From NCBI GenBank assembly GCA_002269645.1, contig NIVC01000176.1:558001-622000 (forward strand): a stretch of 64,000 bases of DNA, given 5' to 3'. Below are positions 1 through 64,000 of this stretch, in pieces (position 1 is the stretch's first letter; every line of letters begins with the position of its first letter). This stretch comes from Macrostomum lignano. Taxonomy: Eukaryota. A model generated the notes under the pieces. The model searched no databases. It was not told the DNA's origin and was given only the letters and a program-made list of their open reading frames with translations. A program made the translations under genes and the position numbers.

Positions 1-195
1 GAGTTTAGGGTCTGTGGAGTTTAGGGTCTGTGAAGTTTAGGGTCTGTGGAGTTTAGGGTCTGTGAAGTTTAGGGTCTGTGGAGTTTAGGGTTTGTGAAGT
101 TTAGGGTCTGTGGAGTTTAAGGGTTTGGGAAGTTTAGGGTCTGTGAAGTTTAAGGGTTTGGGAAGTTTAGGGTCTCTGGAGTTTAAGGGTTTGGA
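1..195. repeat. 16-bp minisatellite (G/A)AGTTTAGGGTCTGTG, contains TTAGGG; truncated by the window edge
   Basis: Direct reading. Confidence 0.9.
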
Positions 196-1472
196 TACTT
201 AATGAAGGTTTACTGTAAATTGTCAGTTTTCGGCACCCAATTGTATAGAACCACCAGTCCAAGTCTCTATAAAAGAGACAGAGATAGAAGTCCCTGACTG
301 TTCGCATTGGGTCTTCTTTTTGTGCAGCGGGCAGAAGGAGCAGCAGGAATCGGATTTCGTTGCATTGTCCTTGTCTTCTGCACAGCTTCATTTGAAGAGA
401 TGGAGAAGAAACTCAAGCAAGTTCAGAAATCATATTTTGGAGGAGAGCAAAGTATCAAATGCCTCCGCTCTTGTTCCAGGCAGTCTGCATTGTCTTCTTT
501 TGCTTCTTGCTTGAACAGTTTTTTCTTCTCCTGGGGGTGGGGGTGGATGCTGCTTTTCAATTTCTTGGGGCCTTGCTCGCGCGAGGAGCCGCAATTCATA
601 GAGATGCTTTTCATCGCGGAAGCAGTTAGGCCTCATTAAGTGGAGATGCTGAGGGGACATTGCTCCCCGCGCGTGCAGATTTGGGATCGGGTTTGTTGTT
701 TTGAGGAAGCTGGGCTTGAGTGGAGAAGGATTCAGCCTCATCATTAGCCAGACAGTTTGAGCTTTGCAACAGATTTTTTTCCTGTCTATAGAAGAAGAAG
801 AACTCAATGGTCGGGCTGCGCGGCAGGCCAAGTGGAAGAAGATTGAAGACTTTCACGGCTACTCACGCACCAGCGCTGCCGCCGCCCGAACTCGAGGAAT
901 CCCAGGCAGCTCAGGGGGGGGGCGGCAATTAATCGCCTTTTAGCTCCCGTCTCTCTCTCTCGATCTCATTTCCAAGAAACAAAGGAAATCCTTCTCTTCC
1001 TTCGTCTCTTCGTTTCTGTTTTTTAAATATAATGGGGGCGGCTTTCTGTTGCCCCTCCCGGGTGTCCTGCTGTGAGGCAAAGGGGAGCTCAATCTGGGGA
1101 AAAAATTAGCTAATCCTCGTTTCCCTGTCCAGGCTCCAGACTGCTTCATCAGGATAGTATGGGGGTATGGAACTCGGAATATTCTTCTTTCAATCGTTTC
1201 TTTCACCGATACACCTGCGGAAGACTTGGATAACGAAGTTAGCCATCAAAGTTCCCAATCCTTCTGAGCAGCCCTTATGCTTCGATTGAGTTTTGAGAAA
1301 TTAATCGCAGAAACAGACGCTTTCCTTCCCCTGCCTGTGCGCTCTGCCGAGCTCTCTCCTGGGAAATTGGTAATTCACATCATGGTGGGGAGAACTCCTA
1401 TTATTCTCCCAGCTGACATTTTATGCCGAATCATGTCCCCCATCCAAAATTCCTAATTGACGATCTCAGCTC

Positions 1473-2007
1473 CCCGATCCCAGATCCCAAATCCCAGATC
1501 CCGAATCCCAGATCCCGAATCCCAGATCCCGAATCCCAGATCCCGAATCCCAGATCCCGAATCCCAGATCCCGAATCCCAGATCCCGAATCCCAGATCCC
1601 GAATCCCAGATCCCGAATCCCAGATCCCGAATCCCAGATCCCGAATCCCAGATCCCGAATCCCAGATCCCGAATCCCAGATCCCGAATCCCAGATCCCGA
1701 ATCCCAGATCCCGAATCCCAGATCCCGAATCCCAGATCCCGAATCCCAGATCCCGAATCCCAGATCCCGAATCCCAGATCCCGAATCCCAGATCCCGAAT
1801 CCCAGATCCCGAATCCCAGATCCCGAATCCCAGATCCCGAATCCCAGATCCCGAATCCCAGATCCCGAATCCCAGATCCCGAATCCCAGATCCCGAATCC
1901 CAGATCCCGAATCCCAGATCCCGAATCCCAGATCCCGAATCCCAGATCCCGAATCCCAGATCCCGAATCCCAGATCCCGAATCCCAGATCCCGAATCCCA
2001 GATCCCA
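1473..2007. repeat. 14-bp minisatellite ATCCCGAATCCCAG, about 38 near-perfect copies upstream of ZF-A
   Basis: Direct reading; gives a 14-aa period in all ORF frames. Confidence 0.97.
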
Positions 2008-2091
2008 TCTAAAAGACTCCGTGTTGAAAGCAGCATGGCGAATTATTTTCACCTCACAGCTCAAGTCAGCGGACCAGAAGCCGCTCAGAAA

Positions 2092-3239
2092 ATGTCAGAA
2101 TCGCCGCCAATGCTATCGGAGTCCGAGATCCTAGCCGGTTGCCATGACGACAACAGCAGCCAGCATCAGCAGTTGTCGGCCAGCTCCAGACGAAAGCTGG
2201 CCAGGCCGCAGAGAAACTCGGCCGAGGACGACGCAGTCGAGAACGAGGAGGCGGCCAAGCGGCCGAGAACGTCCGAGTTTGGGCCGCCACCCAAGCCGCC
2301 GCTCATGCTGCCCTTCTGGGGCCTTCCGCCGCCACAGCCGCAGCCACCGAGTCTTCCAGACTTTCCCCGGCAGAATCCGCTGCGGCAGTCGCCGGAGGCT
2401 CCGCTGGATCTCAGCGTCGGGCACCGTCAGGAAGATGCCGCCGCAGCTCCGCTGGACCTGTCAGCAGCCGAGGACGGCGAGGACGCAGACGACGGCGACG
2501 CCGGTGACATCAAGGCGAGACGCGGCGAGCTGATGAGCCCGGAGACGCTCGCCGCCATCATGCGCGGAGCTGGCCAGGGTCGGCAGCCGCCGCCACCGCC
2601 GCTGCAGTCGCCACAGTCGCTGGAGGAGGCTGTCTCGCAGAGTCCAGCAGCCTCAGGCGCCGCCGCCGCCCCAGCCGTCGTCGACGGCGAAGACGCCGAT
2701 TCGGACGATTTTCGCGACTCAAGCGGCTGCAAAAGCGCCGGCGGCAGAGACATCGGCAACAGCGGCGGCGGCCGCCAGCCGGTGACGTCGTGCCACCAGT
2801 GCCGCCAGACCTTCCTGTGCCTGCGCGACCTGAACGGCCACTTCGAGAAGTCGCATCTGCACTCGCTGATGTCCGAGTTCGACAACACCAAGTCCTGGAA
2901 GTCGTCCGCAGTCGACAACAAGGAGCTCAACGTCGAGGCCACCATGGTGCGGCTGGAGAACGGCGACACGATCGGGTTCAAGTGTCCCGAGTGCGACTAC
3001 TTCGCCAAGTGGCCCACGGAGCTGCAGAAGCACATCATGGTGCACTCCAATGCCCGGCCTCACGTGTGCGTCGTCTGCGGCTGCACCTACAAGTGGAAGT
3101 GGGACCTCGGCAGGCACTTCGACAAGTCGCACGAGTCCGGCGAGATGCCCAACCCGTACAAGAAGAACACGGTTAAGCCCGCGGGTGGCGGCTGTGCCTC
3201 GGTGCAGCCACCTCAGCCGCTGCAGCCGCCGCAGCCTCC

Positions 3240-3273
<34 letters not shown>

Positions 3274-3361
3274 TTTTCTTCCTTTGAGTCGTTGCGTCGC
3301 CACACCGACCTGCTGTTTCCTCCGCAATTCGTGGCCAAGTCGTCAATGTCGCAGCCTCCTC

Positions 3362-3393
<32 letters not shown>

Positions 3394-5505
3394 ATGTCTC
3401 TGCCGCCGCTCCCATCGCTGCCGCCTCCTCCTCCGCAGTCTCTCAAGCGGTCAGTCGGGCCTTCCACGTCGACTTCTTCTTCAACCTCGTCGACTGCCGC
3501 CACTTCTGCCGCTGCCGCCGCCGCTGCTGCCGCCGCCGCCGCCGCCGCCGCGGCCGGCCGCGAGCTGATGGCCTTCTACAGCAGCAGCTGTTTCAGCCAG
3601 ATGGCCCAGCAGCTGGTCTTCGCCAGGCAGCACCCGCTGTTCGGCGCCGCCGCTGCCGCTGCTGCCGCTGCAGCCGCCTCCGGCGGATCCGGGATGCAAC
3701 AGCAGCGGCCCGATGAACTCCTGATGCGAATGCGCCCGGCTCTGCCCCGACCGCCGCCTCCGCCACCGCCGCCGCCACCGGCCTGTACTCGTCCGACCTC
3801 GCTGGGAGGGTCGTTTCCTCCACCGCCGCTACCGCTGCCGCTACCGCCGCCGCCTCCACCGCCGCCGCCGCCTCCGTCGATTTCCCGAGCTCCGACGATG
3901 TCAACCTCGCCGCCGACCCCGACCAACCAGCGGCACCAGGAGATGGCCAAGTCTGGTGGCAGTCGTCGAGTCAATTCAACAACCGCCTCGACAGGCGCCG
4001 GTTCGAAGGACGACGGCTCCGACTCGCTGCCCTACGAGTGCCCGATCTGCGGCGCCAAGGCCCGCTGGAAGTCGGAGCTGAAGTCGCACCTCATCAACCA
4101 CAGCAACTTCAAGCCGTTTCGCTGCAAGTTCTGCAGCTACCGCAGCAAGTGGAAATGGGACGTTGTGAAGCATCTGAAGCGCTGCACCGGCAAGAGGGCC
4201 GCGCTGGGCTGCGCCGGCTGCGACAGCACCGACATGGACTGCGGCGCCGGCTGCGGCAGTAACAAGGAGATCCAAGCGTTTGTGCTGTACGATCCGCCAG
4301 ACCCCGAGCTCTACAGTAACGAGGCTGAGGCCATCCTGTATGCGGATGACACCGTGCCGGTGAGGCAGCAGCCGCACAGTCAGCAGCATCGCCAAAGATG
4401 CTCAAGCGAAGAACCCGACGACTTGGAAGATGTAAGTGTAAATTTCTGGTCTCGGATCCCAACTCCCTTAGATCCCAAATTCCCAGATCCCAAAATCTCC
4501 AGATTCAAAATCCCAGATCCCGAATCCCCAAATCCCAAATTCCAAATCCCAAATCCCAAATCCCAAATCCCAAATCCCAAATCCCAAATCCCAAATCCCA
4601 AATCCCAAATCCCAAATCCCAAATCTTCAAAATCCCAACTTACCAGATCCCAACTCTCCAAATCCCAACTCCCAATATCCCAACCCCCCAAATCTCAAAA
4701 ACCCTTAGATCAGAAATCTCTTAGATCCCAAATTCCTTTAGATTTCTAATCTCCAGATTCCAACTCCTCAGATCCCAAATGCCTTAAATCCCAAATCCCC
4801 AGATCCGAACTCCCAAGATCCCAGCTCCCCAGATCTCAAATCCCCAGATCCCAAATCCCCAGATCCCAAATCCCCAGATCCCAAATCCCCAGATCTCAAA
4901 TCCCCAGATCCCAAATCTCCAGATCCCAAATCCCCAGATCCCAAATCCCCAGATCCCAAATCCCCAGATCCCAAATCCCCAGATCCCAAATCCCCAGATC
5001 CCAAATCCCCAGATCCCAAATCCCCAGATCCTAAATCCCCAGATCTCAAATCCCCAGATCTCAAATCCCCAGATCCCAAATCCCCAGATCCCAAATCCCC
5101 AGATCCCAAATCCCCAGATCCCAAATCCCCAGATCCCAAATCCCCAGATCCCAAATCCCCAGATCCCAAATCCCCAGATCCCAAATCCCCAGATCCCAAA
5201 TCCCCAGATCCCAAATCCCCAGATCCCAAATCCCCAGATCCCAAATCCCCAGATCCCAAATCCCCAGATCCCAAATCCCAACTCGCACAGAGAACACCCC
5301 CCAACTGTTGCAGTACCGCCAGTCTCCAACAGCTGCCGTCTCCGCTCTGCCAACTGCGGGTGTCGCCGCCACAAAGCTCCGCCTGCTGCCGTGCAGCCAG
5401 TGCGGCCACATCGCCAAGACCGGCGCCGACCTCGCCAGCCACGTCCAGCTGGTGCACCGCGGCGAGCCACAGCCGGCCTGCAAGCTGAACGAAGGCGTGG
5501 CCTGA
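2092..5505 (+). CDS. C2H2 zinc-finger transcription factor ZF-A, join(2092..4431,5314..5505), about 843 aa; alternative in-frame ATG at 2035
   Basis: Fingers CHQC..HFEKSH, CPEC..HIMVH, CVVC..HFDKSH, CPIC..HLINH, CKFC..HLKRC (C2HC) and CSQC..HVQLVH. Two PLDLS CtBP-type motifs (2401-2415, 2449-2463) and poly-Q/P/A tracts. Donor GAT|GTAAGT at 4432 and acceptor TTGCAG| at 5313 are both phase 0; a second phase-0 donor CCG|GTGAGG at 4360 is possible. Acceptor TTTTCACCTCACAG at 2059 lies 32 nt before the ATG. The 1108-aa ORF in the track reads through repeat DNA at both ends. Confidence 0.88.
4460..5280. repeat. ZF-A intron: 7-bp AATCCCA array (about 4460-4760) followed by a 15-bp AGATCCCAAATCCCC array (about 4780-5280)
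   Basis: Direct reading. Confidence 0.95.
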
Positions 5506-5659
5506 GTTCGAATCCGAGAAAAACTCCAAAACTGAATTTGTATCACTGATCACTGCGTCTTATATGTCTGTATAGGCGACATTTAGATGGATTCTTGTAA
5601 ATTCTGATTTGTCTGATCAACTGCTTCTATTCATTGATCTACTCTCCTCCCGTTAAATC

Positions 5660-6030
5660 CCAATCCTAGATCCCATTCTCTGAATACCAATCCTAGATCC
5701 CAATCCTAGATCCCAATCCTAGATCTCAATCCCAGATCTCAATCCCAGATCCCAATCCTAGATCCCAATCCAAGATCCCAATCCAAGATCCCAATCCAAG
5801 ATCCCAATCCAAGATCCCAATCCAAGATCCCAATCCAAGATCCCAGTTTTTTAATCCCAACCCTAGATCCCAGTTTTTAATCCCCATCCTATATCCCACT
5901 TTTTGAATCCCAATCCTATATCCCAGTTTTGAATCCCAATCCTAGATCCCAGTTTTTTAATCCCAATCCTAGATCCCAGTTTTTAATCCCAATCCTAGAT
6001 CCCAGTTTCTGAATCCCAATCCTAAATCCT
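5660..6030. repeat. 13-bp GATCCCAATCC(T/A)A array and longer derivatives, 3' of ZF-A
   Basis: Direct reading. Confidence 0.9.
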
Positions 6031-6489
6031 AAACCTCACTGCGAACTCTATAAGAGCCGTGATCCGTCATATTTACTTCGCAGCACAGTGTGTTTGAAAT
6101 CTATAAAATGCATATTTCCTAAACATTGTTCTGACTGATTTTTAAATATTTGATAGCTTAACTGATTCATTCATTTACTCACTAATCCAAAGGCCTGTTA
6201 TGATATATTGCATCAAATTCCAACCATAATTATTGTACCTTACCTTAATGAAGTTTACGCTTGCAAATATGCCGTTTTAATTTGCTATAGTGTACACACA
6301 CCCCGACATTAGAATTTATATTAGGCTCTTAGTTTTTTTCAACTGCTGCTGCTGCAGCAACCAAAGTTAAAATTGTGGTTTTCTGTGTTGTCTCAGTCTT
6401 TATTACGAAATTAAATATAATCTAGAAATGTCTAGAAACTTGTGTTGATCTCAAATTTAAATTTGTTAATTACATACAGGCTTTAATAG

Positions 6490-7782
6490 GTAAGGTTTGA
6501 GAAGACAGGCTTGAGAAGACAGGCTTGATAGGACAGGCTTGAGAAGACAAGTTTGAGAAGACAGGTTTGTGAAGACAGGCTTGAGAAGACAGATTTGAGA
6601 ATATAGGTTTGAGAAGACGTGTTTGAGAAGACAGGTTTGAGAAGACAGGTTTGAGAAGACAGGCTTGAGAAGACAGGTTTGAGAAGACAGGTTTGAGCAG
6701 ACAGGCTTGAGAAGACAGGTTTGAGAAGACAGGTTTGAGAAGACAGGTTTGAGCAGACAGGCTTGAGAAGACAGGTTTGAGAAGACAGGTTTGAGCAGAC
6801 AGGCTTGAGAAGACAGGTTTGAGAACACAGGTTTGAGCAGACAGGCTTAAGAAGACAGATTTGAGCAGACAGGCTTGAGAAGACAGGTTTGAGCAGACAA
6901 GTTTGAGAAGACAGGTTTGTGAAGACAGGCTTGAGAAGACAGATTTGAGAATATAGGTTTGAGAAGACGTGTTTGAGAAGACAGGTTTGAGAAGACAGGT
7001 TTGAGAAGACAGGCTTGAGAAGACAGGTTTGAGCAGACAGGCTTGAGAAGACAGGTTTGAGAAGACAGGTTTGAGAAGACAGGTTTGAGCAGACAGGCTT
7101 GAGAAGACAGGTTTGAGAAGACAGGTTTGAGCAGACAGGCTTGAGAAGACAGGTTTGAGAACACAGGTTTGAGCAGACAGGCTTAAGAAGACAGATTTGA
7201 GCAGACAGGCTTGAGAAGACAGGTTTGAGCAGACAAGTTTGAGAAGACAGGTTTGAGAAGACAGGTTTGAGAAGACAGGCTTGAGAAGACAGGTTTGAGA
7301 AGACAGGTTTGAGCAGACAGGCTTGAGAAGACAGGTTTGAGAACACAGGTTTGAGCAGACAGGCTTAAGAAGACAGGTTTGAGCAGACAGGTTTGAGAAG
7401 ACAGGTTTGAGAAGACAGGTTTGAGCAGACAAGTTTGGGAAGACAGGTTTGAGAAGACAGGCTTGAGAAGACAGGCTTGAGAAGACAGGTTTGAGCAGAC
7501 AGATTTGAGCAGACAAGTTTGAGAAGACAGGTTTGAGAAGACAGGTTTGAGCAGACAAGTTTGAGAAGACAGGTTTGAGAAGACAGGTTTGAGAAGACAG
7601 GCTTGAGAAGACAGGTTTGATAAGACAGGTTTGAGCAGACAGGCTTGAGAAGACAGGTTTGAGAACACAGGTTTGAGCAGACAGGCTTAAGAAGACAGGT
7701 TTGAGCAGACAGGCTTGACAAGACAGGTTTGAGCAGACAAGTTTGAGAAGACAGGTTTGATAGGACAGGTTTGAGAAGACAG
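6490..7782. repeat. 14-bp ACAGGTTTGAGAAG minisatellite between the convergent ZF genes
   Basis: Direct reading; a variant block recurs 350 bp apart. Confidence 0.97.
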
Positions 7783-8366
7783 GGTAAAATGAAAAACTCG
7801 CTGTAGACATAATTTTAAGTGTTTTAAGTATTTTTATATTTTAACAGACAGGAAACGATATGCAAGCAAAATTATTCTACGAAAAAAGCAAATTCTACGA
7901 ATATATGACAGGATTAAATACGAGTTATTAGAAAGCGATAGCGCAGCAGGATTTTGCTGCGAAAAATATTGTCCAAAGTTCGATGCATATTCTGACTTGG
8001 ATCTGACGAAACTGATTAAAACAGAAATCACAAAACTCTAAAAAATAATAATACGAAACGCCCTAACGACCTATGGGTAGCCAGCACTTTTTTGTTTGTT
8101 TTCTTTTATAAGCAAATATAAAAATCTAATCATACTACTGATTGAATAGAAAAGTAGAAAAGTAAGCACGTGCGCGTCTAAAAATGAAACGCAGAGAAGA
8201 GAAAAATGATAAAATCAGTAAAATACAACAAAATAAAGCCGGGGATAAGGGAATAACTGAAAATAAGCCATGAGTAATTTATTAATTACCCATTCACAAG
8301 AAAATTTAAGCATGTCAGCAGCAGGTATAATTATTATACTATGCAGGTATAATAGTATCAAATAAG

Positions 8367-11300
8367 TCACTCCACGGCGGCGGTGGCGGCGGCTGCCTTT
8401 GATGTCCCTGACGGCAACTGGGTAGGTGAGGCCTGGGCCAGCGACGGGCGACCGACTCGGGACTGAGTCGACTCACTGCCGGAGCTTCCAGCGCCGGAAC
8501 CGTTGAGGATGCGCTGTGGATTGGGAAGTAAAGTGAGGATTTTTATTGATATCTTTTTAAGCGATTGATAGGATTGTTAACCGTAGTGATTTATGGGATC
8601 AGAGAGATCAGTGGGATCAGAGGGACTTATGGGATCAGCGGGATCAGAGAGACTTGTGGGATCAGAGGGACTTATGTGATCAGAGGGACTTATGGGATCA
8701 GCGGGATCAGAGGGACTTGTGGGATCAGAGGGACTTATGGGATCAGAGGGAATTGTGGGATCAGAGGGATTTATGGGATCAGTGGGATCAGAGGGACTTA
8801 TGGGATCAGCGGGATCAGAGGGACTTGTGGGATCAGAGGGACTTGTGGGATCAGAGGGACTTGTGGGATCAGAGGGACTTGTGAGATCAGAGGGACTTGT
8901 GGGATCAGCGGGACTTGTGAGATAGAGGGATTTATGGGATCAGTGGGATCAGAGGGACTTGTGGGATCAGCGGGACTTGTGGGATCAGAAGGACTTGTGG
9001 GATCAGGACTTGTGGGATCAGGACTTGTGGGATCAGAGGGACTTGTGGGATCAGAGGGAATATGGGATCAGAGGGACTTGTGGGATCAGAGGGACTTGTG
9101 GGATCAGAAGGACTTGTGGGATCAGGACTTGTGGGATCAGGACTTGTGGGATCAGAGGGACTTGTGGGATCAGAGGGAATATGGGATCAGAGGGACTTGT
9201 GGGATCAGAGGGAATATGGGATCAGAGGGACTTGTGGGATCAGAGGGAATATGGGATCAGCTGTGGGATCAGTGGGATTTGTGGGATCTGTGGGATCAGT
9301 GGGATTTGTTGGATCTGAGGATCAGCATGACTTGCGGGACCAGAGGTATCGATGATATTTCCAGTTAACTCACAAAACCTACAGGATTAAAAACCTGAAA
9401 AGCAGTTTCCCGAATCCCAGCTCACCCGCTCAGCACCCGAGCCTGACGATGATGCCGACACTGTAGGAGCGGAGCGCCTCGAGCTCTTTGAAGTGCCGCC
9501 GCTTCCGCTGCCGCTGCTGCCTCCGCTGCCGCGGTCTCCGGCGTACAGCAGAACCTCAGCCTCGTTGCTGAACAGCTCTGGATCCGGAGGGTCATAAATC
9601 ACGTCGTCTCTCCTCGAGCCGTCAGCTGTGTCGGCTTCGATGTCGGCAGCTCGCTTAGCCGGACAGCGTTTCAGATGCTTCACAACGTCCCAGCGCCACT
9701 TGCTGCGGTAGGGACAAAATCCGCATCTGTACGGCTTGAAGTTGCTGTGGTTCACCAGGTGCGACTTCAGCTCCGACTTCCACCGGGCCTTGGCGCCGCA
9801 GATCGGGCAGGTGAACGGCCAGCTGGTGGCGCTGCTCTGGGGCGTCGACTCGTTGTTATTCGGCGTTTGCAGCGGCTGCTGTTGATTGTTCTTAATCGGT
9901 TGATGAGGCTCGAGAGACTGCGGAGGAGGAGGCTGGTGAGGAGTCTCGAAGCCGTCACGACGCTGAGGCTGCCACTGGGGGATTGAGGTGGGATAGGCGG
10001 ATTTCAAATGCATTTCTAAATCATATCTCAAATTCAGATCCCATGTTCCTGATCCCACAGTTTGCGATCCCACATCCCCATCTCACACTTTGATCCCATA
10101 TCTTATCTCACACTCTGATCCCATATCCCATCTCACACTCTGATCCCATATCCCATCTCACACTCTGATCCCATATCCCATCTCACACTCTGATCCCATA
10201 TCCCCAATCTCACACTCTGATCCCATATCCCCATCTCACACTCTGATCCCATATCCCCAATCTCACACTCTGATCCCATATCCCATCTCACACTCTGATC
10301 CCATATCCCCATCTCACACTCTGATCCCATATCCCCAATCTCACATTCTGATCCCATATCCCCATCTCACACTCTGATCCCATATCCCCAATCTCACACT
10401 CTGATCCCATATCCCCAATCTCACACTCTGATCCCATATCCCATTTCACACTCTGATCCTATATCCCTATCTCACACTCTGATCCCATATCCCCAATCTC
10501 ACACTCTGATCCCATATCCCCAATCTCACATTCTGATCCCATATCCCCATCTCACACTCTGATCCCATATCCCCATCTCACATTCTGATCCCAAATCTCA
10601 CATTCTGATCCCAAATCTCACATTCTGATCCCATCTCATACTAAAATCCCATATCCCATCTCCTATTCTGATCCAATATCCCCATCTCACACACTGATCC
10701 CATATCCCTATCTCACACTCTTATCCCATATCATTATCTTAAACTCTGATCCCATATCCCCATCTCACACTCTTATCCCATATCCCCATCTTACACTCTG
10801 ATCCCATATCCCCAATCTCACATTCTGATCCCATATCCCCATCTCACATTCTGATCCCAAATCTCACATTCTGATCCCATCTCATACTCTAATCCCATAT
10901 CCCATCTCCTATTTTGATCCAATATCCCCATCTCACACACTGATCCCATATCCCATCTCACACTCTGATCCCATATCCCATCTCACACACTGATCCCATA
11001 TCTCAATTCTAATCTATGCATATTCCATCCTAGACTCTATCTTGATTATTTTTCCTTAATTTTCGGGCTAGGATTTCACTCGCCTACTACTAGTAGGAGA
11101 AAAGTATTGTCAATATTTTTTCCGCATTCACACACGCAATTTAAAAAACGCAATTTTAAAAGAATGCTGCTAATTTATTTCTATCGCAGACAATGGGCTT
11201 AGAAACAGGGACCAAGGAAGTTATTGCTCAATACAAATGGTCTCATTATCAAACCTTGACTGACTTACTTTGAGCAATTAATTCTTTAATTAGCTGCTAA

Positions 11301-12823
11301 TTGGGCCGCCTCGTGGCGAGCAACTCTCCACCCACTCCATTTCCTGTAATGCTAATCGGCCTTACATCCTATCTGTGTTCTCCCCCTCTTTACCCTCTGG
11401 GTTCTCCCCCTCTTTTCCCTCAGTATACTCCCTCTCATTCCCCTCTGCTTACTCCTGTCTTATATTATTCCCTAAATCCCCATTTGAAAAGTACAAAACT
11501 TACCTCATAGCTGTCGAGCAGTGCAAACTGAGCTCCTCCCGGAATCTCAGGCTCCTCAGCCGCTGCCGCAGGCAAACTCACAGCGGGCTTAACCGTGTTC
11601 TTCTTGTACGGGTTGGGCATCTCGCCGGACTCGTGCGACTTGTCGAAGTGCCTGCCGAGGTCCCACTTCCACTTGTAGGTGCAGCCGCAGACGACGCACA
11701 CGTGAGGCCGGGCATTGGAGTGCACCATGATGTGCTTCTGCAGCTCCGTGGGCCACTTGGCGAAGTAGTCGCACTCGGGACACTTGAACCCGATCGTGTC
11801 GCCGTTCTCCAGCCGCACCATGGTGGCCTCGACGTTGAGCTCCTTGTTGTCGACTGCGGACGACTTCCAGGACTTGGTGTTGTCGAACTCGGACATCAGC
11901 GAGTGCAGATGCGACTTCTCGAAGTGGCCGTTCAGGTCGCGCAGGCACAAGAAGGTCTGGCGGCACTGGTGGCACGACGTCACCGGCTGGCGGCCGCCGC
12001 CGCCGCTGAAGTCGCAGGAGCTTCGGTCGTCGTCGACTTCGTCTCGAACTTCGGCGGCGGCAGTCGAGCTAGCAAGAATTCGTCCGGGCAGTCGAAGGTC
12101 CAACGGAGCGTCGGACTCTTCGGCGGCGGCTGCAGCGGCGGGTCGCTTTGAAGTGCCGTTGCCGAGGGAGAAGTCGGCCTCGGCGCCAGCTGATGGCACT
12201 CGCTTCACCGGTCGGAAACTCTGCATTGGCGGCGGTGGAAGCGGCGGTGGCGGCGGCGGCAGCGGTGGGAGAGGCGCGTTCTCGAGGCCGGCAGCCGCAG
12301 CCCGGTCGGGAAGCCAAGACCGCCATGGCGGAGGCTGCAGCGGCGAAGTTTGATGCTGATGCTGCTGATGATGAAGTGGCGTCAAACGAAGTGGAGTTGG
12401 CTTCCTGAGAACTCCTGAGTGCTGCGACTGTGGCTGCTCGGTTCGGCCTGATCGGATTAAGAGTCGGTAGTCGGTTTTATCATAACTAATTAATCTATTA
12501 TTAATCCCTTCTCTCGCCTCCCCTGGCCCTTGAGTTGAGGGATAGATTCTATCGTGTGTAAAAGTTATTAAACCATGCAAGCAACACTTACCAGAGAACG
12601 AACTGCCGCCGCTGCCACTCAGCAGTCGGTGATACTCCTGAAGCCCAGCTGCGGTAGGCTGATAGTTTAACTGCCGATTTAAACAGTTTTGAAGCGCGGG
12701 TCGGCTAGTTAAACTGTTTAAATAATAGGATGAAGATTGGGATTCTGTGTCGGCTTCGGCTGCGGCGGCGGCTGCGGTGGCGGCTGCTGTCAGATATGAA
12801 TAGTAAATCTGATGATGGTGCAT
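8367..12823 (-). CDS. C2H2 zinc-finger transcription factor ZF-B, paralog of ZF-A, complement(join(8367..8513,9426..9974,11504..12447,12592..12823)), about 623 aa
   Basis: Same first five fingers as ZF-A and a PLDLR motif (12092-12106). All introns are GT-AG with consistent phases (1,0,0). Last exon encodes RILNGSG...AAVE and stops at TGA 8367-8369. Confidence 0.88.
8590..9330. repeat. 18-bp GGGATCAGAGGGACTTGT array in ZF-B intron 3
   Basis: Direct reading. Confidence 0.95.
10070..11000. repeat. 25-27-bp TCTGATCCCATATCCC(C)ATCTCACAC array in ZF-B intron 2
   Basis: Direct reading. Confidence 0.95.
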
Positions 12824-12852
12824 TGCTTCGCTTTGCTTTCTGCTTGATATAA

Positions 12853-13003
12853 CTAAATAGAATTTACTGAAGTCTTAATGATGTATGTATGTATATATAA
12901 TACCAGTGAGAGGGGGTTGTTGATTAGATTCACTGCCAACTCTCGAAGCAATCTCATTGGCTGGCGATCGGCGGGGGGCTGGTGATAGAACGCCCGCCAT
13001 TGG
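12853..13003 (-). promoter_or_regulatory. Putative ZF-B 5' region: 51-nt 5'UTR intron (12853-12903) and two CCAAT boxes (12956-12960, 12999-13003) with an adjacent GC-box-like element
   Basis: On the minus strand: CACTG|GTATT donor, TCTATTTAG| acceptor 29 nt before the ATG, and CCAAT twice 130-180 nt upstream. Motif match only. Confidence 0.35.
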
Positions 13004-13374
13004 TCCTTGTGGGTTGGCTTTTCAATTTGACGAAAATCACCTCACCTACCTACGTGTTTGAAGTGTCTCGGGAGTTTAGGAAGTCTGAGCCTGCGGGATG
13101 TCAGAATTGCGAGTCCTATGTGACGATTTATTATTTTTCGAATTGGCAGATTTTCTATTGTGTTCTTATGGATTGCTTTTGTAGAAATTCCCTGATCAAA
13201 TTCCCTAAACTCTCTGGCAAAAGTCAAAAGAACTTCTGAGGGAGGGTTCAACAGCTCAAGACTCTGGAATGGTTGCTAAAAAGTTGCGCTTGACGCTTCA
13301 AGTTTACAGGGGGCGCCAGCAATCTTTTATAGAAGTAGCGCGAAAGAAACAACAAGAAAGGGCGGAGGGGTCAG

Positions 13375-13970
13375 GGGCGAAAGGATCGGGGCGGAAGGAT
13401 CGGTGGCGGAAGGATCGGGGGCGGAAGGATCGGGGGCGGAAGATCGGGGCCGGGAGGATCGGGGCGGGAGGATCGGGGCCGGGAGGATCGGGGTGGAAGG
13501 ATCGGGGGCGGAAGGATCTGCGGCGGAATGATCGGGGGCGGAGGATCGGGGGCGGAAGGATCGGGGCGGAAGGATCGGGGGCGGAATGATCGGGGGCGGA
13601 AGGATCGGGGGCGGAATGATCGGGGGCGGAATGGTCGGGGGCGGAATGATCGGGGGCGGAAGGATCGGGGCGGAAGGATCGGGGGCGGAAGGATCGGGGC
13701 GGGAGGATCGGGGGCGGAAGGATCGGGGGCGGAAGGATCGGGGGCGGAATGATCGGGGGCGGAAGGATCGGGGCGGAATGATCGGGGGCGGAATGATCGG
13801 GGGCGGAAGGATCGGGGCGGAAGGATCGGGGGCGGAAGGATCGGGGCGGAAGGATCGGGGGCGGAAGGATCGGGTGCGGAAGATCGGGGCCGGGAGGATC
13901 GGGGGCGGGAGGATCGGGGGCGGAAGGATCGGGGGCGGAAGGATCGGGGCGGAAGGATCGGGGGCGGAAG
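13375..13970. repeat. 14-15-bp GGATCGGGGGCGGAA array
   Basis: Direct reading. Confidence 0.95.
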
Positions 13971-14974
13971 GAGCGCCAAAATCCAGAAAAATTATTTAGT
14001 TTGGTTACACACACTAATTTACAGATTATTATTGGTATTACGCTCGTAATAGACTTAGATAATAACTTAGTATGACAAGTTTGCAAGTAAGTATAAGTAA
14101 GGTCTGCAAATTAAATTTTATAACACAATTGGTTACAAATTTTATTACACTATAATATTATATTAAAGTTGAATTTTGAAGACATCGAGCCTCCCCCCCG
14201 CCGAGCCCCGCGCAGATCAAGACGACTTTTTATGGCCAACGGCCCCCTATACACTTAACACAGGCAGCCAGAGATCAGCATGGATACTGATATTCATCAA
14301 TTGATAAGAAGAAATGTTTGATAAGAATTAAATGCGCCTTTGAACTTCAAGACTTTATAACAGACTTATTAGTTTTATTGCATATACTCTAGTATAGATA
14401 GGTTGTTTAATGAAAATATAAATTGAACTAACTATATAGTATGCATAGTGGTTTACAAGTGCCTGAAATTTTTTGGTATGCAATTAATTATTTTAACCCC
14501 TAACTAATACTAGGCCTACAGACTAGGGGTTGCGTGTCGGATTTACAGAGAGAGAATAGCTTAGTTACTCATTATGTTGCCTATAGTAATATATAGTTTC
14601 TATACTATACCTCAGTTCAGTCAGTCATGCTCTCACTGTCTGCCTCAATAACTAGGCTAATGAATAGCTCTTATACCTTCATCATACATAGATAGTTTAA
14701 TCTAAGATTCTGCAGTAAGGGACGAAGGTGTCAGCTCGTCTGCCAGTCTGTCACCTTCTTCATAGCATGGCAACTATAAGAGAAATCGCTTCTAAAATGT
14801 GAAATCCTGATTCCTTATAAGCCATTATAAGCATTGGGTGTGAAGTTATACTTTACACTTTCAATTCAAAGTGAATTCATGCACTCGAGTCACTCGGGCA
14901 GGCGGTGGGCGTTGAAGTTTTCATTTGAAGTCACTTCTCTCCTTTTCTCGCTTGAGTATGCGGCGACCGGGACC

Positions 14975-15330
14975 GGGGGCGGAAGGATCAGGGGCGGAAG
15001 GATCGGGGGCGGAAGGATCTGCGGCGTAAGGATCCGGGGCGGAAGGATCGGGGGCGGAAGGACCAGTGGGCTGAAGGATCGGGGGGCGGAAGGTTCAGTG
15101 GGCGGAAGGATCGGGGGGCGGAAGGACCAGTGGGCGGAAGGATCGGGGCGGAGGATCGGGGGCGGAAGGATCGGGGGGCGGAAGGACCAGTGGGCGGAAA
15201 GATCGGGGGGCGGAAGGACCATTGGGCGGAAGGATCGGGGGGCGGAAGGACCAGTGGGCGGAAAGATCGGGGGGCGGAAGGACCATTGGGCGGAAGGATC
15301 GGGGGGCGGAAGGACCAGTGGGCGGAAGGA
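14975..15330. repeat. Second array of the GGATCGGGGGCGGAA family with GGACCAGTGGGCGGAA variants
   Basis: Direct reading. Confidence 0.92.
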
Positions 15331-15872
15331 CTTGGATGCAGCTGCCCATGGCCATGGTGAGTGGTGACTCATTGATCAATGCAAAGAATCTCAATAGTTT
15401 TTCACTTGAAGCAGCCAGCAGGGTTTGTCTTGCAGGTGTTTCTCCCATCCTGACCCCGAGAGTCGAGAGTGACCTTTTTACGTTCGTATTATACGATAAA
15501 CCACGAGGTCCCATTGCGAGGTGGTTTATAGTTTGTGTTAAGAAACACCCGCCAGGGCCATGGAAACTCAGTCAAGTCAATGCAAATTCCTTTATCCGTG
15601 CTTTTTAAAGAACTTAATTTGAAATCGAATCAGTTCTTTGCTTGCAGGGCCGTCTGTGAGCTTTGTTTGAGTTTGTTTTCCCCATTGTGAAAGGCGTCCA
15701 CTTCTTCATCATTTTCCAATATGCAACGCTCAAGCTCAACCCGATGTATAGCAGAATAAATAAAAGTTTCAATGTCAATTGAAGACTTTGGCATGCTTTG
15801 TGTTTTAACAGGCCTTGCTTGTGCAGTCAGGCCTGCAACATCTGCATGGTGTGGCTTAAATTGGAATTTAAT

Positions 15873-16762
<890 letters not shown>

Positions 16763-17399
16763 GCAACCTATCAACCAGTAGTAAAAATGACAGTCCCTGA
16801 TTAAACTGCTTTGAGTCCCCCTTTGACACGGTGACCATTGTATCCAAGTAGATTATGTGCAATTAAAGCGTGCGACACAAAAGTTTGGTTAAGTTTCTGG
16901 GCCTCCTTATGTATCATAAATCAGTTTTTTGACGCGAATATCCTCATCTCAGGACAGAACAAAATGTCATATATATTTGTGTCCGCCTAGCACTGAAATC
17001 TCTGTCATCCTAAATAAATTAATAAAAACACAAGTCCGTTACCAGGGCCCGGATAGCAACATCTTTGAAACGTGGGTTGGCGTCATTAATCGTTTGTGAT
17101 TGTTCATGCAGCATATCATTGGCAGCTGTTGGTTGTCTCCAGTGCCATTAGGGGCATGCTGCGTACAAGCTGCAACGGTAATGAAATATTGTGCAACTTT
17201 TTTTCTTAATCTAAGAATGCGAGAGACCTCAATAATCGAATTTGACAGCAGAGTCAGTGAAGCGTACTTTCTCGAATAATCAGTAGCATAAGTCTTCGTT
17301 CAACCTTTGAGACAATTCTTTGGTGATTCCAAAAACTACCAATTCCTCTCGACATAATCCTAAATCCTCTACATGTAGAGATCTTTTAGAGACTCCTGG

Positions 17400-18290
17400 A
17401 TTTTTTAGAAAGATCCCAACTCCTCTAGAGAGATCCCAAAAACTCTCAAATTCTCTAGAGAGATCCCAAAAATCCCAAATCTTCTAGATAGATCCCGAAA
17501 GCTCCCAAATCCTCCAGAGAGATCTTAAAAACCCCAAATCCTCTAGACAGATCCCGAAAACTCTCAAATCCTCGATAGAGATCCCAAAAAACTCCCAAAT
17601 CCTCTAGAGAGATCCCGAAAACCCCAAATCCTCTAGAGAGATCCCGAAAACCCCAAATCCTCTAGAGAGATCCCGAAAATCCCAAATCATCTAGAGAGAT
17701 CCCGAAAAACTCCCAAATCCTCTAGAGAGATCCCGAAAACCCCAAATCCTCTAGAGAGATCCCGAAAATCCCAAATCCTCTAGAGAGATCCCGAAAATCC
17801 CAAATCCTCTAGAGAGATCCCGAAAACCCCAAATCCTCTAGAGAGATCCCGAAAACCCCAAATCCTCTAGAGAGATCCCGAAAATCCCAAATCCTCTAGA
17901 GAGATCCCGAAAATCCCTAATCCTCTAGAGAGATCCCGAAAATCCCTAATCCTCTAGAGAGATCCCGAAAATCCCTAAACCTCTAGAGAGATCCCGAAAA
18001 TCCCTAAACCTCTAGAGAGATCCCGAAAATCCCTAATCCTCTAGAGAGATCCCGAAAATCCCTAAACCTCTAGAGAGATCCCGAAAATCCCAAATCCTCT
18101 AGAGAGATCCCGAAAACCCCAAATCCTCTAGAGAGATCCCGAAAACCCCAAATCCTCTAGAGAGATCCCGAAAATCCCAAATCCTCTAGAGAGATCCCGA
18201 AAGCTCCCAAATCCTCTAGAGAGATCCCGAAAACTCCCAAATCCTCTAGAGAGATCCCGAAAACTCCCAAATCCTCTAGAGAGATCCCAG
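17400..18290. repeat. About 30-bp AGAGATCCCGAAAATCCCAAATCCTCTAG array
   Basis: Direct reading. Confidence 0.95.
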
Positions 18291-19059
18291 ATACTCACAG
18301 TTCTAAGAAGATTCAAGCTATGAGATCTACCCAACAATCATAATTCTCCAATCTCCATATCGCACACAGACCAGTGTTTTTCTCAGAATACCATAAGAAG
18401 CCAATTTTAGCATAATTATCTCCTCGCCCAGAAATTCCCCAGAAATTCAGTCATAAATAATGATAATTGAGACGAGGATTCAATGGCCAACCTCATTTAT
18501 TGTTCGGTAATGATCCCAATTGTTCGACGCGTGCTGTATCCGCAAATTAGTGCGCGTCTTTTGCTGACTGTTGTTGCTATGCAAAAACGCCCAACCCCAT
18601 ATTACCCTATATTGATTACGCAACAGGCAATTTGGACCCCAGTTCTGCTGGCAGCAAAATTTGCAGGGACGAATAAATTAACTCAATTGTTCCATTTTTA
18701 TAGAACTTGGCATTGAAACTCAGGTGCTATGATAATATTCTTGGGGACCTATTATACTCATATTTAGAAAGAATTTTTTAGTTAGGTGTTAACGAGAGTT
18801 TTCCAGACAATAAATTTATTTTTTCGCGTGTGCAGTCCCGCGTGTGCATGACTTCTTTTCATGTATTCTCTGCAGCTGCAAGGCGGGCGCGCGGTTTGAC
18901 AATAGGGAAAATTTGCAGGCAATTTTGACTTCACCATCATGAATATGGAGGAATTGTATTAGTTTAATTACAGTGACGCGCATTTTGGCAGCTTTTGAAA
19001 GCAGCACATTTCCTTTAATATGCACTTCTTTCCTCTGTCCCGTCCTCTTCTCATACTCT

Positions 19060-19975
19060 CTCCCCACTCATTTCCGCCCCTCTCCCACTCACTCCCGCTC
19101 TCTCCCGCTCTCTCCCGCTCTCTCCCGCTCTCTCCCGCTCTCTCCCGCTCTCTCCCGCTCTCTCCCGCTCTCTCCCGCTCTCTCCCTCTCTCTCCCGCTC
19201 TCTCCCGCTCTCTCCCGCTCTCTCCCGCTCTCTCCCGCTCTCTCCCGCTCTCCCCCGCTCTCTCCCGCTCTCTCCCGCTCTCTCCCGCTCTCTCCCGCTC
19301 TCTCCCACTCACTCCCGCTCTCTCCCACTCACTCCCGCTCTCTCCCGCTCTCTCCCGCTCTCTCCCGCTCTCTCCCGCTCTCCCCCGCTCTCTCCCGCTC
19401 TCTCCCGCTCTCTCCCGCTCTCTCCCGCTCTCTCCCGCTTTCTCCCTCTCTCTCCCGCTCTCTCCCTCTCTCTCCCGCTCTCTCCCTCTCTCTCCCGCTC
19501 TCTCCCGCTCTCTCCCGCTCTCTCCCGCTCTTTCCCGCCCTCTCCCGCCCTCTCCCGCCCTCTCCCGCCCTCTCCCGCTCTCTCCCGCTCTCTCCCCCTC
19601 TCTCCCGCTCTCTCCCTCTCTCTCCCGCTCTCTCCCTCTCTCTCCCGCTCTCTCCCGCTCTCTCCCGCTCTCTCCCGCTCTCTCCCGCTCTCTCCCGCTC
19701 TTTCCCGCTCTCTCCCTCTCTCTCCCGCTCTCTCCCTCTCTCTCCCGCTCTCTCCCGCTCTCTCCCGCTCTCTCCCTCTCTCTCCCGCTCTCTCCCTCTC
19801 TCTCCCGCTCTCTCCCTCTCTCTCCCGCTCTCTCCCGCTCTCTCCCGCCCTCTCCCGCCCTCTCCCTCTCTCTCCCGCTCTCTCCCGCTCTCTCCCGCTC
19901 TCTCCCGCTCTCTCCCGCCCTCTCCCCCTCTCTCCCGCTCTCTCCCCCTCTCTCCCTCTCTCCCTCTCTCTTTCG
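19060..19975. repeat. 10-bp CTCTCCCGCT array
   Basis: Direct reading. Confidence 0.97.
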
Positions 19976-20639
19976 ATCTCTTCCCAATTTCTCCCACTCT
20001 TTCAGTTTATTCAGATTTATCCAGATTCTTCTCAATATTCCTGTTACAACAACCCCAAAGCGACCCCTTATGGGCCCAGCTGAAATTTCAAGTTCACCCC
20101 AGTCCTGAGCTATTGACAGAATTTGTAAACAGGTAAATACGAGTATAAGAGTCAGCAAGAACATGCTGGCGTATGATGACAAAATCTGAAGCAGAGCTGT
20201 AAAATAGACCAGAGGCCAAATCAATCCTATATACTAAAAATTCGCTTTCTCTTGTCATCTCGACACGGTTGGTTTATTACACAACCGCAGCCGCGTCATC
20301 TGCACGCTTCTAAAATAAAATTTGAATACACACAATCAAAATGCATTTACTGATTGTTGCACAAACAAATAAACAACACTAACTATATTGCAACTCGTCA
20401 GGCAACCAAGCTTGATCGCAAAATTGTGCGAAGTGTGCCGGGAAACGCCAACTACGGGGGGTGGGGGTGGGGGTGGGGTAGGGGGTCAGGCAAATCACGT
20501 GATTTTTGAAGCTTGACTATACAGTTTTCGGGAAGCTCTGGAAGCTGTGGAATTCGCACTGCATTTTGGGGCTTTCCCGCTTAAAAGTTAGAGAGATGAA
20601 GAAAGGGAAAACATAAGATAATGGAAAGTGGTAGGGAGT

Positions 20640-20765
20640 TGGGGAGAGGGGAGAGGAAGGGAGAGAATGGGAGGAGAGAGCGGAGAAGGGGAGGAGAGAG
20701 CGGAGAAGGGGAGGAGAGAGCGGAGAAGGGGAGGAGAGAGCGGAGAAGAGAAGTAGAGAGCGGAT
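20640..20765. repeat. Short 20-bp GGGGAGGAGAGAGCGGAGAA array
   Basis: Direct reading; about 4 clean copies. Confidence 0.8.
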
Positions 20766-21414
20766 TTAAGAGGGACAAAATAAGGCGGAGGAGAGTGAAA
20801 ACAGCGCAGAAAAGATGGTAGAGACAGTGAAGAACTTAACTGCTAACCTACAAGAAACCTATAAGCCAGAGCCTAACAATCTTGGCTTGTAATTAAATCA
20901 TCAGAAATATTGCGCCAACCAAATAGGCTGCTAATCCTCTGAGAAGGCTAAAAGCACCCTGTTGGTTCCTTTGCTCCACCCGCTTGTTCCTGTAATCCTC
21001 CAACTCGAAGTCTCAAACCATATAGAGTGGGCGAGTAGGGTGGGCCGGCCCGCTCAACAAGAGTCGCCTGCTGGGTAAATCCTTAAAACCTGCGGATCTG
21101 ATTTCAAGATGCTGGGTGTTCGAGCTAGATGATGTAGGCGGAGTCTGGTGTGTATCCTGCTGAGAGAAAAAAATTTTAGGATTTACAATATACGGCCTGT
21201 GTGTGTGTGTGGTCGAGGAAAATTCTACTCGGGTAATAAGGCAATGATGTCTGTCGATGAACTCCGCCCTCAGCTTCTTTGTCGGTTGTCTAAAATTGTG
21301 TTAAAGCGCATCACAGTATTATAGCTGCCTGCTGAGAGGGAGAGTTCTCCCATGGCAGATTGAGCCAACCTGTTATGAGCACCGAATTTTATGGCTATTA
21401 ACGTTACTGAGAGT

Positions 21415-22853
21415 GAATAGAGGGTGAGAGCGGAGAGAGGGTGAGAGTGGAGAGAGGGTGAGAGCGGAGAGAGGGTGAGAGTGGAGAGAGGGTGAGAGTG
21501 GAGAGAGAGATAGTGAGAGTGGAGAGAGGGGGTGAGGGTGAAGAGAGGGTGAGAGTGGAGAGAGGGTGAGAGCGGAGAGGTGAGAGTGAAGAGAGGGTGA
21601 GAGTGGAGAGAGGGTGAGAGCGGAGAGGTGAGAGTGAAGAGAGGGTGAGAGTGGAGAGAGGGAGAGTGAGAGTGGAGAGAGAGGGTGAGAGCGGAGAGGT
21701 GAGTGCGGAGAGAGGGTGAGAGCGGAGAGGTGAGAGCGGAGAGAGGGTGAGAGCGGAGAGGTGAGAGCGGAGAGGTGAGAGCGGAGAGGTGAGAGCGGAG
21801 AGAGGGTGGGAGTGGAGAGAGAGGGTGAGGGTGAAGAGAGGGTGAGAGCGGAGAGAGGGTGAGAGCGGAGAGAGGGTGAGATTGGAGAGAGGGTGAGAGC
21901 AGTAGCGCAACCAGAAATTTTTCAAGGGGGGGGCGGATTCTGAGGGTAAAGTCCCGGGAGGGGGGGGGGCGGCGGAGGGGTGGCTCTGTTTTTGGCGAAA
22001 ATTCGCTTGGTCCCCCCTTTGATTTTTTTTCGGTCCCCCGCCTAAGGGGGGGGCGACCGCCCCCCGCCCCCCCCTGGTTGCGCCACTGGGTGAGAGTGGA
22101 GAGAGAGGGTGAGAGTGGAGAGAGAGGGAGAGTGGAGAGAGAGGGTGAGAGTGGAGAGAGAGGGTGAGAGTGGAGAGAGGGTGAGTGGAGAGAGAGGGTG
22201 AGAGTGGAGAGAGAGGTTGAGAATGGAGAGAGAGGGGAAGTGGAGAGAGATGGTGAGAATGGAGAGAGAGGTGAGAGTGGAGAGAGAGGTTGAGAATGGA
22301 GAGAGAGGGTGAGTGGAGAGAGAGGTGAGAGTGGAGAGAGAGGTTGAGAATGGAGAGAGAGGGAGAGTGGAGAGAGATGGTGAGAATGGAGAGAGAGGTG
22401 AGAGTGGAGAGAGAGGGAGAGTGGAGAGAGATGGTGAGAATGGAGAGAGAGGTGAGAGTGGAGAGAGAGGGAGAGTGGAGAGAGAGGGTGAGAGTGGAGA
22501 GAGAGGTGAGAGTGGAGAGAGAGGGGAAGTGGAGAGAGATGGTGAGAATGGAGAGAGAGGTGAGAGTGGAGAGAGAGGGAGAGTGGAGAGAGAGGGTGAG
22601 TGGAGAGAGAGGTGAGAGTGGAGAGAGAGGTTGAGAGTGGAGAGAGAGGGAGAGTGGAGAGAGATGGTGAGAATGGAGAGAGAGGTGAGAGTGGAGAGAG
22701 AGGGAGAGTGGAGAGAGATGGTGAGAATGGAGAGAGAGGTGAGAGTGGAGAGAGAGGGAGAGTGGAGAGAGATGGTGAGAATGGAGAGAGAGGTGAGAGT
22801 GGAGAGAGAGGGAGAGTGGAGAGAGATGGTGAGAATGGAGAGAGAGGTGAGAG
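21415..22853. repeat. 17-21-bp purine-rich GAGAGTGGAGAGAGGGT array interrupted by a MITE
   Basis: Direct reading. Confidence 0.95.
21900..22088. mobile_element. hAT-type MITE, 189 bp
   Basis: TIRs CAGTAGCGCAACCAG / CTGGTTGCGCCACTG (14 of 15 match) and an 8-bp duplication GGTGAGAG at 21892-21899 and 22089-22096. CAG termini with an 8-bp TSD are typical of hAT elements. Confidence 0.78.
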
Positions 22854-23544
22854 CTGAAGTTTCCCAAAGCGATTGACCTTTGCAGCACTATTTCGCATCC
22901 AAGATTTCCATATGACATTGCGCCCAAGTCCTGTTTGTGTCTGAATCGCACCCACGCACAGAGTCCAAGGACAGAGTTCCAATGTCATTCGCTTTCATTA
23001 TCATTAATTGTTTATTCAAATTTTGCTCTCAGAATCGCAGGTGAGGAATTTTAAATTTGTCACGTACAAATCTCTCCAAAAAGTAGCCGGTGGATCTGTG
23101 CCAAATCAGTATATTATATTATCTAGCCAGCCAACTTTTGGATTTCAAATTCCGAGGTTCTGCCTTGAACGCATGGCAGCGTCCATCTGATGCAGACATC
23201 TGGTGGGAATGTCTGACAAAGTTTTTTGTCGAATTTGAAACCCTCACGCCTGCCTTCAACCGCTCTGTGCACAGCGTCAAATGGCCATCGTATTACGCAA
23301 CCAAGCTCTCCAAGATGTCAATCTGGGACCTGAAAAACATCGCTTGCCAGAATTAAGAAGCGCAGCGCGTGTCTCGCGGTCCATTACGTCTTTGACGAGC
23401 CAAGATAAAGATGGAAAGTTAAAAGTTTGCGACAAAAATCCCCACATCTTCAATTGCAGACTGCTATATCTTTGATTTTTATCGAATTGCAATGGAAAAT
23501 CTATATACCGGTAGAATAAGCGTATGAATAGAGGTTGGAAAGTT

Positions 23545-23990
23545 AGAAGATATGTGCTGTACATGATCCAAAAAAATACCTAGGAGATATGTGCTGTACA
23601 TGATCTGCAAGATCTAGAAAAGGGAGATATGTGCTGTACATGATCCGCAAGATCTAGGAGGGAGATATGTGCTGCACATGATCTGTAAGACCTGGGAGAT
23701 ATGTGCTGTACATGATCCAAAAAAATACCTAGGAGATATGTGCTGTACATGATCTGCAAGATCTAGGAGGGAGATATGTGCTGCACATGATCTGCAAGAT
23801 CTAGGAGGGAGATATGTGCTGCACATGATCTGTAAGACCTGGGAGATATGTGCTGTACATGATCTGCAAGATCTAGGAGATATGTGCTGTACATGATCTG
23901 AAAAGATATAGGAGAAATGTGTTGTACATGATTTCTAAGATCTAGAAAGAAAGATAAGTGCTGTACATGATCTATGAGATCTAGGAGATG
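23545..23990. repeat. About 38-42-bp GATATGTGCTGTACATGATCTGCAAGATCTAGGAGGGA array
   Basis: Direct reading. Confidence 0.9.
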
Positions 23991-24854
23991 TCTCCTAAGA
24001 GATCCAAGAGACATTTACATGTAACTGTTTTATTCTTAGTACATACAGATCAGAAGGCAGACACTACATGTGTAAACCAATACTCGTCAGATGTATTTGA
24101 AGTTCTAGACAGTATCTTGCAATTATTTATCATTTGCTCAAATCTCGTTAAAATCTAATTTAGCTATTGCAAGTAGAGTATGAAGATTATATACGTAAAA
24201 AGATTCAAAAGGGGGGCTGATGCTTGGCTTTTAATGTATTAATATAATTTCTTCGAGAAAAGACGGCTCACAAAGTGTATAAATAATATGTTAGTGCTTA
24301 TTACAAAGCAACACGTCGGGCTAAATAAAGATGTCAATCAATCAACGCAGCTGCATTATAATTAAAGAGGTAATTATTCAATTGACAGCTCAAATTTATT
24401 AATTCTTGAGAAAACAACCGTTTGCATAGCTTCGAATGTAGTTTCGCGAGTAAGTAAAATTGACTTTAAAAATGTAAAAACAAGTGGATTATACTACTGA
24501 CAAGACGGCCATAGTAAGTAGGATCGGTAGTAGCGACAGGGTTTTTGTAGAATGGCACAGTGTCTCACATCGAATAAGAAGATTTGATGAATAGCGAAAA
24601 TTAAAAAGCATTGTAAAAATCGAATGATTTGAATATTTTCTAGCGCGATAGAACTGTTACAATTTTGCTCAGTGACTAGACTATAATTGTGACAGATTTG
24701 ATCTTTTGATTTGGAATATGCAGAGACAGATGCAAAACACACAACAGCTGTATAGAAGGAATTAAGCTTTCTTTGAGTATCTCAAATTGAAACAAAATTT
24801 AGCTTTTTTGGAAAGAATTAAAAAAAGTTCGAAAGAGAAAAACACACTTATAGG

Positions 24855-25610
24855 ACTAGGGATTCCCTGCTTTCCACTGGGGGATTCCCTGCTTTTCACT
24901 GGGGGATTCCCTGCTTTCCACTGGGGGATTCCCTGCTTCTCTACCGGGGGATTCCCAGCTTTCCACTGGGGGGTTCCCTGCTTTCCACTGGTGGATTCCC
25001 TGCTTTCCACTGGAGGATTCCCTGCTTTCCACTGGGGGATTACCTGCTTTCCACTGGGGGATTCCCTGCTTCTCTACCGGGGGATTCCCAGCTTTCCACT
25101 GGGGGGTTCCCTGCTTTCCACTGGTGGATTCCCTGCTTTCCACTGGAGGATTCCCTGCTTTCCACTGGGGGATTACCTGCTTTCCACTGGGGGATTCCCT
25201 GTTTCTCTACCGGGGGATTCCCAGCGTTCCTATTGGGGGATTCCCAGTTTCCCTATTTATGGATTCCCAGCTTCCCTATTGAGGGATTTCCAGCTTCCCT
25301 GTTGGGGGATTCCCTGCTTCCCTATCGGGGGATTTCCAGCTTTCCTATGGGGGGATTTCCAGCTTCCCTATTGGGGGATTCCCAGCTTCCCCATTTGGGG
25401 ATTCACAGCAGACACAGCTTCCCTATTTGGGGATTCCCAGCTATCCTATTTGGCGATTCCCAGCTTTCTAATTAGGGATTCCCAGCTTCCCTATTTGAGG
25501 ATTCCCAGCTGTCAAATTAGGGATTCCCAGCTTCCCTATTTGAGGATTCCTAGCTTTCTAATTAGGGATTCCCAGCTACACTATTTGGGTGGATTCCCCT
25601 ATTCGGGGAT
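24855..25610. repeat. 22-bp GGGGGATTCCCTGCTTTCCACT array grading into GGGATTCCCAGCTTCCCTATT variants, 3' of PDIA3
   Basis: Direct reading. Confidence 0.93.
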
Positions 25611-25660
25611 TCTAATCGGCATAAGCTTCATCTCAGCGTCATAGCAGCAGAGCAACCAAC

Positions 25661-28600
25661 CTACAGCTCCTGCTTGCCGGGAGACTTCTTCGGATTGCCG
25701 GACCTGTCGAATCCATCCAACTCATCAGTAGCCTCCCTAGCCAGGTAGTTAATGAAATCTTTGACCTCCCGGCCGCCCTCGTAGGCTCTGGGATTGGCCT
25801 TGTCGTTGCGAGGTGCAAAGTAGATCGTTGGGAAGCCGCGCACCGAGTAGGGCTGCGGCACATCGTTGGCGGTGGCGTCCATCTTGGCGATGACGATTCC
25901 AGACTCCTTGGCCAGTTTCTGGGCCAGCTCCTCATATTTCGGCGCCAAACTCTTGCAGTGGCCGCACCAGGGGGCGTAGAATTCGATCAGGACGTCCTTG
26001 GCGGGGTCGTTGACCAGCGAGTCGAAGTTGTTGGCCACCACCACCTTGACGGGGTCGGGCTGGGACTCTGGCACCGGCTCCGACTTCAGGTAGGGGGTGA
26101 GCCGGTCCGCCAGGAAGTCGTGCAAGAACGAGTCGAATGTCTCCATGCTGGGAGGGGAGGGCAGTGGGGATTTTCAGCTTGGCAGACAGTTTATAGGAAT
26201 CATAGGCCCAAGACGGAAAGCTCAGATCGAAGGATACGGGAGGCTGGCGGTGGCCCAGCAACTGAGGATCTGGGAGGCTGGCACAGCAACTGAAGATCTG
26301 GGAGGCTGGCACAGCAACTGAGGATCTGGGAGGCTGGCTCAGCAACTGAGGATCTGGGAGGCTGGCCCAGCAACTGAGGATTTGGGAGGCTGGCCCAGCA
26401 ACTGAGGATCTGGGAGGCTGGCACAGCAACTGAGGATCTGGGAGGCTGGCCCAGCAACTGAAGATCTGGGAGGCTGGCCCAGCAACTGAGGATCTGGGAG
26501 GCTGGCCCAGCAACTGGGGATCTGGGAGGCTGGTTCAGCAACTGAGGATGTGGGAGGCTGGCCCAGCAACTGAGGATCTGGAAGGCTGGCCCAGCAACTG
26601 AGGATCTGGGATGCTGGCCCAGCAACTGAGGATCTGGGAGGCTGGCCCAGCAACTGGGGATCTGGGAGGCTGGTTCAGCAACTGAGGATCTGGGAGGCTG
26701 GCCCAGCAACTGAGGATCTTGGAGGCTGGCACAGCAACTGAGGATCTGGGAGGCTGGCAACAAAGCATGAGAAGTGCAGACATGACTCATCCAAGCCTAA
26801 CGGAAGCGGATCAGAGGTCATTACCTGAACTCCTCGGCCATAACAAACTTGCGCCCCTTGGCGTCCCTAATCGTCACCAGCACTTTCTGCTCGTCGGGGG
26901 TCTGGACGCCGAATTCGGCCAGCTCCTGCCGCATCGATTCGGCGTTGGCGATGCAGAATCTCAAGCCGGAGGCTGCGTGCTTTTTAGCAATCTTCATCAG
27001 GCGATTACGCCAATAATTGGTGCCCTTGGCGTTGCGCTGATAGTCCACCGAGTAATAGGCGGTCACCAGGGGGAGGCCGCCAACATTGAAGTGCTTGCTG
27101 TTCGATGCCGTGCGCTGCCCGGCCAGGCCGAAGCTGATGATTTGAGGGGGGGGGGGCGGAGTGACGGCGGAGTTAGGGGCGGATTTTTAACAAATTGAGG
27201 TGGATATATAATAATTTGGGGCGGATTAGCAATAAATTGGGGGAGCGGATTTGTTATAAACTAAAGGCGGATTTGCAATAAATTGGGAGCGGATTTGCAA
27301 TAAATTGGGGGCGGATTTGCAATGAATAGGGGCGGATTTGCAATAAATTGGGGGCGGATGTGCAATAAATTGGGGGGCGGATTTGCAATAAATTGGGGGC
27401 GGATTTGCAATAAATTGGGGGGCGGATTTGCAATAAATTGGGGGGGCGGATTTGCAATAAATTAGAGGCGGATTTGCAATAAATTGGAGGCGGATTTGCA
27501 ATAAATTGGGGGGCGGATTTGCAATAAATTGGGGGCGGATTTGCAATAAATTGGGGGAGCGGATTTCTTATAAACTAAAGGCGGATTTGCAATAAATTGG
27601 GGGCGGATTTGCAATAAATTGGGCGCGGATTTGCAATGAATAGGGGCGGATTTTTTGTAAACTTGGGGGCGGATTTGCAATGAATAGGGGCGGATTTGCA
27701 ATAAATTGGGGGCGGATTTGCAATAAATTGGGGGGCGGATTTGCAATAAATTGGGGCGGATTTGCAATAAATTGGGGGGCGGATTTGCAATAAATTGGGG
27801 GCGGATTTGCAATAAATTGGGGGCGGATTTGCAATAAATTGGGGGGGGGGCGGATTTGCAATAAATTGGGGGCGGATTTGCAATAAATTGGAGGCGGATT
27901 TGCAATAAATTGGGGGGCGGATTTGCAATAAATTGGGGGGCGGATTTGCAATAAATTGGAGGCGGATTTGCAATAAATTGGGGGGCGGATTTGCAATAAA
28001 TTGGGGGCGGATTTGCAATAAATTGGGGGAGCGGATTTCTTATAAACTAAAGGCGGATTTGCAATAAATTGGGGGCGGATTTGCAATAAATTGGGCGCGG
28101 ATTTGCAATGAATAGGGGCGGATTTTTTGTAAACTTGGGGGCGGATCTTTTGTCAACATGGGGTGGATTAGCGATAAATTGGGGGCGGATTTGCAATAAA
28201 TTGGAGCGGATTTTGAGTAATTAAAGACGGATTTTTTCTTAATTGGGGAGGCAGATTTGCAGCAAAATTGGGGGCGGATTTGTAACAAATTACGGGTGGA
28301 TTTGCGAAAAATTTTGGGCAGATTCGTAACTTAATGATGGGGCAGATTTTAGTGCCGATTTTTCGAAATATTTAGAGATTAGTTAATAGCGGATTAATAA
28401 GTTATCTAAGAGCAAATCCAGCCATACAAAATGGACACCAGCCCATTCAGCTCACATGTTAGCTCCAATCCAATGCTTAAGCGTCTCGGCGTCCATGGAG
28501 CCGGCGTAGGCTTCGGTGTCCGGCTCGAATTTGCTGCGCAGCTTGCGCGGCCGGACAACGGCGATGCTGTCCGCTTCGAAGCCGTGGCGAGCGTTCAACT

Positions 28601-30766
28601 CGGCAGACAGGCTGTGCGCAAAGCTGAAGTCTTCGTTTAGCGAGTCGGCAGCCTAGCGATTAGCAATTTAACAAAGCTAGTTAGATGACGAGGCCTTTTG
28701 CACTAGAAGCACATTTATAGTTACTCCTGCCGTTTACTCTAGAGTTTTACTATACTGTTAGCTAAAAATTACCTGTTTAAACACTCGATAGGCCTGGGAC
28801 GATTCGTCCGTAAAAAAGCCGGCAATGAACGGTTCAACGCCGTCTAGAAGACGATTGAAATCGGCGTCCTCGGCTAGTAGGCGGGAGCTCGGGCCAGCCT
28901 TGGTCTTCATGTACTTGACTATGCCGTCGGCGTCGCGGGGACCCTGGAGACAAAAAATGAAATAATTAAATATTATTATAATACCAGACTAAGAATATGG
29001 TTTAAACTGCCTAATATGGTTTTAATTGTAACTAATCGTCTCTAAGTTGTGTATAAATTGCCTGTAATCCCTCAAGGTCGTGTCTAACTCGCCCCTCCCG
29101 TCAAGGTCGTGTCTAACTCGCCCCTCCCGTCAAGGTCGTGTCTAACTCGCCCCTCCCGTCAAGGTCGTGTCTAAATTGCCCCACCACTCCAAGGTCGTGT
29201 CTAAATCGCCCCCGGCCTCAATCGCGACTCCCTCCAGGTCGTGTCTAAATTCCCCCACCACCTCAAGGTCGTCTAAATCGCGACTCCCTCCAGGTCGTGT
29301 CTAAATCGCCTCACCACCTCCAGGTCGTGTCTAAATCACCCCACCAAGCCAAGGTCGTGTCTAAATTGCCCCCTCATCACCTCAAGGTCGTGTCTAAATT
29401 CTCCCACCACCTCAAGGTCGTGTCTAAATTGCTCCCACCACCTCAAGGTCATGTCTAAGTTGCTCCCACCACCTTAAGGCCGTGTCTAAATTGCTCCCAC
29501 CACCTCAAGGCCGTGTCTAAACTTCCCCACCACCTCAAGGTCGTGTCTAAAAACGTCAGTTGCGTTGGGTTTTAGCTGTCAGCACAAATTGAGAACATGG
29601 AGAATTGCTGATCCCCAAGCGCTACCAACCTGATAGTCCGCGCTGAACTCGCCACCCTTGAATATCTTCAACGTTGGATAGCCGCTCACGCCGAATCGGC
29701 CGCAGACGGTTGTCTCAGCTGTGCAGTCCACTTTGGCCAGCGGCACCGGGACACCCTTGAGCCTGGTGGCTGCGGCCTCATATTCTGGGGCCAGGCGTTG
29801 GCAATGGCCGCACCTAAGGAAAAGGGTGAATTTATCTCATTAATTTATAAATGTTGCTGAATTGGTTCGTTTTCTATTGATGCGATGATCCTCTGTAAAG
29901 TATAAATTGAAACTTCAGCAAAATAAGGGTTACTTAATTTAAAAATAATTGTTTTGTTTAAAACAACTTATAGATTTAAATTTGATATATTGAAAATTTT
30001 TTATGTACATTGCCTCTATTTTTTTGCAATGTCCATTTAGATTAAAAGAAAATTTACATTGTTTAAGCATACTAAAAAAATTTGCTTTAATTTTGTTTAA
30101 ACTTTTTTATTAAAAAACGAATTATAGAAGTTACACTGTTGCTTTTTGTGCAATGGAACATTAAATTATTAGTAAAAGCATTATATTTGTAGATATATAT
30201 GCATATATATAATGTATATATAATGATAATTATTTCAGTAAAAATATGAATATACTATTGACAGTTTTAAAATAAAAATAGCAAATAGTCTACATTTTCC
30301 TTGACCTTGCCATTTATCGTTGACATAAAAGAGATTTTTATTACACAATATTATTTTGTCTTTCATAGTATTTCAAAGTAGAAAACAAAGTATGTGAATT
30401 TCAAATATATTTTAAGATTTTTTAAAATTATCCATATCTATAAACGGTTTTCCTACATAGGTTCCTGATATAAAAGAACAGTACTGAGACAATGAATAGA
30501 ATAATTTCTAGATGTACCAAAGCAAGCAACATTTTTAGAAAAAATGGCCTTGAAGTATTCTAAGCTTACAGAGGTTATTTTACTTATTTTCACAAAAAAA
30601 GATAAAATAAGACGCCAAAACTTTACCATGGAGCATAAAATTCCACGAGAATAACGTCATGTTGCTTGATATTTGTATCAAAATTTGCATCAGTAAACAC
30701 TAACACATCAGATCCAAAAGCAAAGCCAAACAACAGACATAGAAAAGGGATACTAATTTTATCCAT
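25661..30766 (-). CDS. PDIA3: Protein disulfide-isomerase A3 (ERp57), complement(join(25661..26147,26825..27133,28456..28652,28773..28943,29630..29813,30627..30766)), 495 aa
   Basis: N-terminal signal peptide [18 protein letters not shown], two [10 protein letters not shown] thioredoxin sites in a-b-b'-a' layout, the [15 protein letters not shown] b' signature and a C-terminal KQEL ER-retrieval-like end. Six exons join in frame (1488 nt). Confidence 0.95.
26235..26758. repeat. 28-bp GAGGATCTGGGAGGCTGGCCCAGCAACT array in PDIA3 intron 5
   Basis: Direct reading. Confidence 0.96.
27205..28320. repeat. 22-24-bp GGGGGCGGATTTGCAATAAATT array in PDIA3 intron 4
   Basis: Direct reading. Confidence 0.96.
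29070..29552. repeat. About 31-bp AAGGTCGTGTCTAAATTGC..CCACCACCTC array in PDIA3 intron 2
   Basis: Direct reading. Confidence 0.9.
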
Positions 30767-32939
30767 AATTATTTCTATTTGCTTTCAGAGCCTTCCAAGA
30801 AAGTGCTAGTATTGAAGAAAACGCAAAAACTTCGCTAGCCACGATAATAGAAAAAATTGTCTTGCGAAATTGTCGTCAACACAGTGACGTTTTAAATTTT
30901 ACAACGATATGTCAATCTCTGATTGGTTCAGCATCGATAGGTAAAACAAAAAGGTTTGCCAAACCTCATAGACAGCACTTACTTAAGCAAGAAATATTTA
31001 GCTGGATATTATAGATTTTAACTATTGTTATATTTGTAATTCCTTTGTATGTTCAGATGGGTCAATGAACAGAGTTTTAACTTTTAACTCAGTCATTTAT
31101 GATTTAACGAGCTCTTAATCTGATTACTATTAAATTTAGACGTCTCAATATCGAAAATAAATGTTAGCTTCAATTTCACTCCACTTGGTACCCGTGGCAA
31201 AAAAATGATCGGGTATCGGAATTATTCCGCTTTAGTTTACGATTACGATTTGTGATTATAATACTTTTGATTTAGTTTAATTTTTCTTATTAGTAAGAGT
31301 ATAAAAACCAACCCGGAGTTCTTATATATAGGCATCATATAGGTTCAGGGAGCATGTAAAATGTATTGAAAAAAACAGTAATTGAGAACAAAAAGTTCGG
31401 TAATCAATTATATATCTGATGACACCAATGCTCTTTTCTTCTATACACTAAATGCTTCGAATCTAAGTTTACTCGTTTACGAAGAAGCCCTAAGTACATG
31501 CAGGTTTCCCATGCAGGCCAAGCAGTGCATTATTGCACCCATTTCTCATTGTCCAAAAGTAGATCCCTTCAAAAATAAAAACACAAGAAAAAACTGCATC
31601 GATGTAACGAACTGTCCGCAAAGGAAGAGAAAACAGATACAATTTTTCTCAAATGATATTTAATCATTTATTTTAATTCGGCAAGCGGTGAGTGAAAAGT
31701 GAAATGGCTGATAAGCTTCATATTTGTCTCACCGCATGCTAACAAGCAAGCAAGTAACAAAACAAATCAATCCAAACCAACATCAAAGCTAAACAGAAAA
31801 TTATCCGATATAAAAAATCAACGAACTCTGAACGCAATTATAAATACACTTTTAAGCAGTTTTTAGCTCGAGAAAAAAGAAAGGCGCAATAAAAACGTAA
31901 CCTACGTTAATTAAACATTAAAATTGCATATCCCATTAAATTGTCTGAAGGGATATAGTAAGGATAAGATTCGTTAGAAGCATACAAAAGTATAAACAAA
32001 TAATCTTGGTCTCCAGCAAAGTTCAACTGTACTGTCTGTAATGTACTTTTGCTAGACACAAAATCACACGGCACGGCCTGACTGAGTTATGTTGCATTGT
32101 AGGAGAATAACTTTGAAAAAAAGCTAAATAATTGATATAGATTATTAATTAGGTCAAATATTTTTTCGATCGTACACTACTATGAGTATTACTAACGTAC
32201 TGTTGAAAAAATTAAAACAATCTAGTTGAAAAACGAAGTCAAAACGAAAAGTAGGTGACTAGCGAATCGGCTGTTGGCTGCTCAACGAATTTGATGCGGC
32301 AATAATAAAAAATGGAGCAAAAATTATAACAAAATAATTAAAGTATATATGCTTAAGTATCAATTTCATTATTATATTACTAAATCTTACTAAATAATCA
32401 AACTGATAGAGGTATAAAAGTACTTTTAGAGTTCGACCCCTGTTGTATAGTAGAGAATATCTATTATTAGAATGAAGCGTGATAATAAGTAGTTAATACA
32501 AGCCATTACTATTGTAAGTAGTCACGAGTGTAAAAAATAGCCAAAAAGCACACAAAAAGTCATTTAACGCATGCAATCGCATAACAAAATAACAAATTTA
32601 TAAATGATTAGAAAATCAGAGAGAAAAAAATAGAAAAAATGGGAGAACAGTTGCTAACGATAGTCTGTGGATAAGATATATAAATGTTGATCTTGTGTTA
32701 AGCTTTTATAAGCATATAGGTTAACTATTACTATTAGTAAACACACAAACAGGCACTAAAAGGCATAGGAGGTAACTTAACTTTGGGGCAAATATTAAAA
32801 TCAGCAGTTAACTTATCAACATTCCATTTTAGGATGCAAAGTGGAACAATATGGAAACTGAATGCTAAGAAAGTAGAACTAAAAAAACTGAAATTAATTT
32901 TTATATATTATCTTTTTAAACTACCGTATGAAACTAAGA

Positions 32940-33470
32940 ATGGAATTAAGGTGTGGGATTGGATAAGAATGGGATTTAAGTTGTGGGATTAGATAAGAAT
33001 GGGATTTCAGGTGTGGGATGGGATAAGAATGAGATTTCAGGTGTGGGATGGGATAAGGATGGGATTTCATTTGTGGGATGGGATGAGAAAGGGATTTCAG
33101 ATGTGGGATTAGATAAGAATGGGATTTCAGGTGTGGGATGGGATAAGAATGGGATTTCAGGTGTGGGATGGGATAAGAATCGGATTTCAGGTGTGGGATG
33201 GGATGAGAAAGGGATTTCAGGTGTGGGATGGGATAAGAATGGGATTTCAGGTGTGGGATGGGATAAGAATCGGATTTCAGGTGTGGGATGGGATGAGAAA
33301 GGGATTTCAGGTGTGGGATGGGATAAGAATGGGATTTTAGGTGTGGGATGGGATAAGAATGGGATTTCAGGTGTGGGATGGGATAAGAATGGGATTTTAG
33401 GTGTGGGATGGGATAGGAATGGGATTTCAGGTGTGGGATGGGATAAGAATGGGATTTTATCATGGGATGG
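32940..33470. repeat. 30-bp GGGATTTCAGGTGTGGGATGGGATAAGAAT array 3' of the GDPD gene
   Basis: Direct reading. Confidence 0.96.
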
Positions 33471-33636
33471 GATGAATAATGCAACAAAGCTAGCATATTT
33501 TGGTATGGATATATAACGCCAGTCAAATTAAAATCAATAATGCCTATCTGTTTATTCTACTAGAAAATAGAAAAAATCAATATCAACTACTCATAGTAAG
33601 CGAAAGGCGCGAGCCAAAAAAATTCGATACGATTTC

Positions 33637-36600
33637 CTAATCCTTTTTGCCACGGCTGGCCAGTCGCTCCCGCTCCAGGTCGTCCTCGCGCACCCAGTCG
33701 CAGGCGCGTCGATAAGCGTCGAGACAGTCGGGATTTGAGTCGATAAAACGGCGCAGCAGTTCGGGCCTATCGGTCATGACTCCCTCGCAGCCGGCCTTAA
33801 AGTGTTGAATTGAAATATTAATTTTAAAGATGTCTTCAAAAATGGATTATCAATCATCCCAATTTCGATTTCTAATGATCCCAATTTGAATTCCTATTAT
33901 CCCCATTTGGATTCCCAATTATCCCAATTTGATTCCCAAATATCCCAATTTGGATTCCCAAATATCCCAATTTGGATTCCCAAATATCCCAATTTGGATT
34001 CCCAAATATCCCAATTTGGATTCCCAAATATCCCAATTTGGACTCGAATTTGACAGGTTTCAAATGCCAAATCACCCTCGTAGATCACCTGAAACGCTTT
34101 AAGAAAATGCCGCTCCTGATTCAGCACCCAAACGTAGGTGGGCACGCCGCGCTCGTGCAGATGCCGGATCAGCTTTGGCGACATCATCAGTTTATCGAAT
34201 ATGCGAACCAGACAGCGACCGAACCAGTTAGGATAGGCGGCCGCGAACGGTTCGAGCTCGAGCAGGGCGGAAAGCATCGGCGGCTCAAAAAAATCGTCGC
34301 TAATTGGCACGAAAGGCAGCAGGCCGGTAGCGTACAGCAGCACGGTGGACAGGATAGAGCGCATCGAGAACAGGGTGCTGACTCGGGGTTCCATGGCTCT
34401 GAGCTGCCTCACAACCCGGTAAGACCGGTTGCCCCACACCACCGTGTCCTGTCTGGATGGCGGAGGTGGGCAGGGAGGGAGTTCAGCAGGTGCTCAGGGA
34501 GGGAGTTCAGCAGGTGCTCAGGGAGTTCAGCTGATACTCAGGGCTCAGGGAGGGAGTTCAGCAGGTGCTCAGCGAGTTCAGCTGATACTCATGGAGGGAG
34601 TTCAGCAGGTGCTCAGAGAGGGAGTTCAGCAGGTGCTCAGGGAGGGAGTTCAGCAGGTGCTCAGGAAGGAGGTTCAGCAGGTGCTCAGGAAGGGAGTTCA
34701 GCAGGTGCTCAGGGAGGGAGTTCAGCAGGTGCTCAGGGAGTTCAGCTGATACTCAGGGCTCAGGGAGGGAGTTCAGCAGGTGCTCAGCGAGTTCAGCTGA
34801 TACTCATGGAGGAAGTTCAGCAGGTGCTCAGGGAGGGAGTTCAGCAGGTGCTCAGCGAGTTCAGCTGATACTCATGGAGGGAGTTCAGCAGGTGCTCAGG
34901 GAGGGAGTTCAGCAGGTGCTCAGGGAGGGAGTTCAGCAGGTGCTCAGGGAGGGAGTTCAGCAGGTGCTCAGGAAGGAGGTTCAGCAGGTGCTCAGGAAGG
35001 GAGTTCAGCAGGTGCTCAGGGAGGGAGTTCAGCAGGTGCTCAGGGAGGGAGTTCAGCAGGTGCTCAGGGAGTTCAGCTGATACTCAGGGCTCAGGGAGGG
35101 AGTTCAGCAGGTGCTCAGCGAGTTCAGCTGATACTCATGGAGGAAGTTCAGCAGGTGCTCAGGGAGGGAGTTCAGCAGGTGCTCAGGGAGTTCAGCAGAT
35201 ACTCAGGGAGTTCAGCAGATGCTCAGGGAGTTCAGCAGATGCTCAGGGAGTTCAGCAGATACTCAGGGAGTTCAGCAGATGCTCATGGAGGGAGTTCAGA
35301 AGGTGCTCAGGGAGTTCAGCAGATGCTCAGGGAGGGAGTTCAGCTGATACTCAGGGAGGGAGTTCAGCAGATGCTCATGGAGTTCAGCAGGTGCTCAGGG
35401 AGTTCAGCAGATGATCATGGAGGGAGTTCAGCAGGTGCTTAGGGAGTTCAGCAGATGCTCATGGAGGGAGTTCAGCAGGTGCTCAGGGAGTTCAGCAGAT
35501 GCTCAGGGAGGAAGTTGAGAACCCACAACCAGAAGGATCACAGAGATCTTGGGTCTTTAGTTAAGATAAAAGCAAGCCTCAGGCATCAGATTTGCGATCA
35601 ATCACTAAACTGGATCAGCATTACGTCCCGTTTGTGTCATCATTGCTTGCTTCTTGAATACTTTGTTGGTTAGAAGAAAAATATGACTGTTTAATTGATC
35701 CAGAATATTGACAAGTGACGGGAAATGAGAAATTGGAAAGGGGGAAACCGTAGCCCAGTGGTCCAGCGCGGCGCTCCGGTGTGCCAGCGGCCCAGGCTCG
35801 ATTTCCAAGTGCAGTCACTTGAGTACGAACGCCTTGAGTGCGAACTCCTAAGGCACAGTGAAGTGTACATGCCTAACGATAAATAGTTAGGGCCGCTGTG
35901 AGTGCGAGTGTGCGTATGACTGCTTCTTTGATAAAGGGGGCGGACGGGGTCAGAAAAAGCAGCCGAACCTTCCATGCTGCACTACGAGTTGTCGAACAGC
36001 CTCCAGCAGATCCGGCCGATCCTCTTTGATGTCGATGTTCAACGGCACGTTGGGAAAAGCGACCAGCACCTCGGCTAATAGGGGGATTCGCCGATCTTTG
36101 CCAGCGGTGACGATCAGGCCGGGCTCGAATGTGACGGCGAGATCTCGGCGAATAGGCGGCAACTCGGCGTAGTTAATCTGGTCGATTCGGCCGGACTTGG
36201 CGCACAGGCGATTCAAATCGTTGTCGTGAGCGACTACCACCTGGGAGAGGCCAGGGTGAGCATTGGCAAATGTAGGGTTTAACGGGGTGTATTTCCAAGG
36301 TTAGGAATAGTAGGTTAAGCACTTCAGGAGCCAACATCCACTCAGTGATATCAAAATCAAAAATAATTATTTATAAAAAACCTATAGCCTAGACTAGAAT
36401 AAGTAAAGATTCAAACGAGGGAGATAGTTGCAGAAGAGTGAGGGCAAGAGGCAAAAAAATAACTTAAACACAAGATATAGAATAGAATAGACAGATAAAA
36501 GAGAGGCAGGAGAGAGGGAGAGAGGAGACAGGAAGAGAGATGGGAGAAATAGAGAGATAGATAGAGGTGGAGATGGAGATGGGAGAGATGGAGGAGATGA

Positions 36601-37482
36601 AGATGAGAGATGGGAGAGATGGAGGAGATGAAGATGAGATGGAGATGGGAGAGATGGAGGAGATGAAGATGAGAGATGGAGATGGAAGAGATGGAGGAGA
36701 TGAAGATGAGAGATGGAGATGGGAGAGATGGAGGAGATGAAGATGAGAGATGGGAGAGATGGAGGAGATGAAGATGAGATGGAGATGGGAGAGATGGAGG
36801 AGATGAAGATGAGAGATGGAGATGGGAGAGATGGAGGAGATGAAGATGAGAGATGGGAGAGATGGAGGAGATGAAGATGAGATGGAGATGGGAAAGATGG
36901 AGGAGATGAAGATGAGAGATGGAGATGGAAGAGATGGAGGAGATGAAGATGAGAGATGGAGATGGGAGATATGAAGGAGATGAAGCTGAGATGGAGATAG
37001 GAGATATGGAGGAGATGAAGATGAGATGGAGATAGGAGAGATGGAGGAGATGAAGATGAGATGGAGATGGGAGAGAAAGATGGAAGAGATGAAGATGAGA
37101 GATGGAGATGAGAGAGATAGAAGAGATAGAAGATGGAGATGAGAGATGGAAGAGCTGGAAATGGATGGATATGAAAGAGATGGATCCAGTCAACAAGCCA
37201 GGACAAGCAGGCACGCACCTGTCCATCCCTAGTGATCTGGCAGTCCAGCTCCAGCATGTGGGTGCGGTGCTGACTGACAGCCGCTTCAAACGCTTCCATG
37301 GTGTTCTCAGCGAGTTCGGCCGCTCCGCCTCGGTGGCTGATGTGTGCGGCGGCGAAATGTCGACGCTTTCGCCGATGAAGCAGAGTCGGATAGCGCAGCA
37401 GCAGGCCAGACAGCAGAGTGTAGGCGGACAGGGCCGCGGCGGCCGCGACTGCGACTGATGGCGACTGAAACTCCTGCGGCAT
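33637..37482 (-). CDS. GDPD1: Glycerophosphodiester phosphodiesterase / lysophospholipase D (GDPD1/GDPD3-like), complement(join(33637..33795,34089..34452,35969..36240,37219..37482)), 352 aa
   Basis: HISHRGGAAELAENTMEAF, MLELDCQITRDGQVVVAHD, NIDIKE, TVVWGN, GLLPFVPI, GVPTYVWVLN and GVMTDRP motifs. Phases are consistent. GDPD1 cannot be told from GDPD3 here. Confidence 0.92.
33855..34042. repeat. 22-bp GGATTCCCAAATATCCCAATTT array in GDPD intron 3
   Basis: Direct reading. Confidence 0.92.
34470..35510. repeat. 20-24-bp GGAGTTCAGCAGGTGCTCAGGGAG array in GDPD intron 2
   Basis: Direct reading. Confidence 0.95.
35542..35883 (+). mobile_element. Dispersed repeat: about 170-bp upstream module plus a tRNA-derived SINE-like unit (A box TAGCCCAGTGG at 35751)
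   Basis: Aligns by eye to 46792-47237. Degenerate B box GGCTCGATTTCC and shared tail CACAGTGAAGTGTACATGCCTAA. Confidence 0.65.
36530..37170. repeat. GA-rich compound array (GAGATG/GAGGAGATGAAGAT) in GDPD intron 1
   Basis: Direct reading. Confidence 0.93.
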
Positions 37483-39741
37483 TTCGAGAGAATTAAAATC
37501 ATAATTCGACTTTAATATAACTAATATTAATAAAGATCCTAGCACTACTGCTGTAACAAAACTGAAAATCAGAAATATATGATTGACAACACTATCTCTG
37601 CAACCCAATCGTTTCTGCACAATTTTACTAAAGCACTGACTAATAATAATAAACTAAGCGTTATTAAATATTCCAAATAAATTTAGCAGAAACGCCAAAA
37701 AACACGAAATCTGCAGTAAAATCCAAATATCGCATTTTTCATGCCGCTAGTAGTTTATTATCAAACCCTTGTTTTACTTTGCATGCAAAGAAAATTTCAG
37801 TTTCTAAAGTACTCGTAAATATAATGTTAGAAGAATAATAATTAATAATAGATTGACAATAAAAAACAAGACACAGAAACACAATAATTACGTGGCGGTG
37901 CTGCACAGCACTATGCGCACTATAAACTTTTGTTAGGATCGAAAAAGAAAACTACTACTAAGTTTTAAAAGCTTAACTGAATCTTTGGATCGTACGCTTT
38001 GAAAAATAAATTAGGGAAAATGGGCTGCAGATTTTGGTTTCCAATTATGGTTGCAATAAAAGATTTCTACACAGAGAAAAAAACGCGCAGAAACTGCACA
38101 ATTATAATTTAAGGTACTTACTACTTTCTAGAGTCATTGGCGAGACTATAAGTAGTATATTCGGGATAGAACTTGCAGAAATACGAGCCCTATCTAAAGC
38201 AAATTTTCTTGGAAACAGTTGCTGTGCACTTTAGGCAAGTGTAACTTTTCTTCAGTGGGATACAACTGAAGAACAACAGCTCTTCAACAGCCGCTGATTA
38301 AAAATTTCAGACAGATATTAAGCAAACTTCAGACTGAAAAGGCGGAACGATTGCAAACATAATAGCGGGCAGATTTTTACCCAAATTACGCCATTTAGGT
38401 GGCGGCTTAGCAACTGTGGATTTTGGATGGTGGTGGTGGCCTAGCAACCGAGCATCCGGGAGGGTGGCTCAGCAACTGAGGATCTGGGATGGTAGGCGAA
38501 GCCAAGCACTAGAAAAAAATCTTTCGAAGCTGTGGCCCAACCTGAGAGTGCGAAAGTGCAAAGACAAGACCAACCTATAAGACTTAATAACTTTGAGCTC
38601 ACTAAAACAAACAAGTATGAAGACAACATAGGAGACTGATTTATTTTGTACGCAATAAATAATTTCGATAATTGAAAAGCTTGGATAAAAATAATAAGAC
38701 AGTTAGTTGCAAAGGAGACGCAAATTCTGCACAAATAATTAGCACACTTGCATCCCAGAGTAAGCCAGGCAATAATTTGAGAATCTTATATTTTTAAGCA
38801 AAGAAGTTATTGTCACAGCTTATCAACCTGGCGCACAAATCTCTCTCCCCCGAAAACTACCTATTGAAGGGAGACAATTCCTCGTTTCATACAAAAAACA
38901 TACACAGTTTCAAGGGCGACAAGAAACGACTGCTTTTTTAAACCAACAAAAATTATACGAAATAGCAATAATCTTGATTTAGCTTGACCTTTTTTCTGAT
39001 TAATAACAATAAATTGTAAAGACAGAAAAGTAAATCGTTTTAAATTCGATAAACCTTTTTTCACAGTTTTTCATTGCCGAACAAATGTGCATTCAATGAA
39101 AAATAGTCAACTTTATATCCCCTAGGATGTGTGAAGTAAAAATGATTTACTTTTTAAAACCTTTTTTAGCTCCCTCTGACATTCTAACCAAAAAATTTAT
39201 TGCTGCGTTTCCCCACCCGGCAGTGCCCGAGGCTGAGGGGTTGAAGCTTATCGATTTTCTGGTCGAACCCCCAAGTCCCGGCCCCACCCCAAACCTTCTT
39301 GTAGCGACGACCAACTTTCGCTGGGTAAGGTTTATCGATTTTCTAGCCCGTTTCAGTGTAGTCTAGAGCAGTAAAAGGCTAACCCTAACTTTATCGCCGC
39401 TATTCTCTCCGCCAGTGTCACGCGTGAGGTGGTCGACTTTTTTTATCGATTTTTTAATCGGAATCGGCCCATCCATCCTAACCACTCAACCCCCCTACCC
39501 CCACTTTAATCGTTGCTTTTCTCTCCGCCTGCCTGAATAGTCTAATGAACTTCACCTAATTATTATGGCCCCTTAAATTGGACTTAATTTTATGATATAC
39601 GAAGACTAAAGATCACCCCTAATGCATATGCAAACGTAATCTAAAAATAAGCTTAACGTAACCCAACTTATTCAAGCCAAAAAGCAATCTATCAATAACA
39701 CAATAGATTTGATTAATTTCCTGGACACAAATAAAACCAAA

Positions 39742-42700
39742 TTATCCGAATGAGAAGCTGAACCCGGGCATGCCGCCAGCGCCGCCGCCGCGATGATGAC
39801 CGCCGTGGAAGTGCTGCTGCTGATGAAACGACGGGAATCCGCCGCCGCCGCCGCCGCCAAAAAATTGCGCAAAAATCTGGTTAGGATCCATGCCGTTGAA
39901 GCCGCCGGCTCCGCCCTGCTGCATGTCTTCAAGATCTTCGCCGGCGTCGTAGCGTCGACGCTTCTGCGGATCAGTTAGCACGGAGTAAGCCTCGCCAACA
40001 TCTTTAAAAGCGGTCTCTTCGGCTCGTTTCTGTTCCTCTGTGGCGCTCGAATGCCGATCGGGATGGTGCAGTAGCGCTTTCTTTTTGTAGGCTCGCTTGA
40101 TTTCGTCGTCGCTGGCCGTTTGGCCAACGCCAAGGATCTTGTAGTAGCATTTCCGTTTAGACTTTTTCAGGGCTAGTTGAGCCTCCTGGACAGATGAAAA
40201 AGAAATCCAACCACTTAGGGTGTACAAGCAATTTCTTTTATGACGGAATTTTTCGTACTATGTGAGAGACTTTACGATTCAAATCTTTATTTGTCTACTT
40301 TTCTCAGTAGTCTAATTTGAATCTTTCACGTTAACACATGATAATAAACTTATGAAGCCGATGTAAAATCACACTAATCACCTGTAGAAAGGCCCGATTC
40401 TCCCTACTGGGATGCCGCCGTTGCAGTTCTTCGCAGGTCTTTACAGCCTCTTCGAATTGTTCCAGACGTTGTTGCACCTGGGCTAGGCGTTTCATAGCGT
40501 TAGCATAGTCCGGTTGTAGATTTAAAGCGGCCTGACAGTCCTCGAGTGCCTCCTGCAGCCGGTCGAGATGGAGCAGGCTCAGGGCCCGGTTGCAGTGCAC
40601 CTGGATGGGGTTGGGACACAAAACATGTCTATTTTTTGCTATTTGATTTCGAATGGGATGAAATGGTATACTGGGTTCAAATTCAGGGTGTCAAATTGAA
40701 AACCAGGATCAGGATGTCAGCTGACATCAGTCAAGAAAAGTTCAAAATCAAATAAAACACCAACATCTCTACTCTACCATTTACACAACTAAAAAATATG
40801 GAAGTTAAATAAACCAACAATACAGCTATCATATTAACCTTGGCATTGTAGGCGTCGTGCTTAGGATCAATAAGCAGGGCATTTGTGTAAGCCGTACAAG
40901 CCGCTTCGTAGTTTCTCTCTTTGATCAGCGAATTCGCCTCGTCCTTAGCCGCGGCCAGTCGTTTGCTCCGTTTAAAAGCCGCTTTAGCCTTCTCGCAGTC
41001 CGGATTCATTTTCAAGGCCTGGGCGAAATGCTGCTGAGCTTTCTCGTGCATCTCCTGATAGTAGAGCGACAGGCCGCGCAATAGCAGCAGCTCGGAGGCC
41101 ACCTCGGGCCCGCTGGAGTCCAGCCGGACCAAGTCGGTGGTCAGCATCGCCGCTTCGTCGTGTCGGCCTAGTTCAATTAACAGTTCGGCTCGGCGAAGCC
41201 TCAGTCGGGTACTGTGGGGCGCGCTCTGGAGGCACCTGGAGTGTCGGCAGGAATTTTGGTTGGAGGTATCTAATCTAACCCGATGGAATTAACAGTAACC
41301 GATGCCCTAGAGTGGTTGCAGGTAACACAGGTAAAATTGGAAAGAAGTTTAAAGTCATACATGCGCAACCTTGGGAATCACTCGGCCGTTTCTATTGGCA
41401 ACACACACATGTAAGTGACAGTAAGTCGCTATTGGCTGAGAGCAGTCACGTGACTACTATTCCGTCCAATAGCGACTTACATGTGTGTGTTGCCAATAGA
41501 AACGGCCGAGTGAATCCAAAAAGACAATTGAAGGCTCTGGGGCCGTAGAGTCGTATCTGAGGCGTGCCAGAGCCGCTGCAGACTCACCGAGTTGCCTCTA
41601 AAGCGCATCTGCGTCACTTTGTGAATCGGAATCGCATTTCGCATTTATAAAAACTCTATTCAGTCTACTTGAGTCAGTAGAAAGTTAAGCGCAAATACAC
41701 CGACTCTTGGACGCCTCTTTCGCGACTCTTTTAACGATTCTGCAACTCCCGAATTTATTAAGGAATTAAAGAAAACATTTCTGCATTACAACTTTTCCAG
41801 GTCAAGCCTTAAAAAGGTAAATTAACTTGTTTACAAATTTCAGTTAGGGTTGATACAAAAAACGTCTTACTTGGATGCTCCAACACTAAACATTCAGAAA
41901 ATGTTTAAGAAAATTTAGGCCAGTGTTTGAGCTACCTGTTTGAGCACATACAAGCGCGCCAATACTGTACACAGGCACGCACTCATACAAGGTGTACAGT
42001 GGCGCTGACTTTCTAATCGTCAGGCGTGTACAGCCTGTGTCTTGAAGGTTGGAGGCACACTAGCCCCAAATGACTGTGACCGTGCACGGATTCAAACTAG
42101 GGGTGGTGGTGGAGCCAGACAGGTTTATCGGTGAGCTCGCTGCTCTGCCCCCACCCCCCCCCCCCAAATAAATAAGATTCTCATGGCGAATGGTAAATAG
42201 AATACCTGTCCAGGTGGTACAGTGCAGTGCGAGCATCGCCACCACTAAGCCGCTTCTCAACGCTGGACAGCTGATCCTCGATGTCCTTCAGCATCAACAG
42301 TTGCTGTTCGGCCTCGTGGCAACTGGAATCGAGCACCAGAGCCTTCTGAAAGGCGATGACCGATTCGGAGAATTCGCCAAGATTGAGCAGCACTTTGCCT
42401 AATCGTAGATAGCCTTTGAGAAAGTTCGAATCGATAGAAACACTTGTGCGGCAGTCCTTCAGCGCATCCTGGAATTGGGAAATTTGATCAAAGGCGATTC
42501 TTACTTGGGATCGAATAGATCAGGGGCGATTCTTACTTGGGATCGAATAGATCAGGGGCGATTCTTACTTGGGATCGAATAGATCAGGGGCGATTCTTAC
42601 TTGGGATCGAATGGATCAGGGGCGATTCTTACTTGGGATCGAATAGATCAGGGGCGATTCTTACTTAGGATCGAATAGATCAGGGGCGATTCTTACTTGG

Positions 42701-43555
42701 GATCGAATAGATCAGGGGCGATTCTTACTTGGGATCGAATAGATCAGGGGCGATTCTTACTTGGGATCGAATAGATCAGGGGCGATTCTTACTTAGGATC
42801 GAATAGATCAGAGGCGATTCTTAACTGGGATCGAATGTATCAGAGGCGATTCTTACTTGGGATCAAATAGTTTAGGGGTGATTCTTACTTGGGATCAAAT
42901 GGATCAGAGGCGATTCTTACTTGGGATCCAATGGATCAGGGGCGATTCTTACTTGGGATCCAATGGATCAGAGGTGATTCTTACTTGGGATCAAATGGAT
43001 TAGAGGCGATTCTTACTTGGGATCAAATGGATCAGGGGCGATTCTTACTTGGGATCAAATGGATTAGAGGCGATTCTTACTTGGGATCAAATGGATCAGG
43101 GGCGATTCTTACTTGGGATCAAATGGATCAGGGGCGATTCTTAACTGGGATCGAATGGATCAGGGGCGATTCTTACTTGGGATCAAATGGATCAGGGGCG
43201 ATTCTTAACTGGGATCGAATGGATCAGGGGCGATTCTTACTTGGGATCAAATAGATCAGGGGCGATTCTTACTTGGGATCAATAGATCAGGGGCGATTCT
43301 TACTTTTGGGATCGAATGTATCAGGGATCATTGATTGAACTAAGTTTAAAACTGTTGGCAGTTATTTACGTGATATCGACTGAGCATGATGTAGGCTGCA
43401 GCTCGGTTGCCATAGTAACTGGCCACTCGAGAACTAAGCTCGATCGCTCGATCGTAACATCGGATAGCATCGGTATATTTCTTCTGAGCAAACAGGGCGT
43501 TACCCTCGGCTTTGACTTTCTCAGCCAAGTCTGTATCGCCGTCTGGATCGGACAT
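39742..43555 (-). CDS. DNAJC7: DnaJ homolog subfamily C member 7 (TPR co-chaperone), complement(join(39742..40185,40382..40600,40839..41235,42206..42468,43370..43555)), 502 aa
   Basis: Multiple TPR repeats (KAEGNALF..YGNRAAAY, HCNRAL..) followed by a J-domain YYKILGV..ALLHHPDRH..FKDVGEAYSVLTDPQKRRRYD and a G/F-rich tail. Exons join in frame. Confidence 0.94.
41278..41750 (+). mobile_element. Older dispersed repeat homologous, in inverted orientation, to about 60260-60596 and interrupted by a foldback MITE
   Basis: Shared blocks such as GTTGCAGGTAA(A)CACA.GTAAAAT, CGTAGAG, GCGCTTAACTTTCTACT.ACTCA and AAAAGAGTCGC.AAAGAG.CGTCCAAGA. Confidence 0.65.
41379..41512. mobile_element. 134-bp foldback MITE with CACTC termini and a 3-bp AAT duplication (CMC/CACTA-like)
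   Basis: Perfect 38-bp TIR CACTCGGCCGTTTCTATTGGCAACACACACATGTAAGT, inner arm AAGTCGCTATTGG/CCAATAGCGACTT and central palindrome AGTCACGTGACT. AAT at 41376-41378 and 41513-41515. Confidence 0.8.
42480..43325. repeat. 32-bp GGGATCGAATAGATCAGGGGCGATTCTTACTT array in DNAJC7 intron 1
   Basis: Direct reading. Confidence 0.96.
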
Positions 43556-46550
43556 CTGACTCTGTCGGGATTGCGCTGAGAGTTTAGAGAAAGACTGCTG
43601 CGATGCAGTGCACGGCATGAATGATGCAATTTTCGATGTTCACTGCTAAAAATTAACTGAGAACGATATTCACCTCAGATGATTGGCACCCAGTATTTTT
43701 CCAAGCTTCAGTTTGAATTTACGCCAACTCTTAATCCCAGATTCAAATTTATGCTATAATGGGTATACAAATAACTTTCCCAAATTATACTGGCTATGCA
43801 ATTTAGTTTTAACAAAAGTGTAATCTAGTTGGCTCCACTTATAACTTAGTTCTGTCTAGAACTTATAACCTAGCTGTTATAAATTTCCTTTCTGTTTTCC
43901 TTCTTTTTACTCCATTGATTCTGTTTGTTTGCCTTTTCCCTTTTTGTTTTGGTAGAGAGAAAACTACAAATTATCTTTCTATCCCAGGATGGCGGATGCA
44001 ATTTTGTATAAACTTGTGCACTTAAACATAGATTTCTAGCAAACTTGTGCAACTTTAAAAGGTTTATTTATGCTTTTTGCAACTATAATTTAAAAGCAAA
44101 GCCAGACAGAGTAGGCCCTACTATATAACAAAGAAGTAATTATATAACTTTTAGGTATATAGGAAAACATTGTACAGAAAAACAAAAAGTAGCTAATAAA
44201 ATTCAAGTGCCAAATAGGTAGCAAGTCAATTTGCCAAAAGCAGATGTAAAGTATTTTTATGTATCATTTGAATGTATATACTTTTTTATAATGTATCCTG
44301 CATTCCTGGAAATTATCTATTAATTATTTTAGTCAATATTTATTCAGTGTAGTATGTTTCCTTTTTTATAATACTTACTGTACATACTCTATTGCTATTG
44401 TTTTACTATATGTTAATTCCTATCATAGTTGAAACATGAATGTGCTCTGTTTGGTGTTAGGGGTCCTAGGTGCCAGGGTAGCTATATGAGTAGCGTGGCC
44501 ATGCTAGAGTTTGAGTCTATCCAGTTTTAAAAATAGATCTAATTACTTTAATTGCATACAAATAGATTATGCAAATATATATGAGATAAATTAAGGCACA
44601 TTTGACCTATTAAACCAAGGTCAAGGATACATTTGTTTATTAATTTGTCATCATAACAAAATTAAATCAATTGTTTGAATTGTTTGAATTCAAGTTTATT
44701 TTACAATATAAGTCTATCTTTGCTGGAAAATTCATACACACAAACCTTTGTGTAAATACTATATTATGAGCTTAAAAACTGAAAAGCTTGAAATTTAATG
44801 CTTAAAAACTTTTTGAAATGATTCTTTTTCTACTTACAAGTATAACACTAGCCCTTTTGCATGATTCTATAAAGTGTGCATGTGCACCATGTCCATGACA
44901 TGAGTATTGATATTCAAACCTACTATTACTAAGAACAGGCTAAGTCCAAGACTAAGATTATTGATTATATGTTAGAATTTTCTTATGTATATTTCATTTG
45001 CAATATGGCATAACACTTTGGCTTTGTCTTAGGCCTAGGTGGCTAGGCCTAGTCAAGTATAATTTTTTTGAAGTCTAAATGTTTAACATAAGCCCTGACC
45101 TAACAAAGCTTGATAAAATACTCAATAATAATGATAGGCCTATAGTGGCGGCATGGCTAGCTAGTGGCCATACCTTTTTATACCAGAAGCAGAAATTTAG
45201 CATATAGAATGCACTATAGATAGCATATATATACTTATTGTAGACTATGGATATCAATTCCTGAGAGTCCTCCCTGAGGACCCAAAAATTTGGGGTTTTT
45301 TACTTTTAGTTTTTGCTAGGGCCAGGGGAAATTGCAGGGGATGAAGCCGTGAAATGAAAAGAACCAAGAAAAATTGCAATCAAAATTCTGTTTTGAAAAA
45401 CTGTTCAAATGACATTAGTTGTCATTCATTGCAGTAAAATATTAAAAAAAACAAAATTAACCTTTGGGTAGACATACTTTAGTACAAATTATTAGTGCTT
45501 TAATTAAAATGCTACACTTCTCATCTATGATTCTAAGAAACCATCACTGATGATTCACATCTAACCCATTAAGTATCAAGTATCAATCTGACGAAGATGA
45601 AGATGCTGACCCTTAGCTCTATCATTTTTTATGACTAGTCGAATATTTACTTTTATCCTTTCTTTTCAATCTTAAAATTTGTTCCAATAATGACAACTAT
45701 AAGCCGCTCAGCGCACCGCGCGCCGGCCTGAGTACGACTTTTTTAAATTGGAACTTGTAAAAACAAATGTTTCACAAAGGAAAAACTTCTGACTAAAGCA
45801 TACCATTTTTACTTCTTTTATAGCAACATTAAATTTAAAATGTTTTAAGACTTTTTTATTTATCGTACAGTCAAATTTACAATAGTAAACTTATTTGACA
45901 TTCCGAGTGACCCAATAATTCATTTTTTAGTTCGTAGAGAAGAAATGCAATAATACAATGCATCTGCATGAATAGCATTCAGCCTTGATTCCAGGCGCGA
46001 ACCCAGAATTTTTTAGGGGGGCAAGCTGTACCAACTCTTCACAGTACTTAGTACAAAAAAGGACGCTGTTAGTTATAGTAGTAAATGTATATCTACACAT
46101 GTAGCAGTAAATACATGTATATATAGTGCTCGTTGTTTTTGAGCAGTAATAAGTAGAATCATTGATTCTTTACTTTCCAGCTGCCTCCGGACGTTTGCGA
46201 ATTGTAAGTTTACATGTACATAAAGTTTATAACTACCAAAATTATTATTCAGATTAGAATCATATGTAGTCCAGATCTACCATCTATCGACCCACATGCA
46301 TGAAAAACTAATGTACATGTAATTCGCAGGCCTCAAGGAAACGTAAAGAGTACACCAGAACTGATATGCACTCGATTCGTGAATTGCAATCAGTAGGCAA
46401 CGACCGCGGCGATTCAAAGCATGTTAATTCTTTCGCCACGGAAACAAAAAATTGACCAATAAGCATACATCTGCTTATTACTGCATGACTTGCTAGACCG
46501 CATTATAGGCGACTAAAGAAGACAGCGCCTTGAGCGCTAGAAATTTTAAC

Positions 46551-46707
46551 CTGGACTAGTGTGGCGCTTCGATGCTCGATTCCAAGTGCAGTCACATTCA
46601 TTTGAGGCTAAATTGGAATCTCGGCTTGGCTCTGCTCGTGCAATTTTAATAGTAAGCCCTTGAGAGCCAACCCCCAAGGCACAGTGAAGTGTATACATGC
46701 CTAAAAA
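46551..46707 (+). mobile_element. 5'-eroded copy of the tRNA-derived SINE-like family
   Basis: GCTCGATTCCAAGTGCAGTC...GGCTAAATTGGAATCT..CTCTGCTCGTGCAATT...CCCCAAGGCACAGTGAAGTGTA matches 47100-47237. Confidence 0.65.
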
Positions 46708-46791
46708 TGAATGTCCCGGTTTTGCTCATCATTCACGTGCGTGGCTCTGGTTGAAAACTTGAAAAATACTTGCAAAAGAACCCGGAAACAT

Positions 46792-47237
46792 CAGAGATTT
46801 GTGAGTCTTTAAGTTTAAGTTAAGATAAAAAGCAAGCCTCAGACATCAGATTTGCGATCAATCACTAAACTAGATCAGCATTACGTCCCGTTTGTGTCAT
46901 CACTGCTTGCTTCTTGAATACTTTGTTGGTTAGAGGAAAAATGTCACTATTCAATTGATCCAGAATATTGACAAAAAGTGATGGAAAACGAAAGCGAAAT
47001 TAGAAGGCGGAAAGGAGCGGAGCAGAGGGGCGGACTGAGGGCGGAAGGAGGGGGCTGTAGCCCTGTGGTCTAGCGCAGCGCTCTGATGTACCAGCGGCCC
47101 AGGTTCGATTCCCAGTGCAGTCGCATTAATCTGGGGCTAAATTGGAATCTGGGCTTGCCTCTGCTCGTGCAATTACGCTCGTCACACCCTTGAACCAACC
47201 CCCAAGTCACAGTGAAGTGTACATGCCTAATGATAAA
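46792..47237 (+). mobile_element. Upstream module (46792-46973) plus the best copy of the tRNA-derived SINE-like element (47053-47237)
   Basis: A box TAGCCCTGTGG at 47058 and B box GGTTCGATTCC at 47102. GGCTGTA/TGCAGTC can pair like an acceptor stem over 70 nt. No intact anticodon or T arm, so not called as a tRNA gene. Confidence 0.7.
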
Positions 47238-47657
47238 CCTCTCGCCAGTTGTGTGACAATGTCTCTTAATGTCTCTTAAAGTGCGCCAGGGTGCACACAC
47301 AGCCCCGTTGCCTCAAATAAAATTTGGATTACTTGATACAAGTAAGCAATTTCATGTAAACAACTACCAGAGACACTGACAGACTTGATATTAAATCTGT
47401 CATTAATGTTATGATGTTATTAAGTACATAAAGTACAATATAATTAGTTAATTTATTACAGACGTAATTGTCAAGTTGCTCCGCAAAAAGAGCAACAAAA
47501 TTACAAGACATTGATTTGCGCATTACACAATGAAAACAACGGCACAGCGAATTACACAGAATATACAGGATACTCGTGCTATACCGTAATATACATTTTT
47601 GCAGCCTATCATCTGAGCTTACACTCACTGATTTAAATTCAATCCAAATCAATGTTT

Positions 47658-48051
47658 GCCAAATCAATGGAGCTTCTGTCTATGGTAGCAAGGCTGGCAC
47701 AAACAGCATTTGATTTGGTCCAAAGCCGCCAAATAGTTTCAGCCTTGAATATTTTCATTTAGACACGACTGTCACAAGCGGTAGGAACGAAAGGCGAGGA
47801 GAAGCAACGAGCAAGCTCAGTCCCAGAATTGTGGACTGTCGAACAAACGCCACGGACTTGTGATCAAAGCGGTGTTTTGACCATGCTAGCAGAAAGCTCT
47901 TCGTTTTTGTTATACTTGACGTCACCTTGTATTGGTACAGTGAAACTTGCTCAAATAAATTGCTTTCATAGGCGATATGATGGATCAAATTAAATTCAAA
48001 TTGGCTGTGCCAGCCAATTGCTACCATAGACAAAAGCTCCATCGCTTTGGC
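47658..48051. mobile_element. About 394-bp element with about 55-bp imperfect terminal inverted repeats, starting 19 nt after the PRKRIP1 stop codon
   Basis: GCCAAATCAATGGAGCTTCTGTCTATGGTAGCAAGGCTGGCACA versus the reverse complement of 48005-48051, GCCAAAGCGATGGAGCTTTTGTCTATGGTAGCAATTGGCTGGCACA. No clear TSD. Confidence 0.68.
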
Positions 48052-48069
48052 CGTTTCTCGACCCCTTCC

Positions 48070-48705
48070 TTACTTTGCGTTATCGTCGCCGCTCTCGTCT
48101 TCCGATCCAGACGAAGATCCGGCCCCAGCAGAAGCAGCTGCCGCGTTATCCCCTAATCTCGGCTGCTTGCCCTTAGCCTGCTTAGCCTTGGCCTTCTTCT
48201 TAGCCCGTTTCGCCCGCTTCTTAGCCTGCTTCTCCTCCAGCTCGGCCTGCTTGGCGCTGACCCGCTCCTCGAATTCTTTCTCCGCCTGCGCCTCGGCGTC
48301 CTTTCTATCCATGTATTCTCGACGCTCGAATTCTCGCCGACGGATGCCCCGATAGATGTCGAAATCGCCGGAGCCGACGCCGGCGGAGCTGCCGCGAATG
48401 TTGCGCACAAATTGCCACGGCTCGCGCGGCCGGTGCTCTCGCTTTGGTCCGGGCAGCTGGACCTGCTCTTCCGGCTTCGACATCAGCTTGTCTAGCCGTT
48501 TGCGCGCTAAATCGTAGCCAGTTTTTGGCTGGCCTCGACGCAGCGGCTCCGTTGTGTTGCCGGTGTCAACCGCTACGATGAATTTCTTTTTTGCGTCAGC
48601 GCCAACGCTCTCGCCGTCGTCGCTGGAGACGCCGCTGGCAGAGTCCGCGGCGGTGGCGGCGACATTTTTTGAAGCACCGGCGGCAGATGAAGTGAACGTC
48701 GACAT
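48070..48705 (-). CDS. PRKRIP1: PRKR-interacting protein 1 homolog, single exon, 211 aa
   Basis: RLDKLMSKP..FVRNIRGSSAGVGSGDFDIYRGIRRREFERREYMD core followed by a K/A-rich coiled coil. Start placed at ATG 48705; the ORF track extends it upstream to a non-ATG start. Confidence 0.9.
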   Translation of the reverse strand: MSTFTSSAAGASKNVAATAADSASGVSSDDGESVGADAKKKFIVAVDTGNTTEPLRRGQPKTGYDLARKRLDKLMSKPEEQVQLPGPKREHRPREPWQFVRNIRGSSAGVGSGDFDIYRGIRRREFERREYMDRKDAEAQAEKEFEERVSAKQAELEEKQAKKRAKRAKKKAKAKQAKGKQPRLGDNAAAASAGAGSSSGSEDESGDDNAK

Positions 48706-48879
48706 GCAAAAAGTTTTTTTTACAAATCGAGTTAGATCAATACAGGTAGGATTTACAAAATCAAACGAGGAATGAGATCGAGTGCTAAGGAGGATCATCT
48801 CTAAAGTAGGTGGCACTGGCATCTAACATCAGAGATAGATTTAAGACTCAAAGGTAAGAATTAGGATGACGTCATGAGT

Positions 48880-51010
48880 GAGATTTTTAATAACTGAAAG
48901 GTGAGACTTAGAAGATCTACACGTAAGGATGACATTTAGAATCTCAAACTTGACCTCCAAGGCGAGATTCAGGATGACATCAAAGGTGAGATTCAGGATG
49001 ACCTCCAATCAAAGGTGTGATTCAGGATAATCTCCAAGGTGAGATTCAGGATGTCCTCCAAGGTGAAATTCAGCTGATGACCTTCAAGGTGAGATTCAGG
49101 ATGACCTCAAAGGTGAGATTCAGGATGACCTCAAAGGTGAGATTCAGGATGACCTCAAAGGTAAGATTCAGCTGATGACCTCCAAGGTAGTATTCAGGAT
49201 GACCTCCAAGGTGAGACTCAGGATGACCTCCAAGAAGAGATTCAGGGTGACCCCCAATCCAAGGTGAGATTCAGGATGACCTCAAAGGTGAGATTCAGGA
49301 TGACCTCAAAGGTGAGATTCAGCTGATGACCTCCAAGGTAGTATTCAGGATGACCTCCAAGGTGAGACTCAGGATGACCTCCAAGAAGAGATTCAGGGTG
49401 ACCCCAATCCAAGGTGAGATTCAGGATGACCTCAAAGGTGAGATTCAGGATGACCTCAAAGGTGAGATTCAGGATGACCTCAAAGGTGAGATTCAGGATG
49501 ACCTCAAAGGTGAGATTCGGGATGACCTCAAAGGTGAGATTCAGCTGATGACCTCCAAGGTAGTATTCAGGATGACCTTCAAGGTGAGACTCAGGATGAC
49601 CTCCAAGAAGAGATTCAGGGTGACCCTAAATCCAAGGTGAGATTCAGGATGACCTCCAATCAAAGGTGTGATTCAGGATAATCTCCAAGGTGAGATTCAG
49701 GATGTCCTCCAAGGTGAAATTCAGCTGATGACCTTCAAGGTGAGATTCAGGATGACCTCAAAGGTGAGATTCAGGATGACCTCAAAGGTGAGATTCAGGA
49801 TGACCTCAAAGGTAAGATTCAGCTGATGACCTCCAAGGTAGTATTCAGGATGACCTCCAAGGTGAGACTCAGGATGACCTCCAAGAAGAGATTCAGGGTG
49901 ACCCCCAATCCAAGGTGAGATTCAGGATGACCTCAAAGGTGAGATTCAGGATGACCTCAAAGGTGAGATTCAGCTGATGACCTCCAAGGTAGTATTCAGG
50001 ATGACCTCCAAGGTGAGACTCAGGATGACCTCCAAGAAGAGATTCAGGGTGACCCCCAATCCAAGGTGAGATTCAGGATGACCTCAAAGGTGAGATTCAG
50101 GATGACCTCAAAGGTGAGATTCAGGATGACCTCAAAGGTGAGATTCAGGATGACCTCAAAGGTGAGATTCGGGATGACCTCAAAGGTGAGATTCAGCTGA
50201 TGACCTCCAAGGTAGTATTCAGGATGACCTTCAAGGTGAGACTCAGGATGAACTCCAAGAAGAGATTCAGGGTGACCCCCAATCCAAGGTGAGATTCAGG
50301 ATGACCTCAAAGGTGAGATTCAGGATGACCTCAAAGGTGAGATTCAGGATGACCTCAAAGGTGAGATTCAGGATGACCTCAAAGGTGAGATTTAGCTGAT
50401 GACCTCCAAGGTAGTATTCAGGATGACCTCCAAGAAGAGATTCAGGGTGACCCCCAATCCAAGGTGAGATTCAGGATGACCTCAAAGGTGAGATTCAGGA
50501 TGACCTCAAAGGTGAGATTCAGGATGACCTCAAAGGTGAGATTCAGGATGACCTCAAAGGTGAGATTCAGGATGACATCAAAGGTGAGATTCAGGATGAC
50601 ATCAAAGGTGAGATTCAGGATTATATCAAAGGTGAGATTCAGGATGACATCAAAGGTGAGATTCAGGATGACATCAAAGGTGAGATTCAGGATGACATCA
50701 AAGGTGAGATTCAGGATGACATCAAAGGTGAGATTCAGGATGACATCAAAGGTGAGATTCAGGATGACATCAAAGGTGAGATTCAGGATGACATCAAAGG
50801 TGAGATTCAGGATGACCTCCAAGGTGAGATACAGAATGACCTCCAATCCAAAGTGAGATTCAGGATGACCTCCAAGGTGAGATACAGAATGACCTCCAAT
50901 CCAAGGTGAGATTCAGGATGACTTCAAAGGTGAGATTCAGCTGATGACCTCCAAGGTAGTATTCAGGATGACCTCCAAGGTGAGATTCAGGATGACACCA
51001 AAATGAGATT
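48880..51010. repeat. 24-bp AAGGTGAGATTCAGGATGACCTCA satellite with higher-order structure, between RCBTB1 and PRKRIP1
   Basis: Direct reading; variant cassettes recur and a diagnostic block repeats 651 bp apart. Confidence 0.97.
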
Positions 51011-51599
51011 CAGGTTTTCTCCTTCAAAGAGAGATTCAGAATAACATTAAGATTGCTTTTCTAGATGACATCAATGATGAATATTATGATACATCTACAT
51101 CTGATACTTCAAGATATCCTTCTTGAAGTATGTAGAATATCTATCTAGGAAAGAAAACCAATGTCTTTGTTTCTGTAAATCACTAGATTCGTTCAGTATT
51201 CGGTTATAATTTTATAGGTCACGTGGGTTCAATAGTAAGCACGCAAAATATTGAAATCAAAAGAATAACCAAAACTGACTGTAAAGTAAAAAAAATTACA
51301 AGCATTGATCTTCTAGAGGCGACTGCTGTTATCAGGAAAAAGACGGCAGAACAAAAATTGTAAAAAGAGTTGCCGCGTTTCAACTGACTACCTACTAAGT
51401 AGCAGGCAAGGAAAATTTGCGCATTAATACGTGTAAAAAATAAAAAGGCAGCACTTTATTTAAAGAATGATTTTACACTTTCTCAAATATTGTAAAAAAT
51501 GCACACGAGTTTCTGGTGGCAGACAGTCTTAATTGCAATTTGTCTATTCTGTCTCTATCATTATGGTTGATTAGCTGAAGCCAGTTCAATCCAAGCTCG

Positions 51600-54500
51600 T
51601 CAATATTTGAAAGCGCCTGCGGCGGCCGCCTGCCGCAGGAAGGAGCGCAGAGTGGCCTCGTCGAGTTCGTCGAAGGCCTCGGTGGACACGACTCGAGTCA
51701 GATGGTGGATGGCGAATTCGAAGCAGAACTTTTGAAGCTCCTGTCAAATAGTACCGATAATTTTAATAGGTTATTTCGAAAGCGGCATATCAAATCTACT
51801 AAGAGTAGTAAGCATAAAAATTGAAAAATAATTTTAGAGACGTTGTCACAGAAACTTAAAAAGTCTTTCAAAAATCGTATGTCCACAATCCACAAACTCC
51901 ACAATCCACAAACTCCACAATCTACAAACTCCACAATCCACAAACTCCACAATCTACAAACTCCACACTCTACAAACTCCACAATCTACAAACTCCACAA
52001 TCCAGAAACTCCACAATCCACAAACTCCACAATCCACAAACTCCACAATCAACGAACTCCACAATCCACAAACTCCACAATCAACGAACTCCACAATCCA
52101 CAAACTCCACACTCCACAAACTCCACAATCCACAAACTCCACACTCCACAAACTCCACAATCCACAAACTCCACAATCCACAAACTCCACATTCCACAAA
52201 CTTCACAATCCACAAACTTCACAATCCACAAACTCCACAATCCACAAACTCCACAATCCACAAACTCCACAATCCACAAACTCCACAATCCACAAACTCC
52301 ACAATCCACAAACTCCACAATCCACAAACTCCACAATCCACAAACTCCACAATCCACAAACTCCACAATCCACAAACTCCACAATCTACAAACTCCACAA
52401 TCCACAAACTCCACAATCCACAAACTCCACAAACTTCACAATCCACAAACTCCACAAACTCCACAATCTACAAACTTCACAATCCACAAACTCCACAATC
52501 AACAAACTCCACAATCAACAAACTCCACAATCAACAAACTCCACAATCCACAAACTCCACAAACTCCACAATCCACAAACTCCACAATCCACAAACTCCA
52601 CAATCTACAAACTCCACAAACTCCACAATCCACAAACTCCACAATCAACAGACTCCACAATCCACAAACTCCACAATCCACAAACTCCACAATCCACAAA
52701 CTCCACAATCTACAAACTTCACAATATACAAACTCCACAATCCACAACCCCCACAATTCCCAATTAAATATCAGTAATCAATTTTAATTAAAAAAACCGA
52801 TTGACACTCTACTGAAAGTAGACAATGAAATGTTTGGTTGGATTTCTGTAAAAACCACAGCTAAACTTACCGAAGCGGAGAATTTTACAGCAGCTAAATA
52901 AAGCATCATGGCGTTGTCAATGGTGATGCTGTTTTTAATTAGCCTCTCGCAATGCGCTTTTAGTGGAGCTTCGCAATAGCAGTTGGCCAAATCCAACAGG
53001 CTGATGGCCTCTTCCGGGGACAGATTCACGTTGTCTGTGTACAGGAATTCCAGGAAGGCCCAATATACTGGGTAGGAGAAGTCGCGAATCGCAATCTGCG
53101 ATGCAATTTGGGATGGTGCAGTGGCCGTTAGGAAATTCATGACTAATTATTAGCGAAATAAGTAGTGACGACTGAAGTTTGTCTCTTGCTCATTCCGCTC
53201 TTTTCTCTATACTCTCTACTGTCTGTTCTCTACTCTCTACTGTCTGTTCTCTACTCTCTGTCTGTTCTCTACTCTCTGTCTGTTCTCTACTCTCTGTCTG
53301 TTCTCTACTCTCTACTGTCTGTTCTCTACTCTCTACTGTCTGTTCTCTACTCTCTGTCTGTTCTCTACTCTCTGCTGTCTGTTCTCTACTCTCTGTCTGT
53401 TCTCTACTCTCTACTGTCTGTTCTCTACTCTCTACTGTCTGTTCTCTACTCTCTGTCTGTTCTCTACTGTCTACTGTCTGTTCTCTACTCTCTACTGTCT
53501 GTTCTCTACTCTCTGTCTGTTCTCTACTCTCTACTGTCTCTTCTCTACTCTCTACTGTCTCTTCTCTACTCTCTGTCTGTTCTCTACTCTCTACTGTCTG
53601 TTCTCTACTCTCTGTCTGTTCTCTACTCTCTACTGTCTCTTCTCTACTCTCTACTGTCTGTTCTCTACTCTCTGTCTGTTCTCTACTCTCTACTGTCTGT
53701 TCTCTACTCTCTGTCTGTTCTCTACTCTCTACTGTCTGTTCTCTACTCTCTGTCTGTTCTCTACTCTCTACTGTCTGTTCTCTACTCTCTACTGTCTGTT
53801 CTCTACTCTCTGTCTGTTCTCTACTCTCTACTGTCTGTTCTCTACTCTCTGTCTGTTCTCTACTCTCTACTGTCTGTTCTCTACTCTCTACTGTCTGTTC
53901 TCTACTCTCTGTCTGTTCTCTACTCTCTACTGTCTGTTCTCTACTCTCTGTCTGTTCTCTACTCTCTGTCTGTTCTCTACTCTCTGTCTGTTCTCTACTC
54001 TCTGTCTGTTCTCTACTCTCTACTGTCTGTTCTCTACTCTCTGTCTGTTCTCTACTCTCTGTCTGTTCTCTACTCTCTGTCTGTTCTCTACTCTCTGTCT
54101 GTTCTCTACTCTCTGTCTGTTCTCTACTCTCTGTCTGTTCTCTACTCTCTGTCTGTTCTCTACTCTCTGTCTGTTCTCTACTCTCTACTGTCTGTTCTCT
54201 ACTCTCTACTGTCTGTTCTCTACTCTCTGTCTGTTCTCTACTCTCTGCTGTCTGTTCTCTACTCTCTGTCTGTTCTCTACTCTCTACTGTCTGTTCTCTA
54301 CTCTCTACTGTCTGTTCTCTACTCTCTGTCTGTTCTCTACTGTCTACTGTCTGTTCTCTACTCTCTACTGTCTGTTCTCTACTCTCTGTCTGTTCTCTAC
54401 TCTCTACTGTCTCTTCTCTACTCTCTACTGTCTCTTCTCTACTCTCTGTCTGTTCTCTACTCTCTACTGTCTGTTCTCTACTCTCTGTCTGTTCTCTACT

Positions 54501-57500
54501 CTCTACTGTCTCTTCTCTACTCTCTACTGTCTGTTCTCTACTCTCTGTCTGTTCTCTACTCTCTACTGTCTGTTCTCTACTCTCTGTCTGTTCTCTACTC
54601 TCTACTGTCTGTTCTCTACTCTCTACTGTCTGTTCTCTACTCTCTACTGTCTGTTCTCTACTCTCTACTGTCTGTTCTCTACTCTCTACTGTCTGTTCTC
54701 TACTCTCTGTCTGTTCTCTACTCTCTACTGTCTGTTCTCTACTCTCTGTCTGTTCTCTACTCTCTACTGTCTGTTCTCTACTCTCTACTGTCTGTTCTCT
54801 ACTCTCTACTGTCTGTTCTCTACTCTCTGTCTGTTCTCTACTCTCTACTGTCTGTTCTCTACTCTCTACTGTCTGTTCTCTACTCTCTACTGTCTGTTCT
54901 CTACTCTCTGTCTGTTCTCTACTCTCTACTGTCTGTTCTCTACTCTCTACTGTCTGTTCTCTACTCTCTACTGTCTGTTCTCTACTCTCTACTGTCTCTT
55001 CTCTACTCTCTACTGTCTCTTCTCTAGTCTCCACTGTCTCTTCTCTAGTCTCCACTGTCTCTTCTCTACTCTCTACTGTCTCTTCTCTACTCTCTACTGT
55101 CTCTTCTCTACTCTCTACTGTCTCTTCTCTACTCTCTACTGTCTCTTCTCTACTCTATACTTTCTCTTCTCTACTCTCTCCGCCCCAAAAAACGGCATTT
55201 CTCACCACGCCCGCCGACTGTGTCTGGTTCCAATTCTCGTTGAACATGGTGCGAAAATGGTCGCACCGGATTCGCAGAATGCTCTTGTGCGCGTGGATCA
55301 GCTTGCCGTCCACTTGGAAAGTTACGTCGCTAGTAGCGGAATCGTTGAATGCCAACTGAATGCTCTGCGCTATGCTGACGGTGTAGTTTGGCTCTGGAAG
55401 CAGAATTTACGGGCGATAGTCAGAGCTTTCATACAGGCAGATTAGCATCCCTGTTCAGGGCGGATTAAAACTAAAATTATCTTCGATGGATCTGAAGCAA
55501 AGTTCGCAGGCGGATTAGCGGCGAATCTCAGGGATTAATGACGAATCTCAGGGGAGGGATTAGCAACGAATCTCAGGGAGGGATTAGCGGCGGATCTTGG
55601 GGAGGGATTAACAACGAATCTCAGGGAGGGATTAATGACGAATCTCAGGGTGTGATTAGCGGCGAATATCAGGGAGGGATTAGCGGCGAATCTCAGGGAG
55701 GGAGTAGCGGCGAATCTCAGAGTGGGAGTAGCGGCGAATCTCAGGGAGGGAGTAGCGGCGAATCTCAGGGAGGGAGTAGCGGCGAATCTCAGAGTGGGAG
55801 TAGCGGCGAATCTCAGGGAGGGATTAATGACGAATCGCAGGGTGTGATTAGCGGCGAATCTCAGGGAGGGATTAATGACGAATCTCAGGGTTTGATTAGC
55901 GGCGAATCTCAGGGAGGGAGTAGCGGCGAATCTCAGAGTGGGAGTAGCGGCGAATCTCAGGGAGGGAGTAGCGGCGAATCTCAGGGAGGGAGTAGCGGCG
56001 AATCTCAGAGTGGGAGTAGCGGCGAATCTCAGGGAGGGAGTAGCGGCGAATCTCAGGGAGGGAGTAGCGGCGAATCTCAGAGTGGGAGTAGCGGCGAATC
56101 TCAGGGAGGGAGTAGCGGCGAATCTCAGGGAGGGAGTAGCGGCGAATCTCAGAGTGGGAGTAGCGGCGAATCTCAGGGAGGGATTAATGACGAATCTCAG
56201 GGTGTGATTAGCGGCGAATCTCAGGGAGGGAGTAGCGGCGAATCTCAGGGAGGGAGTAGCGGCGAATCTCAGAGTGGGAGTAGCGGCGAATCTCAGGGAG
56301 GGAGTAGCGGCGAATCTCAGGGAGGGAGTAGCGGCGAATCTCAGAGTGGGAGTAGCGGCGAATCTCAGGGAGGGATTAATGACGAATCTCAGGGTGTGAT
56401 TAGCGGCGAATATCAGGGAGGAATTAGCGGCGAATCTCAGGGAGGGATTAATGACGAATCTCAGGGTTTGATTAGCGGCGAATATCAGGGAGGGAGTAGC
56501 GGCGAATCTCAGGGAGGGAGTAGCGGCAAATCTCAGGGAGGGATTAATGACGAATCTCAGGGTGTGATTAGCGGCGAATATCAGGGTGGGAGTAGCGGCG
56601 AATCTCAGGGAGGGATTAATGACGAATCTCAGGGTGTGATTAGCGACGAATCTCAGGGAGGGGTTAATGACGAATCTCAGGGTGTGATTAGCGACGAATC
56701 TCAGGGAGGGATTAATTACGAATCTCAGGGTGTGATTAGCGACGAATCTCAGGGAGGAATTAATGACGAATCTCAGGGTGGGATTAGCGGCGAATCTCAG
56801 GGGAGGGATTAGCAACGAATCTCAGGGAGGGATTAGCGGCGGATCATGGGGAGGGATTAACGACGAATCTCAGGGAGGGATTAACGACGAATCTCAGGGA
56901 GGGATTAATGGCGAATCTCAGAGTGGGAGTAGCGGCGAATCAGAACGATATTGAACGATTTCACCTACACAGTGTACAACACACACAAACTTACTAAAGT
57001 CCAAACGTTTGCACGTGACCGGCGGATGCGACATGCAGGCGAACACATCGTTGACGCTGAGGAATCTGGTTACTATGGGAGCGGAGACCGGCTGGCCCCG
57101 GCAGAGACCCCAGGCCAGCACTAATCCGGTCTCGGTCACGCCAGCCGAAGTGTGACTATAGTGTATAGCGCCAATATCAATAAATCTGCCGCGCTGTTGC
57201 AGCACTCGGATCGGCGTGAACGCGTTATTGCCGTTATTGTTGGAGCCGCCGCTGCTGCCGCCTCCGCAGCCGCCGCCGCCGCCGCCTCCTCCGCTACCGC
57301 TATCGCCATTCGACCGGCAGTCCAAGCGGCCCAACTGGCCGAACGAATTCGCGCCCCAGGCCCATAATTCGCCTTCGTCCGTGAGCGCCAGCACGTGACT
57401 CTGGCCGCAGGCTAAACTGTCGATAAATCGACGCTCAAGCGACGTCAATCGGACTGGCACGTTCTGATTAGCGCCGCTCGCGCCGCCGATGCCTAGCTGG

Positions 57501-59028
57501 CCGTGCTTGTTGCAGCCCCAGGAGAACACTTCGCCGGCGACGCTGACGGCGAACGAAGCGGATTGACAGGCGCCGACGCGGCGAATTCGACGATTCGTTA
57601 GCGGCCCGGCGAGGCGCCTTGGCGAAGGCTGGTTGACTGTGGTGCCCAAGCCCACCTGCGGGGGGGGGGGCGATTAGACTAGACTAAGAGATGAGACAGG
57701 AGAGCGGGTTACTGTATACAGAAGAAAAAAGGAAACTCGCTTTGGATTATCAAATGTATTTTCCTTCCGCATCTTGTTTCTAGGGCTCTAGGAGAAAGGA
57801 GATAAGCCAGAAGAAAGAGAGGAGATTAGCCAGGAGAGAGAGAGGAGATTAGCCAGGAGAGAGAGAGGAGATTAGCCAGGAGAGAGAGGAGATTAGCCAG
57901 GAGAGAGAGAGAGGAGATTAGCCAGGAGAGAGAGAGGAGATTAGCCAGTAGAGAGAGAGAGGAGATTAGCCGGGAGAGAGAGAGGAGATTAGCCAGGAGA
58001 GAGAGAGGAGATTAGCCAGGAGAGAGAGGAGATTAGCCAGGAGAGAGAGGAGATTAGCCAGGAGAGAGAGAGGAGATTAGCCAGGAGAGAGAGGAGATTA
58101 GCCAGGGGAGAGAGAGAGAAGATTAGCCAGCGAAAAGAATTTCCCTCACCTGTCCGCAGTTGTTGCAGCCCCAAGCGTAGACCTCGCCGTCCTGTGTTAG
58201 CGCCAAGGAATGACTGGCGCCGCAGGCGATGCTGCACACCTTGAGCAGGCTGGACAGGGTTGGCTGCAGCAGTTGATTAGTATTGCCGTTGCCTAGTTGG
58301 CAATGACTATTGCTGCCCCAGGTGTATAGATCTCCGCTGTCAGTCAGGGCCAGGAGGTGCGGCCCGCTGCCGCTGGCCAATTCAACTACCCGACAGCCGC
58401 ACAGGGCGTCAAGTTGAACGGCCAGGCCGCCAGGGACATTCAGGTGCGCTTCGGAGATTATGCCGGGGCCTAGAGAGATTAGAGATTAGAGTACAGTGTA
58501 GAGAGATTACTATAGATATTGATATACTTTCGCGTAGCAACTACTTAAATTAGCTAATATTGTATTAGTGAAGCATCAGATATATTTGATTTGCGGTCAA
58601 TCAATTGTTGATAAATCAGCATTACGTCCCGAATTTATTCATCACAATAAGAAGGGAGGAGGGAATGGAGACAGGATGGAGGGTAAGGGAGAAAAAGAGG
58701 GTGGAGATTAGGGGAGAGAGGGGGGCACAGAGGGGACACATGAGAGGGGGTCACAGGGAGAGAGGGGGGCACATAGATGGACACAGGGAGAGAGGGGATA
58801 CAACAAAAGTACACACTAACCCGCGGTCCCGTTGCCGATGCAATAGACGCAATCGTCCCCAGTAACTAACACAGCCTCGTTGCCATTGGCTCCGTAGACA
58901 AAAGCGAAGGCAACCCGGTTGAGCAGTTCAGCGTCCAGTAGGCTAAACAGGCCCCAGCGGTCAAGCATCGATTGGGTTATCGAGCCGATGTCACCGACTA
59001 AGGGTGCGACGCTTGGAGACTCCGACAT
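51600..59028 (-). CDS. RCBTB1: RCC1 and BTB domain-containing protein (RCBTB1/2-like), complement(join(51600..51740,52871..53095,55206..55393,56995..57655,58150..58469,58821..59028)), 580 aa
   Basis: N-terminal MLDRWGLFSLL..GANGNEAVLVTGDD, RCC1 repeats (HLLALTDSGDLYTWGSNSHCQLG, VYAWGCNNCGQVG), BTB domain (SDVTFQVDGKLIHAHKSILRIRCDHFRTMF, FLEFLYTD) and C-terminal GAFKY. Phases are consistent. Confidence 0.93.
51885..52755. repeat. 16-bp CCACAATCCACAAACT array in RCBTB1 intron 5
   Basis: Direct reading. Confidence 0.97.
53200..55180. repeat. Mixed 18/21-bp CTCT(ACT)GTCTGTTCTCTACT array in RCBTB1 intron 4
   Basis: Direct reading; source of the 620-726-aa pseudo-ORFs. Confidence 0.97.
55515..56940. 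repeat. 24-bp GGGAGGGAGTAGCGGCGAATCTCA array in RCBTB1 intron 3
   Basis: Direct reading. Confidence 0.96.
57800..58130. repeat. 21-25-bp (GA)nGGAGATTAGCCAG array, 14 copies, in RCBTB1 intron 2
   Basis: Direct reading. Confidence 0.93.
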
Positions 59029-59199
59029 GCCGCTGCTGGTTGTAGGAGGCTGCTGCCTCTAGCTGAAGCAATTATTTTATTGATTAGCTCTTGATTAGCA
59101 GTTAATTTGATTGATTGATTGATTGATTGATTAGCAGTTAATTTATTGTGCAAAAATACTACATTTTCATCGCCATGCACTTGAGAGTTAGAGAATCTT

Positions 59200-59700
59200 G
59201 TTTCGTGTGGTAAAGCCTAGTAAAATCTTGCTTGGTGTGGTAGAGAGCCCGAAAATCTAGCACGATGTGGTGGAGAGCCCGAAAATCTTCTTTGGTGTCG
59301 TAGGAAGCCCGAAAATTCTTTGGTGCGGTAGAGAGCCCAAAAAAACTCGCTTGGTTATGTAGAGAGCCCGAAAATCTTGAGGGAACCGAAAAATCTCGCT
59401 TGGTGAGGTTGAGCCCGAAAATATAACTTGGTGTGGTAGAGAGCCCGAAAATATTGCACGATGTGGTGGAGAGCCCGAAAAATCCCCTTTGGCGTGGTAG
59501 AGAGCCCGGAAAATCTAGTTTGGTGCGTTAGAGCCTTGTTTGGTGTAGTAGGGAGCCCGAAAAATCCCCTTTGGTGTGGTAGAGAGCCCGAAAATTTTCA
59601 TTGGCGTGGTAGGGAACCGAAAAATCTCGTTTAGTGAGGTTGAGCCCGAAATCTAGCTTGGTGGGGTTGTGAGCCCCAAAATTCAATCGGGTGTTGAAGA
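59200..59700. repeat. Diverged about 30-bp GGTGTGGTAGAGAGCCCGAAAAT.. array upstream of RCBTB1
   Basis: Direct reading. Confidence 0.85.
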
Positions 59701-60259
59701 CGTTCGACATTTAATATGATGTGGTAGAGAGCCCCTAGATTCCAACTGATCTGGAAGAGAGCCCCAACATTGCTATCTGATGTGGTAGAGAGCCTCAAAA
59801 TATAGTCTGAGCCGAATGATATAGCACCAGAGTACTCGAAATGTTCAAAATCTAATGTAGGAAATGTATAGTAACATAAAATTTCGCTGTCAAAAGCAGC
59901 GAAAACCAAACACGCAAAATGGAGCTACAAAAATATGTATTTATTTACCGGTAATGGCATTCAAACTTTTAGGAGACAGTTGATCAATTCGATTAGCAAT
60001 TACAAAAATGCAAACACAAATTTCAGTTTAAACATTGTACATTTAAGACACAAAAAATTATTAATTAATTGAGCTTTGTCAGCATTAATTATTTGGACAA
60101 TGAGGGGTTGGCAAATTCGCTGCCCCGCGAAGCCTCTTAGCCCTCCTCCCGTTGAAAACGTTACCGTGACAAGAATCGCTAAAGAGTCATTGCAAACAAA
60201 TCACTAGTGACTCCAGACCGACTCTCCCGACTTTTTAACGACCCAGAGGCGACTGTTGC

Positions 60260-60596
60260 GTCGTAAAAGAGTCGCAAAAGAGTCGTCCAAGAATTGTTGT
60301 GTTGGCGCTTAACTTTCTACTAACTCAGTAGGCAATTCGAATTCAATAAGCGCCTTTTTTCTGCCACTTTTTCTAGCAACTGGAGAACGCCGCTGAGACG
60401 CCGGAGATGTGACTTTAATTCATGAAGCGACGCAAATGCGCTTTAATCGCAACTCAGTGACGATCTACAGCGACTCTGGCACACACCAAATACAACTCTA
60501 CGAACCTATTTTACGTGTGTTTACCTGCAACGACTCCGGGCGACGCAAGTGACTCTGGGAAGCTTCTTGGCCTGGTTACCCGTTCCCATCGGGCCT
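60260..60596 (-). mobile_element. Second, uninterrupted copy of the dispersed repeat at 41278-41750
   Basis: Reverse-complement similarity judged by eye; boundaries are approximate. Confidence 0.6.
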
Positions 60597-60695
60597 CTCC
60601 TCTCTTCTGGCCTTTATTCCTAGTCATGCACCGGATTGTCTATCTGGCCCCTTGAGAAAAGAAAACAAGTTTGCCAACCCCCCGATCTGGGCGCA

Positions 60696-62459
60696 TCAAT
60701 TCTTTGCCCAACCAAACGAAGTTGCAACGGCGCCAGTGGCGGCGACGGCGGCGCCGGCGCCAGCTGTAGCGCGCAGTCCAATCTGGCGCAGCAGATCTTT
60801 GCCGAATTCTTTAGTCTCGGCATAGTCTAAGCACATCTTGGCGGCTTTGGCAGCCTCCTCAGTCTGGTTGCGATCCAGATAGTGCTGGGCCAAGAATCGA
60901 TAGGCTGCCGGCTCGGCTTTGGTGTCTGTGGCGCCACTTTTGATCACTGTGCTGACCAGCATCAGGTAGGCGTTGCACGCGTTGTCCTGCGGATTAATGG
61001 CGCGTAGTTGAGAGATTAGATAGATTAAATCTTAAGTCTTTATTATATAATATTAACCTACGGATTCTTGTGATGATTAATACGATAATTTAACCCTAGA
61101 AATTAACTGTCAGCAAAATCTCACACCGTTCGAATAAGATTATCATTGAGAAAATCTGTATTAAAAATCCCACTATTAGGATTTTCCGTATCACGAATCC
61201 CCGAGATTTGATCTGCTATAAGAATCTCTAACTTGAGTTTTTCTGTTCTAAGAATATCCCCCGTGAGATTATCTGCCATAAGAATATCACTATTAAGACT
61301 ATCTGCCATAAGAATATCACTCTTAAGACTATCTGCCATAAGAATATCACTCTTAAGACTATCTTTTCCAAGAATCTTACTCTTAAGACTATCTTTTCCA
61401 AGAATCTCACTCTTAAGACTATCTTTTCCAAGAATCTCACTCTTAAGACTATCTTTTCCAAGAATCTCACTCTTAAGACTATCTTTTCCAAGAATCTCAC
61501 TCTTAAGACTATCTTTTCCAAGAATCTCACTCTTCAGACTATCTTTTCCAAGAATCTCACTCTTAAGACTATCTTTTCCAAGAATCTCACTCTTAAGACT
61601 ATCTTTTCCAAGAATCTCACTCTTAAGACTATCTTTTCCAAGAATCTCACTCTTAAGACTATCTTTTCCAAGAATCTCACTCTTAAGACTATCTTTTCCA
61701 AGAATCTCACTCTTAAGACTATCTTTTCCAAGAATCTCACTCTTAAGACTATCTTTTCCAAGAATCTCACTCTTAAGACTATCTTTTCCAAGAATCTCAC
61801 TCTTAAGACTATTTTTTCCAAGAATCTCACTCTTCAGACTATCTTTTCCAAGAATCTCACTCTTCAGACTATCTTTTCCAAGAATCTCACTCTTAAGACT
61901 ATCTTTTCCAAGAATCTCACTCTTAAGACTATCTTTTCCAAGAATCTCACTCTTAAGACTATCTTTTCCAAGAATCTCACTCTTAAGACTATCTTTTCCA
62001 AGAATCTCACTCTTAAGACTATCTTTTCCAAGAATCTCACCCGTGATAATCTCAAGAGTGAGATTTTTATCTGCTATAAGAATCTCATTTATTCGAACAG
62101 CATTCCCCAGGAGTTGAAGCGGTCATCAAAGAACCCGACGGTAGTCTCACCTTCTCGCCCAGATGTTCGTACAGCTCAGCCAACCGGAACAGGGCCATTG
62201 TGTCCGGATCGCCCAAGTGAAACGCTTTCACGTAGCATTTCTTCGCCTCCTCGTTGAGACTAACCCGACTGTAGCTCTCGCCCAGGGCAACCATAACGCG
62301 AGGATCTGTATTGCACAGGCGTTGGCATTCGCGGAAATAATAAATTGCGTAATAGGATTTGTTGTTTAATTCGTGCGCGTGGCCCAGGCCGTACCAGCCG
62401 CGGTAGTCCGCTGGGTTGAATGTGACCGCCTTGTGGTAGGCTTGGATAGCATTGCTCAC
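60696..62459 (-). CDS. CDC23: Cell division cycle protein 23 (APC8), last two exons complement(join(60696..60986,62151..62459)); upstream exons lie beyond the window
   Basis: AIQAYHKAV..DYRGWYGLG..DPRVMVALGESY..EAKKCY..AYRFLAQHY..GKDLLRQI matches the APC8 TPR C-terminus. Both junctions are phase-0 GT-AG. Confidence 0.92.
61255..62045. repeat. 30-bp AGAATCTCACTCTTAAGACTATCTTTTCCA array in the last CDC23 intron
   Basis: Direct reading. Confidence 0.97.
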
Positions 62460-62514
62460 CTGCTCGGGCGGGTTAGGGATAGAGATTCTTACCTGTGCAG
62501 GTCACTCTTTGCTG

Positions 62515-64000
62515 TCTACCTGTCCACCACACTGTCTGAACTCTACCTGTCAACCACACTATCTGAACTCTACCTGTCCACCACACTGTCTGAACTCTAC
62601 CTGTCCACCACTCTGTCTGAACTCTACCTGTCCACCACACTGTCTGAACTCTACCTGTCCACCACACTGTCTGAACTCTACCTGTCAACCACACTGTCTG
62701 AACTCTACCTGTCCACCACACTGTCTGAACTCTACCTGTCAACCACACTGTCTGAACTCTACCTGTCCACCACACTGTCTGAACTCTATCTGTCCACCAC
62801 ACTGTCTGAACTCTATCTGTCAACCACTCTATCTGAACTCTATCTGTCCACCACACTGTCTGAACTCTACCTGTCCACCACTCTATCTGAACTCTATCTG
62901 TCCACCACACTGTCTGAACTCTATCTGTCCACCACTCTATCTGAACTCTACCTGTCCACCACTCTATCTGAACTCTATCTGTCCACTCTATCTGAGAACT
63001 CTACCTGTCCACTCTATCTGAGAACTCTACATGTCCACTCTATCTGAGAACTCTACCTGTCCACTCTATCTGAGAACTCTACATGTCCACTCTATCTGAG
63101 AACTCTACCTGTCCACTCTATCTGAACTCTATCTGTCCACTCTATCTGAGAACTCTACCTGTCCACCACTCTATCTGAGAACTCTACCTGTCCACCACTC
63201 TATCTGAGAACTCTACCTGTCCACCACTCTATCTGAGAACTCTACCTGTCCACCACTCTATCTGAGAACTCTACCTGTCCACTCTATCTGAACTCTATCT
63301 GTCCACTCTATCTGAGAACTCTACCTGTCCACCACTCTATCTGAGAACTCTACCTGTCCACCACTCTATCTGAGAACTCTACCTGTCCACCACTCTATCT
63401 GAGAACTCTACATGTCCACTCTATCTGAGAACTCTACCTGTCCACTCTATCTGAACTCTATCTGTCCACTCTATCTGAGAACTCTACCTGTCCACCACTC
63501 TATCTGAGAACTCTACCTGTCCACCACTCTATCTGAGAACTCTACCTGTCCACTCTATCTTAGAACTCTACCTGTCCACTCTATCTGAGAACTCTACATG
63601 TCCACTCTATCTGAGAACTCTACCTGTCCACTCTATCTGAGAACTCTACCTGTCCACTCTATCTGAACTCTACCTGTCCACTCTATCTGAGAACTCTACC
63701 TGTCCACTCTATCTGAACTCTACCTGTCCACTCTATCTGAGAACTCTACCTGTCCACTCTATCTGAGAACTCTACCTGTCCACTCTATCTGAGAACTCTA
63801 CCTGTCCACTCTATCTGAGAACTCTACCTGTCCACTCTATCTGAGAACTCTACCTGTCCACTCTATCTGAGCTCTACCTGTCCACTATCTGAGCTCTACC
63901 TGTCCACTCTATCTGAGAACTCTACCTGTCCACTATCTGAGCTCTACCTGTCCACTCTATCTGAGAACTCTACCTGTCCACTCTATCTGAGAACTCTACC
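62515..64000. repeat. 26-29-bp CTCTACCTGTCCAC(CAC)TCTATCTGA(GA)A array in a CDC23 intron; runs off the window
   Basis: Direct reading. Confidence 0.97.

What the first reader, a model, noticed from the sequence alone, without database searches (positions are those of the whole stretch)
2764..12001. 419-bp near-identical coding tract shared by two otherwise diverged, inverted ZF paralogs (local gene conversion)
Seen: 2764-3182 (+) equals the reverse complement of 11583-12001 except for one synonymous change (CTG/TTG, 2815 vs 11950). The tract covers fingers 1-3 and the spacer between them, about 139 codons. In contrast the second finger cluster (4039-4185 vs 9663-9809) differs at 20 of 147 nt, including 7 synonymously changed codons, and the linkers and termini do not align. 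Identity ends abruptly on both sides. Protein-level selection cannot keep third positions identical. Inference: recent or recurrent ectopic gene conversion between the arms of an inverted duplication is homogenising one DNA-binding module while the rest of the two proteins diverges.
Basis: partly seen in the sequence, partly recalled or inferred. Interest (0 to 1): 0.8.

Follow-up and report, generated by a model that had tools for sequence, protein, structure and literature searches.

The report
Gene conversion between inverted zinc-finger paralogs
Two old, tail-to-tail duplicate zinc-finger transcription-factor genes of a Macrostomum flatworm share a 421-bp stretch, encoding their first three zinc fingers, that is identical but for one base; this is a clean but ordinary case of one gene copy repeatedly overwriting part of the other (gene conversion).

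Summary
Window 2762-3182 (+) equals the reverse complement of 11583-12003 at 420 of 421 bases. The one difference is a synonymous CTG/TTG at 2815/11950, and identity drops to random on both sides. The tract lies inside two convergent C2H2 zinc-finger genes: A (+ strand, 837 aa) and B (- strand, 624 or 598 aa). It encodes fingers 1-3.

Synonymous divergence in the tract is 0.011. In fingers 4-5 it is at least 0.74, and in the C-terminal motif it is saturated. Linkers and termini do not align at the DNA level. Codon bias cannot explain the identity (P <= 1e-20), nor can random placement of the differences (P ~ 1e-16). No RNA family or unusual RNA fold was found.

The tract coincides with the protein block conserved across flatworms. 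This fits conversion being confined to the only remaining island of homology.

The window is from Macrostomum lignano or a sibling species, shown by synteny with an M. lignano contig. That contig ends before the ZF genes, and no Macrostomum ortholog could be retrieved. The species-versus-paralog tree and a read-level check therefore remain undone.

This is a new example of a well-known process, mosaic concerted evolution of inverted neighbouring paralogs. Interest is modest.

The parts
2762..3182 (+). Converted tract, copy in gene A. It encodes GGRQPVTS + finger 1 + spacer + fingers 2-3 + ...[11 protein letters not shown].
11583..12003 (-). Converted tract, copy in gene B, 420/421 identical to the A copy.
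2815..2815 (+). The only difference in the tract: C in A against T at 11950 in B (sense strand). CTG/TTG, both Leu.
2110..4431 (+). Gene A, large exon (start ATG 2110 is provisional). It carries two PLDLS motifs (2401-2415, 2449-2463), fingers 1-3, a long P/A/Q-rich linker, fingers 4-5 (4039-4185) and the YDPPDPEL motif. A GTAAGT donor lies at 4432.
5314..5505 (+). Gene A, last exon (acceptor ttgcag|). It has a sixth C2H2-like finger at 5392-5457 and the stop TGA at 5503-5505. B has no counterpart.
12592..12823 (-). Gene B, exon 1 (ATG at 12823, GTAAGT donor at 12591).
11504..12447 (-). Gene B, exon 2. It carries a PLDLR motif (12106-12092) and fingers 1-3. Two in-phase donors are possible: GTAAGT at 11503, or GTGAGT at 11581, which is 1 nt beyond the end of the tract.
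9426..9974 (-). Gene B, exon 3: fingers 4-5 (9809-9663) and the YDPPDPEL motif (9596-9534).
8367..8513 (-). Gene B, last exon, with the stop at 8369-8367 and no zinc finger.
4039..4203 (+). Fingers 4-5 of A, the diverged comparison block (partner 9645-9809). 28/165 nt differ, dS 0.74, dN 0.10. The first 78 nt are 95% identical, which may be an older eroded conversion.
4288..4350 (+). C-terminal motif of A (partner 9534-9596). 17/63 nt differ and pS is 0.87.
3183..11582 (.). The 8.4-kb interval between the two tract copies. It holds the 3' halves of both genes, four minisatellite arrays, and 2.9 kb between the two stop codons. A crossover inside the tract would invert this segment.
   Evidence: the inversion itself is inference

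Best explanation
Genes A and B are old, convergently oriented (3' ends facing) tandem-inverted paralogs encoding C2H2 zinc-finger transcription factors with CtBP-type PLDLS motifs. They sit in a Macrostomum (flatworm) genome. A 421-bp segment encoding fingers 1-3 has been copied from one gene into the other by non-crossover homologous repair, that is, interlocus gene conversion. The likely route is a break in one copy repaired from the inverted copy 8.4 kb away on the same chromatid or the sister chromatid. The transfer cannot extend beyond the tract because the flanks no longer share homology: the linkers have diverged through low-complexity expansion, and an intron may lie next to the tract in B. 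Purifying selection on the DNA-binding fingers slows divergence there. That keeps the segment a good recombination substrate, so conversion has probably recurred since the duplication (mosaic concerted evolution). The shorter second finger cluster, whose longest identical run is 26 nt, has escaped. Shown here: the identity, its statistical excess, the age of the rest of the genes, and the match between the tract and the conserved domain. Inferred: the repair mechanism, recurrence, and the role of selection.
For: The tract is 420/421 identical with sharp edges. dS is 0.011 in the tract against at least 0.74 and saturation in the other alignable coding blocks. The codon-usage null gives 70-105 expected identical codons of 139, with P(all identical) between 1e-20 and 1e-48. 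The clean-run test gives P ~ 1e-16. Only two copies exist in the window. The genes are collinear full-length paralogs: PLDL motif, fingers 1-3, fingers 4-5 and YDPPDPEL in the same order. The tract boundaries match the block conserved across flatworm orthologs, GG(K/R)QPVT...NPYKK(N). In fingers 4-5, same-amino-acid codon identity is 35/45 (78%), about the 75% expected from codon bias alone, so the duplication is old. A 421-bp tract falls within published ranges for interlocus conversion tracts, and adjacent inverted pairs are known to convert (PMC3966223; PMC2720389; PMC4824203).
Against: Only one genome sequence was available, so there is no read-level confirmation that both copies exist as assembled. 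There is no ortholog from a close relative, so the phylogenetic signature (tracts grouping by species) is untested. With a single difference, the timing is poorly resolved. The window and a syntenic M. lignano contig differ at 2 of 354 nt in a PDI exon, so the last conversion is of the same order of age as that split and not demonstrably younger. Recurrence is an inference from how hard it would be to start conversion between sequences about 17% diverged.
Confidence: 0.85

Rival explanations
1. Assembly or polishing artefact: the real copies differ, and one was overwritten by reads from the other, or a repeat was collapsed and re-expanded.
For: The genome is very repeat-rich; about 40% of the window is tandem repeats. 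The related public M. lignano contig carries a homopolymer indel in a coding exon, so errors do occur in such assemblies. No reads were available to check.
Against: Each copy sits in-frame in its own unique, non-alignable flanks. One genuine difference is retained. Short reads would cross-map only if the copies were already nearly identical; the other conserved block is only 83% identical. It is not a palindromic chimera, because the arms differ in exon structure and sequence everywhere else.
Confidence: 0.06
2. A one-off structural event instead of conversion between homologous segments. For example, a mobile or shuffled zinc-finger module inserted recently into two otherwise unrelated genes, or a partial duplication pasted into B.
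For: The edges are abrupt, and a CAG precedes the tract in both genes (with a CGG-repeat length difference). A GTGAGT follows the tract by 1 nt in B, so it could in principle be a discrete exon-like unit.
Against: Both genes share ordered homology outside the tract: PLDL motif plus acidic stretch upstream, and fingers 4-5 plus the C-terminal motif downstream. The ancestral gene therefore already had fingers 1-3 at this position. Flatworm orthologs have the same domain in a single protein, and P0128 has both clusters in one protein. There are no extra copies or transposon features in the window. The reading frames stay open and GC-rich through both edges.
Confidence: 0.04
3. Nucleotide-level functional constraint keeps both copies identical without any exchange. 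Candidates are an embedded RNA element, overlapping reading frames, or dense splicing signals.
For: Long alternative-frame and antisense ORFs cross the tract: 2790-3176 (+), 2719-3327 (-), 11375-12151 (+).
Against: There is no Rfam match. The tract RNA is less stable than its shuffles (z = +1.3). The extra ORFs are an automatic by-product of GC3 = 0.96, because stop codons need A or T at positions that are almost always G or C (reasoning). The nearest ortholog is only 77% identical in DNA over the best 194 nt. Constraint has never been known to hold 88 synonymous sites at 1 difference while a neighbouring equally conserved finger pair is saturated.
Confidence: 0.02

Closest known systems
Mosaic concerted evolution of mammalian gene pairs (BMP8A/B, DDX19A/B, TUBG1/2; also TLR1/TLR6 and EMR2/CD97) - PMC2720389
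   Same: Only part of each paralog is homogenised by gene conversion (>97% identity) while the rest diverges. BMP8A/B are in inverted orientation. The regions evolving in concert have lower dN/dS, so conversion and purifying selection act on the same sites.
   Different: In those pairs the homogenised segments did not clearly coincide with known domains, and persistence over 100 My was shown with many species. Here the tract coincides with a defined DNA-binding domain, the copies are 8.4 kb apart, and persistence is untested.
Human RHD/RHCE (PMC4824203 and works cited there)
   Same: Two paralogs with 3' ends facing each other and a short spacer. Frequent gene conversion between them blurs orthology and paralogy.
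   Different: RH copies are young and similar along their whole length (about 30-kb spacer, multi-exon tracts). Here the genes are old and only one 421-bp island still converts.
Caenorhabditis adjacent inverted pairs (hsp16 modules, hsp70-7/-8) and fog-2/ftr-1 - PMC3966223
   Same: Conversion between neighbouring paralogs in head-to-head or tail-to-tail orientation. Tract lengths run from tens to a few thousand bp, and frequency falls with divergence.
   Different: Most surviving tracts reported there are 50-200 nt. This one is 421 nt and ends where alignable homology ends.
Arm-to-arm conversion in large palindromes (e.g. primate Y-chromosome palindromes; from my own knowledge, not checked here)
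   Same: Intrachromosomal conversion between inverted repeats keeps the arms near-identical.
   Different: Palindrome arms are near-identical over their whole length, non-coding DNA included. Here everything except 421 bp has diverged beyond DNA alignment.

Membership tests
Interlocus (ectopic) gene conversion / concerted evolution | Two paralogous loci in one genome share a tract of identity significantly longer than the divergence of the rest of the alignment predicts (GENECONV-type criterion). | tested here: met
   367-nt clean run and 420/421 identity. Bound 1e-16; 0 of 200,000 permutations reached it.
Interlocus (ectopic) gene conversion / concerted evolution | Synonymous sites are homogenised beyond what protein-level selection and codon bias can produce. 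| tested here: met
   dS 0.011 against at least 0.74. Codon-usage null P <= 1e-20. Fisher p = 2e-10.
Interlocus (ectopic) gene conversion / concerted evolution | Phylogenetic incongruence: the tract groups by species, the flanks by paralog. | not testable with these tools
   No Macrostomum ortholog of A or B is in the protein collection. The exact-ORF look-up was empty. The syntenic M. lignano contig ends before the genes.
Interlocus (ectopic) gene conversion / concerted evolution | Both copies are physically real (reads anchored in unique flanks). | not testable with these tools
   No reads were available.
Palindrome with arm-to-arm conversion, or palindromic assembly chimera | Inverted arms near-identical along their whole length, non-coding sequence included. 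| tested here: not met
   Identity is random outside 2762-3182. The only other alignable piece is 87% identical over 146 nt.
Classical C2H2 zinc-finger DNA-binding proteins | C-x2-C-x12-H-x3-5-H/C fingers matching Pfam C2H2 models above the curated threshold. | tested here: met
   PF13909 zf-H2C2_5 scores 56.6 bits (cut-off 27) in A and 36.9 bits in B. Finger patterns were located. PDB sequence hits are ZNF568, CTCF and PRDM9 fingers.
REST/NRSF-like (and Drosophila Charlatan-like) repressors | Match to the REST-like finger model above threshold, or orthology to REST/Charlatan. | tested here: inconclusive
   PF24540 zf-C2H2_REST scores 24.9 bits against a cut-off of 27. The resemblance to Charlatan (two finger clusters, KWKWD fingers, CtBP motif) is a recollection and was not tested.
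CtBP-recruiting repressors | A PxDLS-type motif is present. | tested here: met
   A has PLDLS twice (2401-2415, 2449-2463). B has PLDLR (12106-12092). Binding to CtBP was not tested.
Hairpin-RNA (endo-siRNA) locus | Both arms of the inverted repeat lie in one transcript, and small RNAs map to the arms. | not testable with these tools
   No RNA data. The arms lie in two convergent genes whose stop codons are 2.9 kb apart, so a common transcript would need more than 6 kb of read-through.

The most novel reading that the evidence does not exclude
The perfectly matched inverted tract may be more than a passive product of conversion: it may be a working recombination substrate. Because it sits at the same position and in the same frame in both convergent genes, a crossover inside it would invert the 8.4-kb interval. 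That would reciprocally swap the 3' halves, giving N-terminus(A)-fingers 1-3-C-terminus(B) and N-terminus(B)-fingers 1-3-C-terminus(A), both in frame. Such an inversion could segregate as a polymorphism, or flip recurrently, and so shuffle regulatory or N-terminal contexts against different C-terminal finger sets (A has a sixth finger; B has none). A second, less likely reading: read-through transcription makes a 421-bp hairpin that feeds small-RNA autoregulation of both genes.
Probability: 0.1. Interest if true: 0.55.

Novelty: new member of a known kind. Interest (0 to 1): 0.3.

Why it matters
This is a textbook-clean example of domain-restricted concerted evolution. It appears in a flatworm used as a model for regeneration and sex allocation, whose genome is hard to assemble and partly polyploid.

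In practice it warns that trees, dN/dS tests and ortholog assignment for this gene pair will be misled if the tract is included. It also means that the two transcription factors must share identical fingers 1-3, and hence probably target sites, while differing in partner-binding and C-terminal parts.

It also gives a convenient natural marker for measuring ectopic conversion, and possibly inversion, in Macrostomum lines. It does not reveal a new mechanism.

Tried and rejected
1. Retrieving orthologs for the species-versus-paralog tree. The tract query found only distant flatworm proteins at 63-77% identity. A composite query of the A- and B-specific parts found one distant protein. The exact look-up of the B ORF found nothing. 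The syntenic M. lignano contig NIVC01002644.1 stops about 6 kb past the PDI gene, short of the ZF genes.

2. RNA-element explanation. There was no Rfam hit in 1-16000, and the fold z-score is +1.3. Rejected.

3. Dual-coding explanation from the long alternative-frame and antisense ORFs. Rejected as a by-product of GC3 0.96.

4. Repeat or transposon origin. Only two copies exist in the window. Rejected.

5. Dating the conversion against the window-versus-M. lignano divergence. I first thought the conversion was far younger than that split. However, the PDI exon differs at only 2/354 nt, so the two ages are of the same order and no claim is made. The 89% protein identity of the PDI hit comes from a 1-nt homopolymer indel, not from divergence.

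6. Naming the family as Charlatan/REST. Only a sub-threshold Pfam REST-finger hit was found. Literature searches gave nothing usable for a sequence test. Left as an untested lead.

7. GC-biased conversion signature. GC3 is 0.96 in the tract against 0.93 and 0.80 in fingers 4-5 and 0.80 over A as a whole. The direction fits, but the blocks are too short for any claim.
Full report
**1. The observation**

The repeat finder reports an inverted repeat with arms at 2757-3182 and 11583-12008, 99% complementary and 8.4 kb apart. A base-by-base comparison shows uninterrupted pairing of 2762-3182 with the reverse complement of 11583-12003. The single mismatch is at 2815/11950, and matching is at random level directly outside both ends. 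BLAST of the tract against the window finds only these two copies. blastn-short between the two arms finds nothing else alignable apart from that cluster and two short low-complexity matches.

**2. What the tract sits in**

Both copies are in frame in protein-coding sequence. Splice signals and reading frames give two convergent genes.

- Gene A (+ strand): exons 2110-4431 and 5314-5505, 837 aa.
- Gene B (- strand): exons 12823-12592, 12447-11504, 9974-9426 and 8513-8367, 624 aa.
- B has an alternative in-phase donor, GTGAGT at 11581, which would give 598 aa.
- The two stop codons are 2.9 kb apart.

Both proteins share the same order of parts: a PLDLS/PLDLR (CtBP-type) motif and an acidic stretch, three C2H2 fingers (the tract), a linker, two more fingers, and a YDPPDPEL(Y/F)SNEAE motif. 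A has a long P/A/Q-rich linker and a sixth finger in its last exon. B has neither. Pfam assigns zf-H2C2_5 above threshold, while the REST-like finger model falls just below its cut-off. PDB sequence matches are generic DNA-binding C2H2 arrays. These gene models rest on sequence signals only, and A's start codon is provisional.

**3. Organism**

- The best matches to the tract are flatworm proteins (Protopolystoma, Echinostoma and unnamed assemblies) at 63-77% identity.
- A PDI exon in the window (25664-26146) hits Macrostomum lignano BOX15_Mlig001024g3.
- The M. lignano contig NIVC01002644.1 is syntenic with window 23.4-36.5 kb (GDPD-PDI order). Non-coding DNA there is 87-97% identical.
- The PDI exon differs at 2 of 354 nt, plus a 1-nt homopolymer indel in the M. 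lignano contig.

The window is therefore from M. lignano (another haplotype, homeolog or assembly) or a sibling species. That contig ends before the ZF genes.

**4. Is the identity more than selection and codon bias?**

| Block | Result |
|---|---|
| Tract, 139 codons | 1 of 88 synonymous sites differ; dS 0.011, dN 0 |
| Fingers 4-5, 55 codons | dS 0.74, dN 0.10 |
| C-terminal motif | pS 0.87 (saturated) |

Codon bias is strong (GC3 0.96 in the tract), so I modelled two independent draws from the codon usage. The model expects 70 identical codons of 139 under usage from outside the tract, and 105 under the tract's own usage. The probability that all are identical is 1e-48 to 1e-20.

In fingers 4-5, 35 of 45 same-amino-acid codons are identical. 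That is about the 75% expected from bias alone, so the block is effectively saturated and the duplication is old. In the tract the figure is 130 of 131 (Fisher p = 2e-10). A GENECONV-style test asks how likely the 367-nt clean run is when 46 differences are placed at random on 649 alignable nt. The bound is 1e-16, and no permutation in 200,000 reached it.

**5. Rivals tested**

- *RNA element.* There was no Rfam family in 1-16000. The tract RNA folds no better than shuffled sequence (z = +1.3).
- *Overlapping frames.* The long alternative-frame and antisense ORFs across the tract follow automatically from G/C at almost every third position.
- *Deep nucleotide conservation.* The nearest ortholog (L001, from an unnamed sequencing run) is only 77% identical in DNA over the best 194 nt.
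- *Mobile module.* This is contradicted by the ordered homology on both sides of the tract and by orthologs carrying the same domain.
- *Palindromic assembly chimera.* This is excluded because the arms differ everywhere else.
- *Polishing artefact.* It cannot be excluded without reads. It is unlikely, because each copy has unique flanks and short reads would cross-map only between copies that are already near-identical.

**6. Why the tract ends where it does**

Aligned with flatworm orthologs, the conserved protein block begins at GG(K/R)QPVT, 8 codons before finger 1. It ends at NPYKK(N). The tract starts at exactly that point and ends 5 codons after NPYKKN.

At the 5' edge there is a (CGG)3 versus (CGG)4 length difference. 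At the 3' edge B has a possible GTGAGT donor 1 nt beyond the tract, whereas A continues into its low-complexity linker. The tract is thus the only island where the two genes still share enough homology for strand exchange.

Fingers 4-5 are shorter (165 nt) and their longest identical run is 26 nt. Their first 78 nt are 95% identical against 72% for the rest (Fisher p = 0.03, binomial p = 0.04). This is a weak hint of an older, eroded conversion.

**7. Mechanism**

Shown: the identity, its statistical excess, the great age of the rest of the pair, and the match with the conserved domain.

Inferred:
- A break in one copy is repaired by synthesis-dependent strand annealing from the inverted copy 8.4 kb away, with a non-crossover outcome.
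- Purifying selection on the fingers slows divergence and keeps the substrate convertible, so conversion recurs. One-off conversion between copies about 17% diverged would be strongly disfavoured.

A corollary follows. A crossover in the tract would invert 3183-11582 and swap the 3' halves of the two genes in frame.

**8. Comparison with what is known**

- Domain- or segment-restricted homogenisation in otherwise diverging pairs is documented for BMP8A/B (inverted), DDX19A/B, TUBG1/2, TLR1/6 and EMR2/CD97 (PMC2720389).
- Conversion between adjacent inverted paralogs, and tract lengths from tens to thousands of bp, are documented in Caenorhabditis (PMC3966223).
- RHD/RHCE are a tail-to-tail pair with frequent conversion (PMC4824203).

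The present case is a new instance of this known kind. It is not a palindrome in the Y-chromosome sense, because the arms are diverged apart from the tract.

**9. Verdict**

It is a new member of a known kind, with interest of about 0.3. The two decisive tests, long reads and cross-species trees, could not be run with the data reachable here.

Noticed in passing
window 1-64000 (arrays listed): About 40% of the window is minisatellite or tandem-repeat arrays with 10-60-nt units, mostly in introns and between genes. Many give long spurious ORFs.
   Followed up: partly
window 1473-2006, 4455-5281, 5657-6029, 8588-9350, 10066-11002, 17408-18288, 42486-43326: Different arrays share a GATCCC/GGGATC core. 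The array in A's intron after the finger 4-5 exon (4455-5281) and the array in B's corresponding intron (8588-9350) carry the core in mirror orientation. This suggests that the ancient inverted duplication already included an intronic array.
   Followed up: partly
window 11576-11581 and 11498-11503 (- strand): Gene B has two in-phase 5' splice sites after the tract (GTGAGT and GTAAGT). They predict isoforms differing by 26 aa. The first lies 1 nt past the end of the identity.
   Followed up: partly
window 5392-5457 (+): Gene A's last exon encodes an extra C2H2-like finger ([22 protein letters not shown]) that has no counterpart in B. Pfam did not score it.
   Followed up: partly
window 4039-4116 vs 9732-9809: Finger 4 is 95% identical in DNA (74/78) while finger 5 is 72% identical. 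This may be an older, eroded conversion tract, but the significance is marginal (p = 0.03-0.04).
   Followed up: yes
L003 about 10360 (M. lignano NIVC01002644.1) vs window about 25790: The M. lignano contig has CC where the window has CCC in the last PDI exon. This frameshifts the annotated 'partial' protein BOX15_Mlig001024g3. It is either an assembly indel or a decaying duplicate.
   Followed up: partly
window 25661-26146 (-), 37150-37620 (-), 39745-40227 (-), 48073-48822 (-), 56921-57655 (-): Neighbouring genes are PDI (thioredoxin domain, KQEL end), GDPD, a DnaJ-domain protein, a DUF1168 protein and an RCC1-repeat protein. The GDPD-PDI order is shared with M. lignano.
   Followed up: partly
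window 3423-3445 vs 9913-9935: Both linkers contain the same short coding stretch, CCTCCTCCTCCGCAGTCTCTC (PPPPQSL). This is a further collinear landmark between the paralogs, seen by eye.
   Followed up: no
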